Virus record (IMG/VR): IMGVR_UViG_3300025671_000067
Span: 1 to 60,655 of that record
Length of the DNA: 60,655 nt
Reading direction: 5' to 3' (one strand)
Origin: a virus
Lineage: Duplodnaviria; Caudoviricetes
Part shown: positions 1 through 60,655 of the stretch, piece by piece
Layout of the letters: each line of letters opens with the position of its first letter
Numbering within the stretch: position 1 is the stretch's first letter
Translations under genes and position numbers: made by a program
The notes under the pieces: model-generated
Database searches by the model: none
Told to the model about the DNA's origin: nothing
Seen by the model: the letters and a program-made list of their open reading frames with translations, nothing else

Positions 1-3
1 CTT

Positions 4-1338
4 ATGGGTAAGAACTTTCCACGGAAAGAATTAAAAATTATAGACCTGACCCTCCGTATGTTCATCGAACCCGTACTGGATTTAGACCTCGGATTACTTG
101 AACAGCATCTTGAAGACACTAAAGAGCTTAAGGATAAGTTGTTACTGGATGCTGGAGTCGAGAAAGAAGATTTGATGAGCAACCCTAAGTTTGCTGGATT
201 GCTTGAGATTCTGGGGGTCAAACCTCCCACCAAGATTAGCCTCACCACAGGTAAAGAAACGTTTGCCTTTGCCAAGTCAGATGAAGCCTTCAAAGAACTC
301 CAAGAGCATGAAGATGTGCGTGTCCAAACATTGGTCAACGCTCGACTCGGTAACAAAAGCACGTTGGAAGAAACACGTACGCAGCGGTTCATCGATATAT
401 CTAAGCGTGGATTGTTACCCGTTCCTGTCAAGTATTACGCAGCGCACACTGGACGTTGGGGTGGATCTGACAAGATAAACCTCCAAAACTTACCTAGCCG
501 TGGTCCTAACGGTAAGAAGTTAAAGAGAAGTATGATAGCCCCAGAAGGTTACATGATAGTTGACTGTGATTCATCGCAGATCGAGGCTCGCGTGCTTTCT
601 TGGTTAGCAGGTCAGCATGATCTAACCGAAGCATTCAGGAACGGAGAAGATGTTTATAAGAAGATGGCTATGTCTATCTATGCCGTCAAAGAGGAATCTG
701 AGGTAACAAAAGACCAGCGGTTTGTTGGTAAGACCACAATTCTTGGGGCTGGTTACGGCATGGGAGCCGTACGGTTCAAGGATCAGTTGCAGTCATTTGG
801 GTTCGACATAGAACTAGACGAAGCCCGCCGTGTAATAAACATTTACAGAGAAACAAATTTTCACATAGCTAGGTTCTGGAACGACGCCAGCCATACGTTA
901 CGTTGTATGGAACAGGGGGTAGGCTCAGAGCTTGGTATAAAAGGTGTTATAGGGATAGACCCTGCTGTACCTGCGATCATCTTACCTTCTGGTTTACAGA
1001 TGCGGTATGAGGACTTGCGGGGGGAGCAGGGTGAGAAGGGGGTGGAGTATACCTACAAGGTACGACGAGGCCGAAACCGGATATACGGTGGGAAAGTTGT
1101 CGAGAACGTATGTCAGGCGGTAGCGCGTTGCATAATCGGTGAGCAGATGTTAAAAATTGCTGAGCGATACCGCGTTGTACTTACGGTGCATGACTCTGTT
1201 GTGTGCTGCGTACCAGAAGCGGAGGTTCACGAGGCACAACGGTACATTGAAGAGTGTATGCGTTGGTTGCCTGAATGGGCCGATGGTCTGCCCATCGATT
1301 GTGAGTCTGGTATTGGCAAAGCGTATGGAGATTGTTAA
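4..1338 (+). CDS. polA: Family A DNA polymerase, C-terminal part (5' truncated by window edge)
   Basis: HTGRWGG, motif A DSSQIEAR, motif B RFVGKTTILGAGYG, motif C TVHDS; the frame is open to base 1. Confidence 0.95.
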   Translation: MGKNFPRKELKIIDLTLRMFIEPVLDLDLGLLEQHLEDTKELKDKLLLDAGVEKEDLMSNPKFAGLLEILGVKPPTKISLTTGKETFAFAKSDEAFKELQEHEDVRVQTLVNARLGNKSTLEETRTQRFIDISKRGLLPVPVKYYAAHTGRWGGSDKINLQNLPSRGPNGKKLKRSMIAPEGYMIVDCDSSQIEARVLSWLAGQHDLTEAFRNGEDVYKKMAMSIYAVKEESEVTKDQRFVGKTTILGAGYGMGAVRFKDQLQSFGFDIELDEARRVINIYRETNFHIARFWNDASHTLRCMEQGVGSELGIKGVIGIDPAVPAIILPSGLQMRYEDLRGEQGEKGVEYTYKVRRGRNRIYGGKVVENVCQAVARCIIGEQMLKIAERYRVVLTVHDSVVCCVPEAEVHEAQRYIEECMRWLPEWADGLPIDCESGIGKAYGDC

Positions 1339-1664
1339 TGGGTCGGGTAGTTGATCTAGGAAAGTACAGAGACGAAAAGCGATTTAGAGAGGAGCTTGAG
1401 GAAGAGATGAGTACCCTGATGTATTCGGAAGAGATAGAAGAAGGGTCACATTTAGATAATGTTCTGAAAGAGATGGAGGAAGAAGTCATCTCCATATCCG
1501 TACTTAAAAAAGATGACGTGTATATAGTACGTATCCACCACCTAGATTACACACAGGAACCTCCTGTCTTACAGCACATGACTATAAAGCGAAAAGACAT
1601 CCGTGAAGTTGCTAGTTCGTTGTCAGAAATTGATAATTATTTACCAGAGGAAGAGATTACTTGA
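1338..1664 (+). CDS. Hypothetical acidic protein
   Basis: ATG overlaps the polA stop (TAATG); fills the gap to the next gene. Confidence 0.65.
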   Translation: MGRVVDLGKYRDEKRFREELEEEMSTLMYSEEIEEGSHLDNVLKEMEEEVISISVLKKDDVYIVRIHHLDYTQEPPVLQHMTIKRKDIREVASSLSEIDNYLPEEEIT

Positions 1665-2332
1665 GTATTTACCCTTGGTCTTTCAGTAAGATCAAATCTT
1701 TCGAGCAATGTCCTAAGAAGTTTTACCACTTAAAGGTTATTAAGGACTATTCGGAACCAGAAACGGAGGCCATGTATTACGGTACCGCGTTTCATGAGGC
1801 AGCAGAAGAATACGTACGGGATAACGTACGCTTGCCTCCACAGTTTGACTATGCCAAGCCCGCATTGGACGCACTTATCGCTAAACGTGGTAAGAAGTTA
1901 TGCGAATATAAGATGGGTTTGACAGCTAATTTAGAACCATGCGACTTCTTTGCAGATGACGTTTGGTTCCGTGGGATTGCAGACTTAGTGATCCTTGATG
2001 AAGAGACCGAAACTGCTTGGGTGGTGGATTACAAGACAGGTAAGAACGCACGTTACGCAGATAAAGGTCAGTTGGAGTTGATGGCGTTAGCTACCTTCAA
2101 GCACTTTCCTGATGTTAAGACAGTGCGCGGCGGGTTGATGTTCGTAGTGTCAAACGAGTTAGTCAAAGACACTTATGAGTTCAACATGCAGGGTGAGTTG
2201 TGGCGCAAATGGTTGGCTGATTTTACAAATATGGAATCGGCTTATGATAAAGATGTGTGGAACGCTAACCCTAGTGGGTTGTGTAGGGCGCACTGTGTGG
2301 TACTAGAATGCCCGCACAACGGGAGAAGGTAA
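1661..2332 (+). CDS. PD-(D/E)XK (RecB/Cas4-like) exonuclease
   Basis: WSFS..FEQCP N-terminus, GTAFH, RGIADL...VVDYKTG, QLELMA, three C-terminal Cys (LCRAHCVVLECPH). Confidence 0.9.
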   Translation: MSIYPWSFSKIKSFEQCPKKFYHLKVIKDYSEPETEAMYYGTAFHEAAEEYVRDNVRLPPQFDYAKPALDALIAKRGKKLCEYKMGLTANLEPCDFFADDVWFRGIADLVILDEETETAWVVDYKTGKNARYADKGQLELMALATFKHFPDVKTVRGGLMFVVSNELVKDTYEFNMQGELWRKWLADFTNMESAYDKDVWNANPSGLCRAHCVVLECPHNGRR

Positions 2333-2617
2333 ATGCCTTACAAAAACAAGAAAGACAGAAAGAAGCAAAAGAACAAACCAGTCGGTAGTCCAGAGTTCAA
2401 GCGGCGTATGGAGCGGCAACAGGCTCGCCGTGATATGGATAGGACTGGAAGAGATGCAAACAACAATGGCAAGGCGGATAAACGAGAAGGTAAAGACGTT
2501 AGCCATAACAAAGCATTAGCAAGAGGCGGTAGCAATAAAGACGGTGTACGGGTAGAGAGCCGAAGCGCAAACCGTAGCCGTAACTTGAAGAAGAAATCTC
2601 CCAGACGCTTAGCCTGA
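2333..2617 (+). CDS. Small basic HNH-like protein (degenerate HNH nuclease)
   Basis: GKDVSHNKALARGGSN...SRSANRS resembles the phage HNH DVxH-x5-GG-x-N...NR pattern. Confidence 0.6.
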   Translation: MPYKNKKDRKKQKNKPVGSPEFKRRMERQQARRDMDRTGRDANNNGKADKREGKDVSHNKALARGGSNKDGVRVESRSANRSRNLKKKSPRRLA

Positions 2618-2768
2618 TGCGTCTATAAACAACGTGGGTTTTTCGATCCTTACGATTAGGTTAAGTGACGTTTTGAGCCTACAAAAATCAGGTTAGTCCG
2701 TGCACCATAGTAGCATTTTCGCAGACCTAGCCCCATCTGTGGACGAAGCGGGGCTTTTAGGAGGAAAG

Positions 2769-4304
2769 ATGGAAATCATTAACAACAAGGCGCTTCTTTT
2801 GCGCCTTCGTAACCCTCAAAAAGTAACGACTGTTATACCCAACAGTAAAGAGCTTGCAGATAATAAAGTAGTTGTGAAGTGGGGTATCGACGAAGCACAA
2901 GTTCTAAAGAACCTTAACATAAAGGTACCGTCGCCCATCGAAGGTAAGTACAAGTGGACAGGTAAATACGCTCCCTTCGAGCATCAGAAGACTACCGCTT
3001 CTTTCCTTACGCTTAACAAACGTGCCTTCTGTTTCAATGAACAAGGTACCGGTAAGACTGCTAGTGCAATCTGGGCAGCAGACTATTTAATGCAAGAAGG
3101 TTATGTTCGACGTGCATTGGTTATCTGCCCCCTGTCTATCATGGACTCCGCGTGGAAGGCTGATCTGTTTACGTTCGCTATGCACAGGTCGGTAGACGTA
3201 GCGTATGGGTCAGCAGAAAGACGTAAGCAGATAATTAATGCGGGCAGTGATTTCGTAGTAATAAATTATGATGGTGTTGAGATCGTATCGGACGCCATCA
3301 CCAACAACGATTTCGATCTGATCATTGTGGATGAAGCGACTCACTACAAGAACGCGCAGACCAAACGTTGGAAAACACTTAATGCGCTCGTCACTCCTGA
3401 CAAGTGGTTGTGGATGATGACTGGTACACCCGCAGCTCAAAGTCCTTTGGACGCATACGGCATAGCTAAACTTGTTAACCCATCAGCAGTGCCTAGATTC
3501 TTCGGTACGTTCCGTGATCGTGTGATGCACAAGATAACTAACTTCAGGTGGATACCGAAAGAGGACGCTACCGACACAGTGTTTAGAGTGTTGCAACCCG
3601 CAATCCGTTTTACCAAGGAGGAATGCTTAGACCTTCCAGATATGGTGTACACCAAACGTGAGGTAGAGCTTACTCGACAGCAGATCAAGTATTACAAAAT
3701 CCTGAAAGACCGCATGGTAATGGATGCCGCTGGCGAACAAGTTACAGCAGCAAATGCGGCGGTTAACATGAACAAGTTACTGCAAATATCTTGTGGCGCA
3801 GTGTACACCGACAAGGGTGAGTCACTAGAGTTCGACATCAAGCATCGCTATAAAGTCCTACGTGAAGTCATCGATGAGTCCAGTAAGAAGGTGTTGGTGT
3901 TCGTACCTTTTAAGCACGTCATCGACATGCTGGTGGAGAAGTTAAAAAGTGATGGGATTACTACCGAAATTATTAGAGGGGACGTATCGGCTCCTAATCG
4001 AACTGACATATTCAAACGATTTCAGATCAGTGATGACCCCCGCGTTCTAGTAATCCAACCCCAAGCTGCGGCACACGGTGTAACGCTGACAGCAGCAAAT
4101 ACGGTGGTCTGGTGGGGGCCAACAAGCTCACTAGAAACCTATGCCCAAGCCAACGCTAGGGTGCACAGATCGGGTCAAGACCATAAGTGTACTGTGGTAC
4201 AGCTACAAGGGTCTGCAATAGAAAAACACGTTTATAGAATGCTTGATAACAAAATAAACATACATACAAAAATTATAGACTTATACAACGAAATACTTGC
4301 ATAA
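2769..4304 (+). CDS. SNF2-family (SF2) helicase
   Basis: EQGTGKT Walker A, DEATH, MTGTP, HGVTLT, QANARVHRSGQ; start moved to the ATG after the AGGAGG RBS. Confidence 0.93.
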   Translation: MEIINNKALLLRLRNPQKVTTVIPNSKELADNKVVVKWGIDEAQVLKNLNIKVPSPIEGKYKWTGKYAPFEHQKTTASFLTLNKRAFCFNEQGTGKTASAIWAADYLMQEGYVRRALVICPLSIMDSAWKADLFTFAMHRSVDVAYGSAERRKQIINAGSDFVVINYDGVEIVSDAITNNDFDLIIVDEATHYKNAQTKRWKTLNALVTPDKWLWMMTGTPAAQSPLDAYGIAKLVNPSAVPRFFGTFRDRVMHKITNFRWIPKEDATDTVFRVLQPAIRFTKEECLDLPDMVYTKREVELTRQQIKYYKILKDRMVMDAAGEQVTAANAAVNMNKLLQISCGAVYTDKGESLEFDIKHRYKVLREVIDESSKKVLVFVPFKHVIDMLVEKLKSDGITTEIIRGDVSAPNRTDIFKRFQISDDPRVLVIQPQAAAHGVTLTAANTVVWWGPTSSLETYAQANARVHRSGQDHKCTVVQLQGSAIEKHVYRMLDNKINIHTKIIDLYNEILA

Positions 4305-4325
4305 TTAATTTAAGTACACTATATT
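4297..4325 (+). promoter_or_regulatory. Sigma70-like promoter
   Basis: TTGCAT-17 bp-TATATT upstream of RBS GAAGGAG and ATG 4355. Confidence 0.6.
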
Positions 4326-4354
4326 CTACAGTTCGACTAGAGAAGGAGATCGAA

Positions 4355-4762
4355 ATGGAAGAGGATAGTCATTTGTCTGTGGATAAGCTAACCAAGGTTT
4401 ATCTAAAGATAACTGCTAAACGTTCTGAATTAAAGAAGGCTTTTGATGAGGAATATCAACGCCTTTCAGATGCGCGTGACAAAATCAAGTTAGCTTTGTT
4501 AGAGCATTGCAAAGAGCATAACGTCAATAGCGTGAGGACTGAGGAGGGGCTGTTTTACCGAACGGTTAAGCAGAGCTTCTGGACGAACGACTGGGAATCG
4601 ATGTACGAGTTCATACTCGATAACAAGGTACCTGAGTTCTTCGACAAACGCCTCAATCAGAAGAACGTGCGTGAGTTCCTAGAGGCAAACCCCGATAAGT
4701 TACCGAAAGGGCTTAATTCGGATTCAACCTACACTATCTCTGTAAGGAGACCCAAAAAATGA
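4355..4762 (+). CDS. Hypothetical phage protein (coiled-coil N-terminus)
   Basis: Good RBS; position within the replication gene block. Confidence 0.8.
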   Translation: MEEDSHLSVDKLTKVYLKITAKRSELKKAFDEEYQRLSDARDKIKLALLEHCKEHNVNSVRTEEGLFYRTVKQSFWTNDWESMYEFILDNKVPEFFDKRLNQKNVREFLEANPDKLPKGLNSDSTYTISVRRPKK

Positions 4763-5019
4763 GTAGCCCCTTTGTCCCTATCGCAGATGTTGCAAAACAT
4801 TTCAAGGTAAACCAAGCCACCATACGTGGTTGGTTGAAAGCAGGGATCATCCCCAAAAGTACCTATATCCATATAGGTTCAACCTATCGGTTCAATCTGG
4901 CCGCTATCACCGAGGCTTTGACTGCCGCTGAAGATGAGGAAGTTAAACCAAATAGTTGGAATGACATCAGCGGTGATGAAGAACCCGTCCCTCAACTAGA
5001 AACAGATGAAGACTATTAA
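4759..5019 (+). CDS. HTH_17/excisionase-like DNA-binding protein
   Basis: IADVAKHFKVNQATIRGWLKAGIIP...IGSTYRF matches the MerR-like winged HTH pattern. Confidence 0.8.
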   Translation: MSSPFVPIADVAKHFKVNQATIRGWLKAGIIPKSTYIHIGSTYRFNLAAITEALTAAEDEEVKPNSWNDISGDEEPVPQLETDEDY

Positions 5020-5678
5020 TGGGCGAGACACTCAAAAGAATCAGTATACGCAACCGCCGTTTTGAAGGTCTGCCTGAAATAGCGGAAGAATCTGTAAATG
5101 TAGTAGTGGTTGGTGTAGCCTACATGTCCCGTATTTATTACGCGGATGCTTATGACCCTGATAAGGTCGCGCTACCGACTTGCTGGTCTTCAGATACAGA
5201 CACTCCCGCCGTAGATGTTCCAGCAGAACAGAGGCAAGCGGGGCGTTGTTTAGATTGTGTCCACAACATAAAGGGGTCCGGTGCGGGCCAAAGTCGAGCA
5301 TGTAAATTTGTGCAACGATTGGCCGTAGTGATAGAGGATGATCTGGAAACAGTTTATCAGCTACAGCTATCCTCACCCTCTATTTTTGGGGACGCGATTG
5401 GGGTGAACATGCCTTTGAAAGCCTACGCTAGGTATTTAGAGGCGCAGAACACCCCAATAGTCGCTGTGGTGACGAAGATATTTTTCGACCCTAAAAGCGA
5501 CTTACCAAAACTCTTCTTCAGACCTATACGTCCACTAGAAGAGCAGGAGTACGAAACCATACAGACCATGATGAAGCATCCTGATACTACGAAAGCAATT
5601 ACTTTAAATGTAGTTCCACTGGAGGACGCGGGTGCATCACCATTTTCTGAAGTAGATGGCTTCGTTTTTAATGACTAA
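5019..5678 (+). CDS. Cys-containing replication-module protein (possible ssDNA-binding/annealing protein)
   Basis: PTCWS...CLDCVHNIKGSG...RACK cysteine motif; adjacent to the SSB gene. Confidence 0.7.
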   Translation: MGETLKRISIRNRRFEGLPEIAEESVNVVVVGVAYMSRIYYADAYDPDKVALPTCWSSDTDTPAVDVPAEQRQAGRCLDCVHNIKGSGAGQSRACKFVQRLAVVIEDDLETVYQLQLSSPSIFGDAIGVNMPLKAYARYLEAQNTPIVAVVTKIFFDPKSDLPKLFFRPIRPLEEQEYETIQTMMKHPDTTKAITLNVVPLEDAGASPFSEVDGFVFND

Positions 5679-5696
5679 TGTTTGGAGAAAACATAA

Positions 5697-6398
5697 ATGA
5701 CTTATCAAATTAAAGGTGTAGAGGCGCTTTACCCTCGGATTAATCGGACATATAAGTTCGACAGCAGTGAAAACCGAAGCGTTCCGTGTGACCCAACTGA
5801 TGATGGCGCGTCATACGAAATGTCCTTCAAGATGAACGAGACGCAAGCGAAAGCATTAATGACCGCGATGGCTACGGCTTATAAGGAAAAACGTGAGGCT
5901 AAGTGGCCCGAAAAGTTCCCAGTGCCTTTCACCAAAGATGATGACGGTATGTATATCGGTAAGGCAAAACTTAAGGGTGCGTACGGAAAGGATGTTACTG
6001 CAAAGCCGAAGCAGTATGACGCTAAGAACAAGATCCTGCCAGATGATTTCCAACTGACAACTGGAAGTACGGTAAATATCGCTGTTGTGTTAATTCCTTA
6101 CCACATGCGCGACTCTGGGGTTTCACTTCGTTTGCGTGCCGTACAGGTTATCAAATACGTACCTATGCAAGTGTCTTCACCGTTTGAAGAAGTTGATGGG
6201 TTTGACAGTCAGGGATCTACTGAAGATGAAAGCCCGTTCTTTGATCTAGATACCGAATCTAGTTCGGAGGTAGAGGCAGCAGTAGATGATGTGGAGGACA
6301 TCATCGAAGAACCGAAGAAGAAAGCGATGAAAGTTAAAACCGCTGCTCCCAAAGAGAAAGCGGATCTGAGTGACCTTGTTGATGCTTGGGACGATTAG
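5697..6398 (+). CDS. Single-stranded DNA-binding protein (T7 gp2.5-like)
   Basis: PKQYDAK...LTTGSTVNIAV...GVSLRLRAVQVIK OB-fold motif; acidic tail ending AWDD. Confidence 0.8.
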   Translation: MTYQIKGVEALYPRINRTYKFDSSENRSVPCDPTDDGASYEMSFKMNETQAKALMTAMATAYKEKREAKWPEKFPVPFTKDDDGMYIGKAKLKGAYGKDVTAKPKQYDAKNKILPDDFQLTTGSTVNIAVVLIPYHMRDSGVSLRLRAVQVIKYVPMQVSSPFEEVDGFDSQGSTEDESPFFDLDTESSSEVEAAVDDVEDIIEEPKKKAMKVKTAAPKEKADLSDLVDAWDD

Positions 6399-6410
6399 TC
6401 CTAATTAATT

Positions 6411-6434
6411 TGGGCTTTAACAAGAAGAAGCCCA
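6411..6434 (+). terminator. Hairpin after the SSB gene (possible weak terminator or processing site)
   Basis: TGGGCTT/AAGCCCA stem; poor U-tract. Confidence 0.3.
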
Positions 6435-6515
6435 TTCATTCAACAGTATCCACGGCTAGACTAGTCGAAAAGGGCGTGACTCTGCCCCTGCCGTGGTGTC
6501 TTTCGGATCTATCTC

Positions 6516-9347
6516 ATGGAAACAGCTATATTTTTAAAGGAGGCGCTACCGAAAAACGGGTCGTATTGTGTATTTGCATCCAAATCATCTGCCGATAAAA
6601 GATCACAGCAGTTCTTTGATTCCGTAGATGACCTGATTGATGCGGCACAGGACTTGGATACAAAGGGTTATGATGTTTATTTCGCACTAGCTAGTTTCAA
6701 GGAAGCTAACTCACGTAAAGTAGATAACGTACAATCTTTGAAGTCGTTTTTTCTAGATCTTGATTGTGGCCCATCGAAAGATTTTGTATCGCAGAAGGAA
6801 GCGATATCTCAACTAAAGACATTTTGTACTAAATTTAATTTGCCACGCCCTTTAATGATTAACTCTGGGCGTGGTGTCCACGTTTATTGGGTGTTATCCG
6901 AAGCCGTACCTTTAGATGACTGGCTACCTGTAGCCACTAAATTGAAGCAGTTGTGTGCGGATAATAACTTTTTAGCAGATCCCGCTGTCACGGCGGACGC
7001 TGCACGAGTGTTGCGGGTACCCCAAACCCATAATTACAAACCAGACATCCCAGCAGAGGTAGACTTTGTTGGGGCACACCTACCCAATCTTGTTGACTTT
7101 GATTTGTTTTCGAGATCGCTCGGAAATGATGTGATACCAGTTCCCACAAAGAGACTGGATGGAGCCAACGCGGTGATGAACGCAGCGTTGTCAAACCGCG
7201 AGTATCGTTTCAAAGATATCCTACGCAAGACCAATCAAGGAGATGGCTGCACCCAAATACACAATGCGTTAACTAACCCTAACGAGGTATCAGAACCTAT
7301 TTGGCGGGGCGTATTGTCGGTACTGAAAGCGTGTAGCGATGGGTCCAGAGAAAAAGCTCACAAGATCTCTAAGGGATATGACGGGTATGACCCAGAAGAG
7401 ACCGACGCTAAATGGGATAAGTTAACTTCTGACAAACGATACACTTGCGCTAGGTTTGAAGAGATTCAGCCAGAAACGTGTTTACACTGCCCAAATAGGG
7501 GTAAATATAGATCGCCTTTGCATATCGGAAAGCGTGTAAAGGAAGCTACAGAGGAAGAATACGTAGTTGAGGCACCTGCTTTAGATCTACCTAACACCCC
7601 TATTAACACATTCGTTATACCTAAATATCCTTACCCCTACCTACGCGGCTCTAACGGCGGCGTTTATATACGCTCACAGGATTCGGAGGGGAACGAGAAC
7701 GAAGAACGCATTTACCATAACGACCTCTATGTAGTTAAACGCATAGTCGATATAGAACTAGGGGAGTCTATAGTGTTGCGTTTGCACTTACCAAGAGATG
7801 GTGTGCGGGAATTTACGGTACCGCTTACGTCTGTAACTTCTAGAGAAGAACTTAGAAAGAGCATGTCCATGCACGGGGTGGCTATAGCGAAGGTAGATAA
7901 ACTTATGGAATACGTAACAACGTGGGTAAATGAACTACAGGAGAAAGAGATGGCAGATAAAGCTTACAGGCAGTTTGGCTGGATCGATGACGAAGCCACA
8001 GGGTTTGTACTCGGTAACCAGATAATTTTGAAAGATGAGGTGCGGTTTAACCCACCGTCGAAGACTACTATGAGTCTGTTCCCGTACTTTCAACCTGAAG
8101 GTACCTTAGACGAGTGGCGACAAGTTATTGATTTCTACAACCGGCCCGGATTTCAATTACACCAATTTGCTACCTGTGCGGGGTTCGGTTCGGCACTTGT
8201 GCATTTTGTAGATGACATAGCGTGTGCAGCACTACATATTTACAGTAAAGACTCTGGGCTAGGTAAGACCACCGCCATGAGAGCAGCAGCGTCTATATGG
8301 GGTGACCCCGGCGAGCTAGTGATTAATCAAGGCGATACGGGCAACAGCCAGATGAACCGATCCGAGGTGCTGCATAGTTTGCCCTTACTAATTGACGAAC
8401 TTACAAACGCCAAAAGCGAGGCATTGAGTGCCTTGGCTCTGCAATTTACCACTGGTAAACAGAGGAACAGGTTAGTTAGCGGAGGGAACGTAGAGCGGGC
8501 ACGAGGGGAATCATGGAGCTTACTTGCGATAACAACAGGTAATACTAGCTTTATAGAACGTATCCGCTTGAAGAAAGATAACCCTAATGCGGAGGCACAG
8601 CGCATATTAGAAGTACGTGCAGAAAAGCTCTTTAAGGGTTCTTCTGACAAATCAGAAACTGACGAATTCAGTCGCGCATTAGGTAAATGTTACGGGCATG
8701 CTGGACCTATATTCGTTCAGTATGTGATCAACAATGTTGAAGAGGTGAAACGTCTGATCAAAGAGATACAGATCAGGGTAGATAGACGAGCAGAGCTTTC
8801 CTCAGAAAACCGATTCTGGTCAGTGTATGCAACTATGACTTTGGCGGGGGCAGTCATTGCTAGTCAATTAGACCTAATTCGGTTTGACATTCCTGCGCTT
8901 ACAAATTGGGCCATAGATATGCTTAACGATAACAAGTCGAGGGCACAGGATATGGCGGTATCTATTGAACAAACGTTGAATGAGTATGTTAATGAACACT
9001 ACGACAACATACTGCGGATCAAAAGCACCAGCGACCTTCGTAAGCAGGACGGTACGCCTATGGAGTCAATTATTCTCCCAGAAGCTATACCCCGAAACCG
9101 GTTGGTGGCTAGGTATGAGACTGATATAAATAAATTATACCTAGTACCTAAACCGTTGCGGATATGGTGTGGGGAACAGCAGATAAACTATGCGGCATTT
9201 GTACATGACCTTACTGAAAAACTGGGGGCCAAGCGTATAAAGATGCGGCTAAGCAAGGGTACGCCATTAAATATGCCCCCGACAGATGTGTTAGTAGTTC
9301 AGTTCTCTGGAGCTGGTGATGAAGAAGGGAGTATTGAGAACGTATGA
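6516..9347 (+). CDS. Primase-helicase (RepB/AEP-like primase, DUF927 and P-loop domain)
   Basis: FFLDLD, INSGRGVHVYW, DAARVLRVP primase motifs; SGLGKTT Walker A; LLIDELT Walker B. Confidence 0.88.
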   Translation: METAIFLKEALPKNGSYCVFASKSSADKRSQQFFDSVDDLIDAAQDLDTKGYDVYFALASFKEANSRKVDNVQSLKSFFLDLDCGPSKDFVSQKEAISQLKTFCTKFNLPRPLMINSGRGVHVYWVLSEAVPLDDWLPVATKLKQLCADNNFLADPAVTADAARVLRVPQTHNYKPDIPAEVDFVGAHLPNLVDFDLFSRSLGNDVIPVPTKRLDGANAVMNAALSNREYRFKDILRKTNQGDGCTQIHNALTNPNEVSEPIWRGVLSVLKACSDGSREKAHKISKGYDGYDPEETDAKWDKLTSDKRYTCARFEEIQPETCLHCPNRGKYRSPLHIGKRVKEATEEEYVVEAPALDLPNTPINTFVIPKYPYPYLRGSNGGVYIRSQDSEGNENEERIYHNDLYVVKRIVDIELGESIVLRLHLPRDGVREFTVPLTSVTSREELRKSMSMHGVAIAKVDKLMEYVTTWVNELQEKEMADKAYRQFGWIDDEATGFVLGNQIILKDEVRFNPPSKTTMSLFPYFQPEGTLDEWRQVIDFYNRPGFQLHQFATCAGFGSALVHFVDDIACAALHIYSKDSGLGKTTAMRAAASIWGDPGELVINQGDTGNSQMNRSEVLHSLPLLIDELTNAKSEALSALALQFTTGKQRNRLVSGGNVERARGESWSLLAITTGNTSFIERIRLKKDNPNAEAQRILEVRAEKLFKGSSDKSETDEFSRALGKCYGHAGPIFVQYVINNVEEVKRLIKEIQIRVDRRAELSSENRFWSVYATMTLAGAVIASQLDLIRFDIPALTNWAIDMLNDNKSRAQDMAVSIEQTLNEYVNEHYDNILRIKSTSDLRKQDGTPMESIILPEAIPRNRLVARYETDINKLYLVPKPLRIWCGEQQINYAAFVHDLTEKLGAKRIKMRLSKGTPLNMPPTDVLVVQFSGAGDEEGSIENV

Positions 9348-9546
9348 TCTGTCCCCTGATGGGGTTCGGATTGTAATAGACTGGGGGAAGATGAGTGTCG
9401 GTACATCTATATTTGTCCCGTGCATCAATACCCCTGAAACAGTACGTCAGGTTAAGTTAATAACAGAACAGAAAGGCTGGCGTATAGAGACTAGAGTTAG
9501 GATAGAGGATGCAAAACTAGGGGTTCGTATATGGAGAATGTTGTGA
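9316..9546 (+). CDS. Small hypothetical phage protein
   Basis: Overlaps the primase 3' end; WGKMSVGTSIFVPC...GVRIWR. Confidence 0.7.
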   Translation: MMKKGVLRTYDLSPDGVRIVIDWGKMSVGTSIFVPCINTPETVRQVKLITEQKGWRIETRVRIEDAKLGVRIWRML

Positions 9547-9552
9547 TATATT
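9544..9552 (+). promoter_or_regulatory. Extended -10 promoter for the candidate sRNA
   Basis: TGaTATATT, with TTCGTA 17 bp upstream; predicted +1 near G9559. Confidence 0.45.
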
Positions 9553-9558
9553 TTGCTC

Positions 9559-9637
9559 GACAGTTCGTCCTCCTTCTCAATTTCGTTCTGTCATCCTCCT
9601 GCTCCTACGAGCGCCCCCTCTTCGGAGGGGGTTTCTT
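9559..9637 (+). ncRNA. Candidate anti-Shine-Dalgarno small RNA
   Basis: GACAG/CTGTC stem with TCCTCCTT in the loop, second TCCTCCT, GCTC/GAGC stem, then an intrinsic terminator. Confidence 0.5.
9614..9637 (+). terminator. Rho-independent terminator
   Basis: CCCCCTC-TTCG-GAGGGGG followed by TTTCTT. Confidence 0.75.
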
Positions 9638-9660
9638 AACTCCTCATCCAAGGAGCACTC

Positions 9661-9822
9661 ATGACTATGAAACTGACAAGAAGTGACTTGTTACAGGCGT
9701 GGATGACGTTAGTTAAACTGCGCGAAACGAAAAAACTAGATGCGTCTGACGATCAGTTTGTCTTAACTGTTCTAAATATACTAGATAAAGAGCAGCACAA
9801 ACGAATGGAGACAGAGAGCTAG
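9661..9822 (+). CDS. Hypothetical 53-aa protein (not in ORF track)
   Basis: AAGGAG RBS; MTMKLTRSDLLQAWMTLVKLR...RMETES; its stop overlaps the convergent gene's stop on CTAG. Confidence 0.6.
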   Translation: MTMKLTRSDLLQAWMTLVKLRETKKLDASDDQFVLTVLNILDKEQHKRMETES

Positions 9823-12800
9823 TCAGACAACACTATTGGTTCGTTATCTTCTAAATGTTCTTGTAATGCCGTTCGGAACATAGGACTTAGTGCTATACCG
9901 TTGTGTGCGGTGGCAGATGTTTTCATGTGAGATCGCATCGAACGCGCTACCGAATCGGCAGTTATGACTGCTTTCGGGAATCTAGCACCAATACGTTTGT
10001 TGAAGGCCAACATCTCGTTTCTGATTTCTCTCGCTTCTTCGTAATCTTGCATACGCATGGCGATGTAGTACTTCCTGAGTAGCGACGAACGGTTGTTGCG
10101 AATAGTATTTTCGATACGCTTAAGCCCTTGGTTCTCCTCTTGTCGTCTAGCATAGTCAGCAGGTGCAAATCCTACTACTTGAGAGAACAACTGGCCTGTG
10201 GTGATGTCATCAAGGATAGGATCTTTACGTCTGGTGAGTGCGCCCTCTTCTGTATAACGGATTGCTTTAAGGCCATTACGTACCGCCCCCGGCACCATAG
10301 ACTCAATACCTCGCTGCATATCTCCGTTGATAAGTTCACCCGTACCTCGGATAAATGATTTACCTACACTCCATGCAGGGCCACCTAAGTAGTACCCTAT
10401 AGTTTCTTCTGGAGAAGCATCTCGATTGTATCGGTTTGCTTGAAACAACAAGTTAGTAAGAGCTACACGTTGAGATACATCAACATCGAGCAATGCAGTT
10501 AATGCGCCCTTATACCACCCTTCACTGATGTACTTACGTACGATGGTCTCCGCATCGTCTTCATCATCGTCTAAGAACAAGTTTGCGATCATGGTGAAGG
10601 CACCGAACAACGGTAGCCCTTGTACCCCTGCAAAGAACAAAGCCGTTCCATGTACAGCCACTAATTGCCTGAACGCTGCCTTCCTTATTTCAGGATCGTT
10701 CTCACGGTTTAGCATGGTCTTAGCCGCTCGAAGCATGGTGTAGTACATCTGAATACCATACGTCTTGTACATCAGGGCGACTCGACCTATACCCTTCTGC
10801 GCCCATCTGGGAGCAGTCTCTAATACTGAACCGCCGTTTAACTGTTGTGCTTCATATAAAGCGTTTTGAGCAGCAAGTTCTTTTTTCTTAGCTGACGATA
10901 GTTTCTGTTCTTCTGCGGTAGCTCGTTTGGGATCATTTAGTCTGGCTAGTTCTAATTTATATGCAGCCAACATAGCTACTTGACGGTTGTACTGCTCCAC
11001 CTGATGGAACATAAAGGCTGACCAAGAACTTACTCTATCGATAATGTTCTTATCTCGTCCAGAAGAATCTAGACCCAAACTATCCGCAAACAAGGATCGG
11101 TTAAGTTGTCCACGCCCTGCGGCAAGCTGAACTAATGGGAGGATCTCTTCGAGTTCTTTGCGTCTTTCCGCGTACCCTTCAATGTCTTTACGGACAGTGT
11201 AGTTACCCGCTTCATCCATCTCAAACAAATTGTCGATGGAAGGCATAGCAAAGGCGTCTACCGTATCTTGTTTACCGAAAGGGACAATCCCTCTAATACG
11301 TCTACGCCTTGTAGATTTCGACATCAACGTACCAGAGACTAACCCCGCTGCGTCAGTAATCGCTTTACCCGCAGCACGGAAGCCATGTTTACCGCCTAGC
11401 ATAGGTAACACAAAGAGAGGTACTTGCGAGAGGTTAACCAACGCAGACGAAGTGTTAAACCCGATAGTCCATATAAAGGCAGCGCGGTTAGCTGCTTGAG
11501 CGATACCATCTTTAGGAGGACGCATTGCAAAATCAGCACGGGCTACAAGTTCATCTTGTAGGTCTTTGAGAGTACCTTCTTTTTCCCTCATCCGTTGCAT
11601 GGCAGACTTTTCACTATCTGGCATGTCAGGATCAGTGCCGAGTATTTGCTCTCGTAGTTTTGTTATCTTATTAGTGTATTCCAACCGTGTAATTTGTCGC
11701 CCAATGTCGTAGATCTTAGACCGCATAACCTGCGTGTGGTTTTGGTTAAACCCAGCGATACCTTCACGTTTCTGGAAGTTCTTGGCAAATGATGTTTCAG
11801 GTAGAGTTTCTATGAACGAGTTAAGGATATCGTTTCTGACCGCTGCATCTACTTTAGCGGTTTCCATAATCTCCAATACTTCGTTAACGAAGCCGACAGA
11901 AGTAGTCTTTTTGTAAGTCGGGCTATCATTACCGTCGTATTCGTTGTACACCAACTCACCGGCACTATCTCGCTCTATTCTGTTGTCGTTCTCTAAAACA
12001 TTTTCTATGTACTTACGCCGTTCTCTAGGCGTTTCAAACATTAAGAACACAGGTTCAGTGCTATCTGTTGCTTCGTTATAGGCTTGGAAACTAAGTTTGT
12101 AGTCGCCGGATCGCATAAGTGGGAAATACGGATCTACCCTCCCTCTTTCAGTTATCTTGTCGAATACAGACTTACGTAACTTCTCTTTGCTTTCTTTGTC
12201 TATGCTGAGGTCATCAATCCGTTTATTAACTACAGCAAGTAATTCTTTATACAACTTGGCGTAGGAATCGCGCATCCCTTTGTAGACATCTTGCCCACCA
12301 CTTGCTTCGAGCTTGTTCCACCTAGATTGCAGCCCTTTCCATATAGCCAGCTTCTCTTTGTTCTTCTCGTAAGTGCTTCTTGGCTTGGACGGATCGACAC
12401 CCTCTAAAGTACTTTCGGTTATAACTTCATCTAACAGAGGCACAACGTCTTGGTTGTTCTTAACCCAATTATCAACCATCTTCATGGTGCCATCAGCGGC
12501 ATTATCTTTTGTGTTCAGTGCGCCACGCTGTTTTTCCATCAACCGATGCAGCTCTAGACCTAAATCACCTAGTTTCTTGTTGTAACTACCTGCTATGTCT
12601 GCCAAAGCCTGTGAAGGCGAAAAGCCTAAGAAGGCACGGCGTGTCTTACCAGATACTCCACTCTTCAGGAACTTGTCCGCTTGGTTAACAAAGTCTTCCC
12701 GAAACTTCTTAGTGGGTTCTTTGAAGTCTTTCTGAACGTTACCTATTTTCCGCATCAGGTCACGTACTTCTATGTCGGTAGAGTTCTGCAGCAGGTCACC

Positions 12801-15800
12801 CGAACCATATGTGTCAGCAGCAGGGGCTATGATTCTTTGCAGTAGGGCATCTACTTCGGTGAAAACGTCTGTGTTAGATAGTTCAACAGGAGCGCGACCA
12901 ATGAGCTTTTTGAGGAAGTTGCTTATTGTGTTGTAAAAGGCTTGGAGGGCGCTTATGAATTTACCACCCTGTTTTACGTACTCATTACCTTTTACCTGCA
13001 CCTGAATCCGAGCTAGTTGTTGCCTAAACTCTTGGCTACCGTAAGCCTCTGCAGCGAACTCTGCTACATTTTCAGTACCGTTCACGCTTGATAGATCTGG
13101 TTCGACAAGGTTAAACAGTTTAGTTAACTGTTTAGTAACTGGATGCGAGGGGTTCAATAAGATGTTAGCCGTAACAGCATGCGCCATTTCGTGCATCAAC
13201 GTGGATACTGCAAGCCCTTCGCTAACCTCTTCGTTTAGCAGGATTAGATCGTTGAAATGCTTACGATCTTTAGCGTCTGATTTCGTTATATAAATGCCCG
13301 GAACTATCGTGTTATGCCTTCGGCCTTTAGCATCTAGGTATTGACGGTATGCTATGGCAGTTTTCTTATCTTTCAGGGCATAGTAATTATCTTTACCCGT
13401 TAGAGCTTCTGGCTCTGCAGGTACCACGGCTACTTTAGTAGTGCCCACCATTGTAGAGAACTGTTTAGCCAGTCGTTTTATAGTAGGGTTAGCGTCCGTT
13501 TTACTGAGAAGCTCCAAGGCTTCCTTCAAGTTACCTTGCCTTAGTTCTTTCAATACCGGAGCAGGTAGGGGGGTATCAACGCCCTCTTGGAACCTTGGTA
13601 ACCCTAAGTCCTTCTTAACTTGCGATATTATCTCGTTAACAGATCCCGGCTCGCCTTGGTCTATGCGTTTGTTAGCTTCCTTCACTACATCTTCAGGCAG
13701 CGACTCTAACTTAGTACTCTTGGGCTTAGGTCGTTTTTGAGCAACGTCTGTCGGTGGTGGCGTTTTAGTCTTTGTATCTTTAGCTGCTTCAGTTCGTTTT
13801 TTATTAGCTTCTCTTTGCTTTCTAGCCGCTTCCGCTACTCTATTTGCTTCAGACTGATCTCTTAACTCTAATTCTTTTTCAGTAGCAATATCTGCTTGCC
13901 TTCTTAGCTCTGGATCTACATCAGCTAGCGAAGGTTCTACCCCCCTTTGCATTTGCCGTATCATTCTAATTCTTTGCGCTGGAGTAATGTTCCTCCCTTT
14001 ACGTTTAATTTCTGCGGCTGCAGCGGCATCTCTTGCGGCACTTCGACGAGCATCGCTTTCTTGCACCAAAGTTGTTTCAGAGACAGTTGCGCCTTGAGTT
14101 ACGTCACCATCAGTAACTGTTGCAGGGGTAAATTCCGCAGGGGCACCGCGTCGTTCAAGGATACTTAGTTGCTCATCGATTGACTTACCTTTGAGACTTT
14201 GTAGCAGTTCGTCACTATCCTTGACCGAAAGTTTTGGTGCTTGTGGAGCTTCTGTCGGAGCTTCTGTCGGTGCTGCCGCTGGTCCAGCTTTTGCCTTCGC
14301 GGGTGCTACTTCAGGTCTGGCTGGAGGTACTTCTGTTTTCTCAAACGCAAGGTCTATCTGACGTGTTTCGGGTTGACCCAGAAACTCTTTTATTTTGTTC
14401 TTAGTTACAGTATCAGTGACATCAGGGTTATCTACGTATGCTTTTAGTTCCGCATTTAATTCGGAAAGAGGGACTTCTTTCTTCGCCATCAAACGTTGAT
14501 AAATAGGCTTCGTCTTTCGACTACGAGTATCTGTCGGAGCTATACCGATATCTTTAAGGAATTTCTGACTAATTTTTTGAGTTGGTTCTGCAGGAGGGGT
14601 AGGCGTAGGTTTTTTAGCTGCTTGAGCTTCTGCCGCAACAAGTTGTATTGGGAATAAGTCTGTTTGAGGTCTACCCTCTAATTCTTGTTGCGCTGCGGCT
14701 AGGGCTTGTGTTTGGTCAGCAATTTGTCTTTGCCCAATAACTGCAGCGCTGGGCCGATCACTAGAAACTATTTGTGCTTCTGCTTTTTGTCTACGATTCT
14801 CCTCCGCTTGTGCAGCACGTTGAGCTTCTACCTCTGCTTCTATTTGCGCTTTTATAGCATCTACTTCATCTAGTATGTAATTATCCTGAACTTGCTTTAC
14901 GGGTACGGTGTTACCTTCAGCATCTGTAACAAAGTCTCGGGTCTCAAACCCTATTAAGTTTTGAGCTTGAGCTGCTTGAGCAGCGCGTGCTTGTTCTAAA
15001 TTTATGAGTTGAGCTGAAGTACGATCTGCTCCCTGTCTTTGTTCGATAACTTCATCCGAGGGCATATCCCCAAAGGTTTCTTCAGCATCTATAGCAGCGG
15101 TTCTAAGCTGCTCGGGGGTAAAGACTTCTCCCTGAGAAGACACCATATAAGGTTCTGGTTTGTACTCAAGCAGTAGGGTTTCGGTCTGTTCGATTGATTC
15201 CGGTGTTACTTCATCAGGATCAACTGCCCCCTTACCCCTGCTTTTAGGTAATGCTAAATCAAGTAACCCTTGTACTAAACCGCCAACACCTGCCCCATAG
15301 CCAAACGCTTCACCAGTGTCGGTGAACACTCCTTGTTGAGGGTCATAGACACCCCGTTGAATTAGGTTTTGTGCTACTCCTGCCGCAGCTTCCTGTGCAC
15401 CTTCTGCACCAGCCGCTATAGCCGCACGTTTTACGCGAGTAATTGCATCTCTGATACCGCCTTTCCCAATAGCGTCATAGAGATTACCAAGAACTTTAAT
15501 GGGGATTAGTTCAGACAGCCCTACTACAGCACCTAACGCGGTAGCAGTCCCTCTTTCACTTTCAGTGGCACCGGCAGCGCGGGCACGCTCACTAGCTTCT
15601 CCTGCACCTGCACCTACAGCTAAAGCCCCTGCAGCAGGTATCCCAACTCCGGGTATTAATGAAGTGGCTCCAAGACCAACAAAAGAACCTACTGCTTCAC
15701 CGAATTTACCGCCTACGGTGTCTTCTGAACCTACATCAGGGGCAAAGTAACTTTGGGCTGAACGCCCTAGTCCCTGAATGGCTTCCCTAGCTTTAAGTTC

Positions 15801-16049
15801 AGATTCTTCGTCAAGGATTGAAGCACCGCCGAGAGCGGCAGATTCAAGAAGACCTAAAGCCCCACGGGGGATACCTTTACCGAACTCTTCAATTTGATCT
15901 AAGAAGTCAGGTTCTGGGCCTGCAGGGGCAATACTGACAGGTACTCCTCGTAATTTCTTATACGCATTAGCTACGATTTCAAACTCTTCAGTACCTTTTT
16001 TGTCTTCGTTGGCAATTAGCCACTCTGCGTATTTATTTACGCGTGACAT
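9819..16049 (-). CDS. Large polyvalent / internal virion (ejection) protein with zincin metallopeptidase domain
   Basis: 2076 aa; Gly/Ala-rich hydrophobic N-terminus; LMHEMAH (HEXXH) with downstream EFAAE; YFPLMRSG resembles the PLxRFG domain; last gene of the virion operon. Confidence 0.75.
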   Translation of the reverse strand: MSRVNKYAEWLIANEDKKGTEEFEIVANAYKKLRGVPVSIAPAGPEPDFLDQIEEFGKGIPRGALGLLESAALGGASILDEESELKAREAIQGLGRSAQSYFAPDVGSEDTVGGKFGEAVGSFVGLGATSLIPGVGIPAAGALAVGAGAGEASERARAAGATESERGTATALGAVVGLSELIPIKVLGNLYDAIGKGGIRDAITRVKRAAIAAGAEGAQEAAAGVAQNLIQRGVYDPQQGVFTDTGEAFGYGAGVGGLVQGLLDLALPKSRGKGAVDPDEVTPESIEQTETLLLEYKPEPYMVSSQGEVFTPEQLRTAAIDAEETFGDMPSDEVIEQRQGADRTSAQLINLEQARAAQAAQAQNLIGFETRDFVTDAEGNTVPVKQVQDNYILDEVDAIKAQIEAEVEAQRAAQAEENRRQKAEAQIVSSDRPSAAVIGQRQIADQTQALAAAQQELEGRPQTDLFPIQLVAAEAQAAKKPTPTPPAEPTQKISQKFLKDIGIAPTDTRSRKTKPIYQRLMAKKEVPLSELNAELKAYVDNPDVTDTVTKNKIKEFLGQPETRQIDLAFEKTEVPPARPEVAPAKAKAGPAAAPTEAPTEAPQAPKLSVKDSDELLQSLKGKSIDEQLSILERRGAPAEFTPATVTDGDVTQGATVSETTLVQESDARRSAARDAAAAAEIKRKGRNITPAQRIRMIRQMQRGVEPSLADVDPELRRQADIATEKELELRDQSEANRVAEAARKQREANKKRTEAAKDTKTKTPPPTDVAQKRPKPKSTKLESLPEDVVKEANKRIDQGEPGSVNEIISQVKKDLGLPRFQEGVDTPLPAPVLKELRQGNLKEALELLSKTDANPTIKRLAKQFSTMVGTTKVAVVPAEPEALTGKDNYYALKDKKTAIAYRQYLDAKGRRHNTIVPGIYITKSDAKDRKHFNDLILLNEEVSEGLAVSTLMHEMAHAVTANILLNPSHPVTKQLTKLFNLVEPDLSSVNGTENVAEFAAEAYGSQEFRQQLARIQVQVKGNEYVKQGGKFISALQAFYNTISNFLKKLIGRAPVELSNTDVFTEVDALLQRIIAPAADTYGSGDLLQNSTDIEVRDLMRKIGNVQKDFKEPTKKFREDFVNQADKFLKSGVSGKTRRAFLGFSPSQALADIAGSYNKKLGDLGLELHRLMEKQRGALNTKDNAADGTMKMVDNWVKNNQDVVPLLDEVITESTLEGVDPSKPRSTYEKNKEKLAIWKGLQSRWNKLEASGGQDVYKGMRDSYAKLYKELLAVVNKRIDDLSIDKESKEKLRKSVFDKITERGRVDPYFPLMRSGDYKLSFQAYNEATDSTEPVFLMFETPRERRKYIENVLENDNRIERDSAGELVYNEYDGNDSPTYKKTTSVGFVNEVLEIMETAKVDAAVRNDILNSFIETLPETSFAKNFQKREGIAGFNQNHTQVMRSKIYDIGRQITRLEYTNKITKLREQILGTDPDMPDSEKSAMQRMREKEGTLKDLQDELVARADFAMRPPKDGIAQAANRAAFIWTIGFNTSSALVNLSQVPLFVLPMLGGKHGFRAAGKAITDAAGLVSGTLMSKSTRRRRIRGIVPFGKQDTVDAFAMPSIDNLFEMDEAGNYTVRKDIEGYAERRKELEEILPLVQLAAGRGQLNRSLFADSLGLDSSGRDKNIIDRVSSWSAFMFHQVEQYNRQVAMLAAYKLELARLNDPKRATAEEQKLSSAKKKELAAQNALYEAQQLNGGSVLETAPRWAQKGIGRVALMYKTYGIQMYYTMLRAAKTMLNRENDPEIRKAAFRQLVAVHGTALFFAGVQGLPLFGAFTMIANLFLDDDEDDAETIVRKYISEGWYKGALTALLDVDVSQRVALTNLLFQANRYNRDASPEETIGYYLGGPAWSVGKSFIRGTGELINGDMQRGIESMVPGAVRNGLKAIRYTEEGALTRRKDPILDDITTGQLFSQVVGFAPADYARRQEENQGLKRIENTIRNNRSSLLRKYYIAMRMQDYEEAREIRNEMLAFNKRIGARFPKAVITADSVARSMRSHMKTSATAHNGIALSPMFRTALQEHLEDNEPIVLSD

Positions 16050-16051
16050 GG

Positions 16052-18019
16052 TTAGATACCTACTATAGCGTCTGCGCGAGGATCACCTTGTTCTTCCGGT
16101 TCAGGGGTACTTAAGTCCACCCCTAAGTTACCACCAAACTCGTCGATCATGGCATTTAGCGGCCCTAACGATGCGGCCATCTTACTTAAGGCAGCGTCTA
16201 TTACCTCTTTTCGGTACTCTTCTGGAGTGCCTTCATAGTCTTCTGGAGGTGGGGTGTACCCTATTTGAACAGTAAGATCAGCTATGGCGCTCTGTATCGC
16301 AAGCTCTGCAGACTGCTTAGCTTTAACTAACGTACCTAACAGTTGCCGTTGAGATTTAACGTCATCAGCTACAAGTGATTCTTCTCTAAACTTATTAAGT
16401 GCATCATTAGCTTGCTGCGTTACTTTAGCGTCTAAGTTTCCTACGGCTGTTCGTACCTCATTGTTAGCGTTGTTAATAACTAATTGCGCTTCTTGATTCC
16501 TAGCGGCTCTAGCATCGGCACTCTCAGATTGATACACGCCTAGACTTGTATTAAGCGCAGTACGAATATTTTGACGCGCTTCTTTCTCTGCATCTTTTCC
16601 GTATTCAAGCGCACCGGAAGCAATCTCATTGCTTTGAGCTACAAGTTTATCTACAGAGTTTTGGTAGGCTTCAAAATTCTTTTCTTTTCTAGCCCTTTCT
16701 GTGTCTTGGATATTAGACAATGCTTCAGACATTCCTGCCCCTATGCTGCCTAAGCTACCCTTGTTAGCACCAGCGGCAAACATCTCTCGGAGTCCTCGGA
16801 GTCTATTTGTAGTCTCAGGTTCTTCGTATCTACGTTTTATCTCGGCTGCAATCCCTTTCTGTTGTGCTGCTAACTCTGGGTCTAAAGCCATCTGTTTTTT
16901 ATAAAACTCTGCCGCAGTGTCTCTTGCCGTAGTAGGATCTGATCCACGTAACGCGGCTATGCCTTTTTGTAGTTCTGAAAGGTCAGGTTTCTGCCCCGCT
17001 TGTTTTAAGCTATCGGGGATTTCCATAGGTTTGAAAGCGACTTCTTCAAAGACCCTTTCTTTTTCTACTTTTTCTTTGGCTGGTGCACCACCAACTGGAG
17101 CAGGTGCACTTGTGGGTGCTACGGCTACTTTCTCTTCAACTTTCTCTTCAACTTCTACTTCTTCATCTGCTTTAGGTAATTGTGACAAAATACCTGCGGG
17201 AGTGGCTTTTCGCGCTCCTGCTGCTATACCTCTGTTTGCAGCTTCCGTAAGGCCAAAATAAGGGACTCGTTCAGCTTCTTCAAACGGTGTCGCTAACCCT
17301 AACGCTTTCCCTATGTCGCTAGTCCGTGCTTCTTCGGCAACGTTTCTAAGCGCAGTTATAGGCGTTTTTGCTAAATCTAAAATACCTGTCCCCGCACGAG
17401 CAAGTTTAGAAAGATCTCCTTTTTGAGTGCGGATAGAATTTATTTGCCGTACGATTTCTTGTTGTTTCTCAGCGGGTAGTTCTGCGAACTGTTCGTAGGT
17501 AAGTCCATACCTCTTTAATTCGTCAGCATCAACACCCCCTTCTACTTTATCGCCTTTTTGAAACCCTACGATCCCGCCACCTTCAAAGTACCGTGCTTGT
17601 ATATTCGGTGCAGGTCGAGTCATTAACCCGCCCATAGCTGCTTGTACTGGAGGGCGTTGTTGAGGTTGGGCAGCACGACGCATATTCTGCTGTTCCATCC
17701 GTTGTTTTTGTGCCAACACCCCACCCACTTGCGCTGCTCTATCTCGCATACCCGGCATGATCATAGGTTGCTGAGGTTGCCGCATTTGCATGACTTCTTG
17801 TTCTACTTGTTGCAACACAGTCATAGGGTTGGGTTGCGCTTGCAAATTAGCGTTGTTAGCTCTTTGCTTTTCTTGTTCAGCAATTTGCTGCAGCGCGATC
17901 ATTTTGATGGTATCTGGACCCATCGTATTCATTTCTTGCTGCAGTCGAGGAGCGCCCTTTGCCATTTCAGCGGCAACGTTTCTACCTAACCCTACGGGTT
18001 CGATTGGTCTGTATGCCAT
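16052..18019 (-). CDS. Putative internal virion / DNA ejection protein
   Basis: 655 aa, helical Q/A/E-rich; position before the largest virion gene. Confidence 0.65.
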   Translation of the reverse strand: MAYRPIEPVGLGRNVAAEMAKGAPRLQQEMNTMGPDTIKMIALQQIAEQEKQRANNANLQAQPNPMTVLQQVEQEVMQMRQPQQPMIMPGMRDRAAQVGGVLAQKQRMEQQNMRRAAQPQQRPPVQAAMGGLMTRPAPNIQARYFEGGGIVGFQKGDKVEGGVDADELKRYGLTYEQFAELPAEKQQEIVRQINSIRTQKGDLSKLARAGTGILDLAKTPITALRNVAEEARTSDIGKALGLATPFEEAERVPYFGLTEAANRGIAAGARKATPAGILSQLPKADEEVEVEEKVEEKVAVAPTSAPAPVGGAPAKEKVEKERVFEEVAFKPMEIPDSLKQAGQKPDLSELQKGIAALRGSDPTTARDTAAEFYKKQMALDPELAAQQKGIAAEIKRRYEEPETTNRLRGLREMFAAGANKGSLGSIGAGMSEALSNIQDTERARKEKNFEAYQNSVDKLVAQSNEIASGALEYGKDAEKEARQNIRTALNTSLGVYQSESADARAARNQEAQLVINNANNEVRTAVGNLDAKVTQQANDALNKFREESLVADDVKSQRQLLGTLVKAKQSAELAIQSAIADLTVQIGYTPPPEDYEGTPEEYRKEVIDAALSKMAASLGPLNAMIDEFGGNLGVDLSTPEPEEQGDPRADAIVGI

Positions 18020-18885
18020 TAGGTTGATCCTCCACTACTACCACTACTACCACTACCGCCGCCAAGCAATTCAAATAGACCCATAATTCCACCAGCACCA
18101 CCTAAGATGTTAGACAAAGTGCTAGGCTGAGAATAAGTTGTGGACTGTGCTGCTATGGGCAACCCTTGTAAGAGTGATTGCTGATACTGCACTTGCTTGT
18201 ATGGGAAGTCTCGTTCTTCTTCAAACTGAGCGATATCGGCAGCAATACCTTCAGCTTCAATAGCACGTTGTTGTGCGCCAAGGTTTGCTTGGTTCTGTAG
18301 GGCTTGCAGCCCGTATTGGTTGGTAAGATTCTGGGCCTGTTGTTGCGCTGCTTGTTCAGTATTGAACTGGTTTACCGCTTTGTCGTACGCCGTTTGGTAT
18401 CCAGTACCTGTGATGTTTGCTAGGTTTTGCATCAAGTTACGGTTGAGTTCAGACTCCATAATGGCTTGACGTGAGCCGCCATATGCGCCAGCTTGAGTCA
18501 ATCTTGCCGCATCTTGTAATCTTTGGATTTGAGCTTGGCGACGAGCTTCTTCAATCTGAGGGTCTAGGGCTGCTTGTAGATAAGGATTCATATAATCCTG
18601 TGCAGCTTGAGCAGTGAATTGCTGTGGTTGGAATGCCCCCATTTGCTGGGTAGGTACAGCTAGACTACCAACTCCTTGAAACGCAGCTTGCTGCGCCGTA
18701 GAAGCACCGGCACTTAGTGGCCCTGTATATGCTTGGTACCCTTGATTAGCAAGCGCCTGCCCTTTGCCAAGCATTTCCGTAACATATGGTCCAGCCCAGT
18801 TAGACAGTGATGATTCTGTACCTGTTGGCTGTCCTACGGTTGGATCTGTAGTACCACCTGTTTGAAATTTTCTAACGTAATTCAT
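18019..18885 (-). CDS. Putative DNA pilot/ejection protein
   Basis: Q/A-rich, YMNPY, AGAYGGSRQAI, Gly-rich hydrophobic C-terminus. Confidence 0.65.
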   Translation of the reverse strand: MNYVRKFQTGGTTDPTVGQPTGTESSLSNWAGPYVTEMLGKGQALANQGYQAYTGPLSAGASTAQQAAFQGVGSLAVPTQQMGAFQPQQFTAQAAQDYMNPYLQAALDPQIEEARRQAQIQRLQDAARLTQAGAYGGSRQAIMESELNRNLMQNLANITGTGYQTAYDKAVNQFNTEQAAQQQAQNLTNQYGLQALQNQANLGAQQRAIEAEGIAADIAQFEEERDFPYKQVQYQQSLLQGLPIAAQSTTYSQPSTLSNILGGAGGIMGLFELLGGGSGSSGSSGGST

Positions 18886-18893
18886 GGTCGTAT

Positions 18894-19709
18894 TTACCGG
18901 TCTGGCATAAATTTTCTAGGGTTAATTTCTTTACCCTGTTGTTTACTACCTGTACGTGCTTGACGGACTCTATCCATCATACTGTAAAGCGTCTCAGCCC
19001 CTGCATTTGAGTTACCGTTACCCAAATGACTTACTACATCTGCAGGGACTACAAACTCACCGTCGCTTAAACGAGCTTCTTGCATTCCATCGATACGAGC
19101 GGGTACCTTATCCCCCATTCCATCGGTGGTTCCTCCAAGATAATACCCATTATAGCGTCGATTATACGCGGATGCTGGACCTCCTCCAGCAAGAGCGGCT
19201 ATCCCCCCCTGCCTATAGGTAGGCGCATACCCAGCTAGCCCGGCAAATTCGGTAGGTGCTGGCATTGTGGTGCCTACTTGCGAGGGTGGGGCACCCATCA
19301 CTGGGGGTGGCATTTGCGGTTGCGGTTGTGGTGGTGCGCCGTATTGCCGTGTCTGCCTAGCCATATTAGCCATATTCTGGGCTTTTAGATTCAAAGCCTG
19401 TTGTATAGCTCGTTGCTGCGCTGATGCTTCTTGTCCCGGCGCTGCGTATTCCATGTCAGAGAAGTATCGCTGTCCTCCACTACCGGGGCGTCTACTAGGG
19501 TCATACGTATCTTGTACCCGCTCTCTAACTCCGGTGTACTCTGGGATACCTCCTTGATAGCCCACAGAAGGGATATTTGCGTCCGTAATCCCAAAGGAAT
19601 TTAACGCAGCGCCGCCCAGAAGACTGGCAAGTCCAGCAAAACCCGCATTCTCTTCATCATTAAAGAAATCTACCACGCCAGCTACATAATCTAGAAAACC
19701 ACCAGCCAT
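18894..19709 (-). CDS. Virion-module protein with C-terminal DxVPA...LSDGEFVV domain
   Basis: GGTTDGMGDKVPARIDG..EARLSDGEFVVPADVVSHLGNG. Confidence 0.7.
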   Translation of the reverse strand: MAGGFLDYVAGVVDFFNDEENAGFAGLASLLGGAALNSFGITDANIPSVGYQGGIPEYTGVRERVQDTYDPSRRPGSGGQRYFSDMEYAAPGQEASAQQRAIQQALNLKAQNMANMARQTRQYGAPPQPQPQMPPPVMGAPPSQVGTTMPAPTEFAGLAGYAPTYRQGGIAALAGGGPASAYNRRYNGYYLGGTTDGMGDKVPARIDGMQEARLSDGEFVVPADVVSHLGNGNSNAGAETLYSMMDRVRQARTGSKQQGKEINPRKFMPDR

Positions 19710-19711
19710 TG

Positions 19712-21277
19712 TTAGTCCCCAAAACTCATTATTTGTGAGATTTCGTCTAAGAAATCATAAGATACTTTGCCACCTTTCGCCATACCCGGAGGTCTTCCTC
19801 CTAGATTCAATGGCCCTTGCATAATGCTCCCTAACCCTTGCGGGCGTTGCCTTTTTGCCGCCGCCATAGGTACCCCATAAGGACTTGCAGAACCATAGAA
19901 TCCTGCCTGTTGCTGGGTAGCAAAGGGGCTTTGAAAGTCATATATGTATCTAATGTCGGCCAAAGGCGCTTGGTTAACGGTAACTGTCTGTCCAGCTATA
20001 TCTTCAGCGCCTAAAACTAGGTCTAGGAAACCTCTAGCTGCACTTCGTCTATTTGCTTCCGCTATCTGCTGCTGTGTCTGTTCAGTGGTAGTGTCTATCT
20101 TCTCACTGATTTTAGTTTCGGTTTCAGTTGCAGTTTTGGATATAAGTTCTTGAGTAGCGTCCCACTGATTAGTGAGGTTTGTCTCTACTTCGTTAATTCT
20201 GGTAGTTAAATTATCCTCAGTAGTCCCAAGTTGCTCTAATAGAGCTTCTTGGTTAATACCCATTTGCTCCGCAAGGTCAGCTATTGCTGCTTGTGTAGCT
20301 TGATCTCTTGTTAGACCCGCAGCTTCATATTCGGCCAGTTTTAGGTAAAGATCTGTCTCAAGCTGAGATACTTGCTCTTTAGTAGCGAGTTTAGAAAGAT
20401 CAGCTTCTAACTTAGTCTGGAAGTCAGATATTTGTTTAGTCAGGGCTTCTTTTGTTGTATTTAGATCATCCGCTAACTGGTCAATGTCCGCATTGGCATC
20501 TTCAATGGCTTTCTGTGTAGCTACATCCCGACTGTAACCTTGAGTCTCATAGGCTTCTATTCGAGCAAGTAAGTTAGCCTCTAAGTCCGCAACTTGTTTT
20601 TTGGTGGCAAGCTCAGCTATATCTGCGTTTATATCAAGCTGGAACTTAGCTAATGCTTGTGTAACTTCGTCTTGAGTAGCTCCTAGTTCGGTAGCTAGTT
20701 CACCAAGTGCGATATCAATTGCATCAAAACGAGTTTCACCCGCAGCTTCAAGTTCTCCAATACGTATCTTTAATCTTTCTTCGGCATCAGTAACATCTTG
20801 TTGAGTTGCTAACCCTTCAACCTCTCTAGCAACGATATCTTCTACTTCAGTTCTGGTAGCTAAGTCCGCAAGTTCAGTATCTAGTAATGTTTTTATTTCC
20901 TCTTTGGTTGCTAGCCCTTCTATGTCAGCTTTGGTGACCAGATTGGCCATTTGCGTTTTAATAGCAGCAACATCTGCAGCAGTTGTGCCCAGAGTACTAG
21001 CAACACCATCTACTACTGATTTCAAAACATTTAATTGGTCAGCGGTAGCAAACTTACTTAACTCTGCATATATACCGGACGGCCCACCTTCTTGTCCTGC
21101 AGGTACGCCAATAGCCGCAGCAAGAGCATCATCTCTATCTATACCGTTAGCTTCTAACTGATTAATTAACGCTATGAGGTTGTCTTGAAGAGTACCTACT
21201 TCACGATTAAAGTCGCCTACACGCACATAATCGTCTTGTTCACCTTCAATCGTAGTGTCTTCTATGTTCACCTTCAA
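19712..21277 (-). CDS. C-terminal part of a large repetitive virion protein (LATK coiled-coil repeats)
   Basis: Repeated LATK/LATR heptad units; separated from 21246-26081 by a 28-bp duplication. Confidence 0.65.
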   Translation of the reverse strand: MKVNIEDTTIEGEQDDYVRVGDFNREVGTLQDNLIALINQLEANGIDRDDALAAAIGVPAGQEGGPSGIYAELSKFATADQLNVLKSVVDGVASTLGTTAADVAAIKTQMANLVTKADIEGLATKEEIKTLLDTELADLATRTEVEDIVAREVEGLATQQDVTDAEERLKIRIGELEAAGETRFDAIDIALGELATELGATQDEVTQALAKFQLDINADIAELATKKQVADLEANLLARIEAYETQGYSRDVATQKAIEDANADIDQLADDLNTTKEALTKQISDFQTKLEADLSKLATKEQVSQLETDLYLKLAEYEAAGLTRDQATQAAIADLAEQMGINQEALLEQLGTTEDNLTTRINEVETNLTNQWDATQELISKTATETETKISEKIDTTTEQTQQQIAEANRRSAARGFLDLVLGAEDIAGQTVTVNQAPLADIRYIYDFQSPFATQQQAGFYGSASPYGVPMAAAKRQRPQGLGSIMQGPLNLGGRPPGMAKGGKVSYDFLDEISQIMSFGD

Positions 21278-21292
21278 TCGTAGTGTCTTCTA
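21237..21292. repeat. 28-bp tandem duplication causing a frameshift
   Basis: TGTTCACCTTCAATCGTAGTGTCTTCTA x2. Confidence 0.9.
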
Positions 21293-24200
21293 TGTCAACT
21301 TGGTCTGATAGGTCAGTGCCAGTACCAGTGCTTTGGTCAGTGCCAGTACCAGTGCTTTGGTCAGTGCCAGTACCAGTGCTTTGGTCAGTGCCAGTACCAG
21401 TGCTTTGGTCAGTGCCAGTACCAGTGCCTTGGTCAGTGCCAGTACCAGTGCCCGCATCACCAGTATCTCTTGCGTCAACTACCCCCGTAACAGCATCTTC
21501 AATGCTAGTTGAGACCCCAGACTCTATGTCGCTAACAACTTTGTTTATCTCTTCTTGCGTAAACTGTAACCCTGCTCCAACCAAGAAAGCTGTTACTTGG
21601 TCTAGTGTGCTTTCGCCTCCGGTTTCACTTCCAGTCTGACCTCCAGTTTGGTCTACACTTTCACCTTCACTTCCAGTCTGACCTCCAGTTTGGTCTACAC
21701 CTTCACCTTCACCTTCACCTTCACCTTCACCTTCACCTTGAGCAGCGGCAATAGCTTCATTTCTATCTTGTATAACCTGATCAACTGTCTTACCGCCCGT
21801 TATCTGAGCCATTAACTCAGCGATTTCTTCAGGGGTAGCGTCGGGGAATGCGGTTGTTAGAGCATTTTGATTAGCAGTGTTTTGAGCTTCAAGTTGAGCA
21901 GCGGCAATAGCTTCATTTCTATCTTGTATAACCTGATCAACTGTTTTACCGCCCGCTATTTCTTCCATTAATGTAGCAATTTCTTCAGGGGTAGCGTCGG
22001 GGAATGCGGTTGTTAGAGTATTTTGATTCCTAGTGTTGGTCATGCTTGTGTTGATATTAGAAATAACACCAGTAGTGGAACCGGCTGCAACAGCTTGATC
22101 TATGAAGTTTAGTATTTCTTCTTCGGTGAAGTTGCCTTGATTGTCAGTGATATGTGTACGGATCGTATCCGAATATGCTTGCCTAGTAGCAGCCGTTGCA
22201 GCATCATCCACGCTGGTCTGGAAGGTAGTTCTTTGTTGATTCAGGATATCGCTAGCAGACTCACCTTCCGCTACGGCTCCTATAAGCTCTCTATCCGCAT
22301 CTGTCAGGGTGTATCCTGTTGCCGCAGCAACGGCTTCTAATTCTTCGGCTGTAATTACTAGATCATCAAACTCTGTTTGTTTTCTATCCAACAACGCACT
22401 AGCACTACCCTCAGTAACATTGCCTACAAGTTCTTTATCCGTATCTGTTAGCGTGTAACCTTCAGCGGCAGCAATGGCTTCTAACTCTTCTAAAGTGACA
22501 GCTTTGTTGTCAAATACTTGTCTCTGTGTAGCCAAAGCACTTTCTTCAGTAGTGCCCGGAGGCAACATACTTGCTAATGCCTCTGCTTCTCCTTCAGCGA
22601 GCGTGTACCCTTCGGCGGCTGCAATTTCGGTAATTTCTTCTGCATTAATTGCTCTAGCATCAAACTTATCTTGTTCAACTTTAAGGGCTTCAGCTTCAGT
22701 AGTATCTGCGGCTATGTTCCCCGCTAGAGCCGTTGCTTCTGTGGTTGATAAAGTTACGCCTTCTGCGGCGGCAGCGTCTTTAATTTCCTGAACGCTTAAC
22801 GCAAGAGAGTCAAATAAGGACGTTGCTTCTGTAGTCTGCGTTTGCTCAAAGTCTGCACCGCCTTGTCCTACACGGTCATAGTCGCTGTCAGACAGTTCGT
22901 AGTTTTGGTCAGCAGCAATAGCTTCTAACTCTGCGCTTGTTAACTGGCGAGGATCTACGTATCCCGGTATTTCGTTTTTCTTTGCGGAGTATTCAAATAC
23001 TTCAGCGTTAGACGGCTCATACCCTAATGCTCTAAACCTAGCGCGAGTATCATCAAGGCTTGTTTGCCGTTCTTCTACCGCATTACTTGCTGCAAGTGCG
23101 TAAGATACAAGTTCTTCTTGGCTTATACCTGTTACGCCATCGGTATCTAGTTCTGCGATGGAGGGAGCAGTAAGTTCTTCAAAATCAGGGTTGCTTTCAC
23201 GCCAAGCCTCCATAGCCTGATCGCGTTCAACAAGTTCTTGTCCTGTTAATACACCATCGTTATTTATATCAAACTCAGCATCAGACGGTGCGCCGTAGAT
23301 ATTCTCCGTAAGATCCTCAATAAGATCCTGCATGTGCGCCAATTCGTCGGTGTCACCAGCAAGTTCTTCTATTTGTCCCGGTAACAGTTCTACACCGAGT
23401 TGTGTAGCGGTATTGAATACTTCCTGTTCTGTGAGGTAACCCGCATCGTCAACACCGTTCGCTATGTCATTTCTTACACTAGCGTTATCGATCTCCAGAT
23501 CCATCAAGTCAGTCTGTAGCTGAGCGGCTGCGTCGGCGGCGGTAGCTCCTCCTAACACTGCGGCTTCAGCGACAGCAACAGCTTCTGCTACTTGAGCATT
23601 ACTATGTTTAACCCAATTAGCTACTGTGTCTGCACCACCAATACCACCACCTACACCAGCGCCAGTCAGACCGCCAATAATCAAGCCACTAGCGGCACTC
23701 CCACCGTAGTCTCTATCGAAGTCTCCAGCAGCATCCATCTGCCAGTCTAGTGTCAAACTTGTTACTGTTTCGTCTATAGCTTCCTGTAAGCCTTCACCTA
23801 CAGCGGCAGTACCAGTACCCAACACCCTAGCGCCGAGTTCCCCAAGGTATTTGTGTATAGCTTTTTTAACTGCTTCAGGTGCTTGCGTAAATATGGCATT
23901 ACCGAGTCGCTCAATACCATCTTCTGCGCTGATAGCTTTTTCGTATAAGTTACCGCCAATACCCATACTGACAGCGGTAATAATGCCGCCTATCATGCCT
24001 TGGTTAATTGCTATGCTTTGTGCTTTGGCTTCTGCTTCTTCTTGGGTGTAAGCCTCACCGGTATCTGGATTTATGACGCCTTCTTTCAACAGGTTCTGCA
24101 TAGCGTCTTCGTATGCTTGACCAGCATTACCTGTAATAGCTTCTGCTAAATCTAACGCAACCCCCGTCCCGAACCCTGCGGATTGCGCCCATTTCTCTGC

Positions 24201-26081
24201 TACTTCTTTAGCTACTTGTAGAGCTTTTGCCCCACCTTTAACTATTGTAGCTGCGCCTCCAGAAGCCAATATCAAAGGTATTTCTTGGAGCAGTTCTGAC
24301 CCTACTTTGTCAACTAGGAATTCAACAGGGTGATCAGCTAGTGCACCGAAAATAGCTTCGCCGGTATCCCAAAACCCTTCAGCCGCGCCTATCTTAGCGT
24401 CAATGTCTTTTAGTGCAGTTTTGAACTCGTCTGTGTATGTGTCGTTACCCAGAGCCGCTAACTCTTTACCTAACTGGTTTAAGCTAGAGTCTTCTGGGTT
24501 TTCACCTATCATGGCTAGAGCACCAGTAGCAGTTTGCAGTAAGTCACCCGCCGCTTTTAAAGCTACTGCTTGAGTGGTTTGAATAGCATCTTGTTCAAAA
24601 AATGCCTCTGCCCCCTGCAGCATGGCGTTTAGCCCTTTCTTAGCTGCTTGTGTTTTTACATCATTCTCAGGGACATCTTTAAATAGCTCGTCTACATCAG
24701 CTTGTAATTCGTCTAAGAAACGTCCTATGGGGGTTTCAGGTTCGGCTATAGACTCTTGATACTCGTCACGTACTTCTACATAACGATCTATTAACCCTTG
24801 ATCAGTGGCTTCTATACCCGTACCTGATTCGGCCATGATCGGTGAAGACCAGACATTTGTAGCAAGGCTTATCCCTACATCATAAAACTCATCACTGGTT
24901 AATATGGTTTCTCTAGAAACACTATCTTGACCACCAAATATACGGTCTAAATAGGCATCCATTGCTGCGCCACCGGTTAAAGCATACGCAGGATCATTAG
25001 GATCTAATTGAGGCCTTGTTATAGTTTCATTACCAGACTCTAGCTGACTTAATATTCCTTGTTGAAGCAAATTCAGTCTTACTAACGCAGCATCTTGCAT
25101 AGACTGTGTAACTATTTGGGCTGCACCGGTTAAAAAACTATCAGCGGATTCTCTCGTGTAGTCTGCTAACCACGCTGCAGCGGGGCTTGAATCAAAACCA
25201 TAGTCACTTAAAAACGCGGTCATTGCTGGGCTGGGATCTTCGTCGTTTTCTCTAGCAGCCTCCCATGCTTGCAATTCTTCGGGGGTTATTTGTCCATCCC
25301 CATCAACATCTGCTGTTGCTGCTACCGCCTGACCCGCTTCGGTACCATCTTGAAAATACATGATACCGTTTTTTATTTCCCACTCTTTTACATATTCCGC
25401 CATCTCTTCGGTGTTTAGTGCCCCATCACCGTCAAGATCAAAAGGTTGGTACTCTACACTGAGTTCGACTTCGCGGTTAGGTAATTGGAAGTACTGCCAC
25501 CAGTTTCCACCGTGAACCGCTGCATAATTTTTTGCGGCATCTATAGATTCTTCTGTAGCATTAAAATGATCTTCAAATGCAAGTCGTTCGGCTTCACGAA
25601 CATCTGCAGGATTATTTGGATCACCTCCTATTACATCGAGATATTGATTAGTTAAATCAGTAAGGTCTGCATTACCAAACTCAGCAGGTCCAGAAGAAGT
25701 ACCTAACGTTGACAAAGTTTCAGGAGGTAAAACATCACCAAACAATGACGTATACATCGCGTTAAGTGCTGCGGTTTGAGCAATGTCACCAACAATACTG
25801 TCTGCGCTATTAAGTATTTCTTGGATTACATCTATATCGCCGTTTTCTGCAGCTTCTAAAATAGCGGCAGTAGTTGCGTCTTCTCTTGCTTGGAGATCCG
25901 CAAGGACTGTTTCTTCTTCAATACTATCAAGTTCTTCTTGAGTTATTCTTGGAACGGCTAAATCTATCCCACCCGCATTAATAAACGATTGGTATTCTGT
26001 AGGGCTTAAGAACCCATCACCATCTGCATCAAAGTCTTGCCAATATACTGGTTCTCTTTCTGCTTCAAATGTACGTGCCAT
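21246..26081 (-). CDS. N-terminal part of a large acidic virion protein with EF-hand-like loops and internal repeats
   Basis: Five DxDxDG-type loops; ~47-aa EELEAIAAAEGYTL repeats; low-complexity linker. Confidence 0.75.
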   Translation of the reverse strand: MARTFEAEREPVYWQDFDADGDGFLSPTEYQSFINAGGIDLAVPRITQEELDSIEEETVLADLQAREDATTAAILEAAENGDIDVIQEILNSADSIVGDIAQTAALNAMYTSLFGDVLPPETLSTLGTSSGPAEFGNADLTDLTNQYLDVIGGDPNNPADVREAERLAFEDHFNATEESIDAAKNYAAVHGGNWWQYFQLPNREVELSVEYQPFDLDGDGALNTEEMAEYVKEWEIKNGIMYFQDGTEAGQAVAATADVDGDGQITPEELQAWEAARENDEDPSPAMTAFLSDYGFDSSPAAAWLADYTRESADSFLTGAAQIVTQSMQDAALVRLNLLQQGILSQLESGNETITRPQLDPNDPAYALTGGAAMDAYLDRIFGGQDSVSRETILTSDEFYDVGISLATNVWSSPIMAESGTGIEATDQGLIDRYVEVRDEYQESIAEPETPIGRFLDELQADVDELFKDVPENDVKTQAAKKGLNAMLQGAEAFFEQDAIQTTQAVALKAAGDLLQTATGALAMIGENPEDSSLNQLGKELAALGNDTYTDEFKTALKDIDAKIGAAEGFWDTGEAIFGALADHPVEFLVDKVGSELLQEIPLILASGGAATIVKGGAKALQVAKEVAEKWAQSAGFGTGVALDLAEAITGNAGQAYEDAMQNLLKEGVINPDTGEAYTQEEAEAKAQSIAINQGMIGGIITAVSMGIGGNLYEKAISAEDGIERLGNAIFTQAPEAVKKAIHKYLGELGARVLGTGTAAVGEGLQEAIDETVTSLTLDWQMDAAGDFDRDYGGSAASGLIIGGLTGAGVGGGIGGADTVANWVKHSNAQVAEAVAVAEAAVLGGATAADAAAQLQTDLMDLEIDNASVRNDIANGVDDAGYLTEQEVFNTATQLGVELLPGQIEELAGDTDELAHMQDLIEDLTENIYGAPSDAEFDINNDGVLTGQELVERDQAMEAWRESNPDFEELTAPSIAELDTDGVTGISQEELVSYALAASNAVEERQTSLDDTRARFRALGYEPSNAEVFEYSAKKNEIPGYVDPRQLTSAELEAIAADQNYELSDSDYDRVGQGGADFEQTQTTEATSLFDSLALSVQEIKDAAAAEGVTLSTTEATALAGNIAADTTEAEALKVEQDKFDARAINAEEITEIAAAEGYTLAEGEAEALASMLPPGTTEESALATQRQVFDNKAVTLEELEAIAAAEGYTLTDTDKELVGNVTEGSASALLDRKQTEFDDLVITAEELEAVAAATGYTLTDADRELIGAVAEGESASDILNQQRTTFQTSVDDAATAATRQAYSDTIRTHITDNQGNFTEEEILNFIDQAVAAGSTTGVISNINTSMTNTRNQNTLTTAFPDATPEEIATLMEEIAGGKTVDQVIQDRNEAIAAAQLEAQNTANQNALTTAFPDATPEEIAELMAQITGGKTVDQVIQDRNEAIAAAQGEGEGEGEGEGEGVDQTGGQTGSEGESVDQTGGQTGSETGGESTLDQVTAFLVGAGLQFTQEEINKVVSDIESGVSTSIEDAVTGVVDARDTGDAGTGTGTDQGTGTGTDQSTGTGTDQSTGTGTDQSTGTGTDQSTGTGTDLSDQVDIEDTTIEGEHRRHYD
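21311..21452. repeat. 24-bp tandem repeat, about 6 copies (GTGTDQST)
   Basis: GGTCAGTGCCAGTACCAGTGCTTT units. Confidence 0.95.
21698..21739. repeat. (CACCTT)7 microsatellite encoding GE repeats
   Basis: Read directly from the sequence. Confidence 0.95.
21738..22028. repeat. Two-copy repeat with 156-bp (52-aa) period
   Basis: TTAFPDATPEEIA..M..I.GGKTVDQVIQDRNEAIAAAQ twice. Confidence 0.9.
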
Positions 26082-26090
26082 AACCGTTAC

Positions 26091-26669
26091 CTACAACACA
26101 TCTGTCGTGTGTGGGATAAGAATAGACGCTTTTTTGACCCCTTCGTTTATAGTTGTCAGTTTACCGTCAAGTGTAGCGTCTGAGGCTACAGTCGTAGCAA
26201 TTCCTGCTGTAGTCATTTCTGGCTCTGCAAAGTTATCAGCAATAGCCACTCCAAGCTGTGCATAATCGATACTCGCTGCGCCCGATAGAGATATACCAGA
26301 TACTGTAGCGGGAAATACTGGCGAACCATCAGTAAAATAGTACGGTGTACTGTAATCGTCCGAGTACAAAATCCCGCTGATTGCCACTACTCGTGGATCA
26401 TAGACCACCTTCCAGCCGTTAATGGTAAAGAAGGTGCCACCAGTCTGTCCACCGGGGATAGGATCTAACCCAGTAAATCTCATAGCTGGCAAGTACTGTG
26501 TATTTTCAATGCGTTCAAACCAACGAATCCACGCTGAATAAAGCTCTGTCTGGACATCTAACGACGTAACGCCAGCATTGACCTGGATGCTCTTGGTGAT
26601 ACCGTTGAAACTCACCTTGTCATCGTCTAGCCACTGCTCACCATGACTGATCCAGAGGTTAAGCGCCAT
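26091..26669 (-). CDS. Hypothetical virion-associated protein
   Basis: ORF tiling in the late operon. Confidence 0.7.
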   Translation of the reverse strand: MALNLWISHGEQWLDDDKVSFNGITKSIQVNAGVTSLDVQTELYSAWIRWFERIENTQYLPAMRFTGLDPIPGGQTGGTFFTINGWKVVYDPRVVAISGILYSDDYSTPYYFTDGSPVFPATVSGISLSGAASIDYAQLGVAIADNFAEPEMTTAGIATTVASDATLDGKLTTINEGVKKASILIPHTTDVL

Positions 26670-26672
26670 TGC

Positions 26673-28877
26673 TTACTGTATCCGTTCTTTCCAGCTTAAT
26701 GCAGCATTGATCTTCGTGTCTGTGCCCGGAGCAACGAAGTGGCCAATCATGAACGTCCACGCCGAACGTGAAGGTGGGGTACCTTCGATATCACCATCTG
26801 CTGCGGCACCTGCCCAACCAGAACCGTCAACTGCGCCTAACGTTGTCTCGTAGTCTCGTGGGAATGTAGCAGTCTGAAGAGCCACACTGGTTACGTTACC
26901 CGCACCGCCGCTAGTAGTCGTGAATGCAGAGCTTCCTAGACCAACATCTAGTGCCGCATCAGTTCTGCCCTCTACGCTTGCTACTGAACCGTTTAATGCA
27001 GTGATAACTGCTGTTCCTGCGCCAGTCACCGTAATCGTGTCACCAACAACCACGTTAGTCGTGCTACTCAAAGTAAGTTCACGAACGACTCTATCATCAT
27101 CAAGGTCTGCTAGATTTGCGTACAAAATCGCTGAGTTACCACCAGTGAATGCTAGGTAAACAGTCGTATCGTTTAAACTGTTTGGCCCCGTCTGCGAAAT
27201 ACCCCTAATTGTCACCTGATTACGATCATCAAACAGGTGCCTGTTCTGCCCAGTGATAGGGTTAGCGCCTAACGTCAGAGTTGCTGGATTAGCAGTAGAT
27301 ATAGATGAAATAGGCTGCTTGCGAACACTAGTCGTTGTCTCAGCGTTTACCTTTAGCGTACCTTCTTGAATCGTGTGGAACAACTTGGACAGGTCAATCT
27401 CACCGTCCCCTTTGATAGTCGCTTCAAGAATCTGCTGTCCGTGTGCAAGGTGTTCGGCTTGTGTATCAAACTCAACCGTCGTGTAGGTTTCTTGGCTGTA
27501 GCTTTCGCCTCGCAAAATACATCGGCCATAAGCTCTGACTTCAACTCTTCGGTCAGTTTCGGCAGCGGTTGAATCAAATGCGCTAACCTGCAATCGCTTT
27601 GGTAGATACAAGCTGTGGTTCTCTAAACCGTTGATCTGCTCAACAGGTCTGGCAGAAAATACATACTTTGCGCCAGTCAAAGTGCCATCAAGCGTGTGGC
27701 TGCGGTCGTACACCTTCAGCGCGCCTTCTTCCATAATGTCAGCGGTAGATTCTGTGTAAACGGAAGCACCATAGGCATACATAAACTGATTACCCGTATA
27801 GCCCGCGCCATTGATACACTTTAGTGCCCAACAAATTGGCCTGTTAGGGTTGGAGATTGCGTTATGACTAGCCTTGTTTTCCATATACATTTCGTGGCAA
27901 ACCACCCGCTCACCAAGGTAGTAAACGCCCCATCTTATACGGCCACCGCCTAAGTATTGGTAGTCAATCCAGTACAGGTTAGACTTTGTAACGTCCAGCG
28001 TCATCCCCGATGATCCTGTACCGTCAAGCTTGTCTTTGTTCCAGTCATCTTGAGCAATAGCACTGTCTGTAGTCGAACCTTCAAATGTTTTTCTATGTAC
28101 TACATTTAATGTGCTGCCGTTCTGCTGAAAGAAGAATCCGTCCGTTGCATCAAACGCACCCCAGTTCTGTACCAGTCCGGACGTGATTTTACTGTTTAAC
28201 CTAGTAGCAATCGTGAAAATCGTGCTACTGCCAGCTAATGCTGGATGGTACAGATTGCTAGTGTGCGTAGCTTGGTCGTTTAAGGTGTCACCAATTTCTA
28301 GCTTGACGGCCTGAAACGTAGGCTCATGGGTTACCGTAGCTGAACCAATTAAAGCGTTGCTAAATGCCGCAGGGTTTATGTCTTTCAGAAACAGGTATTC
28401 AGCGATCAGTTTTTGTTGCGATGTACGAAGTTGGTTGAAGGATGAAAGTTCCGCTGGGCCTTCGCCAAATCTAACCTGACCAGAACCGAATCTATCAATG
28501 TTCCAACCGTAGGATGGATTGTCCCATCCCATGATGTTATTGGCTTGGATATATAGGTCATAAACATCAACGACCGTTCCAGCAAGCGTAACCCCATCTG
28601 GATCAATGATATCCTGGCCAGCGACAGGCGAAACCTCGTTATATTTATCAGCCTTTGAGTAATGAACTGACAAATGCCCTGAAGTACCGCTGCCTTCCAC
28701 GCCATGGACGTGAACCATCATTGTAGGCCCACCGCCGCCACTAATCGTGTAATGTTCACCGATTTGCCATGCGTCGTACCCGCCTGAGAACTGAATCTCA
28801 GCAGTATGAATCATGTTTACGCGATCACCAGTGGATTCTGGCGGTACGCGAGTGAATCTCCTATCATTTACTGCCAT
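26673..28877 (-). CDS. Putative tail/receptor-binding protein with a lectin-like beta-sandwich
   Basis: 734 aa, beta-rich; DWNKDKLDGTGSSG...YWIDYQYLGGGRIRWG motif. Confidence 0.6.
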   Translation of the reverse strand: MAVNDRRFTRVPPESTGDRVNMIHTAEIQFSGGYDAWQIGEHYTISGGGGPTMMVHVHGVEGSGTSGHLSVHYSKADKYNEVSPVAGQDIIDPDGVTLAGTVVDVYDLYIQANNIMGWDNPSYGWNIDRFGSGQVRFGEGPAELSSFNQLRTSQQKLIAEYLFLKDINPAAFSNALIGSATVTHEPTFQAVKLEIGDTLNDQATHTSNLYHPALAGSSTIFTIATRLNSKITSGLVQNWGAFDATDGFFFQQNGSTLNVVHRKTFEGSTTDSAIAQDDWNKDKLDGTGSSGMTLDVTKSNLYWIDYQYLGGGRIRWGVYYLGERVVCHEMYMENKASHNAISNPNRPICWALKCINGAGYTGNQFMYAYGASVYTESTADIMEEGALKVYDRSHTLDGTLTGAKYVFSARPVEQINGLENHSLYLPKRLQVSAFDSTAAETDRRVEVRAYGRCILRGESYSQETYTTVEFDTQAEHLAHGQQILEATIKGDGEIDLSKLFHTIQEGTLKVNAETTTSVRKQPISSISTANPATLTLGANPITGQNRHLFDDRNQVTIRGISQTGPNSLNDTTVYLAFTGGNSAILYANLADLDDDRVVRELTLSSTTNVVVGDTITVTGAGTAVITALNGSVASVEGRTDAALDVGLGSSAFTTTSGGAGNVTSVALQTATFPRDYETTLGAVDGSGWAGAAADGDIEGTPPSRSAWTFMIGHFVAPGTDTKINAALSWKERIQ

Positions 28878-28887
28878 GATTTAATCC

Positions 28888-30549
28888 TTATGGGGTGTAT
28901 GCCCTGTCTTGTTCTGCCGTCAACGTTACAACGTTTGACTTGCTGCGCTCAATCGTACCAGTCGCAACAACGGGCTTGGCTACGCCCTTGTTTCCAGCCA
29001 CTACCGTAATTCCGATTTGACCTGTAGCTGCTGTCTTGTCAGTCCTGCCACCCTGACTGTTGTTGTCATAGTCAATGTTCGCGGAGATCGATGAAGCGCT
29101 GATCGTCCCAGCAATGTCTGTTGGGGTTGACTGGTTGTCATCCAAGATGATCGCTGAAGCCGTCCCGTAATCATCTGCACCTGTAATTGAGTCAGTAATG
29201 TAAACAACATAGTAACCAGTACCGCCAGACGTCAAGAAGCTGTTGAAATTCAGCGTCAAGGTAGCCGCGAAGTCGTATTGACGGGCTGTTCCACCCTGGT
29301 CGGTAAATTCAACGTTGTTAACGTCAGTAGATGCGAGGTTTGTAATAAACACGCTTTGTGAACATACCAACTTGTCACCTACAAAGCGCAACAACGAATC
29401 CGCAGTTTGCCCCGTAACTGTACCTTGCGAGTTAGATACTGCTGAGTTGATGTCAGAGTTTTGACGCAACAGATACTGAACCTTAGTGTAAATCTGCTGA
29501 AGCGTCTTGCCGTCACCATCAATAATGATTCGGAAGTCAAAGTCATCGTTAGTGTTATTGATGTCGATTACTTGCGAGACCGTGTAATAACTTACGTCAA
29601 TATTTGCATACGTCGCAGCTTCAGAACCCGTGATTTCGGCATCAGTATTGACGATATTCAAGTCATCTGCGTTAGACAGAAGAACATTAACAGTATAAGC
29701 GCCTGCACTCGTTTGACCCGTATCGGCAAGAATTGAATCGCTGTAAGTCTTACCAGCTTCGCGGCAGAATGCTTTAAAAAACGTCTGCGTGTTGAACGTC
29801 GTGGTGTCTGTGTCAACGGTCGCATCACCAAAAATTTGAACGCCTTGGTTTGCTTCGTCAGCATAAACAAAATTGACCTGTCCGCCATCGGCGTCTACTG
29901 TTTGGTAGTAAAGCTGTGCGTTTGCGCTAACCTCACCCAGAGACACGATGCCTACATAACGTCGGGCTAGATCACCACTTGAATCTGTGCCAGCCGTGTC
30001 GGGTGTAGTTGGTCGGTATTCGTTCCAGCCACCATCGCGGAGCATATATCGCGTAGCGTCTGAGTCGGTGTTGTCGGGATGCCATGCGTTGTACCTTGAT
30101 CCGTCAAAGCCGAATTCAAACTGGCCTGATTTGGCGTCAATTGCATACATCGGGAATGGGAACGCGTTGTAATAACTTGTTTCCCAGAGTTTGACAAATT
30201 TTGAATAGAGCGCCTGTAACGTTACCCCATCCTTCGCGACTAGAGCACCAACTCCAGCATTGAAGGTAAAATCCCTAACCGTTGTGTCAATAGTCAAGTT
30301 ACCTGCACTTGTCATTGCGGTACTCGTTACGGTTTGCGATTGATCCACCGTGTAAGTTCCGGTTCCGCCTGTGCCTGTACCTTGGGCCGTGATAATTGTT
30401 CCAGCGGTAACACCCGACCCGGAAATCACAGCGTTCACATCGATAAAGCCCGAAGTGACAGCGGTTACAGTAAGGGTAGTACCACTAATTTCGCCAGTGA
30501 AACTTGCCCCACCGACTGAGAGATCATCACCATCTATAATTTTTGCCAT
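28888..30549 (-). CDS. Putative virion structural protein
   Basis: 553 aa, T/G/S-rich; N-terminal [12 protein letters not shown]...GGTGTYTV module. Confidence 0.6.
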
Positions 30550-30561
30550 TTATGTGTCTCC

Positions 30562-32100
30562 TTAAGGGACGTAGTTTCTATCGATTGATTGGCTGACTTG
30601 TATAGTCCCGCCGTTTGGCCCTAATTCAAATCCGTTCACGTAGTAAGGGATATACCCTTCACGGTAAACAGCAACGTCAACAAACGTCCCAGCGCTGTAA
30701 GTATAGCTGTAGCTGGATGACGTCCCCGCGATGTCTTGATCGTCTTGTAACTTAGTGACAGTCCCTGACGATTTTATTACAACATCAGACCCGCTTACCA
30801 CGTTTGATATTGTAAGTGTCTTCTGCCCGATGTTTTTTATGACCGTAGCACCTGCCGTCCGGTAGCTAAAGTCTGTGTCAGACGTGATCGTGACGTTACC
30901 GCTGCTTATGTTGACGTAGATGGCTTCGTTTCCAGTTGAGCCATTACTGGACGCGTAATTTGTAAAGCTAATATTGGTCAATGTATGGCTAGTGCCGCCC
31001 GTAATCTCTAGGCCGTGGCCAGTGCCAGAGCTAATAAATTGCAGGTTTGATATTGTTGTTACAGATGACCCTGCCAGCAAAGCTGTGGTAGCGGTGCTTG
31101 CGTTGAAAATGCAACCAGTCATTGTGGCACCGCCTAGCGTCACCTGATTACAACGAGCAAAGGTTGTGTCTACGACTGAACTATTTGATTGGAATATAAA
31201 CGTGTCCATATCCCGAAATGCACAAGAATCTAAATTAATATCAGCGTTATCAACCGCCTCAAAATAACCTTTACTAACAGTTCCCAGCGCATTGATAGAG
31301 ATGCCTGTGAAATCTACACGACTGGCGGCATTCTGAACTTCAATACCGTTAAACGTACTGCCTACGAAATCTGTCTCAGCGACGAAGCAAGCCTTGTTGC
31401 TGTCCCGAAAGTCAACGCTGTTTCCACCTGTTGAGCCTAACTGAAGCAAGCCTTGGAATGTATATACACCGCTTCCGTAACGTAGCAGACCCCACTGGCG
31501 AGTCGTAGAGTTATCAAACGTTGCTGCCCCTGAGAATGTCGCATATCCGTTAGCCAAATCGCCATCAGTAATAATCAGAGATCGACCGTGGCGTATTGCG
31601 TCCAACTTGAATGGCTGACCTTTTGATGGGCCTGTTGACGGAACGTTCCACATACACCCCACGATATCGGTAGCCGTATGAGATCCGGTGCTTGCCGTGA
31701 CTGTTGGGTCAATCGGGTAGCATTTCCATCCGCCGATCTGGTAAGTGTCATTGCCGTCTACGTACCAGCGAGATTTAGTGGTGGCATTATTTCCTATGAT
31801 GATTTGAATGCCGCCCGATGATTTAGCTGCAATGGCCTGAGCTACGTCAGCCTTTGTCCAAACAAAGACCGCATCCCCTGAAGCAACCGTTGCACCACCG
31901 TTGTAGTAAATCCCACGCACAGAGCTAGAAAACGGGTTACGTGAGGCGCAGCTAGTCCCCTCAATGAAGTCATCTGCATCTGCCACGGTAATAGCATTCT
32001 GACCACCGCCGCCGTCAGTGATAAGGGTAAAGTTGGCGGTGCTGCCAGTATTCTCATCAATGATTGCAGATAAGTCTGTTGTATAGCTTGCAGCCGCCAT
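30562..32100 (-). CDS. Putative beta-helix/tailspike-like virion protein
   Basis: 512 aa, S/T/G/N-rich, with beta-helix-like periodicity in the C-terminal half. Confidence 0.55.
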   Translation of the reverse strand: MAAASYTTDLSAIIDENTGSTANFTLITDGGGGQNAITVADADDFIEGTSCASRNPFSSSVRGIYYNGGATVASGDAVFVWTKADVAQAIAAKSSGGIQIIIGNNATTKSRWYVDGNDTYQIGGWKCYPIDPTVTASTGSHTATDIVGCMWNVPSTGPSKGQPFKLDAIRHGRSLIITDGDLANGYATFSGAATFDNSTTRQWGLLRYGSGVYTFQGLLQLGSTGGNSVDFRDSNKACFVAETDFVGSTFNGIEVQNAASRVDFTGISINALGTVSKGYFEAVDNADINLDSCAFRDMDTFIFQSNSSVVDTTFARCNQVTLGGATMTGCIFNASTATTALLAGSSVTTISNLQFISSGTGHGLEITGGTSHTLTNISFTNYASSNGSTGNEAIYVNISSGNVTITSDTDFSYRTAGATVIKNIGQKTLTISNVVSGSDVVIKSSGTVTKLQDDQDIAGTSSSYSYTYSAGTFVDVAVYREGYIPYYVNGFELGPNGGTIQVSQSIDRNYVP

Positions 32101-32468
32101 TAGAGACTCATCCCACGCCCGACGATCTTGTCGGATAAAACGCCACCTGAAAAAGTATTATAAAAAGCATCTTCTGCTGCACCGCTAGGAACAAGTCTAT
32201 ATGCAGTGCCGTCAGCATAAGTGTATTCGTAGACATCCCCTTCAGCTATAGTCGTTAGGAGTGTAGGGGCACTACTGTAGTTGCTCGCGTACTCTGTCCA
32301 AGTCCGACTGGCCTTATCGTTAACTGTTTTAAGGCTTTGATCTAATTGGTTGAAGTATAGACGCAGTACGTTATTAATAGCCTCGAAAGCACTAGCTATG
32401 TACGTATTGGGCGCGTACGGCAATGCCGGAGCACGAAAATTAATTTTAAAATCCTTCAGAAGCGCCAT
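32100..32468 (-). CDS. Tail-associated protein
   Basis: APALPYAP...NVLRLYFNQLD N-terminus; directly follows the nozzle gene. Confidence 0.65.
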   Translation of the reverse strand: MALLKDFKINFRAPALPYAPNTYIASAFEAINNVLRLYFNQLDQSLKTVNDKASRTWTEYASNYSSAPTLLTTIAEGDVYEYTYADGTAYRLVPSGAAEDAFYNTFSGGVLSDKIVGRGMSL

Positions 32469-34354
32469 TAGCGTCTCCCATCAGGTCTCATATCAAATCG
32501 GGGACTGCCTAACTGCCATGCCACTCCTAGGTCCGTAGACTCGATTTTAACCGACATTTGCCTACCCCGTACCCTAGTATTAAGCTGTCCAGTAAACTGC
32601 TCTATGGGCAACGTAGCCGTTCTGACGATACTTCCATTGTTTGATCCACCCTCTGAAGTCGGTGAATTGTATCCAGAACCAGAATTAGCCAAAGGTAATA
32701 ACGACATCACCGCGCTAGGACTGCTTGCAGTAGACCCTGTAAACCTAATATCAGGAAGCACGCGCCAAATAAACATGAACTGGTGCCCGTCATCTAGATC
32801 AAACTCTGCTGTTGCTATGGACGCTGGTATTGCTGTCGCTGTACCGGTCTCGTTGTCGTCTACACCTTGCTCGTGGTTTACTAGATTATACGAATATGTA
32901 GCAGCTAATGGATAGTCCCGCAGTCCAGAATCTAACCATGCCGTTCTAGACATATTCCCGTAGTACCATATATCTTGCAGGTAATTATAGATAACGTACT
33001 TATCGATAACGGTAGAGTCTTCAGAACAGTAAAACCACCAAATTTCATGGTATGACTCGTTGGTACCCGCAAAAACCTGTTGATACTGCTGGTGATTAAA
33101 GTCGTTAAATATGTACTTCCGCAGATCACATCGGAGGGGCTGAGTTCGCCCGTCGTACATATAAAATTTATCGTTACCCATCCAGTAAGCTACCCCATTA
33201 GCGTATGCGACGCAGTTTTGTGAGGCAACAGATATGTTTTCCCCTACGATCTGCGCGGTCCATACTGCGGGAGCGCCTACATACTGCAGGGAATACAATG
33301 ACGAGTTAGTCCACACCAGTACTTCTTGGCGGGCTTGTGATGCTGTGACAATCTCTGTACCGCGTGATAACCGTAGGCTACCTGCTTGATTCGTTGCTGC
33401 TGGGGTCCAGTTAGTGGCGTCTTCTTGGTCTGACCAACGGATTAGCATCGGGTCGAAAGTAGCAGTGCCAATGTCATTACAACCAAAACAAAACACAAAG
33501 CGGTTAATATCTGACACCACAATAAAGTTTTGGTCGGTCGGAACATCTGACGCACCACCCAAGCTGGATAAGAGGACCGCCCGAGTAGATACCCCGCTAG
33601 TAGCATCCCAATAGTAGATAGCCCCACCACGAGGTCCAAAAATAAGATCTTCTCCAAAATTAGACTGGCTCCATAAACGGATTGCGTTCGTCGATACTGT
33701 CCCTGTACCCCACGTACCAGACCCCCAAGTTCCTGCACCCCATCCAGTTAATGGAATAGCGTAAGGAAATCCGACGTTAATCTGATATTCACCGACTACA
33801 GAAGCACCACCGTTGCCAGTGTCCGAAACATCTGCTGTTACCGTATTACCTAACGTATCTTTAGCAGTAATCAAGTATGTACTAGCGTCTACTGCGTTGT
33901 CGATCTGGTACTCTTGGTTAAGTACATCAGCGGTTATATTACCGCCTAAAGAGACCGCCCCGCTAAACGTCACAAAGTCCCCAGTAATCGCACCGTGACC
34001 AGCATCAGTAACCGTTATAGTAGAACTACCTGAAGTAGCAGAAAAAGTAACATCTCCCGCAGCGGTCGTAGCTCGGATCGGCGTAATATCATTATACCCA
34101 CCGCCTTCTTCCAGATAGAACTTAAGATTAGTGCCTACTCCAATAAGATTGATACTGCCTAACGTAATCCAGTTCCATAACGAACGACATACGCCAAGAA
34201 ACGACGTAGTGGATATACGCTGCCAGCCGCCAATCTTTTCGGGGTAGCCCTGACGGAACCTGACTTTATCGCAGTCGTACCAACCGCCTTCGCTTGTGTA
34301 CCGAGTGTTCTCTCGATTAACTCCGGGCTTTATCTGTAGTTTTTGTAGTGGCAT
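32468..34354 (-). CDS. Tail nozzle / stabilisation protein (P22 gp10 / tubular protein B-like)
   Basis: 628 aa, beta-propeller-like; VRFRQGYPEKIGGW, IRWSDQED, C-terminal DMRPDGRR. Confidence 0.75.
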   Translation of the reverse strand: MPLQKLQIKPGVNRENTRYTSEGGWYDCDKVRFRQGYPEKIGGWQRISTTSFLGVCRSLWNWITLGSINLIGVGTNLKFYLEEGGGYNDITPIRATTAAGDVTFSATSGSSTITVTDAGHGAITGDFVTFSGAVSLGGNITADVLNQEYQIDNAVDASTYLITAKDTLGNTVTADVSDTGNGGASVVGEYQINVGFPYAIPLTGWGAGTWGSGTWGTGTVSTNAIRLWSQSNFGEDLIFGPRGGAIYYWDATSGVSTRAVLLSSLGGASDVPTDQNFIVVSDINRFVFCFGCNDIGTATFDPMLIRWSDQEDATNWTPAATNQAGSLRLSRGTEIVTASQARQEVLVWTNSSLYSLQYVGAPAVWTAQIVGENISVASQNCVAYANGVAYWMGNDKFYMYDGRTQPLRCDLRKYIFNDFNHQQYQQVFAGTNESYHEIWWFYCSEDSTVIDKYVIYNYLQDIWYYGNMSRTAWLDSGLRDYPLAATYSYNLVNHEQGVDDNETGTATAIPASIATAEFDLDDGHQFMFIWRVLPDIRFTGSTASSPSAVMSLLPLANSGSGYNSPTSEGGSNNGSIVRTATLPIEQFTGQLNTRVRGRQMSVKIESTDLGVAWQLGSPRFDMRPDGRR

Positions 34355-34364
34355 ACATCACCCA

Positions 34365-34577
34365 TCATAAAGTTTCACCGAAGACCGGAGGTAGCGTAGT
34401 AACTTTGATAGCGACATTCTGCTTTAGGTTTAAGGTAGCCCCACAATCGGAGCAGGTGTCGGCTTCTAGTTCCGACTCGTCTAGGTCAAACCCACAGGCA
34501 GCACATACGATTTCTATATCGTGAGCAGGGTCTACGTTCCCCCCTTCTAGCTCTTTTGGCTCGTGACTTACTCGCAT
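34365..34577 (-). CDS. Small zinc-ribbon protein
   Basis: CAAC...CSDC; start moved to the ATG after the GAGG RBS. Confidence 0.65.
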   Translation of the reverse strand: MRVSHEPKELEGGNVDPAHDIEIVCAACGFDLDESELEADTCSDCGATLNLKQNVAIKVTTLPPVFGETL

Positions 34578-34579
34578 AT

Positions 34580-35011
34580 CTACCTCTTCTGGTATTCGCC
34601 GGACTTGATCATCTGGCAGACTTCTAAGGCCCTGTCGCCTACTTGCGTGGCCCACTTGCTGTCGTAAAACTCGTCCCCAGCCTCTACGTATCTACCTTCG
34701 GCCATGTGCCCTAAAGCCTTGACGAAGCCCCTAAGTCTGGTTTGGCCGATATTAAACGACAAGTTAATCAATGCTTCTTGGCGTACAGAATCTAAGTCGT
34801 CGAACCATTCATATTCCGTATCTAGCTCTTTTCGGCACCGATCTATATCGTTTTGTAATAAGTAGTCGATCTCGTCGTCAGATAGACCAAGCCCAATACC
34901 TTCTTCTAAGCAACGTCCTACACCCACTGTGACGTAGCCTAGATGATCTTTGTAGGCATGGGTTTTTACCCCTTCATGCCGCTTAAGTAATTCTCGTATT
35001 CTGTAACTCAT
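34580..35011 (-). CDS. Endolysin, T4-type lysozyme (GH24)
   Basis: HEGVKTHAYKDHLGYVTVGVG (E-x8-D-x5-T triad), FNIG, DSKWATQVGDRA. Confidence 0.92.
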   Translation of the reverse strand: MSYRIRELLKRHEGVKTHAYKDHLGYVTVGVGRCLEEGIGLGLSDDEIDYLLQNDIDRCRKELDTEYEWFDDLDSVRQEALINLSFNIGQTRLRGFVKALGHMAEGRYVEAGDEFYDSKWATQVGDRALEVCQMIKSGEYQKR

Positions 35012-35484
35012 TGGTCGTGCTTATGCGATGCGCCGTAATAAAAGCTTATGATAGATGAGACAATACCCCCGAGATAGCCCAGCACAAGATTAACAATGCC
35101 GTCATCATTAGCAGCGGGATCTTGTATTGTGACCATTGCGATGTATCCTCCGAAGAAAAGAACGCATGTAATCGCAATAAAACGTGGCGTCCAATCGCCT
35201 TGGAAAGCTTGTCTAGCGTTTTGAATATCTGCTGTTTCAAGTGCAAAAACATCAACATCTAACTCCTTCATCCGTGCCTCGAAGTCCAGTTCCGCCTTCT
35301 TGATCTCCGCAAGTTGTTCGGGCGTCGCAGTCTGTACGGCTTTCTCAATGCTCTTCTCATCAGGACCACATCCAAGTACGTTAGCAATAGCTTGCGCTGC
35401 GGTACCACCAAGAGGCCCACCAAGAGCCTGCCCAAGTGTCGGGGCGACCGCCCCAATCAAACCTTTAATCGCACCGAATTTCAT
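35008..35484 (-). CDS. Putative holin (3TM type)
   Basis: APTLGQALGGPLGG N-terminus, C-terminal TM helices, ISFYYGAS; adjacent to the lysozyme. Confidence 0.75.
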   Translation of the reverse strand: MKFGAIKGLIGAVAPTLGQALGGPLGGTAAQAIANVLGCGPDEKSIEKAVQTATPEQLAEIKKAELDFEARMKELDVDVFALETADIQNARQAFQGDWTPRFIAITCVLFFGGYIAMVTIQDPAANDDGIVNLVLGYLGGIVSSIISFYYGASHKHDQ

Positions 35485-35485
35485 A

Positions 35486-35674
35486 CTACATCCTCATCCA
35501 TTCAGCAAATACGATAGCCCCTAGAATAAACGGATATATAGCAAGCACCATGCGTTCTAGTCGTTGGAACTTAAGGCCTCCTTCGTCAAGCCGTTTCTCT
35601 ATGTTCTGGTACCGGATCTTGCACTCAGCTTCATGGATTTCAATCTTTTTTAGGGCTTCCTCTGCAATGTTCAT
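35486..35674 (-). CDS. Small coiled-coil protein with C-terminal TM helix
   Basis: HEAECKIRYQNIEKRLD followed by a hydrophobic tail. Confidence 0.7.
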   Translation of the reverse strand: MNIAEEALKKIEIHEAECKIRYQNIEKRLDEGGLKFQRLERMVLAIYPFILGAIVFAEWMRM

Positions 35675-36465
35675 GAACTATTCCTAATGTATACAATCTC
35701 AAACGCAGCAGAAATGTCGAAAGTGACGGAAGCAGATGACGATACTGCCCGTACTTCGATGTCCGACTTCTCTGTAAATTTTTGTGGGATCGTAAAGGAT
35801 TCTTCAATATGCATACCTGTTGTCAAAGACTTAACGTCCTTTGACTGAAATACTTCTCCGAATGGCCTGACCGCCAAAATTAATTTGCATACCGCAGGGG
35901 TGTTGGAGGTAGTTCCATTCGATACATCATATTGAAGCATATACCCAGTGTGACCCGCAGGCACTGTCCAAAGAGCCATTAGGCTTTGATTTGAACCAGT
36001 AACTCCATTAATGCTTGCGTATACATTTGCTGGAACCCCAGTCGTTACCGTTCCTGTGCCCGCGTAAATAACTCCAGCATTTGCGCCCCCCGAACCCGCA
36101 GAACGAACAATCATTCTATTAATCCTCAAAAACGATTGGGTTGTGTTGACTGCGGTTTGCCCGTTCAGGGTTACAATTTCAGTTATTTCGTTGTAGTCAC
36201 CATCAAGGCCATATAACTGAACCGTCCTTGCTCCAGTTCCAGCAGAAGTATCATCTGTCGAAGAACTAGAAACTTTAAGGACGGTTGCAGAAGTTAAATA
36301 ACTATATAAGCCACCTTCAGCCCATATGGTTGCTATACTATCAGTAACAGAAGAGTTATTACCGAACTTAAAAAGTGGGTAATGCCAAGCAATTTGCCCT
36401 CTAGCTACTTGAAGCTCGAAAGGCTCGCTGGTGCCAACCCTCGTTATTGACGATATTTCAGCCAT
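35671..36465 (-). CDS. Hypothetical phage protein (beta-rich)
   Basis: 264 aa ORF in the late operon. Confidence 0.75.
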   Translation of the reverse strand: MAEISSITRVGTSEPFELQVARGQIAWHYPLFKFGNNSSVTDSIATIWAEGGLYSYLTSATVLKVSSSSTDDTSAGTGARTVQLYGLDGDYNEITEIVTLNGQTAVNTTQSFLRINRMIVRSAGSGGANAGVIYAGTGTVTTGVPANVYASINGVTGSNQSLMALWTVPAGHTGYMLQYDVSNGTTSNTPAVCKLILAVRPFGEVFQSKDVKSLTTGMHIEESFTIPQKFTEKSDIEVRAVSSSASVTFDISAAFEIVYIRNSS

Positions 36466-36466
36466 G

Positions 36467-36757
36467 TTAGCCTGCCGCTTCTTCTACTTCTTCAACAATC
36501 ACAATGGATTCTTTAAGTGCATTCTGTCTATAGTTAAGTGCAACCTGAAGGTTGACCATTTGTCGTTGTGCTGACGCTACTTGATTCTGTATTTCTGCAA
36601 TCTGGTTACGTAAGTTGACGACTTCTACGTAATGCTGCTTAGCGTCATCTGTTTGCTCGTTCATGTCATATTCTTGGTCGTCGATTACAACGATGACGGG
36701 CTGTGCTTTTTGTTGTTCTTGCGCTTCTTGCACTTCTTGTTGCTCCACTTCACTCAT
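36467..36757 (-). CDS. Hypothetical coiled-coil protein
   Basis: RBS AGGAG; IDDQEY followed by a coiled coil. Confidence 0.7.
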   Translation of the reverse strand: MSEVEQQEVQEAQEQQKAQPVIVVIDDQEYDMNEQTDDAKQHYVEVVNLRNQIAEIQNQVASAQRQMVNLQVALNYRQNALKESIVIVEEVEEAAG

Positions 36758-36766
36758 ATTAGTCTC

Positions 36767-37165
36767 CTAGTTTTTAGCGACTTTACTATTCCACAGTTCA
36801 AAAAGCGTTTCTATCTTTTGTTCCTGTGTTTCGGTGTGGCTGCGTAAGCGGCCAAGTTCAATTTCCATCGCACGCATGTCTTTTTCGATGTCGTTCATTT
36901 CTTTGATCTTTTCTTCTAACGCCATAATCTTAGCGTTTTGGATCAGATCATCAGGCAACGCACCTCGCAAACCAAGCGGCCACTCCCGAACAAAATCGGC
37001 GTTGTCTTGGATCTGCATCTGGTGCATCTCGTGTCCGTGCTCAACCCCGGTAATCCGGGTATCAAGCGTGACATACGCAGTAGTCGCCATGACAATGCCA
37101 GCGGATAAAGCAACCAAGTTCCGCAAAGGGATCTCGACTGTTGTATTTTCTGATAGCTCTGTCAT
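36767..37165 (-). CDS. Membrane-anchored coiled-coil protein
   Basis: N-terminal TM helix; C-terminal TLFELWN. Confidence 0.7.
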   Translation of the reverse strand: MTELSENTTVEIPLRNLVALSAGIVMATTAYVTLDTRITGVEHGHEMHQMQIQDNADFVREWPLGLRGALPDDLIQNAKIMALEEKIKEMNDIEKDMRAMEIELGRLRSHTETQEQKIETLFELWNSKVAKN

Positions 37166-37167
37166 GG

Positions 37168-37320
37168 CTATTTATCACGGTTATTCCACAAATCGAAGAG
37201 GGTTCGCACCTTCTCCTTAATCTGCTCGATGTCAGCGTGCATCTTTGCCAGTATAATCACAAGGGTTACAAACCCGACCGCGACGGGCCATAACACATTA
37301 ATTGCATCTAGCGCGGTCAT
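37168..37320 (-). CDS. 50-aa membrane protein (not in ORF track)
   Basis: MTALDAINVLWPVAVGFVTLVIILAK...KVRTLFDLWNNRDK. Confidence 0.65.
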   Translation of the reverse strand: MTALDAINVLWPVAVGFVTLVIILAKMHADIEQIKEKVRTLFDLWNNRDK

Positions 37321-37326
37321 AAAGCA

Positions 37327-37497
37327 TTAGGCGTCCTTGTTCTTGGCATGCCCGATATTGACTGCGAGCAGATCAAGAAACTTCTTAGCCTTTGCCACAA
37401 TCGCATCGTCCTTCGGCGTAGGCGTCATAGCACTCACCACCGAGGCCAACGTAACCGCAGCAGTTAGCCAGTTGAAGATATCCCAGAGTAATTCCAT
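37327..37497 (-). CDS. 56-aa membrane protein, holin-like (not in ORF track)
   Basis: MELLWDIFNWLTAAVTLASVVSAMTPTPKDD...; TAATG coupling to the upstream gene. Confidence 0.7.
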   Translation of the reverse strand: MELLWDIFNWLTAAVTLASVVSAMTPTPKDDAIVAKAKKFLDLLAVNIGHAKNKDA

Positions 37498-37793
37498 TAC
37501 CAAGGCACTCCATTAGCCTGAGTTGGATTCTTGTCGCTTTCAATCTTGGCTGCAAGCGATGCCTCAATAGCGTCCTGATCGACACCGTTTGCCCAACACC
37601 AGCCCAATACCTGAGACTCCGTTAAGTCGTCGTAAGGCGTAAAGTCAGGGCTTGATGCGTCATAGGTAAAGCCGCAAGTGCCGTATGATGATGCAGAGTA
37701 GTCTCCGTCAACTGCGGTGCAGCGCCAATGGGCAATAAAAACCCCGCCGTCAGATAGCTCACGTTCAAGCGTTGAGATTGTCCATGTAACCAT
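37497..37793 (-). CDS. Tail-fibre-associated small protein
   Basis: WTISTLE...AHWRC...FTPYDDLTESQVLGW...GVPW; directly follows the tail fibre gene. Confidence 0.7.
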   Translation of the reverse strand: MVTWTISTLERELSDGGVFIAHWRCTAVDGDYSASSYGTCGFTYDASSPDFTPYDDLTESQVLGWCWANGVDQDAIEASLAAKIESDKNPTQANGVPW

Positions 37794-40700
37794 TAGTTAG
37801 CTCCTTCTAATGTTGCGATACGTGCAGTTAATTCCTGAATAGCTTTGATCAATACTGGAACCATCTGCGCTTGATCGACTAGCCATTTCTGATCGCTTTC
37901 TTCGTCAATACTTAGGTCTTCTTCGTTCCGTGGTGCGTTTACTGCAAAAGGCAAAACGTCCACTAGCTCTTGAGCCAAAACGCCTGTCCACTTGCCACGA
38001 GCATTACGGTTATTGAATGAGGTGTCAGATGGATCGTCCCAGTTGAAATCCACGACACGGACTTGATTAAGTTTTTCTGTGGCGTTCATTTCGGTGTCAA
38101 CGATATTAGTCTTCAATCGTTGATCAGAGGACACTTGAATGGCAGCGTTTCCAATGTACAGTGTTGCTGAACCACCTCCTGCTGAACTGGAACGTATTTG
38201 ATTGTCGCCGTTTGCTGCGCCTACATAGACGCCTTCACCAACCATGATATTGCCGCTGTTAATGCCGGCTGAATAAAGGTTAAAAAAGCCGCGACCACCT
38301 GCGTGGAGGTCTTTGAAGCGTGAATCAGGTTCGCCTAAGTCAACGGTGTTGTCACGCTTTGCACCAGCGGCATTTGTAGGAAGAATTTGATTAGTTGCAT
38401 CGTCAAAACGTAAGTAACAATTGCCTGAGCCAATTTGTAAATCTGTTCCGTCGGTAGAAGCAATACTACCGACTGGTGCGCCGTCTTTGTAGAAAATTGC
38501 AATTTCGCCGTCACTGTCTGTTCTGTTTACAAGCAGAGGAACGCCGCCCCATTTTGCAAGACCTAATCGACCACCGCCTAAAAAGATACCATCGTCGGCT
38601 GCTGTTGCTGTTGAATTATCCCAAGGCGTTGTATCAGTAGTCCCAACCAACAAGTTGCCGCTGGAGTCGATGCGCATGCGTTCGGTTGAATCTTCATAAA
38701 ACCTTAAAGCGTCAGCCGCAGAGGAAACCAGCAACGACCACTCATTTGTTCCGCCTTCAATTTGGACAGTAGCAGAACTTGCGTTTGATACTTCAATGTT
38801 TCTTGTGCCAACCCCGGTTGAACTTAGCTTCCCAACCAGCAAGTTGCCGCTGGCATCAAGCGTCATGGCTGCTTCAAGAGTTATTGTGGCGTCTGCTGCT
38901 GGTGATACATCTGTACTTCTATACCAAGTGTGTGCGCCGAAACTTTGTTCGTAGATAGTTGCATTAGCTGCCGTTGAAAATTTAAATCCACCGTTGTAAT
39001 ACGCGTTTTGGCCTGAGTACAAATAGTCGGCGAGTTGCGAGCCAACAAATCCACCTTTGGTCACAAGCGAGCTAAATGATGTGTCCCAAACTGGGGTAGT
39101 GTTTGACAGTCTGACTTGCCCCTGCGAGTCGATACGCATGCGTTCTGTTGGAGAATCATTACCACCACCATCAGAGTCAGTAGTGCTAAAAATTAAATTA
39201 CCGTCTACTGCCCCGCCCGGCCCTTCGTTTCCAGTAACGTAGTTTGCAATGCTGGCTTTTACTCCAGCGTCATCTGCATCTGCCGAATAAAATTCAATAG
39301 CTCCAACATTTACGTTGATTCCGATGGAGCTTGAAGAGCCGACACGAATAACAGCGTCACTGCCGCTAGAAGTTCTAACGTCTAATGTTTTAGCTGGACT
39401 AACACCAATCCCGACGTTGCCGCTTGAGTCGATGCGCATGCGTTCTGATACACCAGCCGAGCCACTAGGCGCAGTATTAAAAGTAAGCTCGCTACCAGCA
39501 CCAGACCCTGCATATAAATTTACAATGCTTGCGGTAACATTTTCGTTACCAGTATCGCTCGTATAAAATTCTATGCCGCCTTGTGGGTTTGCTGCTGTAG
39601 CAGAGGTATCTGTGTCCGTGATGCGAATAAAGTTGGCTTTTGATCCTGCGTTGTTGTTGCCAGAGACTTCCAGCTTTCGGTTTACTGTGGTAGTACCAAT
39701 CCCGACGTTGCCGCTGTCATCAAGTGTCACTGAAGCAGTTGTAGAGGTGCTGTTATAGAAACCTAAATCTCCATCAACATCGACACCTATTTGCCACGTT
39801 TCGCCAGCACCAGCAGGTTCTTCAATCGTAATTGCATGTGCGTTTGAGTCAGATTTGACAATAAGATTTCCAACGCTTGTGCTGTTATCTGTTGTCCCTA
39901 CAAAAACTTGGCCGCTGGAGTTGATAGTCATAGCTCTTGTGGCTGCGTCTGTTCCTGTCGTGCTTCCGTGTACAAAAAAGCCTAGTCCAACAACATCAGC
40001 ATCCGAAGCACTATCACCTATTGCAGCTATACCCGCTGAACCAGTACCTTTTGATAGAGATATAGCACCATACGGATTACTTACACCTGTTGTGGCTGCT
40101 GCGTTTCTGATTTTTAATCCAGCGGTGTCGTGGACTCCTGTATATGTTCCAGCCTGCTCAACCATTAAAAGAGTTTCAGGACTCGCCGTACCAATCCCAA
40201 CTCGACCGCTGGAGTCGATACGGAGGCGTTCTGTAGCTCTAGCACCTTCTGAGTCAGAACTTAATGAGGTAGCAAATACAAGTTCAGCTCCAGCGCCAGT
40301 AGCAGTCTCAGCTCTTGCTTCAATAAAAGCGGCTACGTTTGGCCCTGCACCAGAACTGTCTGTATTGTAAAACTCAATACCCGCAAAGTTTGTGTCTTCG
40401 ACGTTGCCAGAGTTACCTGATATTCTCAAGTAGCTTTCGCTTGATGTTGCTGATGTAATTTCTGCTACTCTAGACGGACTCGTAGTCCCAATCCCCAGCG
40501 ACTCTGCCGAAGCATCCCAGAACAACTTCGCAGTCGTGCCAGTGTCTTCGTAGAAGCTGATGTCGCCTGATGCTCCAATAGTTAATGCCTTTGTTTGTGC
40601 AAAGGAACCGCCACCAGCATGGTCTTCGGTTACAAATTCAAATCCTGCCGTATAAGCAGACGCAACGGTTGGCTGCAATCCACTAATAACATTTATTTTT

Positions 40701-42034
40701 GCACCGTTGCTTATGTTGCTAATTGGTTCAAAGTTTAGGCCCGTTGTAAGCCCGCTAGTGTTCACATCGCTGTTGCCAATAGTAGGTCTTGTTGTTGCTG
40801 TGCTCTGAACAGTCAAACCATCAGCCGTCACAGTGCCGTCCACATTCAGCGACACGTTCATATCTACAGCGCCTGCGCTATTAATAGTCATAGCCGTAAC
40901 TTGAGCGTTAGGCGTGGAGCCTGTCGTGCCCGCAGGAGCCGTTTGAAAAACTAATGAACCGCCAGCGCCCGTACCTGTACCTGCGCCACCACGGAAAGTA
41001 ACGTTATTACCTGATATGTCAGTACCAGAGGCGTCGTCAGTACCAACAGAAGTGTCTTTAAGTAAAACACCGTCAATGTCTACACCAGCAGCTGCTGTGG
41101 TTTCTAAAATAGAATCCGTGGTTATGGATTGTCCAGCATCGACGACGATGTTATTTGAACCTGTGGTGTTACCGTTAGCCAGAACCTCAGACAGTTCGTT
41201 GTTTGCACCTACTTGAGCGTCCACATACTGTTTAATAGAGTCCGACGTGGCCAGCGTAGTAGTAGAGGCGTCAGACATATCCGTCGTGGTGTTGATACCC
41301 GTTACAGTAGCGCCTGTAGCCAACGTTAAGTCTGTGTTAGCCGTAAGGTTAGTAAATACCCCTGTAGTAGCCGTAGTAGCCCCAATTGTTGCGTTGTCTA
41401 TCGTACCGCCATTTATATCCGGCGAGGTCAAAGTTTTATTTGTAAACGTCTCAGTCCCAGCAAGCGTAGCCAGCGTACCTGTAGTGGGTAAAGTAACGTT
41501 TGTCGTACCCGTAGTAGTTAGGGTCAACGCATTAGCACCGGCAGTAGAAAACGCCGCAGCGGTAGATACCGCACCAGCAAGTGTGACAGTGTAGCCACCT
41601 ACAGATAACGAGTTAATGTTAGTAACAGCTTCGACAACGTTAGTGCCATCGCAAAACAACAGCATCGTCGTACCATCAGGAATCGCAATTCCCGTACCGG
41701 CTGAAGTTTTTAGAGTAACCGTACGGCTGCTACCAACCGCGTTTTTAGCGATATAGATCTTTGAAGCTGTAGGGCAAATGACTTCCGCATTACCAGTTAA
41801 CGCTGCGAGCGTATCAGTAAACTCAAGCATCGCTGCGCGAGACTCAGCTGTCGTGCCGTCTGCTGTAGTAAGCGTATGACCGTTTCCAGTCCAAGTATTA
41901 ATTACCGAACGGCCCGCGATGGCCTCTTCTATCATAGAGGTGATATTGTCATTAACGACATCGCCCCAAGTACCACTTAACTCCCCCTGTACGGGCAGAG
42001 CTAGTTTAAGAATGGAAGTGTATTGTGTCGTCAT
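37793..42034 (-). CDS. Tail fibre protein with C-terminal intramolecular chaperone (peptidase S74)
   Basis: Repeated ERMRIDSSGNVGIG-type units; SSDQRLKTNI...GVLAQEL...LIKAIQEL. Confidence 0.9.
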   Translation of the reverse strand: MTTQYTSILKLALPVQGELSGTWGDVVNDNITSMIEEAIAGRSVINTWTGNGHTLTTADGTTAESRAAMLEFTDTLAALTGNAEVICPTASKIYIAKNAVGSSRTVTLKTSAGTGIAIPDGTTMLLFCDGTNVVEAVTNINSLSVGGYTVTLAGAVSTAAAFSTAGANALTLTTTGTTNVTLPTTGTLATLAGTETFTNKTLTSPDINGGTIDNATIGATTATTGVFTNLTANTDLTLATGATVTGINTTTDMSDASTTTLATSDSIKQYVDAQVGANNELSEVLANGNTTGSNNIVVDAGQSITTDSILETTAAAGVDIDGVLLKDTSVGTDDASGTDISGNNVTFRGGAGTGTGAGGSLVFQTAPAGTTGSTPNAQVTAMTINSAGAVDMNVSLNVDGTVTADGLTVQSTATTRPTIGNSDVNTSGLTTGLNFEPISNISNGAKINVISGLQPTVASAYTAGFEFVTEDHAGGGSFAQTKALTIGASGDISFYEDTGTTAKLFWDASAESLGIGTTSPSRVAEITSATSSESYLRISGNSGNVEDTNFAGIEFYNTDSSGAGPNVAAFIEARAETATGAGAELVFATSLSSDSEGARATERLRIDSSGRVGIGTASPETLLMVEQAGTYTGVHDTAGLKIRNAAATTGVSNPYGAISLSKGTGSAGIAAIGDSASDADVVGLGFFVHGSTTGTDAATRAMTINSSGQVFVGTTDNSTSVGNLIVKSDSNAHAITIEEPAGAGETWQIGVDVDGDLGFYNSTSTTASVTLDDSGNVGIGTTTVNRKLEVSGNNNAGSKANFIRITDTDTSATAANPQGGIEFYTSDTGNENVTASIVNLYAGSGAGSELTFNTAPSGSAGVSERMRIDSSGNVGIGVSPAKTLDVRTSSGSDAVIRVGSSSSIGINVNVGAIEFYSADADDAGVKASIANYVTGNEGPGGAVDGNLIFSTTDSDGGGNDSPTERMRIDSQGQVRLSNTTPVWDTSFSSLVTKGGFVGSQLADYLYSGQNAYYNGGFKFSTAANATIYEQSFGAHTWYRSTDVSPAADATITLEAAMTLDASGNLLVGKLSSTGVGTRNIEVSNASSATVQIEGGTNEWSLLVSSAADALRFYEDSTERMRIDSSGNLLVGTTDTTPWDNSTATAADDGIFLGGGRLGLAKWGGVPLLVNRTDSDGEIAIFYKDGAPVGSIASTDGTDLQIGSGNCYLRFDDATNQILPTNAAGAKRDNTVDLGEPDSRFKDLHAGGRGFFNLYSAGINSGNIMVGEGVYVGAANGDNQIRSSSAGGGSATLYIGNAAIQVSSDQRLKTNIVDTEMNATEKLNQVRVVDFNWDDPSDTSFNNRNARGKWTGVLAQELVDVLPFAVNAPRNEEDLSIDEESDQKWLVDQAQMVPVLIKAIQELTARIATLEGAN

Positions 42035-42043
42035 CTCTTAACC

Positions 42044-42820
42044 TCACGCGGCTATGTCTATCCAGTTTGGGTTTTGCGTCCTATTTACGTCGCCCCAAGA
42101 TGGACTTTGTGTACTATTAATATCTTGCCAGTTGGGGGTCTGGTTGTCATCTACTTCACCCCAAACAAACACTGACCCTACTTGTCCTGTAGCAGACACC
42201 CCGGAAACAGGTACATCTGCATTAGCTTTAGGAGTTACTATCCCTAATCTAGCGTTTCCAGCGACTCCAGTGACCGGTACGACGACACCAAACTTAATAA
42301 ATACGTCGCCTATTTGTCCGGTTGCGGCAATTCCCGATGGGTATACGTTGCCTGTACCTGTAACACTTACGCTACCTAGAGCTGTTGTTCCCTCATTTCC
42401 TGTAACAGCTACGTTGGCTTCTGCAACTACGCTAACTGTACCTAGATTCCCAGTTGCGCTTAACCCGCTTGGGGCTACGTCGGCGTTAGCCTTAACAACT
42501 ACGCTGCCTAGAGCTGTTGTCCCTTCGTTCCCAGTTACAGCTACATTGGCATCCGCAACTACATTAACTGTACCTATACTAGCGGTCGCTGCGAGTCCTG
42601 AAGGCTGAACAGTAGCTGCGCCACTAATGGATACAGCACCAACGGATCCAGTGATTTCTTCCCCAGTAGGGGATACGTTCGCTTCAGCAATAACGCTAAC
42701 AGTGCCTATAGACCCTGTAGCTTGGATCCCATCAACATTGACATATAAGAGCGGGGTGCCCCAAGAACCTTCGCCCCAACTAGCGCGGCCCCACCCTTCG
42801 TATAATGTTGACGACGGCAT
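42044..42820 (-). CDS. Virion protein with ~21-aa beta repeats
   Basis: Repeats such as VSVVAEANVAVTGNEGTTALG; GWG..SWG N-terminus. Confidence 0.75.
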   Translation of the reverse strand: MPSSTLYEGWGRASWGEGSWGTPLLYVNVDGIQATGSIGTVSVIAEANVSPTGEEITGSVGAVSISGAATVQPSGLAATASIGTVNVVADANVAVTGNEGTTALGSVVVKANADVAPSGLSATGNLGTVSVVAEANVAVTGNEGTTALGSVSVTGTGNVYPSGIAATGQIGDVFIKFGVVVPVTGVAGNARLGIVTPKANADVPVSGVSATGQVGSVFVWGEVDDNQTPNWQDINSTQSPSWGDVNRTQNPNWIDIAA

Positions 42821-42830
42821 CTACCGCCTC

Positions 42831-43262
42831 CTACGCAATCCTGATAATAGCGTTACTCGCATCAGCTGTCGGAAATTGGATCGTAAAATCACCTGCGGTG
42901 GACGTCTTATCCCCACCAAAATCCAATACTGCTACCGCTGGATTCGACCCGCCTGACTGGTAAATTAAAGCCCCACGAGCTGTAATCGTCGCTGTAGACC
43001 ACGTTACATTAGAGAAGCTCAAATACGCTGTGGTACCCGAAGTCGTTGGGTTAGTGGATATCGTAAGCGTTTCCCCACCTGTCGAATATCCAGTACCAGA
43101 AACTTCATTAGTCGCCGCATACACCGTTGTAGACGCATCCAATGTAGCTGACGACGTGAACAGTGCGATCTTGAAAACCTGTGTGGTGTCTGAACTAAAG
43201 TCCATTTCCCCGTCAAGCAGCGCTTGCTTAAACGAAGTACACATTGCCTGTGTGATTGCCAT
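42831..43262 (-). CDS. Virion structural protein
   Basis: MAITQAMCTSFK...VLDFGGDKTS...FTIQFP. Confidence 0.75.
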   Translation of the reverse strand: MAITQAMCTSFKQALLDGEMDFSSDTTQVFKIALFTSSATLDASTTVYAATNEVSGTGYSTGGETLTISTNPTTSGTTAYLSFSNVTWSTATITARGALIYQSGGSNPAVAVLDFGGDKTSTAGDFTIQFPTADASNAIIRIA

Positions 43263-43272
43263 AAATATCTCC

Positions 43273-43902
43273 TTAAGTTACTGCTACTCGGTATTGCCCA
43301 GAACGATAGGCATCTTCTCTTAATTTACCGTCTCCAAGGTTTTTCAGTAATCCGATGGCTTGTACAAACAAGCGTTCATACAAAGCTACAAGATCCTGCT
43401 CACCTTTCATAAAACGGATAGCTTCGACTAGAGCACCGTTCAGCAACGCTGAATCGAACTCATCTCCAAGCCACGTCGTTCCCGCAGTAACAATGGATTC
43501 TGGGTAATACCCGTAATGAAGTTCCATAGAATAGTTACTGTCTGGAGTCGGCCCCAAAATAAACGAATCGTCATCAAAGTAAGCGTAATGTTTGGGGAGT
43601 CCCGTAGCGGTAGGGCCGGGGTACGCTTCTCTAATAAAGTTAACGTCTTTGTTTAGTAAGAAGCTGTAATTCCCTGATCCATCAATAACGGCAAGTGAAT
43701 AAGACCACAAAAAGTCCGTAGGGATACCAAGATATTTATTACTAGCCGTCAACGTACCAGTCACATTTTTACGTAACGCAGGGATCTGAACAGTGTTATA
43801 TATTTTCTGTTCTGCCTGTTCGGTAAACATTGCAAGCTGGTCGTCAGTAAACGAAGTCTCGCAAATATCCTCGATATTGGTCTTGAGAGAAGCGTAGTTC
43901 AT
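43273..43902 (-). CDS. Putative head-tail adaptor/connector protein
   Basis: 209 aa; PKHYA, LGPTPD, LLNGALVEA pattern. Confidence 0.7.
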   Translation of the reverse strand: MNYASLKTNIEDICETSFTDDQLAMFTEQAEQKIYNTVQIPALRKNVTGTLTASNKYLGIPTDFLWSYSLAVIDGSGNYSFLLNKDVNFIREAYPGPTATGLPKHYAYFDDDSFILGPTPDSNYSMELHYGYYPESIVTAGTTWLGDEFDSALLNGALVEAIRFMKGEQDLVALYERLFVQAIGLLKNLGDGKLREDAYRSGQYRVAVT

Positions 43903-43905
43903 GGC

Positions 43906-44052
43906 TTATGCCATCGGCCCCCGACACATTGTTCCTTTTGTTGCAGCCCCTGCACCACGCATCTTAATCCCAGACGTTTTAACGCCTTTCATGCTGGCTT
44001 TAGGTCCGTAGGGTTTTACACCACTCATCTTATGCACTTTATCTTTTTTCAT
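43906..44052 (-). CDS. 48-aa basic protein (not in ORF track)
   Basis: MKKDKVHKMSG...KMRGAGAATKGTMCRGPMA; TAATG coupling. Confidence 0.7.
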   Translation of the reverse strand: MKKDKVHKMSGVKPYGPKASMKGVKTSGIKMRGAGAATKGTMCRGPMA

Positions 44053-44417
44053 TAGCTGGTCACCACCGTTACTGTTCCAATGTACCCATTTGCTACTAAG
44101 TTGTTAGGAGTAAGCCCGTATGGATCTTTACCACCGCCTACAGGTGCCCAACCCCACTGAATATCCCGACTGCTAAAGTCTCCAGAAGAACCTAAGCTCC
44201 TATCTGGACGGGGATCTCGTATCGCTTGTGGATCGTTTACTGGAAACTCTCCTAGCTTCAACTGAGGCTGGTCTGGATTCCAACATTCTGGACATGCTTT
44301 GACGTTAGTATCCCTACCCTTAACAATTAAATTACGTAGCTCCTTTAACTTATATTGAAAGCCGCAGACATCGCATTCTGCTATGGCCTTCTTTGCGGAA
44401 GCAAACCGGTTAGTCAC
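44052..44417 (-). CDS. Zinc-binding (CxxC...CxxC) protein
   Basis: ECDVCGF...ACPECW..DQPQL...DPRPD. Confidence 0.75.
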   Translation of the reverse strand: MTNRFASAKKAIAECDVCGFQYKLKELRNLIVKGRDTNVKACPECWNPDQPQLKLGEFPVNDPQAIRDPRPDRSLGSSGDFSSRDIQWGWAPVGGGKDPYGLTPNNLVANGYIGTVTVVTS

Positions 44418-44419
44418 AT

Positions 44420-45106
44420 CTAGATCCTCGCAATACGCGGTACAAACCTAGCCGGTGTTTTTACCCTGTCCTCTTCCGCAGCTAAACGAAATTGCTCTTC
44501 GTACTCCGCTTTTAATATTGGCAGTCGTTCTGCTAACTGAGGATCTTTCATTGCAACGTAGTAGGCTAAACCTGCCACCATACAAGGAAAAAACCTGAAG
44601 TTCATATCTGCCGTTTGCACCCCGCTACCAGCGTCTTCAATTCGACGCATCCGCCAGTACTTAAACACGTAATCATTCGTATCCGGTACCGGCCAGACAT
44701 TAATTTTTGGGTTATCCCTAAGCCGCTCGATGTATACCTGAATCGGTCTACCCTGCGTTAATTTGTTAGGAATAGAAGAATATGTACTTACACTGATCCG
44801 TGTAATAGTAAGATCTTGTTGAGTGGCTGTAACCCCTGCATTTGTCCGTATAACCTGTTCTAGTAAGTCAATGGTATCGGCAGGTAGGTTGTACTCAGAA
44901 GTCCCTGCAACAAGGTTTACGGTGCCCTCATCAACTGTCCATAGGTTTAGCCCACGGTTTTGCCACTCAATCGACATTAAGTTCATAGAACGACGTGCGG
45001 TCCGCAAATCGTAACCAGAACGCATTTCTCTACCGGCACGCTCCCACGCTTCTTCAGCGATTTCGGTAAAGTCCATGTTGAACGCTGTAGTGCCTGATGT
45101 GGTCAT
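44420..45106 (-). CDS. Putative adaptor / tail tubular protein A-like
   Basis: EEAWERAG...ARRSMNL...WQNRGLNLW...VWPVPD...GLAYY. Confidence 0.7.
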   Translation of the reverse strand: MTTSGTTAFNMDFTEIAEEAWERAGREMRSGYDLRTARRSMNLMSIEWQNRGLNLWTVDEGTVNLVAGTSEYNLPADTIDLLEQVIRTNAGVTATQQDLTITRISVSTYSSIPNKLTQGRPIQVYIERLRDNPKINVWPVPDTNDYVFKYWRMRRIEDAGSGVQTADMNFRFFPCMVAGLAYYVAMKDPQLAERLPILKAEYEEQFRLAAEEDRVKTPARFVPRIARI

Positions 45107-45381
45107 CTTCTCTTTCTTTTCAGCGGAGCAACTCGTCTGGGTTTTCCTGCGGGTTGTCCAATCCGTTTTTTCTGTGCGATTCTGCTTCTTTTCTCAGACG
45201 TCGTAGCTTCTGACGCAGTTTTAGGCGTTTTGCTAGAGACTCTTTTTGTTGGTCTACAGTAGGGGGTTCCCCGTTTTTCGCCTTTCTGCCTGCCACAAGC
45301 CTTACCTGTACGTACGTCCTTCCAGTCTTCTTTGAACCAACGTTTTAACGCCGCTCCTTTGGCTGTTTTGCGTACCGCCAT
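45103..45381 (-). CDS. Small basic protein
   Basis: LKRWFKEDW...CGR...YCRPTKRVSSKTPKT. Confidence 0.75.
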   Translation of the reverse strand: MAVRKTAKGAALKRWFKEDWKDVRTGKACGRQKGEKRGTPYCRPTKRVSSKTPKTASEATTSEKRSRIAQKKRIGQPAGKPRRVAPLKRKRR

Positions 45382-45518
45382 TATTTACCTGCCTTCTTTT
45401 TGCGGCATTTGGCTATCGCCCCTGAAGCATAGGCGGACGGAAAGACCTTGTATCTGGACTTAACCTTGCGATAGCAATCGTCTTTAACCGTACCGCCTTT
45501 CTTGTAGTAACAACGCAT
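45381..45518 (-). CDS. 45-aa basic protein (not in ORF track)
   Basis: MRCYYKKGGTVKDDCYRKVKSRYKVFPSAYASGAIAKCRKKKAGK; TAATG coupling to the next gene. Confidence 0.7.
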   Translation of the reverse strand: MRCYYKKGGTVKDDCYRKVKSRYKVFPSAYASGAIAKCRKKKAGK

Positions 45519-45552
45519 AAACATCAACCTGATGTTAAAGTTTCATTTTGCC

Positions 45553-46146
45553 TCAGCTACCCTTCATCGACACCATTTTAGCGGCGCGGACACCTTTGGT
45601 AGCTTTACCACAGCCACGAACAGTTCCACCTTTTTTATAAGAAGATGTCTTACCACCTTTCTTCATATCTTTAGGCTTAGATTTTCTCTGCGCGTTTAGG
45701 TACTCACGTAGGCTCTTATACCCTGAAGCTTCAAGTTCTTCTTTTGTAACCGCAGCTTTCTTACGCCCATCTTTACCGATAAACGTATCTTTACCCGCTT
45801 TTCTGGCTTCAGCAATAGATTTTGGCTGACCTTCTGCTGGCATACCCTTAGCGGTAGCCGCTTCTCTCCGCATCATAGGAGCAGGCCCGGTCTCTTTTTT
45901 AGAGTCCATACTTGCCTTTGGAGCTTTAGGCTCTATTTCAGGTGCAGGCATAGCTTCTTTTTTAGCTTTTAATTCTTGGCTTTCGTTAGGCCGACGCTTA
46001 CCTACTGCACGAGTCTCAGTATCCTTAACGCGCATCCCCGAAGGTAGCTCCTCTGGAGCTTCGTCTTTCTTAAATGGACGTGTGCGGCTAGTTTTTCTTT
46101 TAGCTTGGGGGCGCTTTTTTCTTCTAAACATATCAGAAAAAGCCAT
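45553..46146 (-). CDS. Basic low-complexity protein
   Basis: K-rich; C-terminal YKKGGTVRGCGKATKG...KMVSMKGS. Confidence 0.75.
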   Translation of the reverse strand: MAFSDMFRRKKRPQAKRKTSRTRPFKKDEAPEELPSGMRVKDTETRAVGKRRPNESQELKAKKEAMPAPEIEPKAPKASMDSKKETGPAPMMRREAATAKGMPAEGQPKSIAEARKAGKDTFIGKDGRKKAAVTKEELEASGYKSLREYLNAQRKSKPKDMKKGGKTSSYKKGGTVRGCGKATKGVRAAKMVSMKGS

Positions 46147-46149
46147 GAC

Positions 46150-46401
46150 TTAGCTCCCCTTCATCTTAACCATTTTGCAAGGACGTACAGCCCCGCCACG
46201 AGCCATACCGCAACCACGGACTTTACCGCCTGATTTCATACGGGGATTGTAACCCTGTGCCATCATACCGCCGTCTTGATACTTCTTCATCTTCATAAAC
46301 TCTTCTCCAACACTTTGTGGAACGCCAACTTTCTTGGCAAATTTAGGGTTATTGGCTACTGCAGCCATAAACTTTTGCTGTTTTTTAGACTTAGCAGGCA
46401 T
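46150..46401 (-). CDS. Small basic protein
   Basis: MPAKSKKQQKFMAAVANNPKFAKKVGVPQSVG...MKSGGKVRGCG. Confidence 0.75.
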   Translation of the reverse strand: MPAKSKKQQKFMAAVANNPKFAKKVGVPQSVGEEFMKMKKYQDGGMMAQGYNPRMKSGGKVRGCGMARGGAVRPCKMVKMKGS

Positions 46402-46694
46402 TACCACTTTACCTTATCAGCCCAATACGCAGCGGACTTTTTGCCTTTAGCGATGTTCTTGCTATGTCGAGCTTTAAACGATTTACGTTTAGCCTTCATG
46501 CGAGCAGATTCGCCTTTTTTAGGCTTGCCAGCAGTACTAGCGCCTTGTTCTCCGAAACGAATAATCTTTTCGGTACCCCCCTCACATGCCTTTACGACGT
46601 GTGATTTTTTGGGGTGATTAGGCGTTCTGCGCGGCTTATTACAAGCCATGCTCTTCTTATCGACTCTGCCACCAGCAGCGTAGTACCTACGCAT
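46401..46694 (-). CDS. Small basic protein
   Basis: HPKKSHVVKA...IIRFGEQGA...KSFKARH...SAAYWADKVKW. Confidence 0.8.
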   Translation of the reverse strand: MRRYYAAGGRVDKKSMACNKPRRTPNHPKKSHVVKACEGGTEKIIRFGEQGASTAGKPKKGESARMKAKRKSFKARHSKNIAKGKKSAAYWADKVKW

Positions 46695-46706
46695 AATGTC
46701 CTCCTC

Positions 46707-46979
46707 CTAGCTATAGAAGAAAGTCATAGCAGTGATATTCGTTGCTGTAGCTACGTAAACGTCTGAGACACAACGAATACCATCGTCAGGGATGTTGATT
46801 GAGTGCGAATCAGACGCTAGAAAGTCGATATCTAGCACTGTGTCACCACCGTTACCATTAGTAACAGTAAGGCGTCCTGCGCCCGCACCTGTCAAAACCT
46901 GTATCTGACGAACTCTAGCAGGGCCAACGGCTAAAGAACCGGTCCCAGTAACTCGTTTTGTTAGTACATCAGAGGACAT
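46707..46979 (-). CDS. Small beta-rich virion protein
   Basis: AAGGAGG RBS; 90 aa. Confidence 0.75.
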   Translation of the reverse strand: MSSDVLTKRVTGTGSLAVGPARVRQIQVLTGAGAGRLTVTNGNGGDTVLDIDFLASDSHSINIPDDGIRCVSDVYVATATNITAMTFFYS

Positions 46980-46990
46980 GGATTACCTCC

Positions 46991-47206
46991 TTATCCCGCA
47001 GATACGGTCAAAACGCCTGAGTTACTCCATAGCTGCCCAGCAACAGTTGGATCAGAAGTCGGGAGGTCAGAAAAGATGATTACGCTGTTTGTACCATCGT
47101 ATGTAATAGAAATATTTTCTGTAACAATACCGGTATTTGCAGCTTTGGTGATGTCCTTAAAGCCATTCTCGGAACGGACTGGACCTTGGAACGTAGTGTT
47201 AGCCAT
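46991..47206 (-). CDS. Small virion/head protein
   Basis: MANTTFQGPVRSENGF...LPTSDP..AGQLW; AGGAG RBS. Confidence 0.75.
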   Translation of the reverse strand: MANTTFQGPVRSENGFKDITKAANTGIVTENISITYDGTNSVIIFSDLPTSDPTVAGQLWSNSGVLTVSAG

Positions 47207-47270
47207 TGTTATCTCCTGTCTCGGCTAGTGTCAGTTGCCCTATGCAACTGTCAGGGATAGATCGATCTTA
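47207..47270 (-). ncRNA. Candidate Mu-gpT-DE-like structured RNA element
   Basis: CAGTTGC/GCAACTG hairpin and flanking CCTG/CAGG pairing, immediately downstream of a gpT-like capsid gene. Confidence 0.4.
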
Positions 47271-47273
47271 TAG

Positions 47274-47301
47274 AAAAAAGAAGGGGGCAACAAGTGCCCC
47301 C
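47274..47301 (-). terminator. Rho-independent terminator after the major capsid gene
   Basis: GGGGGC/GCCCCC stem followed by TTCTTTTTT on the minus strand. Confidence 0.85.
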
Positions 47302-47310
47302 CATAGTCTT

Positions 47311-48225
47311 TTAAGCTCCGGGTGAACCGAAGATTCCAAGAGGATCTGAGACCCCGAAGGAATATCGCTCACGAGCCTTATAGCGGCTGTTGCCCGTATC
47401 GAAATCAGCGTCCATAGACGTAGACATCGGCGTACGAACAAAGTGCTTGAGGCCGTTCGGAACATCAGTCATCAAGAACCATGCGTCGGTATCCGTCAGA
47501 TAATGGTTAACTGTGTAACCTTCTGGGATTGAACCGTTGTTACGGATGGCGTTGATGTCGTTGTCAGCCGTACCCACACGACCTTCAGTTTCGAGCAAAC
47601 GAGTCGCTACGAACTGGAGATTGGGCGGAATAACTAGCTTACGAGGCTTGGCTGCAATCAAGAGGCCACGCTCATCGGTCCAACCTGCAATCTGAATAAC
47701 GGCAGCTTCAAGAGAAGTTTCGTTAAGATCAGCCGCAACAGCGGGACGGTTTGAGTTAGAGCCACCTGATACCAACGGGTGGTCCGTTGCACACAGTACT
47801 TTGCCGTCACCATAAGTCGGGTTGCCGGAACCAGTGAACGCTTGGTTCAACACGGTTGCACCTTTAACCTGCTTGGTGTACGCCATAGCACGAGCCAGCG
47901 CCTTCGTATAACGTGCAGACAATGAGTCATACAAGTTATCTTCAATAGCTTCTTCCGTAATTGAGAAGCCCATTGCGATGGTTTCGTGTGTGTAACGTGC
48001 AGTCCATGCTTCTTGAGCATTGTCATACTCAATCGCAGCACCTTCGTTTTTAACGGGTGCAGCTGAGAAGCCAGACAGCTTGGTTTCTTCTTCAAAAGAG
48101 CGATCAGAAGATTCAGTTTCGTAAATCTCTGCATGCTCTTCACCATACTTAGCGTACTCCATTCCAAACAGTGCGTTTAGACCGGGAAGGAGTTCTTTAA
48201 GTAGTTGGGCGCGTGAAATAGCCAT
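47311..48225 (-). CDS. Major capsid protein (Mu gpT-like)
   Basis: MAISRAQLLKELLPGLNALFG...ITEEAIEDNLY...KARERYSFG; position and downstream terminator. Confidence 0.9.
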   Translation of the reverse strand: MAISRAQLLKELLPGLNALFGMEYAKYGEEHAEIYETESSDRSFEEETKLSGFSAAPVKNEGAAIEYDNAQEAWTARYTHETIAMGFSITEEAIEDNLYDSLSARYTKALARAMAYTKQVKGATVLNQAFTGSGNPTYGDGKVLCATDHPLVSGGSNSNRPAVAADLNETSLEAAVIQIAGWTDERGLLIAAKPRKLVIPPNLQFVATRLLETEGRVGTADNDINAIRNNGSIPEGYTVNHYLTDTDAWFLMTDVPNGLKHFVRTPMSTSMDADFDTGNSRYKARERYSFGVSDPLGIFGSPGA

Positions 48226-48237
48226 TACTTATTCTCC

Positions 48238-48831
48238 TTATACGCCAGTGGTGTTGTCATACTGGTGACCTGCGTTCCACTTAACGTAGGCTTCCGTATA
48301 ACCACCAGAGCTGTTCTTAGTTTCTTCGACCAAACCAATAATGCGGAATGGGAGAGTGTTAGTCGTAGCTGACGTATCTGAAATCGCGCAACGTGAGTTG
48401 CCTGAAGTAGAGTCGCCAGTATTATCTACACCCGCCACGTTCGCACCAACGTCGGTTTGAGCGAGGTCGCCAATAGTAGTACCCGAAGATACAACAGCAG
48501 CTTTAAAGAGAATGTCAGTGCCATCTGCAACGAATGCTTCGATGTCAGATGCAACCGTGCTTGCAGGATACGATTGACGCCATACCTTGTAACCAAGGTT
48601 AGGGTCGGTGTACGTGCAACCAAGGAAAACACCAACAGGTGTCATAGCAGCATCGAACGTATCACGTTCAACGGTGCCTCCGGTGACAAGTTTAACAGCA
48701 TCTCCATAAAAAATAGAGGTAGCATAGCCACTAGCAATAGGCATGTGACGAGTTACACCCACGAAAGGAGAGCCGCTCAACAGTTTCACCGGAACTAGGC
48801 CATAAGGCCCACTTACAGTAGGATAAGCCAT
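48238..48831 (-). CDS. Putative capsid decoration/minor head protein
   Basis: PYGLVPV...IFYGDAV...VGVFLGC; immediately upstream of the MCP gene. Confidence 0.7.
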   Translation of the reverse strand: MAYPTVSGPYGLVPVKLLSGSPFVGVTRHMPIASGYATSIFYGDAVKLVTGGTVERDTFDAAMTPVGVFLGCTYTDPNLGYKVWRQSYPASTVASDIEAFVADGTDILFKAAVVSSGTTIGDLAQTDVGANVAGVDNTGDSTSGNSRCAISDTSATTNTLPFRIIGLVEETKNSSGGYTEAYVKWNAGHQYDNTTGV

Positions 48832-48845
48832 TTTAAGCTCCTAAA

Positions 48846-49295
48846 TTAAGTTCCGTTTCCAAAAGTAACCTTCGATTTGCGGTCATGAAATAACGGCATA
48901 CGAGGGTCGTTTTCTCTCATGAGATTGTTATCTACCGAAGCCATCTGAGACTTAGCTTGTTGTCCGTAATAATCATTACGTTCATCCACCATCTCTACTG
49001 GCGCTTTACAAAGCATCAGACCGCCTTGCACGATATTATCTTTAAAGCGTTCGTTTTCGACACTTACCAGAGTAATTTCGGGGTGTTCCGTAGCTTTTAC
49101 CGGTTCCCAACCTTCACGAAGTTTGGAAGATACATTGGTTGGATCGACGTTTCCTAAAGTGCTAATGCGTATCCATCTGTAAGCATACCCATCCTCCGGT
49201 GTGGGAGAAGGTAGTACTTCTGGACGTTGCCAAGCCCTTTTTCGGCCAGTTTTTTCTCTCGTGTCTAGATCACGGTTTAGTCGATTCTCAGCCAT
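48846..49295 (-). CDS. Head-module protein
   Basis: YRWIR...KLREGWEPV...GGLMLCK. Confidence 0.75.
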   Translation of the reverse strand: MAENRLNRDLDTREKTGRKRAWQRPEVLPSPTPEDGYAYRWIRISTLGNVDPTNVSSKLREGWEPVKATEHPEITLVSVENERFKDNIVQGGLMLCKAPVEMVDERNDYYGQQAKSQMASVDNNLMRENDPRMPLFHDRKSKVTFGNGT

Positions 49296-50289
49296 TTGCC
49301 TTCCTCTGTTCTAACGCCACTTGGTCGGCGTATTGTTTTGGGGTTAGTCCTAAACGTTTTGCAAGCGTAAGCTGCGTGGGCGAAAGTCTAATCTTCCTTG
49401 GGGCCGTGCTTCGCGTAGCAGGAGCCACCACATTAGATTGTCTTTTCGGTTTTTCGACTACCTCACCAAGTTCATCCTCGAATTGTCCGGGGAATACTTC
49501 TCTCATGCGAGAGTCTATCCTCTCGTAGTACTCATTGCTCTGGGGGTCTACCCCGAGTTTGACAAGCTTTGTATGCAATCCCAGCGCAAAACTCGTCATT
49601 TCATCGTCATTTCCGAACCATGTGTTGTATTTAGCCCAATCACTAGCTCGTTCATCGACGGGTGCCGGTATGTTCTGTTGTGTATCTTCCACTGTTTGTA
49701 CAGGAGTTTCAACCTCCTGTAAAGCATCAGGTTTCAAGTTATTTAACCTATCTGCTTTAATCTTAGCGTTAGTTAATTTTTCTTGTGCCTCTAACAACTT
49801 ATCAGCGTCACCCGCTTCATAAGCTTGCTTGTACTGACGCTTGGCTATAATCATCTCACCAGCAGCGGTCTTTTTAGCTTGCTCTAGAAGAGCTTCTTGG
49901 TTCTGATTAACTGTACCTTTTAGCTTTTTATTTTCTTCTAAAAGGGTACGACTAAACCGCTCTAGTTCTTCTCGTTGTCGCGCTTCTTCACGTCGTTGAG
50001 CCGTTAACTTCGCAATACGTTTGTTAACTTTCTTTGAGTACCCATCTAATTCTTCTTTAGTAGGTTCGTCAGGTAAGTCTTCATCGTCGTTATTGTTATC
50101 GGCAACTTGTTTAACGGGTTCTTCTATTTCTAGTTCAGGCTCAACGTCAACTTCTACCTCGTTTTCTATCTCGTTAGAGTCTTGTTTACGGTTTTTGCCT
50201 ATGACTTCTGCACTGGATGGTTCAATTTCAATCTCAATGCTTTCTTCTTTTTCGTCAGGAAACTCAAATTCAACTTTTTGAAAGGGCAT
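49288..50289 (-). CDS. Putative scaffolding protein
   Basis: Acidic N-terminus, long coiled coil, C-terminal AKRLGLTPKQYA. Confidence 0.7.
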   Translation of the reverse strand: MPFQKVEFEFPDEKEESIEIEIEPSSAEVIGKNRKQDSNEIENEVEVDVEPELEIEEPVKQVADNNNDDEDLPDEPTKEELDGYSKKVNKRIAKLTAQRREEARQREELERFSRTLLEENKKLKGTVNQNQEALLEQAKKTAAGEMIIAKRQYKQAYEAGDADKLLEAQEKLTNAKIKADRLNNLKPDALQEVETPVQTVEDTQQNIPAPVDERASDWAKYNTWFGNDDEMTSFALGLHTKLVKLGVDPQSNEYYERIDSRMREVFPGQFEDELGEVVEKPKRQSNVVAPATRSTAPRKIRLSPTQLTLAKRLGLTPKQYADQVALEQRKANG

Positions 50290-50299
50290 TATCTACTCC

Positions 50300-50680
50300 T
50301 TATGCGCGGGTAATACCGCGTGGGTCAGCAACCACAGCCTCAATAGAGTCATCGTTCATCAAACGATACTCTACACCATTAACCTTAAACCTAGTACCCG
50401 TATTAGCACGAAACATAACGTAATCGCCTTGTTTGCACCACGGGCCTGTCGGGAACCGGTCTTCATCAGCATAAGCTTGTTGGCCCATGTCCAATACCAA
50501 ACCAATAATCGACATAACATGTTCATGGTTAATAGTAGTAGCAGATTTAACGAGTCCAGATTCCCCAAACGTCTCTTCGACTTGGGGTAATGCAACTAGA
50601 ACTCGGTAGCCTACCGGCACAGGGAGTTGGTTTTCTATATCTTCTTGAGTTAGTTGAATTTCAGCGACAGCTTCACTCAT
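50300..50680 (-). CDS. groES: GroES/Cpn10 co-chaperonin
   Basis: PVGYRVLV...ESGLV...VLDMG...CKQGDYVMF...EYRLMNDDSIEAVV. Confidence 0.88.
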   Translation of the reverse strand: MSEAVAEIQLTQEDIENQLPVPVGYRVLVALPQVEETFGESGLVKSATTINHEHVMSIIGLVLDMGQQAYADEDRFPTGPWCKQGDYVMFRANTGTRFKVNGVEYRLMNDDSIEAVVADPRGITRA

Positions 50681-50870
50681 CGTCATCATCCATGTAGTTT
50701 CGGGCAAGGCCATTTATATGGGACAAACAGGTCTCTAGACCTCGAATCAAGCCTGTTGCTTCCTTGTACTGGGTGAAGTCTTTAGCTCCCCCCGACGCAA
50801 GAAAATCCACTGCAGAGGAGCGATCCTCCTCTATTTTATCTCTTAGCACGTCAAAGACGGTTTTAGCCAT
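50673..50870 (-). CDS. Small protein between portal and GroES
   Basis: 65 aa helical; TAATG coupling to the portal gene. Confidence 0.75.
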   Translation of the reverse strand: MAKTVFDVLRDKIEEDRSSAVDFLASGGAKDFTQYKEATGLIRGLETCLSHINGLARNYMDDDDE

Positions 50871-53335
50871 TACTGACCCTTATTCTGTTGTTCTATAAGT
50901 CGCATAAGCTCTAAATCTAACTTCTCTTTGTTATTTTGTTTGTCTAACGCAATTTTGACGCCTTCTTTTTGGGCTTCAATAGAGAGTTCTTGTTTATCTA
51001 GCTTAAGTTGTTCTACCTCTAAAGCAGCGTCTACCCGATCCTTTTGAGCCTTACGCTGTTGTTCTGCTTGACGGATTTGTATATCTGCAGCATCTTTTTG
51101 AGCCTTCCGTTGGACTTCTTGCTGTTTTACTGCTAGTTCTTGTTGCTGTAACTGGAATACAGGGTCTTGCGCCTGTTGCTGAGCTTGTTGCTGTGCAGCC
51201 TGTTGTTGATGGGCTTGTGTTAGCTGTGTGCCCGCTTTAGCCATTAACTGAGCTAAAGTAACCTCAATGCTTTCTGGAAGTTCTTCGTTTGGTGCGGGGA
51301 GAGGCGCTCCTAACTTTTCTTCTATTTGCTTACGGTAGTTAAACCCTAAGTGTTGTGCTAAATGCGCTTGTAAAGCAGCCATAATTGCCTGCCCTTGCGG
51401 GTTCTGCCCAATCATTTGAGCAACCATAGGATCTTGCATAAACGCTTGATGCGTTGTTATATGCGCGTCATGATCTTGGTATATAAACGCTTTAAGTGGT
51501 TTACCATTGAGTGCATCCATGTTTTCACTAACTGGATCAGTCGGTTTAAGATCATCTTGAGTCGGGACAAGTTTATCTGCATTTTTAACTCCTAATACCT
51601 CGATCATCTGTCGATGTAATTGAGGTAGGTCGTATATTTGTGGCGCTGACTGAGCCATCTGCAATACCGCTTGGTATTGAACAACCCGCTGCGCCATTGT
51701 TGAGCTGTTAGGATCACTGACAGGAATAACATCTACTGTCATATAGTCCGCTACCCGTGCGCTTACTTCTCCACGGATAGGCATATAGTCATACTCTGTC
51801 GGGGCGTACTCCGACATAATCGCCTTGAGCATCTTGAATTCTTGCTTCATGGCGTAGTGAACGCGGGCTTGTACCGCAGCCATCGGCTTCAATGTACGTT
51901 CTAACAGAGCTAGTGTGGTTCCAACTGGCGCATTGGCCGACATATCAGAGATGTCCATATCACTGATAGCACCGAGCCTACGACCTTCCGTAGTAATCTG
52001 GTTCAGCAACGCGAGCAGCGTTTGGCTTGGCTCCTTATAAGGAAGTGGCATGATGTTGTCGCGGATCGAGCCAGACGGTACATCAACGTCTTTCCACTCT
52101 CCCGGCTCAATCGGCGTGTCATCGCCTTTGATTCTCAACCCACGAGCTTTTAAACCCCCCGGAAGGTTAGATAGCGTACCAGCATCCACCAGTTGTCGTA
52201 TAAGCGACGTTCCAGCCTTGGCGTACCCTCCTATGATGTGGATCAAGCCAAGTCCGTAAAAACCAAATCCGGGCACGTATACATAGTGCACAAAATGCTG
52301 ACGCTTAAGATGTAGTAGATCTTCTTCTGCCCAGTTACGTCGGATAGCTAAAACTTCTCCGGTTCCTCTTTCGATGGTAACGACATAAGGCTTTGCAATC
52401 TCGTCTTTATCTTCGTCAACATCGTCAATAACGAGGTCCGCGTGTACTTCATAAACTGCATATCGATCATCATCAGTGAGTGAATATCCACCTTCTTCTG
52501 CTTTCCTTTTCTCTACGTCTGTATGGAAAGGTTGTGGGTCACCTAGTTCAACATCTCGATAAAACCCAATAGCCTGAAGCTTTCGTAATTCGTTTTTAGT
52601 CTTTCGCATGACGTGCGTAACACGCTCTGCGGTTTCAATGTGTGAAGCGCCATAAGGAATAATTACATCTTCAGCGGGAATATAAATAGCGACTTGACGG
52701 CCAATATTAGGATCAAAATAAACTTTCTTGAACGCGGATCCAGCTAGCCCAAGGCTATACAACATACGCTCATGCTCTGAACGATACTCGACCATCCGTT
52801 CAGTCAACTGATAGTTCATATCCGCCTTTACTCGTTCAGCGGCTTCAATCTTATCTGGTGTTTCTTCACCAAGAATCTTTACACGAACGGGACCAGCGGC
52901 TGGGAAAGTCTCACTCATCGTTTCTGCTTGGAAACGAATGGCGGCTTCGGCAAGTACCGTCGAGTAAACTCCGCAGGCTCCTTCCCACGGATCAGTGCGT
53001 TCTTCGTACTTAAACCCTAATACGTCCAGTCCTTTAACAAACGTATCAGCCCAGTCTTTGCGGCTATCAATATCTGCATCGATAAGCCCAAGTAAATCTT
53101 GTGAAAGCCCTTGCAACGTATTTTCATCTAACCCTTCTGCAAGGTTGGCATCAAACGCCATCATGTCTACTTCATTAGCATCTGGAATTATTGTTATCTC
53201 CATGCTGCCATCAGATAGCGTGACCATCTCTGGGTCAACGATTTCTATCTCTAGCTCAGCGGATTCTCCCTCTTCAAACTCCATAACGTCATCAAGACCT
53301 TCGGGAGCCGCATACAAACCTTTTTCAATCGCCAT
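50870..53335 (-). CDS. Portal protein
   Basis: 821 aa after TerL; GSAFKKVY, GFGFYGLGL, LVDAGTLSNLP; Q-rich C-terminal barrel. Confidence 0.9.
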   Translation of the reverse strand: MAIEKGLYAAPEGLDDVMEFEEGESAELEIEIVDPEMVTLSDGSMEITIIPDANEVDMMAFDANLAEGLDENTLQGLSQDLLGLIDADIDSRKDWADTFVKGLDVLGFKYEERTDPWEGACGVYSTVLAEAAIRFQAETMSETFPAAGPVRVKILGEETPDKIEAAERVKADMNYQLTERMVEYRSEHERMLYSLGLAGSAFKKVYFDPNIGRQVAIYIPAEDVIIPYGASHIETAERVTHVMRKTKNELRKLQAIGFYRDVELGDPQPFHTDVEKRKAEEGGYSLTDDDRYAVYEVHADLVIDDVDEDKDEIAKPYVVTIERGTGEVLAIRRNWAEEDLLHLKRQHFVHYVYVPGFGFYGLGLIHIIGGYAKAGTSLIRQLVDAGTLSNLPGGLKARGLRIKGDDTPIEPGEWKDVDVPSGSIRDNIMPLPYKEPSQTLLALLNQITTEGRRLGAISDMDISDMSANAPVGTTLALLERTLKPMAAVQARVHYAMKQEFKMLKAIMSEYAPTEYDYMPIRGEVSARVADYMTVDVIPVSDPNSSTMAQRVVQYQAVLQMAQSAPQIYDLPQLHRQMIEVLGVKNADKLVPTQDDLKPTDPVSENMDALNGKPLKAFIYQDHDAHITTHQAFMQDPMVAQMIGQNPQGQAIMAALQAHLAQHLGFNYRKQIEEKLGAPLPAPNEELPESIEVTLAQLMAKAGTQLTQAHQQQAAQQQAQQQAQDPVFQLQQQELAVKQQEVQRKAQKDAADIQIRQAEQQRKAQKDRVDAALEVEQLKLDKQELSIEAQKEGVKIALDKQNNKEKLDLELMRLIEQQNKGQ

Positions 53336-53346
53336 AATTCATACTC

Positions 53347-54900
53347 TTAGTAGTATCCACCGCGTCGTTGTTTGAAATACCTTTGTTCTTCAGGTTCATC
53401 AGTTGGCAAGCGTATGAATCCACCTTGTCTAAAACGCATTAACGCCATGACAGTAGAGTCAACCAAGTCATCATGGCTCATAAACGGGAATCCAGCAATC
53501 TCTTCGACTACTTCCTCTGCCCAACGAGTTTCGGGTATCCATACCAGACCCGATGCTACAATATCAGCTACAGAATTTAAACGCGCTAGTTTATCACCAG
53601 ATCCTCTATGCGGTGTATATTCTTGCACAGGTAGTCCCATCCTACGCATCTCTTGATAGAGTGCGGTACCTGCGCTCTTCTTCTCCACAATAAACGCATC
53701 AGGCTCCCAATCTGCATACTCTTCCATAGCTAGCTGCTTTAGTTCAGGAAACTCTAATCGCTGTTTGATGCTGTTAAGTAGGATGATGTTATAGGCATCT
53801 ACCTCTTCGTTAAAGAACACACCCCACGTAGTCAGCGCGGTGAAGTCCGCACGGTTATGTTTTTCTGCCGCTGCGTCCAACGACATGATGATGTACTCAC
53901 AACTAGGCGGGGTATCCCTACCCCAATGTTGCCACCATTCTCGCTTAATTAACGCAGCTTCTTCTGCTGTTGGTTCCTGTTGGTACTGCGCGTTCCACTG
54001 GAATGTCGGCATCGACGCCTTAGTCCGTAGTAAAGCGTCTAAATCAAAAAACTCCGGCCATAGGGGTTTTTGAATCGGTTTACCTGTATCCTTATCTTCA
54101 AGGTCTAGTATGGCTGGAAATTCTATTACCTCAAAGCTATCGGCCCGATCATTCTGGGTCATATCTCTAATTACACGCCCAGTTAGATCATCCATGTGCC
54201 ATCGAGTCTGGATAATCGCTACGCGGCCTCCCGGCATCAAACGAGTACGAGCACCGAACGTATACCATTCATACGCCTTCTCAAACACCGAAAAGTTACC
54301 GTTAATTACGTCCTGCTCTGAGTGAGGATCGTCAACCAGTAACAAATCCGCACCACGACCTGCTAACGCAGAACCTACGCCGCACGCGTAGTACTCACCA
54401 CCTACATTAGTATTCCAACGGCCAGCCGACTTAGAGTCAACCGCAAGTGACACGGTAGGAAAGATAGATTTATAGGAGTCGGTGTTAATTAAGTTCCTTA
54501 CTTTCCTACCAAAGTCTACTGCGAGGTCCGTGGTGTGTGACACCATCATGACCTTCTTATTAGGGTTCCGCCCCAGAAACCACGCCGGAAAGAATATAGA
54601 TACTAACTGTGATTTTCCGTGGCGGGGCGGAATATTAACGCAGATACGATCTTTATCGCCCCGCTCAATTGCCATGAGCATATCTGCCAAAATTCGGTGA
54701 TGCTGCCCTACAATGTAGTCAGGCTGCATCGCTTTACAGAACTCTATTAGATCGTCATAAGCTAACTTGTTCTGCTTACGTGTACTTAGTTCATCGACTA
54801 GACGATCAATTTCTACTACTTCTTCGGGGGTGTAGGCATCAAGATTATCCAACATCACTTGGATTTCTTCTTCTGTGAAGTCTAATGCGACTTCACTCAT
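53347..54900 (-). CDS. terL: Terminase large subunit
   Basis: PPRHGKS Walker A, LLVDDPH Walker B, QTRWH, HDDLVDS nuclease motif. Confidence 0.95.
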   Translation of the reverse strand: MSEVALDFTEEEIQVMLDNLDAYTPEEVVEIDRLVDELSTRKQNKLAYDDLIEFCKAMQPDYIVGQHHRILADMLMAIERGDKDRICVNIPPRHGKSQLVSIFFPAWFLGRNPNKKVMMVSHTTDLAVDFGRKVRNLINTDSYKSIFPTVSLAVDSKSAGRWNTNVGGEYYACGVGSALAGRGADLLLVDDPHSEQDVINGNFSVFEKAYEWYTFGARTRLMPGGRVAIIQTRWHMDDLTGRVIRDMTQNDRADSFEVIEFPAILDLEDKDTGKPIQKPLWPEFFDLDALLRTKASMPTFQWNAQYQQEPTAEEAALIKREWWQHWGRDTPPSCEYIIMSLDAAAEKHNRADFTALTTWGVFFNEEVDAYNIILLNSIKQRLEFPELKQLAMEEYADWEPDAFIVEKKSAGTALYQEMRRMGLPVQEYTPHRGSGDKLARLNSVADIVASGLVWIPETRWAEEVVEEIAGFPFMSHDDLVDSTVMALMRFRQGGFIRLPTDEPEEQRYFKQRRGGYY

Positions 54901-55519
54901 CGTCATACCCCTCATCATCAGGCTTTTCTATAGGTTTTAACCCCAATTTCTCATCCAAATCGATGATTTCCCCCTCTAAAACCACGGGAGCGTTCAATTC
55001 TTGGGGTGGATTTACTAATTTCTCTAGCTTTAAGCGCAGTTTTGCCCGTAAGTCATCCGTTGACTGATGAGTAATAGTCACTTCTGACTTTTCTGCAAAC
55101 AAACTTACATCAGATATCTTACCTAACAGCTCTAGTGCACGAATACGTACCCTTGGGTCTGGGTTCTCTGACTCTAACAGGAGCTTGTTTGTAACTAAAT
55201 GACGGATCTGGACTGCGCTTTCCGCAATAGAGTGCCCAAACTCTTGCAATATATTGCCTGTTAGGATTAAAGACGCGGGGGTCATTTTTGCGGTTTTAGC
55301 TAAAGATACTTTCTTAGACGTGCTTGCTGGGTTTTCAGCATAGTCTGCTGCTATACCTGCAGCTACATCCTTATCCGCTATGGTTGGGGTAATGTTTAAC
55401 CCATGTTCGGACAAAAGCATCGCTGTATTACACGCAGCCTCGGCTCGGATGCGAAGATCCGGGTATGGGATGTTGTCAGCTAGCGGTATTCCCACTTCTG
55501 GCGTAACAATCACTGTCAT
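54893..55519 (-). CDS. terS: Putative terminase small subunit
   Basis: Directly upstream of terL; RIRALELLGK motif. Confidence 0.7.
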   Translation of the reverse strand: MTVIVTPEVGIPLADNIPYPDLRIRAEAACNTAMLLSEHGLNITPTIADKDVAAGIAADYAENPASTSKKVSLAKTAKMTPASLILTGNILQEFGHSIAESAVQIRHLVTNKLLLESENPDPRVRIRALELLGKISDVSLFAEKSEVTITHQSTDDLRAKLRLKLEKLVNPPQELNAPVVLEGEIIDLDEKLGLKPIEKPDDEGYDDE

Positions 55520-55776
55520 AAATATGTACTAGCTCATAGCTAACGGCATAAATCTACATAAAAAATAATTTTTATGCAAGGAGGTTGGGACTCCTATCGG
55601 GGGGTGTTCCTATATACGAGGGGGTGGGGGGTCGGAACTCAAAAAATTGGTCGTTATTCGTGGGAATTAGTAATGCTGGAGTAATGCTGGAGTCCCAGTA
55701 GATGACGGGGTGTATAGGGGGCGGGTAGGGGCTTGCGTCAGGAAAAATGGGACCGGCATGCTGTATCGATTATTTA

Positions 55777-55804
55777 TAGACAATGCCGGATCTCGTGGTA
55801 ACTT
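55777..55804 (+). promoter_or_regulatory. Putative sigma70 early promoter
   Basis: TAGACA-16 bp-TAACTT with TG extension. Confidence 0.45.
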
Positions 55805-55837
55805 GTTAACAGGTCGGGGGGAAACGCCTTCCGATTC

Positions 55838-55861
55838 GCCAGTATGGAATTCCATACTGGC
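55838..55861. promoter_or_regulatory. Palindromic repeat copy 1 (24 bp perfect)
   Basis: GCCAGTATGGAATTCCATACTGGC. Confidence 0.85.
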
Positions 55862-55890
55862 TAACATTAACGAAATAGAGAGATAAAACT

Positions 55891-56493
55891 ATGGCTAATC
55901 AGAAACAAGCTGGATCACTGGTAATGGGCTTCAACGGCAAGATGACGCTGGAACTGTCCAAAGGCATCCTATCCTTTGAAAACAAGGCTAAGGGGGCTGA
56001 AACAGCCAGAGGCGTAGTGCTAGACCAGTTAGAGGATGATGGATGGGATCCTACTGTGGATTTCAATTCTGGAACTGAAACTAGGGAATGGTTGAAACAG
56101 CAAATCACCCAAGCCAAATACGGCAAGGATGGATTGATCCGATACCTAAGCAAGAAGGGTGATATATCGGAAGAGCAATGGGCGCAACGGGATTATGAGC
56201 AGGCGCAAGTCTCTAGCAGGCTGACCAATTTCAAGACTGCCCTCACTAAACGATTGGCTAAAGCTGCACTAATCGCTGCAGGTAAAGATCCCAAGGCTGA
56301 GGCTGAAAAAGAGAAGGCTCGAAAGGCTGCGGAGAATACGCCAGCTAAAAGGCTCACTACCTTGATGGACTCAGCCAAAAAACTGCTCATGAATGCTGAG
56401 AATGAGTTTCCAGCTGGACTCAATAAGCAGGCTCACCTTGAGCGCATCGACAAGATACTGGCTAACCTCGGCAGTGTCGAACAAGCTGACTGA
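55891..56493 (+). CDS. Hypothetical early protein (monocistronic)
   Basis: 200 aa, between a promoter/palindrome and a strong terminator. Confidence 0.8.
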   Translation: MANQKQAGSLVMGFNGKMTLELSKGILSFENKAKGAETARGVVLDQLEDDGWDPTVDFNSGTETREWLKQQITQAKYGKDGLIRYLSKKGDISEEQWAQRDYEQAQVSSRLTNFKTALTKRLAKAALIAAGKDPKAEAEKEKARKAAENTPAKRLTTLMDSAKKLLMNAENEFPAGLNKQAHLERIDKILANLGSVEQAD

Positions 56494-56499
56494 CCTATG

Positions 56500-56525
56500 G
56501 CCCCTCTTCGGAGGGGCTTTTTTTT
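56500..56525 (+). terminator. Rho-independent terminator
   Basis: GCCCCTC-TTCG-GAGGGGC followed by T8. Confidence 0.92.
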
Positions 56526-56536
56526 GTCTCAAATTT

Positions 56537-56620
56537 TTGATACCAGTTCCCGTAGTAGCGCGGCGCATCATGTATTTTCCCACTAACAAATTGATACCAG
56601 TTCCCGTAGTAGCGCAGCGC
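56537..56620. repeat. 30-bp direct repeat, 2 copies
   Basis: TTGATACCAGTTCCCGTAGTAGCGC(G/A)GCGC at 56537 and 56591. Confidence 0.9.
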
Positions 56621-56625
56621 GTAAA

Positions 56626-56649
56626 GCCAGTATGGAATTCCATACCAGC
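56626..56649. promoter_or_regulatory. Palindromic repeat copy 2 (16-bp perfect core)
   Basis: GCCAGTATGGAATTCCATACCAGC. Confidence 0.8.
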
Positions 56650-57015
56650 AATGTTCCCGTAATGTTCCGTAATGTTCCGTGAATGTTCGGTAATTCAGCA
56701 CTCGTTTTACTACATTATATTCCGTGTAATTTGATGTAGTCTGGTGTAGTTGGGTGTAATGTGTGGCAGTCAAAAAGCTCTATATATATATATTTATTAA
56801 TAATGTTCTATAAATAAAAATATACTTGGGCCTGTTTTGTTCAACCTATCCCATAACATGTTTTCACATAAATGTTCCCAAAAAACTTTCCTCTTCCGAA
56901 GTAAGAGAAAGCTAGACTCCATTTCTCAGTTTTACAGAACATTCGCTACATTCTTTGATTTTCAAATAGTTACGCCATTTTCGGGCCGAACATTACCGGA
57001 ACATTCAAGAACATT
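56650..57015. other. Putative replication origin (inverted iterons and an AT-rich core)
   Basis: AATGTTC x6, then GAACATT x4; near-pure A/T tract at 56781-56824. Confidence 0.55.
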
Positions 57016-57061
57016 TATTGTTTGACATCGTAATACACAATACTTGACAACAATCCATCAT

Positions 57062-57090
57062 TTGACATAGGACTCTATCTATGCGATAAT
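57062..57090 (+). promoter_or_regulatory. Near-consensus sigma70 promoter
   Basis: TTGACA-17 bp-GATAAT; two further TTGACA at 57022 and 57044. Confidence 0.75.
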
Positions 57091-57127
57091 GTGTTTGTGA
57101 GTGAGGGTATTGCGCCTTTATTTCACC

Positions 57128-57149
57128 CCAGTATGGAATTCCATACTGG
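57128..57149. promoter_or_regulatory. Palindromic repeat copy 3 (22 bp perfect)
   Basis: CCAGTATGGAATTCCATACTGG. Confidence 0.85.
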
Positions 57150-57181
57150 TTATCTCTCAAACAAAACAGGAGGTTACAGCA

Positions 57182-58102
57182 ATGGATGTTCAACCCACAT
57201 TGCAAGTAGTACCAGAGGTAGCGACACCATCTATTCAGTCAAGCGCCATGCTCGTTGAGTTCAGCGCGTCTGTGTGGACAGGTCGTAAGAAAGACAAACA
57301 CGCGTCAGCAGACGTTACCTTTCGTAACAATGCAAACAAAGGCACAGCCAATGTGAGTAAGAAATTACTTGGTGACTGTGACGAGCTGGATGCGGTACAG
57401 AAGTTCGTCGGTATCGTGCGGAACGAGCACTATCGCATGACAATGCCGTGGTCAGATCTGGGTCAACGTCTGATACCCACCGCATTGTTCTTCGACTACC
57501 GACAGCGAATGTCACAGCATGAGCAAGAGTTCGATCGTTTGGTGCAAGCGTTCCTTGATGTGTACGATTGGGAAGTGATCCAAGCCAAGACCAAGCTCGG
57601 TGATTTGTTCAACGATACGGATTACCTATCGCGGCACGCGCTCGACAAAAAGTTCCGATTCAGTGTGACAGCAGTACCCGTGCCTGAGTCCGGTGACTTT
57701 CGTATTGACTTGGCGAACGAGCAAGCAAGCATCCTGAAAACAGAATATCAGGAACACTACGAACGACAGATAAACCGAGCGATGGGTGACGTGTTCAATC
57801 GCACGCGCACGTATCTCGAACGTCTGTATAACAGTCTTGACTACAACGAAGGTGAGCGGCGCAAGAAGCTCGTGCAGGGTACGTTCGACAACGTGATGGA
57901 CATGATTGACATGCTCAAAGCGTGCAACCTAACGGGTGACACCCAGATGGAAGCGATACGCTTAAAGCTCGAAGATCAGTTCCGTGGTATCGGTAGGTTA
58001 CCCATATCACCAGAGGCGCTCAAAGAAGATAGTCACCTGCGTACCGAAACAAGATTGGTAATTGATGATGTCCTTAAGTCATTACCGTCATTGGACATGT
58101 AG
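57182..58102 (+). CDS. DUF3150-like early protein
   Basis: SAMLVEFSASVWTGRKKDK...TMPWSDLGQRLIP...GDFRIDL; AGGAGG RBS; upstream of the AAA/VWA pair. Confidence 0.65.
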   Translation: MDVQPTLQVVPEVATPSIQSSAMLVEFSASVWTGRKKDKHASADVTFRNNANKGTANVSKKLLGDCDELDAVQKFVGIVRNEHYRMTMPWSDLGQRLIPTALFFDYRQRMSQHEQEFDRLVQAFLDVYDWEVIQAKTKLGDLFNDTDYLSRHALDKKFRFSVTAVPVPESGDFRIDLANEQASILKTEYQEHYERQINRAMGDVFNRTRTYLERLYNSLDYNEGERRKKLVQGTFDNVMDMIDMLKACNLTGDTQMEAIRLKLEDQFRGIGRLPISPEALKEDSHLRTETRLVIDDVLKSLPSLDM

Positions 58103-58141
58103 TGCAGGTTTTCCGGTAACAAAACCAAGGAGGTGTCAAAA

Positions 58142-58456
58142 ATGAGATACACAGAACGAGAGTTTGATCTGTGGAATCGTGACGTACCAAAACCAGTCAC
58201 AGAGGAACCAACCGTGATCAACCGTCATCAAGCGTTCTATGAAGCGCGAGTCAGCGGTATGACAGCAGCGCAGCAGCGTGATCACATGTATATGTACACG
58301 AAGAAGAAAGAAGGGAGGCATTACTTCAAGCATATCGACACGCGGGAATACATGTCGTTCCCGATCCCACCAGATGGTGAGGATGTGGTCATCGAAGACG
58401 GTGAAGTGTTGCGTGGGTATGAGACGCGCATTGGGCACTTCAAGCTGTGCGAGTAA
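58142..58456 (+). CDS. Hypothetical early protein
   Basis: AAGGAGG RBS 8 nt upstream; YFKHIDTREY. Confidence 0.7.
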   Translation: MRYTEREFDLWNRDVPKPVTEEPTVINRHQAFYEARVSGMTAAQQRDHMYMYTKKKEGRHYFKHIDTREYMSFPIPPDGEDVVIEDGEVLRGYETRIGHFKLCE

Positions 58457-58459
58457 CAC

Positions 58460-58477
58460 AGTATGGAATTCCATACT
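58460..58477. promoter_or_regulatory. Palindromic repeat copy 4 (18 bp perfect)
   Basis: AGTATGGAATTCCATACT. Confidence 0.8.
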
Positions 58478-58649
58478 AACAGGGGTGGGGCGTTAACCGG
58501 ATTTTGCCCTACCCTAGTGTTTTACTCAGTAACGTGTTTTCGACAAGTAGGCTATATCGCCAATGTCGGAAGCCGGCTTTTACTATTTTTTAGTGTTTCA
58601 TGTGGTAACAAAACAGTGGTAAACAACAGTCCAAGAAGGAGGACACAAC

Positions 58650-59744
58650 ATGGCTATGACAGCTAAAAGGATGTACGCGCAGTCACTTACTGCGTGCGAA
58701 GATATGATCGTTGCGATGGGTACGCAGCAGACCATACTGATGCAGGGTCACATGGGTATTGGTAAGACATCGATACTCAAATCTCTCGCGGAACGTCTAC
58801 CGAATCACATACCCTGCTACTTTGACTGTACGACCAAGGATCTGGGTGACATCTCGATCCCCAACGTCATGCAGTTAGATGGCGCGGATTTTGTGCAGTA
58901 CGTACCCAATGAGGAGTTTGGCGTACACACGGGCAAGCCGGTCATCCTGATGATCGATGAGTTCGGTAAGGCCAACCCAGCAGTTAAGAATGCGTTGTTA
59001 CGTGTGATCCTCGAACGGCAGGTGGGTAACAAGCCGTTACCCAAAGATAGTATTGTGATTGCGACGACTAACTTGGGTGAGGAGGGTGTCGGTGACTTGT
59101 TACCCGCACACGCACTCAATCGCCTGACCGTCATCGAGGTAGCCAAACCCACGCCTGACGAGTGGGTCGAGTGGGGTATCGCCAACGAGGTCGATCCCAT
59201 CGTGCTGGCATGGGCGCGTAACAACGACAAAGCGTTCGCAGACTTCCGTGATGTAGAAGACCCTGACGATAACGACTTTATCTATCATCCACGCTCACAG
59301 CGTGCAGCGTTTGTTACACCTCGCTCGCTCGAAGCGGCCAGTCATTGGTTCAAAGCGCGGGATCAGTTCGGTGACAGATCGTTGCAAGCGGCACTCATCG
59401 GTACCATCGGTGAAGCAGCGGGTGGTGACATGATGGCGTTCGCTCGACTAGCGGAGCAGTTGCCATCCATCGACTCAATCAAGAATGATCCGCTCAGCGC
59501 GATAGTGCCAACCAGTGCGGGTGCAGTCATGATGGTTGTGTATAAGGTGTTATCGACACTCGAACGTGACTGGGTTGACCAGTGTATGGACTACATGTTG
59601 CGCCTATCAAAAGAAGCGCAGGGTGTGTTCGCCAATGGTGTACGTGCGAAGAAGTACGCCAAGCAATCTATCGTCATGCAGAATCGCAAGTTCACGCAGT
59701 GGGCGATGGATAACAATTACTTGTTTACAGCAGACGTTAAGTAA
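58650..59744 (+). CDS. MoxR-like AAA+ ATPase
   Basis: GHMGIGKT Walker A, ILMIDEFGK Walker B, ATTN, ALNRL, TPRS. Confidence 0.9.
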   Translation: MAMTAKRMYAQSLTACEDMIVAMGTQQTILMQGHMGIGKTSILKSLAERLPNHIPCYFDCTTKDLGDISIPNVMQLDGADFVQYVPNEEFGVHTGKPVILMIDEFGKANPAVKNALLRVILERQVGNKPLPKDSIVIATTNLGEEGVGDLLPAHALNRLTVIEVAKPTPDEWVEWGIANEVDPIVLAWARNNDKAFADFRDVEDPDDNDFIYHPRSQRAAFVTPRSLEAASHWFKARDQFGDRSLQAALIGTIGEAAGGDMMAFARLAEQLPSIDSIKNDPLSAIVPTSAGAVMMVVYKVLSTLERDWVDQCMDYMLRLSKEAQGVFANGVRAKKYAKQSIVMQNRKFTQWAMDNNYLFTADVK

Positions 59745-59755
59745 GGAGGACTGAC

Positions 59756-60655
59756 ATGTTCGCACTTAATGTAACCTTGACCGCTGAACAGCGGATAGAG
59801 AAAGCCGTGATGTCTATCATGGCGCATGACACGTACGTGGGTTTGTCTAGCGTGCTGATGATTGGTACTCGCACCGTCGAGGATAATGTACCTACCGCGT
59901 GCACCAACGGGCGTGATGAGATGTATGGGCGTGCGTTTGTCGATTCGCTCACCGATGCTGAGTTACGTTTCGTGATATTACATGAGGCGTATCACAAGAT
60001 GTACAGCCATCTGACAACGTGGAAACATCTTTACGACAAGCACGCGTTCTTGGCTAACGTGTCGTGTGACTACGTGATCAACGTGCAGCTAGTTGATGGC
60101 GATGCGGGTGAAGGGTTCATTGTGATGCCTGATATCGGGTTGTTCGATGCCGAGTATCGCAACATGGACTCAGCGCAAGTGTTCCACAAAATCTACGAGT
60201 CGCTTGACGAATCCCGAGGATACCGATACCGGTGGGTTTGCATACGGTAAGCCGCTCGATGACCACGATTGGGAGGGTGCTGAAGCGTTAACCGCTGAGG
60301 AGAAGCGTGACCTTGAACGTGAGATTGACGAAGCCATACGTCAGGGTGCGCTAGTTGCTGGCAAGTTGGGTAGTGGTGGTGCGCGTGACCTCGAAGCGTT
60401 ACTCAAACCACAAATTAATTGGCGTGACGCACTGCGTGAGTTCATTGCTACTACGTGTGCCGGTAACGACTTTTCCACATACGCACGACCCAACCGGCGT
60501 TATCTCAGCACAGGTGTGTATCTGCCCAGTGGTATCAGTCAGCAGGTCAAGGAGTTGGTGATCGCCATCGATACGTCAGGTTCTATCCGTCAGCGTGACT
60601 TGACGGTGTTCTTGTCTGAGATCAAATCCATCTGCGATACCGTGCATCCCGAAGC
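59756..60655 (+). pseudogene. Metallopeptidase (HEXXH) + VWA domain protein (DUF2201-like), frameshifted near 60212 and 3' truncated by the window
   Basis: PTACTNG, ILHEAYH, ANVSCDYVIN; the +1 frame continues LDDHDW...QINWRDAL...RPNRR...IAIDTSGSI (MIDAS). Confidence 0.8.

Follow-up and report, generated by a model that had tools for sequence, protein, structure and literature searches.

Does the gap that closes the early gene block of this phage encode an RNA of its own, and what would such an RNA do? The window, by which we mean the whole stretch of DNA analyzed, is a linear phage record of 60.6 kb with an estimated completeness of 78%. Its plus-strand gene block (55891-60655 together with 1-9822) encodes an AAA ATPase, a DUF2201-type protein, a DNA polymerase, an exonuclease, a helicase and a Gp2.5-like SSB, as well as a 943-aa primase/helicase, a 75-aa protein and a 53-aa protein, and the structural genes lie on the minus strand (9819-55519). 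The RNA element considered here is placed at the very end of the early/replication block, within the 114 nt that separate the TGA of the 75-aa gene (9544-9546) from the start codon of its 53-aa neighbor (ATG at 9661), some 180 nt short of the point where the block converges with the late genes. For the large terminase, the closest matches are in the Pelagibacter phages HTVC023P (46% identity) and HTVC027P (45.5%); tblastn of the primase against cultured phages gave a best identity of 29% or less, blastn of positions 8500-10500 with settings for distant similarity found no match in the phage collection, and the 75-aa protein matched nothing from cultured phages at better than E 0.3. Elsewhere in the plus-strand block, ORFs 59756-60250 and 60147-60653 (+) overlap and cover successive parts of phrog_1314 (positions 10-147 and 161-297), the former also matching Pfam DUF2201_N; they look like a single gene that a frame change or a sequencing error has broken in two.

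Our answer has two parts. Comparative sequence evidence supports a discrete, conserved, structured, non-coding plus-strand RNA gene with a promoter-like -10 element and a terminator. That this is a phage sRNA gene roughly 75-80 nt long, extending from about 9559 to about 9637 (+), with pairing of anti-Shine-Dalgarno (anti-SD) type as its most likely action, is the reading toward which we lean, with a little more belief than doubt. The element and its neighbors are laid out in the window as follows:

9319-9546 (+): conserved 75-aa gene that immediately precedes the RNA element; the promoter-like signal overlaps its last codon and stop
9544-9552 (+): extended -10 promoter-like element TGaTATATT (TGATATATT), read from the sequence
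9559-9592 (+): 5' stem-loop SL1 of the MFE fold, with stem GACAG/CTGTC (9559-9563 with 9588-9592) and UCCUCCU in the loop (9568-9574)
9593-9600 (+): single-stranded linker AUCCUCCU, a CU-rich anti-SD-like seed with UCCUCCU at 9594-9600
9601-9612 (+): small variable hairpin GCUC/GAGC, from the fold of the window
9613-9637 (+): intrinsic terminator, with a 7-8 bp G+C stem, a UUCG loop and a weak UUUCUU tail (hairpin 9613-9632)
9640-9655 (+): hairpin of CUCCU (9640-9644) with AGGAG (9651-9655), hiding the SD of the next gene
9661-9822 (+): 53-aa ORF, found in near clades only, with a 4-nt overlap with the stop of the convergent 2076-aa late gene (9819-16049, -)

Most of these parts had been proposed in a first-pass annotation of the window, and as a description of the sequence it held up well. 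The extended -10, the predicted start at G9559 (the first base of the stem, 7 nt downstream of the -10) and the GACAG/CTGTC stem are all present where it had placed them, and the MFE fold reproduced the loop motif, the second unpaired UCCUCCU, the small hairpin and the UUCG terminator. The RNA from 9559 has an MFE of -29.5 kcal/mol (z = -4.69), and none of 200 shuffles folds equally well; the composite pattern GACAG-N10-30-CTGTCRTYCTCCT occurs once in the window and in none of 100 shuffles.

The same annotation had suggested an alignment of the syntenic gap from related phages, and we found the same arrangement after the 75-aa orthologue almost everywhere. We searched 73 related loci in viral contigs, retrieved with the primase protein (49-100% identity), using a covariance model (R1) that was built from a MAFFT alignment with only two specified helices. 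R1 has a single match in the window (9542-9638, +, 88.3 bits), with no second copy in 60.6 kb, and matches once in each of 57 other loci, on the plus strand and just after the 75-aa gene. The element is thus found in 58 of the 73 sources searched, which amounts to 58 of the 59 with enough flank, and these matches reduce to 42 distinct sequences. Fourteen of the 15 sources without a match end before or within the element. The remaining one, L048 (5996-6030, compared with L049), has ample flank and keeps the 75-aa gene and the -10 hexamer; it has lost the RNA body and the terminator, and its convergent late ORF reaches and overlaps the 75-aa gene. This could be a natural variant or an assembly chimera. 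In 80 related contigs, the 298,417 bases surrounding the ATPase gene contained no R1 match at E <= 1. Run on 80 of at least 120 pattern matches in bacterial genomes, the model gave none better than E 0.72, the pattern scan itself being too unspecific to be informative on hosts or prophages. A search of public RNA sequencing runs listed none that contains the stretch, and one RNA run from the same sample had zero cover over 9000-10200; these results are uninformative for either outcome.

The gene for the 75-aa protein invariably precedes the RNA gene directly. Orthologues of the protein were recognized in 33 loci, and 12 residues are invariant across 26 aligned sequences (DLxPDG...W...S.F..C...G...WR). 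It has no Pfam (E <= 0.1) or PHROG match, and its AF2 model, a confident one (pLDDT 85.8), gave no clear match in fold searches (Foldseek best E 0.36; VIA best Z 5.5). The R3H/KhpB-like rows in the Foldseek output (E 0.36-0.64) are too weak to make an RNA chaperone of it, and we rejected that idea.

Covariation in the related gaps, the structural test suggested at the outset, came out in favor of both helices. In the alignment fitted to the model (42 sequences), pairing holds in 98.2% of cells and compensatory changes are seen at 9 of the 12 pairs; none of 500 shuffles reaches this, and no slid register approaches the observed pairing. The SL1 stem (98.5% paired, compensatory changes in 3 of 5 pairs) and helix 2, the terminator (97.9%, 6 of 7 pairs), both contribute. 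Because fitting to a model favors the structure, we made the same count on the MAFFT alignment alone: 90.5% of cells are paired (91.1% in the SL1 stem), as compared to 49-59% in slid registers, and four pairs have compensatory changes. None of 500 shuffles reaches this paired share or the covariation score, and 72 of 500 have at least as many compensated pairs. From the raw MAFFT alignment, RNAalifold recovered the terminator only. When the sequences are folded singly, the terminator hairpin appears in all 42 and the 5' hairpin in 40, the exceptions being the most reduced members (L068 and L070). The SL1 stem takes the forms GGCAG/CUGCC, GAUAG/CUAUC and AGCAG/CUGCU besides GACAG/CTGTC, whose commonest pair is kept in 34 to 37 of the 42 rows at each position. 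Among clades the spacing between its arms, that is, the SL1 loop, varies from 7 to 31 nt, so we read the inverted repeat as an RNA hairpin rather than a DNA operator of fixed spacing (dimeric). The small hairpin is replaced by longer hairpins or by none in other clades. No ORF is conserved at the element on either strand, and because the indels in its loop and spacer are not multiples of three, we take the element to be non-coding.

The promoter-like signal is conserved together with the structure. Among the 42 distinct homologues, T1 and A2 of the hexamer TAnnnT are invariant and T6 is kept in 38, with positions 3-5 varying; hexamer and stem are separated by 6 nt in 33 sequences and by 7 nt in the other 9. 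The TG ahead of the hexamer is present in 41 of 42, although this conservation is partly confounded because the TG and part of the -10 context overlap the coding sequence and stop codon. The 75-aa gene ends in TGA in 41 of 42, and in the window overall TGA accounts for 18 of 59 stops, TAA being commonest. A conserved TG-n-TAnnnT is the pattern of a sigma-70 -10 element with a TG extension. A simple -35/-10 scan reported no promoter at the element because the -35 is poor (TTCGTA). The element appears, then, to have a promoter signal of its own at a fixed distance from the first helix, as would be expected of an independent sRNA gene. A near-consensus sigma-70 promoter (TTGACA-17-GATAAT with TG) is found at 57062-57090 (+), upstream of gene 57182, and from it we take the phage to be read by the host polymerase.

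What is most constant between the two helices is a short pyrimidine seed. Of the 42 distinct sequences, 38 have CUCC in the linker, no more than 14 nt downstream of SL1, the linker reading AUCCUCCU, GUUCUCCU, UUUCUCCU, ACCUCCC and similar; the other four comprise two with CUCUCU tracts (CUCUCUUUCUCU, no CUCC) and two whose first loop carries UCUCCC. Forty sequences have a motif, and its minimum unpaired probability is at least 0.6 in 37 of them. The loop motif is less constant: it is present in only 28 of 42 (CCUCC in 22), and 14 lack CUCC in the loop altogether, so that of the two anti-SD motifs first proposed as the core of this RNA, the single-stranded second one stands as a conserved feature and the loop one fails as a family-wide motif. 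Loops of the far clades read CACCUCC, which we take to be the 16S anti-SD core. A conserved, accessible seed is what an independent base-pairing sRNA would present, and the element appears to carry one.

An intrinsic terminator, as would be expected of an sRNA, is predicted at the 3' end, with a weak tail in the window's own clade. A U-tract of at least four is found in 25 of 42 sequences, and the 17 weak-tailed ones are those of the near clades, in which 16 distinct sequences are followed, 21-24 nt after the element on the plus strand, by an ORF of 46-53 aa with an SD. Most far-clade members have strong tails of U6-7 and no downstream plus-strand gene. In 22 distinct far-clade sequences (e.g., L045 at about 6123, L061 at about 6123 and L044 at about 2307), the giant convergent late gene has its stop between -2 and +14 nt from where the U-tract ends, so the terminator region is common to both directions of transcription. 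A strong UUCG-loop terminator with a T8 tail is also present at 56499-56518 (+), after gene 55891-56493.

One could therefore envision an element at the operon end, part of a 3' untranslated region and without function in trans, whose hairpins and terminator end and stabilize the transcript of the replication operon and shield it from the late operon that converges on it, the CU stretch being incidental or acting only in cis. The exact position at the convergent junction and the proximity of the late stop to the U-tract in those 22 far-clade sequences fit such a role, the terminator is the strongest and best-covarying part of the element, and the -10-like signal overlaps a stop codon and may be partly constrained by coding. 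However, a plain terminator needs no conserved 5' hairpin at a fixed 6-7 nt from TAnnnT, nor would it account for the persistence, in 38 of 42 sequences, of a single-stranded CUCC amid variable bases, or for a TGA stop kept in 41 of 42 despite the prevalence of TAA in the window. We regard this explanation as unlikely, though it deserves to be taken seriously.

Alternatively, the element could be the 5' leader or attenuator of the small gene at 9661-9822, tuned by the weak-tailed terminator and the SD-hiding hairpin. In the near clades the circumstances are suggestive: the 16 sequences with a downstream ORF have the weak U-tail, and an ACUCCU...AGGAGU hairpin over the downstream SD recurs in these loci with variable loops. 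Most far-clade members lack a downstream plus-strand gene and yet retain the promoter, hairpin and CUCC seed, so a leader role would be only an add-on in some clades, and as an account of the whole family we find it improbable. For the window's clade, the weak U-tail and the small gene that follows suggest partial read-through, and the element may there double as the leader of the 53-aa gene.

Ribosomal protein S1 has a preference for pyrimidines, and the linker might serve as a decoy whose pyrimidine tract titrates S1 or another host RNA-binding protein. The conserved part is indeed short, made of pyrimidines only and single-stranded, two members have CUCUCUUUCUCU without CUCC, and no specific target is conserved. 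Yet CUCC (38 of 42) is preferred over mere pyrimidine richness, which points to base complementarity with GGAG, and we consider a decoy very improbable. It is scarcely credible that the locus acts at the DNA level, as a replication origin or as an operator formed by the inverted repeat, or that it supplies minus-strand ribosome-binding sites (RBSs). GACAG/CTGTC is conserved in sequence besides pairing, and replication genes adjoin; however, the arm spacing is variable, the U-tract is on the plus strand only, and no minus-strand ORF starts at the motifs (in near clades an ATG follows GGAGG at 0 nt and opens a frame of 5 codons, and far clades have no ATG). The minus-strand reading, which the first-pass annotation had itself named as a refutation, was rejected on these grounds.

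We thus return to an sRNA that pairs with SD sequences. Host RNA polymerase would start at the extended -10 overlapping the stop codon of the 75-aa gene and produce a transcript that opens with a protective 5' hairpin, then exposes the CUCC seed and finishes with the intrinsic terminator; release from the operon transcript, at its 3' end, may be a further source of the RNA. Within the clade of the window an extra CCUCC would be displayed in the loop of the 5' hairpin. The seed would pair with purine-rich SD regions of phage mRNAs, host mRNAs or both, and translation would be lowered. Any RNA containing CUCC pairs with strong RBSs.

The complementarities from which specific targets had been proposed are real as sequence matches. 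Positions 9567-9577 are the exact complement of AGAAGGAGGAC at 58634-58644, the ATPase RBS, an 11-mer that occurs only once in the window; 9567-9575 is complementary to 59743-59751, the RBS of the VWA gene; 13 of 15 nt match before ATG 4355; and the second motif resembles the RBS of gene 57182, with CAGGAGG in common. When the CCUCC core is held fixed and the loop flanks are shuffled, 5.9% of 2000 controls reach a match of at least 11 nt to some start region, so the ATPase match, with P of about 0.06 given the core, is not clearly more than chance. Three start regions have matches of at least 9 nt, as compared to 0.60 expected (P = 0.036), and five have matches of at least 8 nt, as compared to 2.1 expected (P = 0.10). 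For target scoring across 65 crudely called start regions, we used seed-restricted hybridization with accessibility terms, because duplexfold of the whole sRNA gave unrealistic long duplexes. The predicted ranking places ATPase gene 58650 first (-11.8 kcal/mol), late gene 46401 second (-10.9) and gene 4355 third (-10.0), and early and late genes are mixed below these three.

Pairing with the ATPase start region is predicted at -19.7 to -20.8 kcal/mol in near clades and at -7.0 to -10.3 in three others, and the ATPase gene had no match in five further records; we rejected this start region as a family-wide target, strong pairing being confined to near clades. Complementarity of the flanks to predicted targets is not kept across clades. 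For the start region of the 4355 orthologue, the own sRNA pairs better than those of others (-12.96 vs -10.79 kcal/mol; P < 0.0005 by permutation). Own pairs score better than cross pairs for three of six neighboring genes, most strongly for 4355, and the other three genes show no significant effect, in a test that is confounded by shared ancestry. At one position facing this start region, the far clades have G:C (L045), G.U (L058, L061) and A:U (L065, L066). In near clades the 5' flank of the loop varies (UUCG, UCCG, ACCG), and the 4355 start region shows no compensating change. In the window, at 4332-4354, the SD of gene 4355 lies in the loop of a short inverted repeat, UUCGA...UCGAA, and near-clade orthologues have UUCGAU...AUCGAA around the SD. 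An idea that seed type (UCCUCC or UUCUCC) tracks the SD type of the clade (GGAGG or GGAGA) was unsupported, the gene calls being crude. With an 11-nt match at P of about 0.06, a late gene ranking second and strong ATPase pairing in near clades only, the claim of specific targets is unsupported.

The first-pass annotation had proposed that the RNA acts at the switch to late expression, a role that went unsupported here. The late gene and the element have no predicted terminator between them on the minus strand, so late transcription could yield antisense RNA to it. One could picture a phage-made mimic of the 16S rRNA 3' tail that serves as a general mask of SDs early and in the middle of infection and is then silenced automatically, in a duplex with antisense RNA from late read-through, an extension of the anti-SD reading that we find improbable.

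Whether the element belongs to a known family was asked with cmscan against Rfam, which holds cuckoo-type models and a C4 model. No family was found at the site in the window at the gathering threshold or in 9400-9800 at E <= 10, the latter giving only two chance-level matches (ceN28, E 1.4; isrB, E 4.2), and ten relatives gave no match at the gathering threshold; the Rfam check suggested at the outset thus came out negative for the window and these relatives. We regard it as a new putative phage sRNA family, absent from Rfam and previously uncatalogued. The Rfam scan did find a full-length Mu-gpT-DE RNA (RF03012) at 47204-47256 (-), whose 67.4 bits exceed the gathering score (49); it is flanked by the major head gene (47311-48225) and the next late gene.

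Type I 3'-UTR-derived sRNAs, such as MicL and DapZ, have an internal promoter, and the element resembles them in that its promoter-like signal falls within the upstream coding sequence or at its end and its terminator is shared with the mRNA; these sRNAs form a class rather than a homologous family, and the element is known from comparative evidence alone. Lambda OOP is, like c4, an antisense-type regulator of one neighboring transcript in temperate phages. The element shares with P1/P7 c4, lambda OOP, PreS and AsxR/AgvB that it is a short phage-encoded RNA. It differs from c4 and OOP in that it is antisense to no gene, its anti-SD seed is generic and the phages that carry it form an uncultured clade. 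A c4-type antisense RNA was considered and rejected, there being no Rfam match at the site and no gene opposite the element. The c4 RNA of P1/P7 is described as pairing around the RBS of the ant mRNA through its loop sequences (PMC12197685).

The comparison originally drawn was with cuckoo/CcsR RNAs, which are reported to consist of 2-4 adjacent hairpins with CCUCCUCCC in each loop, C-rich loops proposed to occlude RBSs (PMC4615179), and which lie on the alphaproteobacterial chromosome, co-transcribed with a gene for a DUF1127 protein (PMC8034643). The element is like these RNAs (RSs0680a, SmelC397-type) in its CCUCC anti-SD-like loop motif and its place directly downstream of a small protein gene (PMC4615179; PMC8034643). 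It is unlike them in that the window has one loop with UCCUCCUU, the second motif being an unpaired linker, that CCUCCUCCC never occurs and loop CUCC is missing in 14 of 42 members, and that it is phage-borne and single-copy, with an upstream protein that has no Pfam family. Since the layout of CCUCCUCCC in every loop (PMC4615179) is not found here, membership fails and the comparison stands as an analogy only. RsaE/RoxS, 6C and the UCCC loops of RNAIII likewise expose C/U-rich motifs that are proposed to pair with G-rich SDs of several mRNAs (PMC4615179; PMC6486639; PMC6158497). Unlike the element, they are chromosomal and belong to other families with other architectures, without Rfam homology to it. 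The likeness to cuckoo, RsaE, 6C and RNAIII is, by analogy, functional only.

In the review PMC12197685 and the literature searched, the phage sRNAs described are mostly from temperate coliphages and prophages. None with an anti-SD or C-rich seed was found in the literature searched, the 38 uncharacterized sRNAs in the supplement of PMC12197685 lying outside this comparison.

The regulatory RNAs of virulent and environmental phages are almost unexplored, and the element described here is carried by a phage clade whose large terminase is closest to that of HTVC023P-type pelagiphages (46% identity). The 42 sequence variants, with their alignment and covariance model, allow viromes and metatranscriptomes to be searched for it directly. 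If the RNA were a mimic of the 16S tail silenced by late transcription, it would be a built-in RNA timer common to a clade of abundant uncultured marine phages. If the anti-SD mechanism is true, the element would represent a simple means by which these phages tune translation globally.
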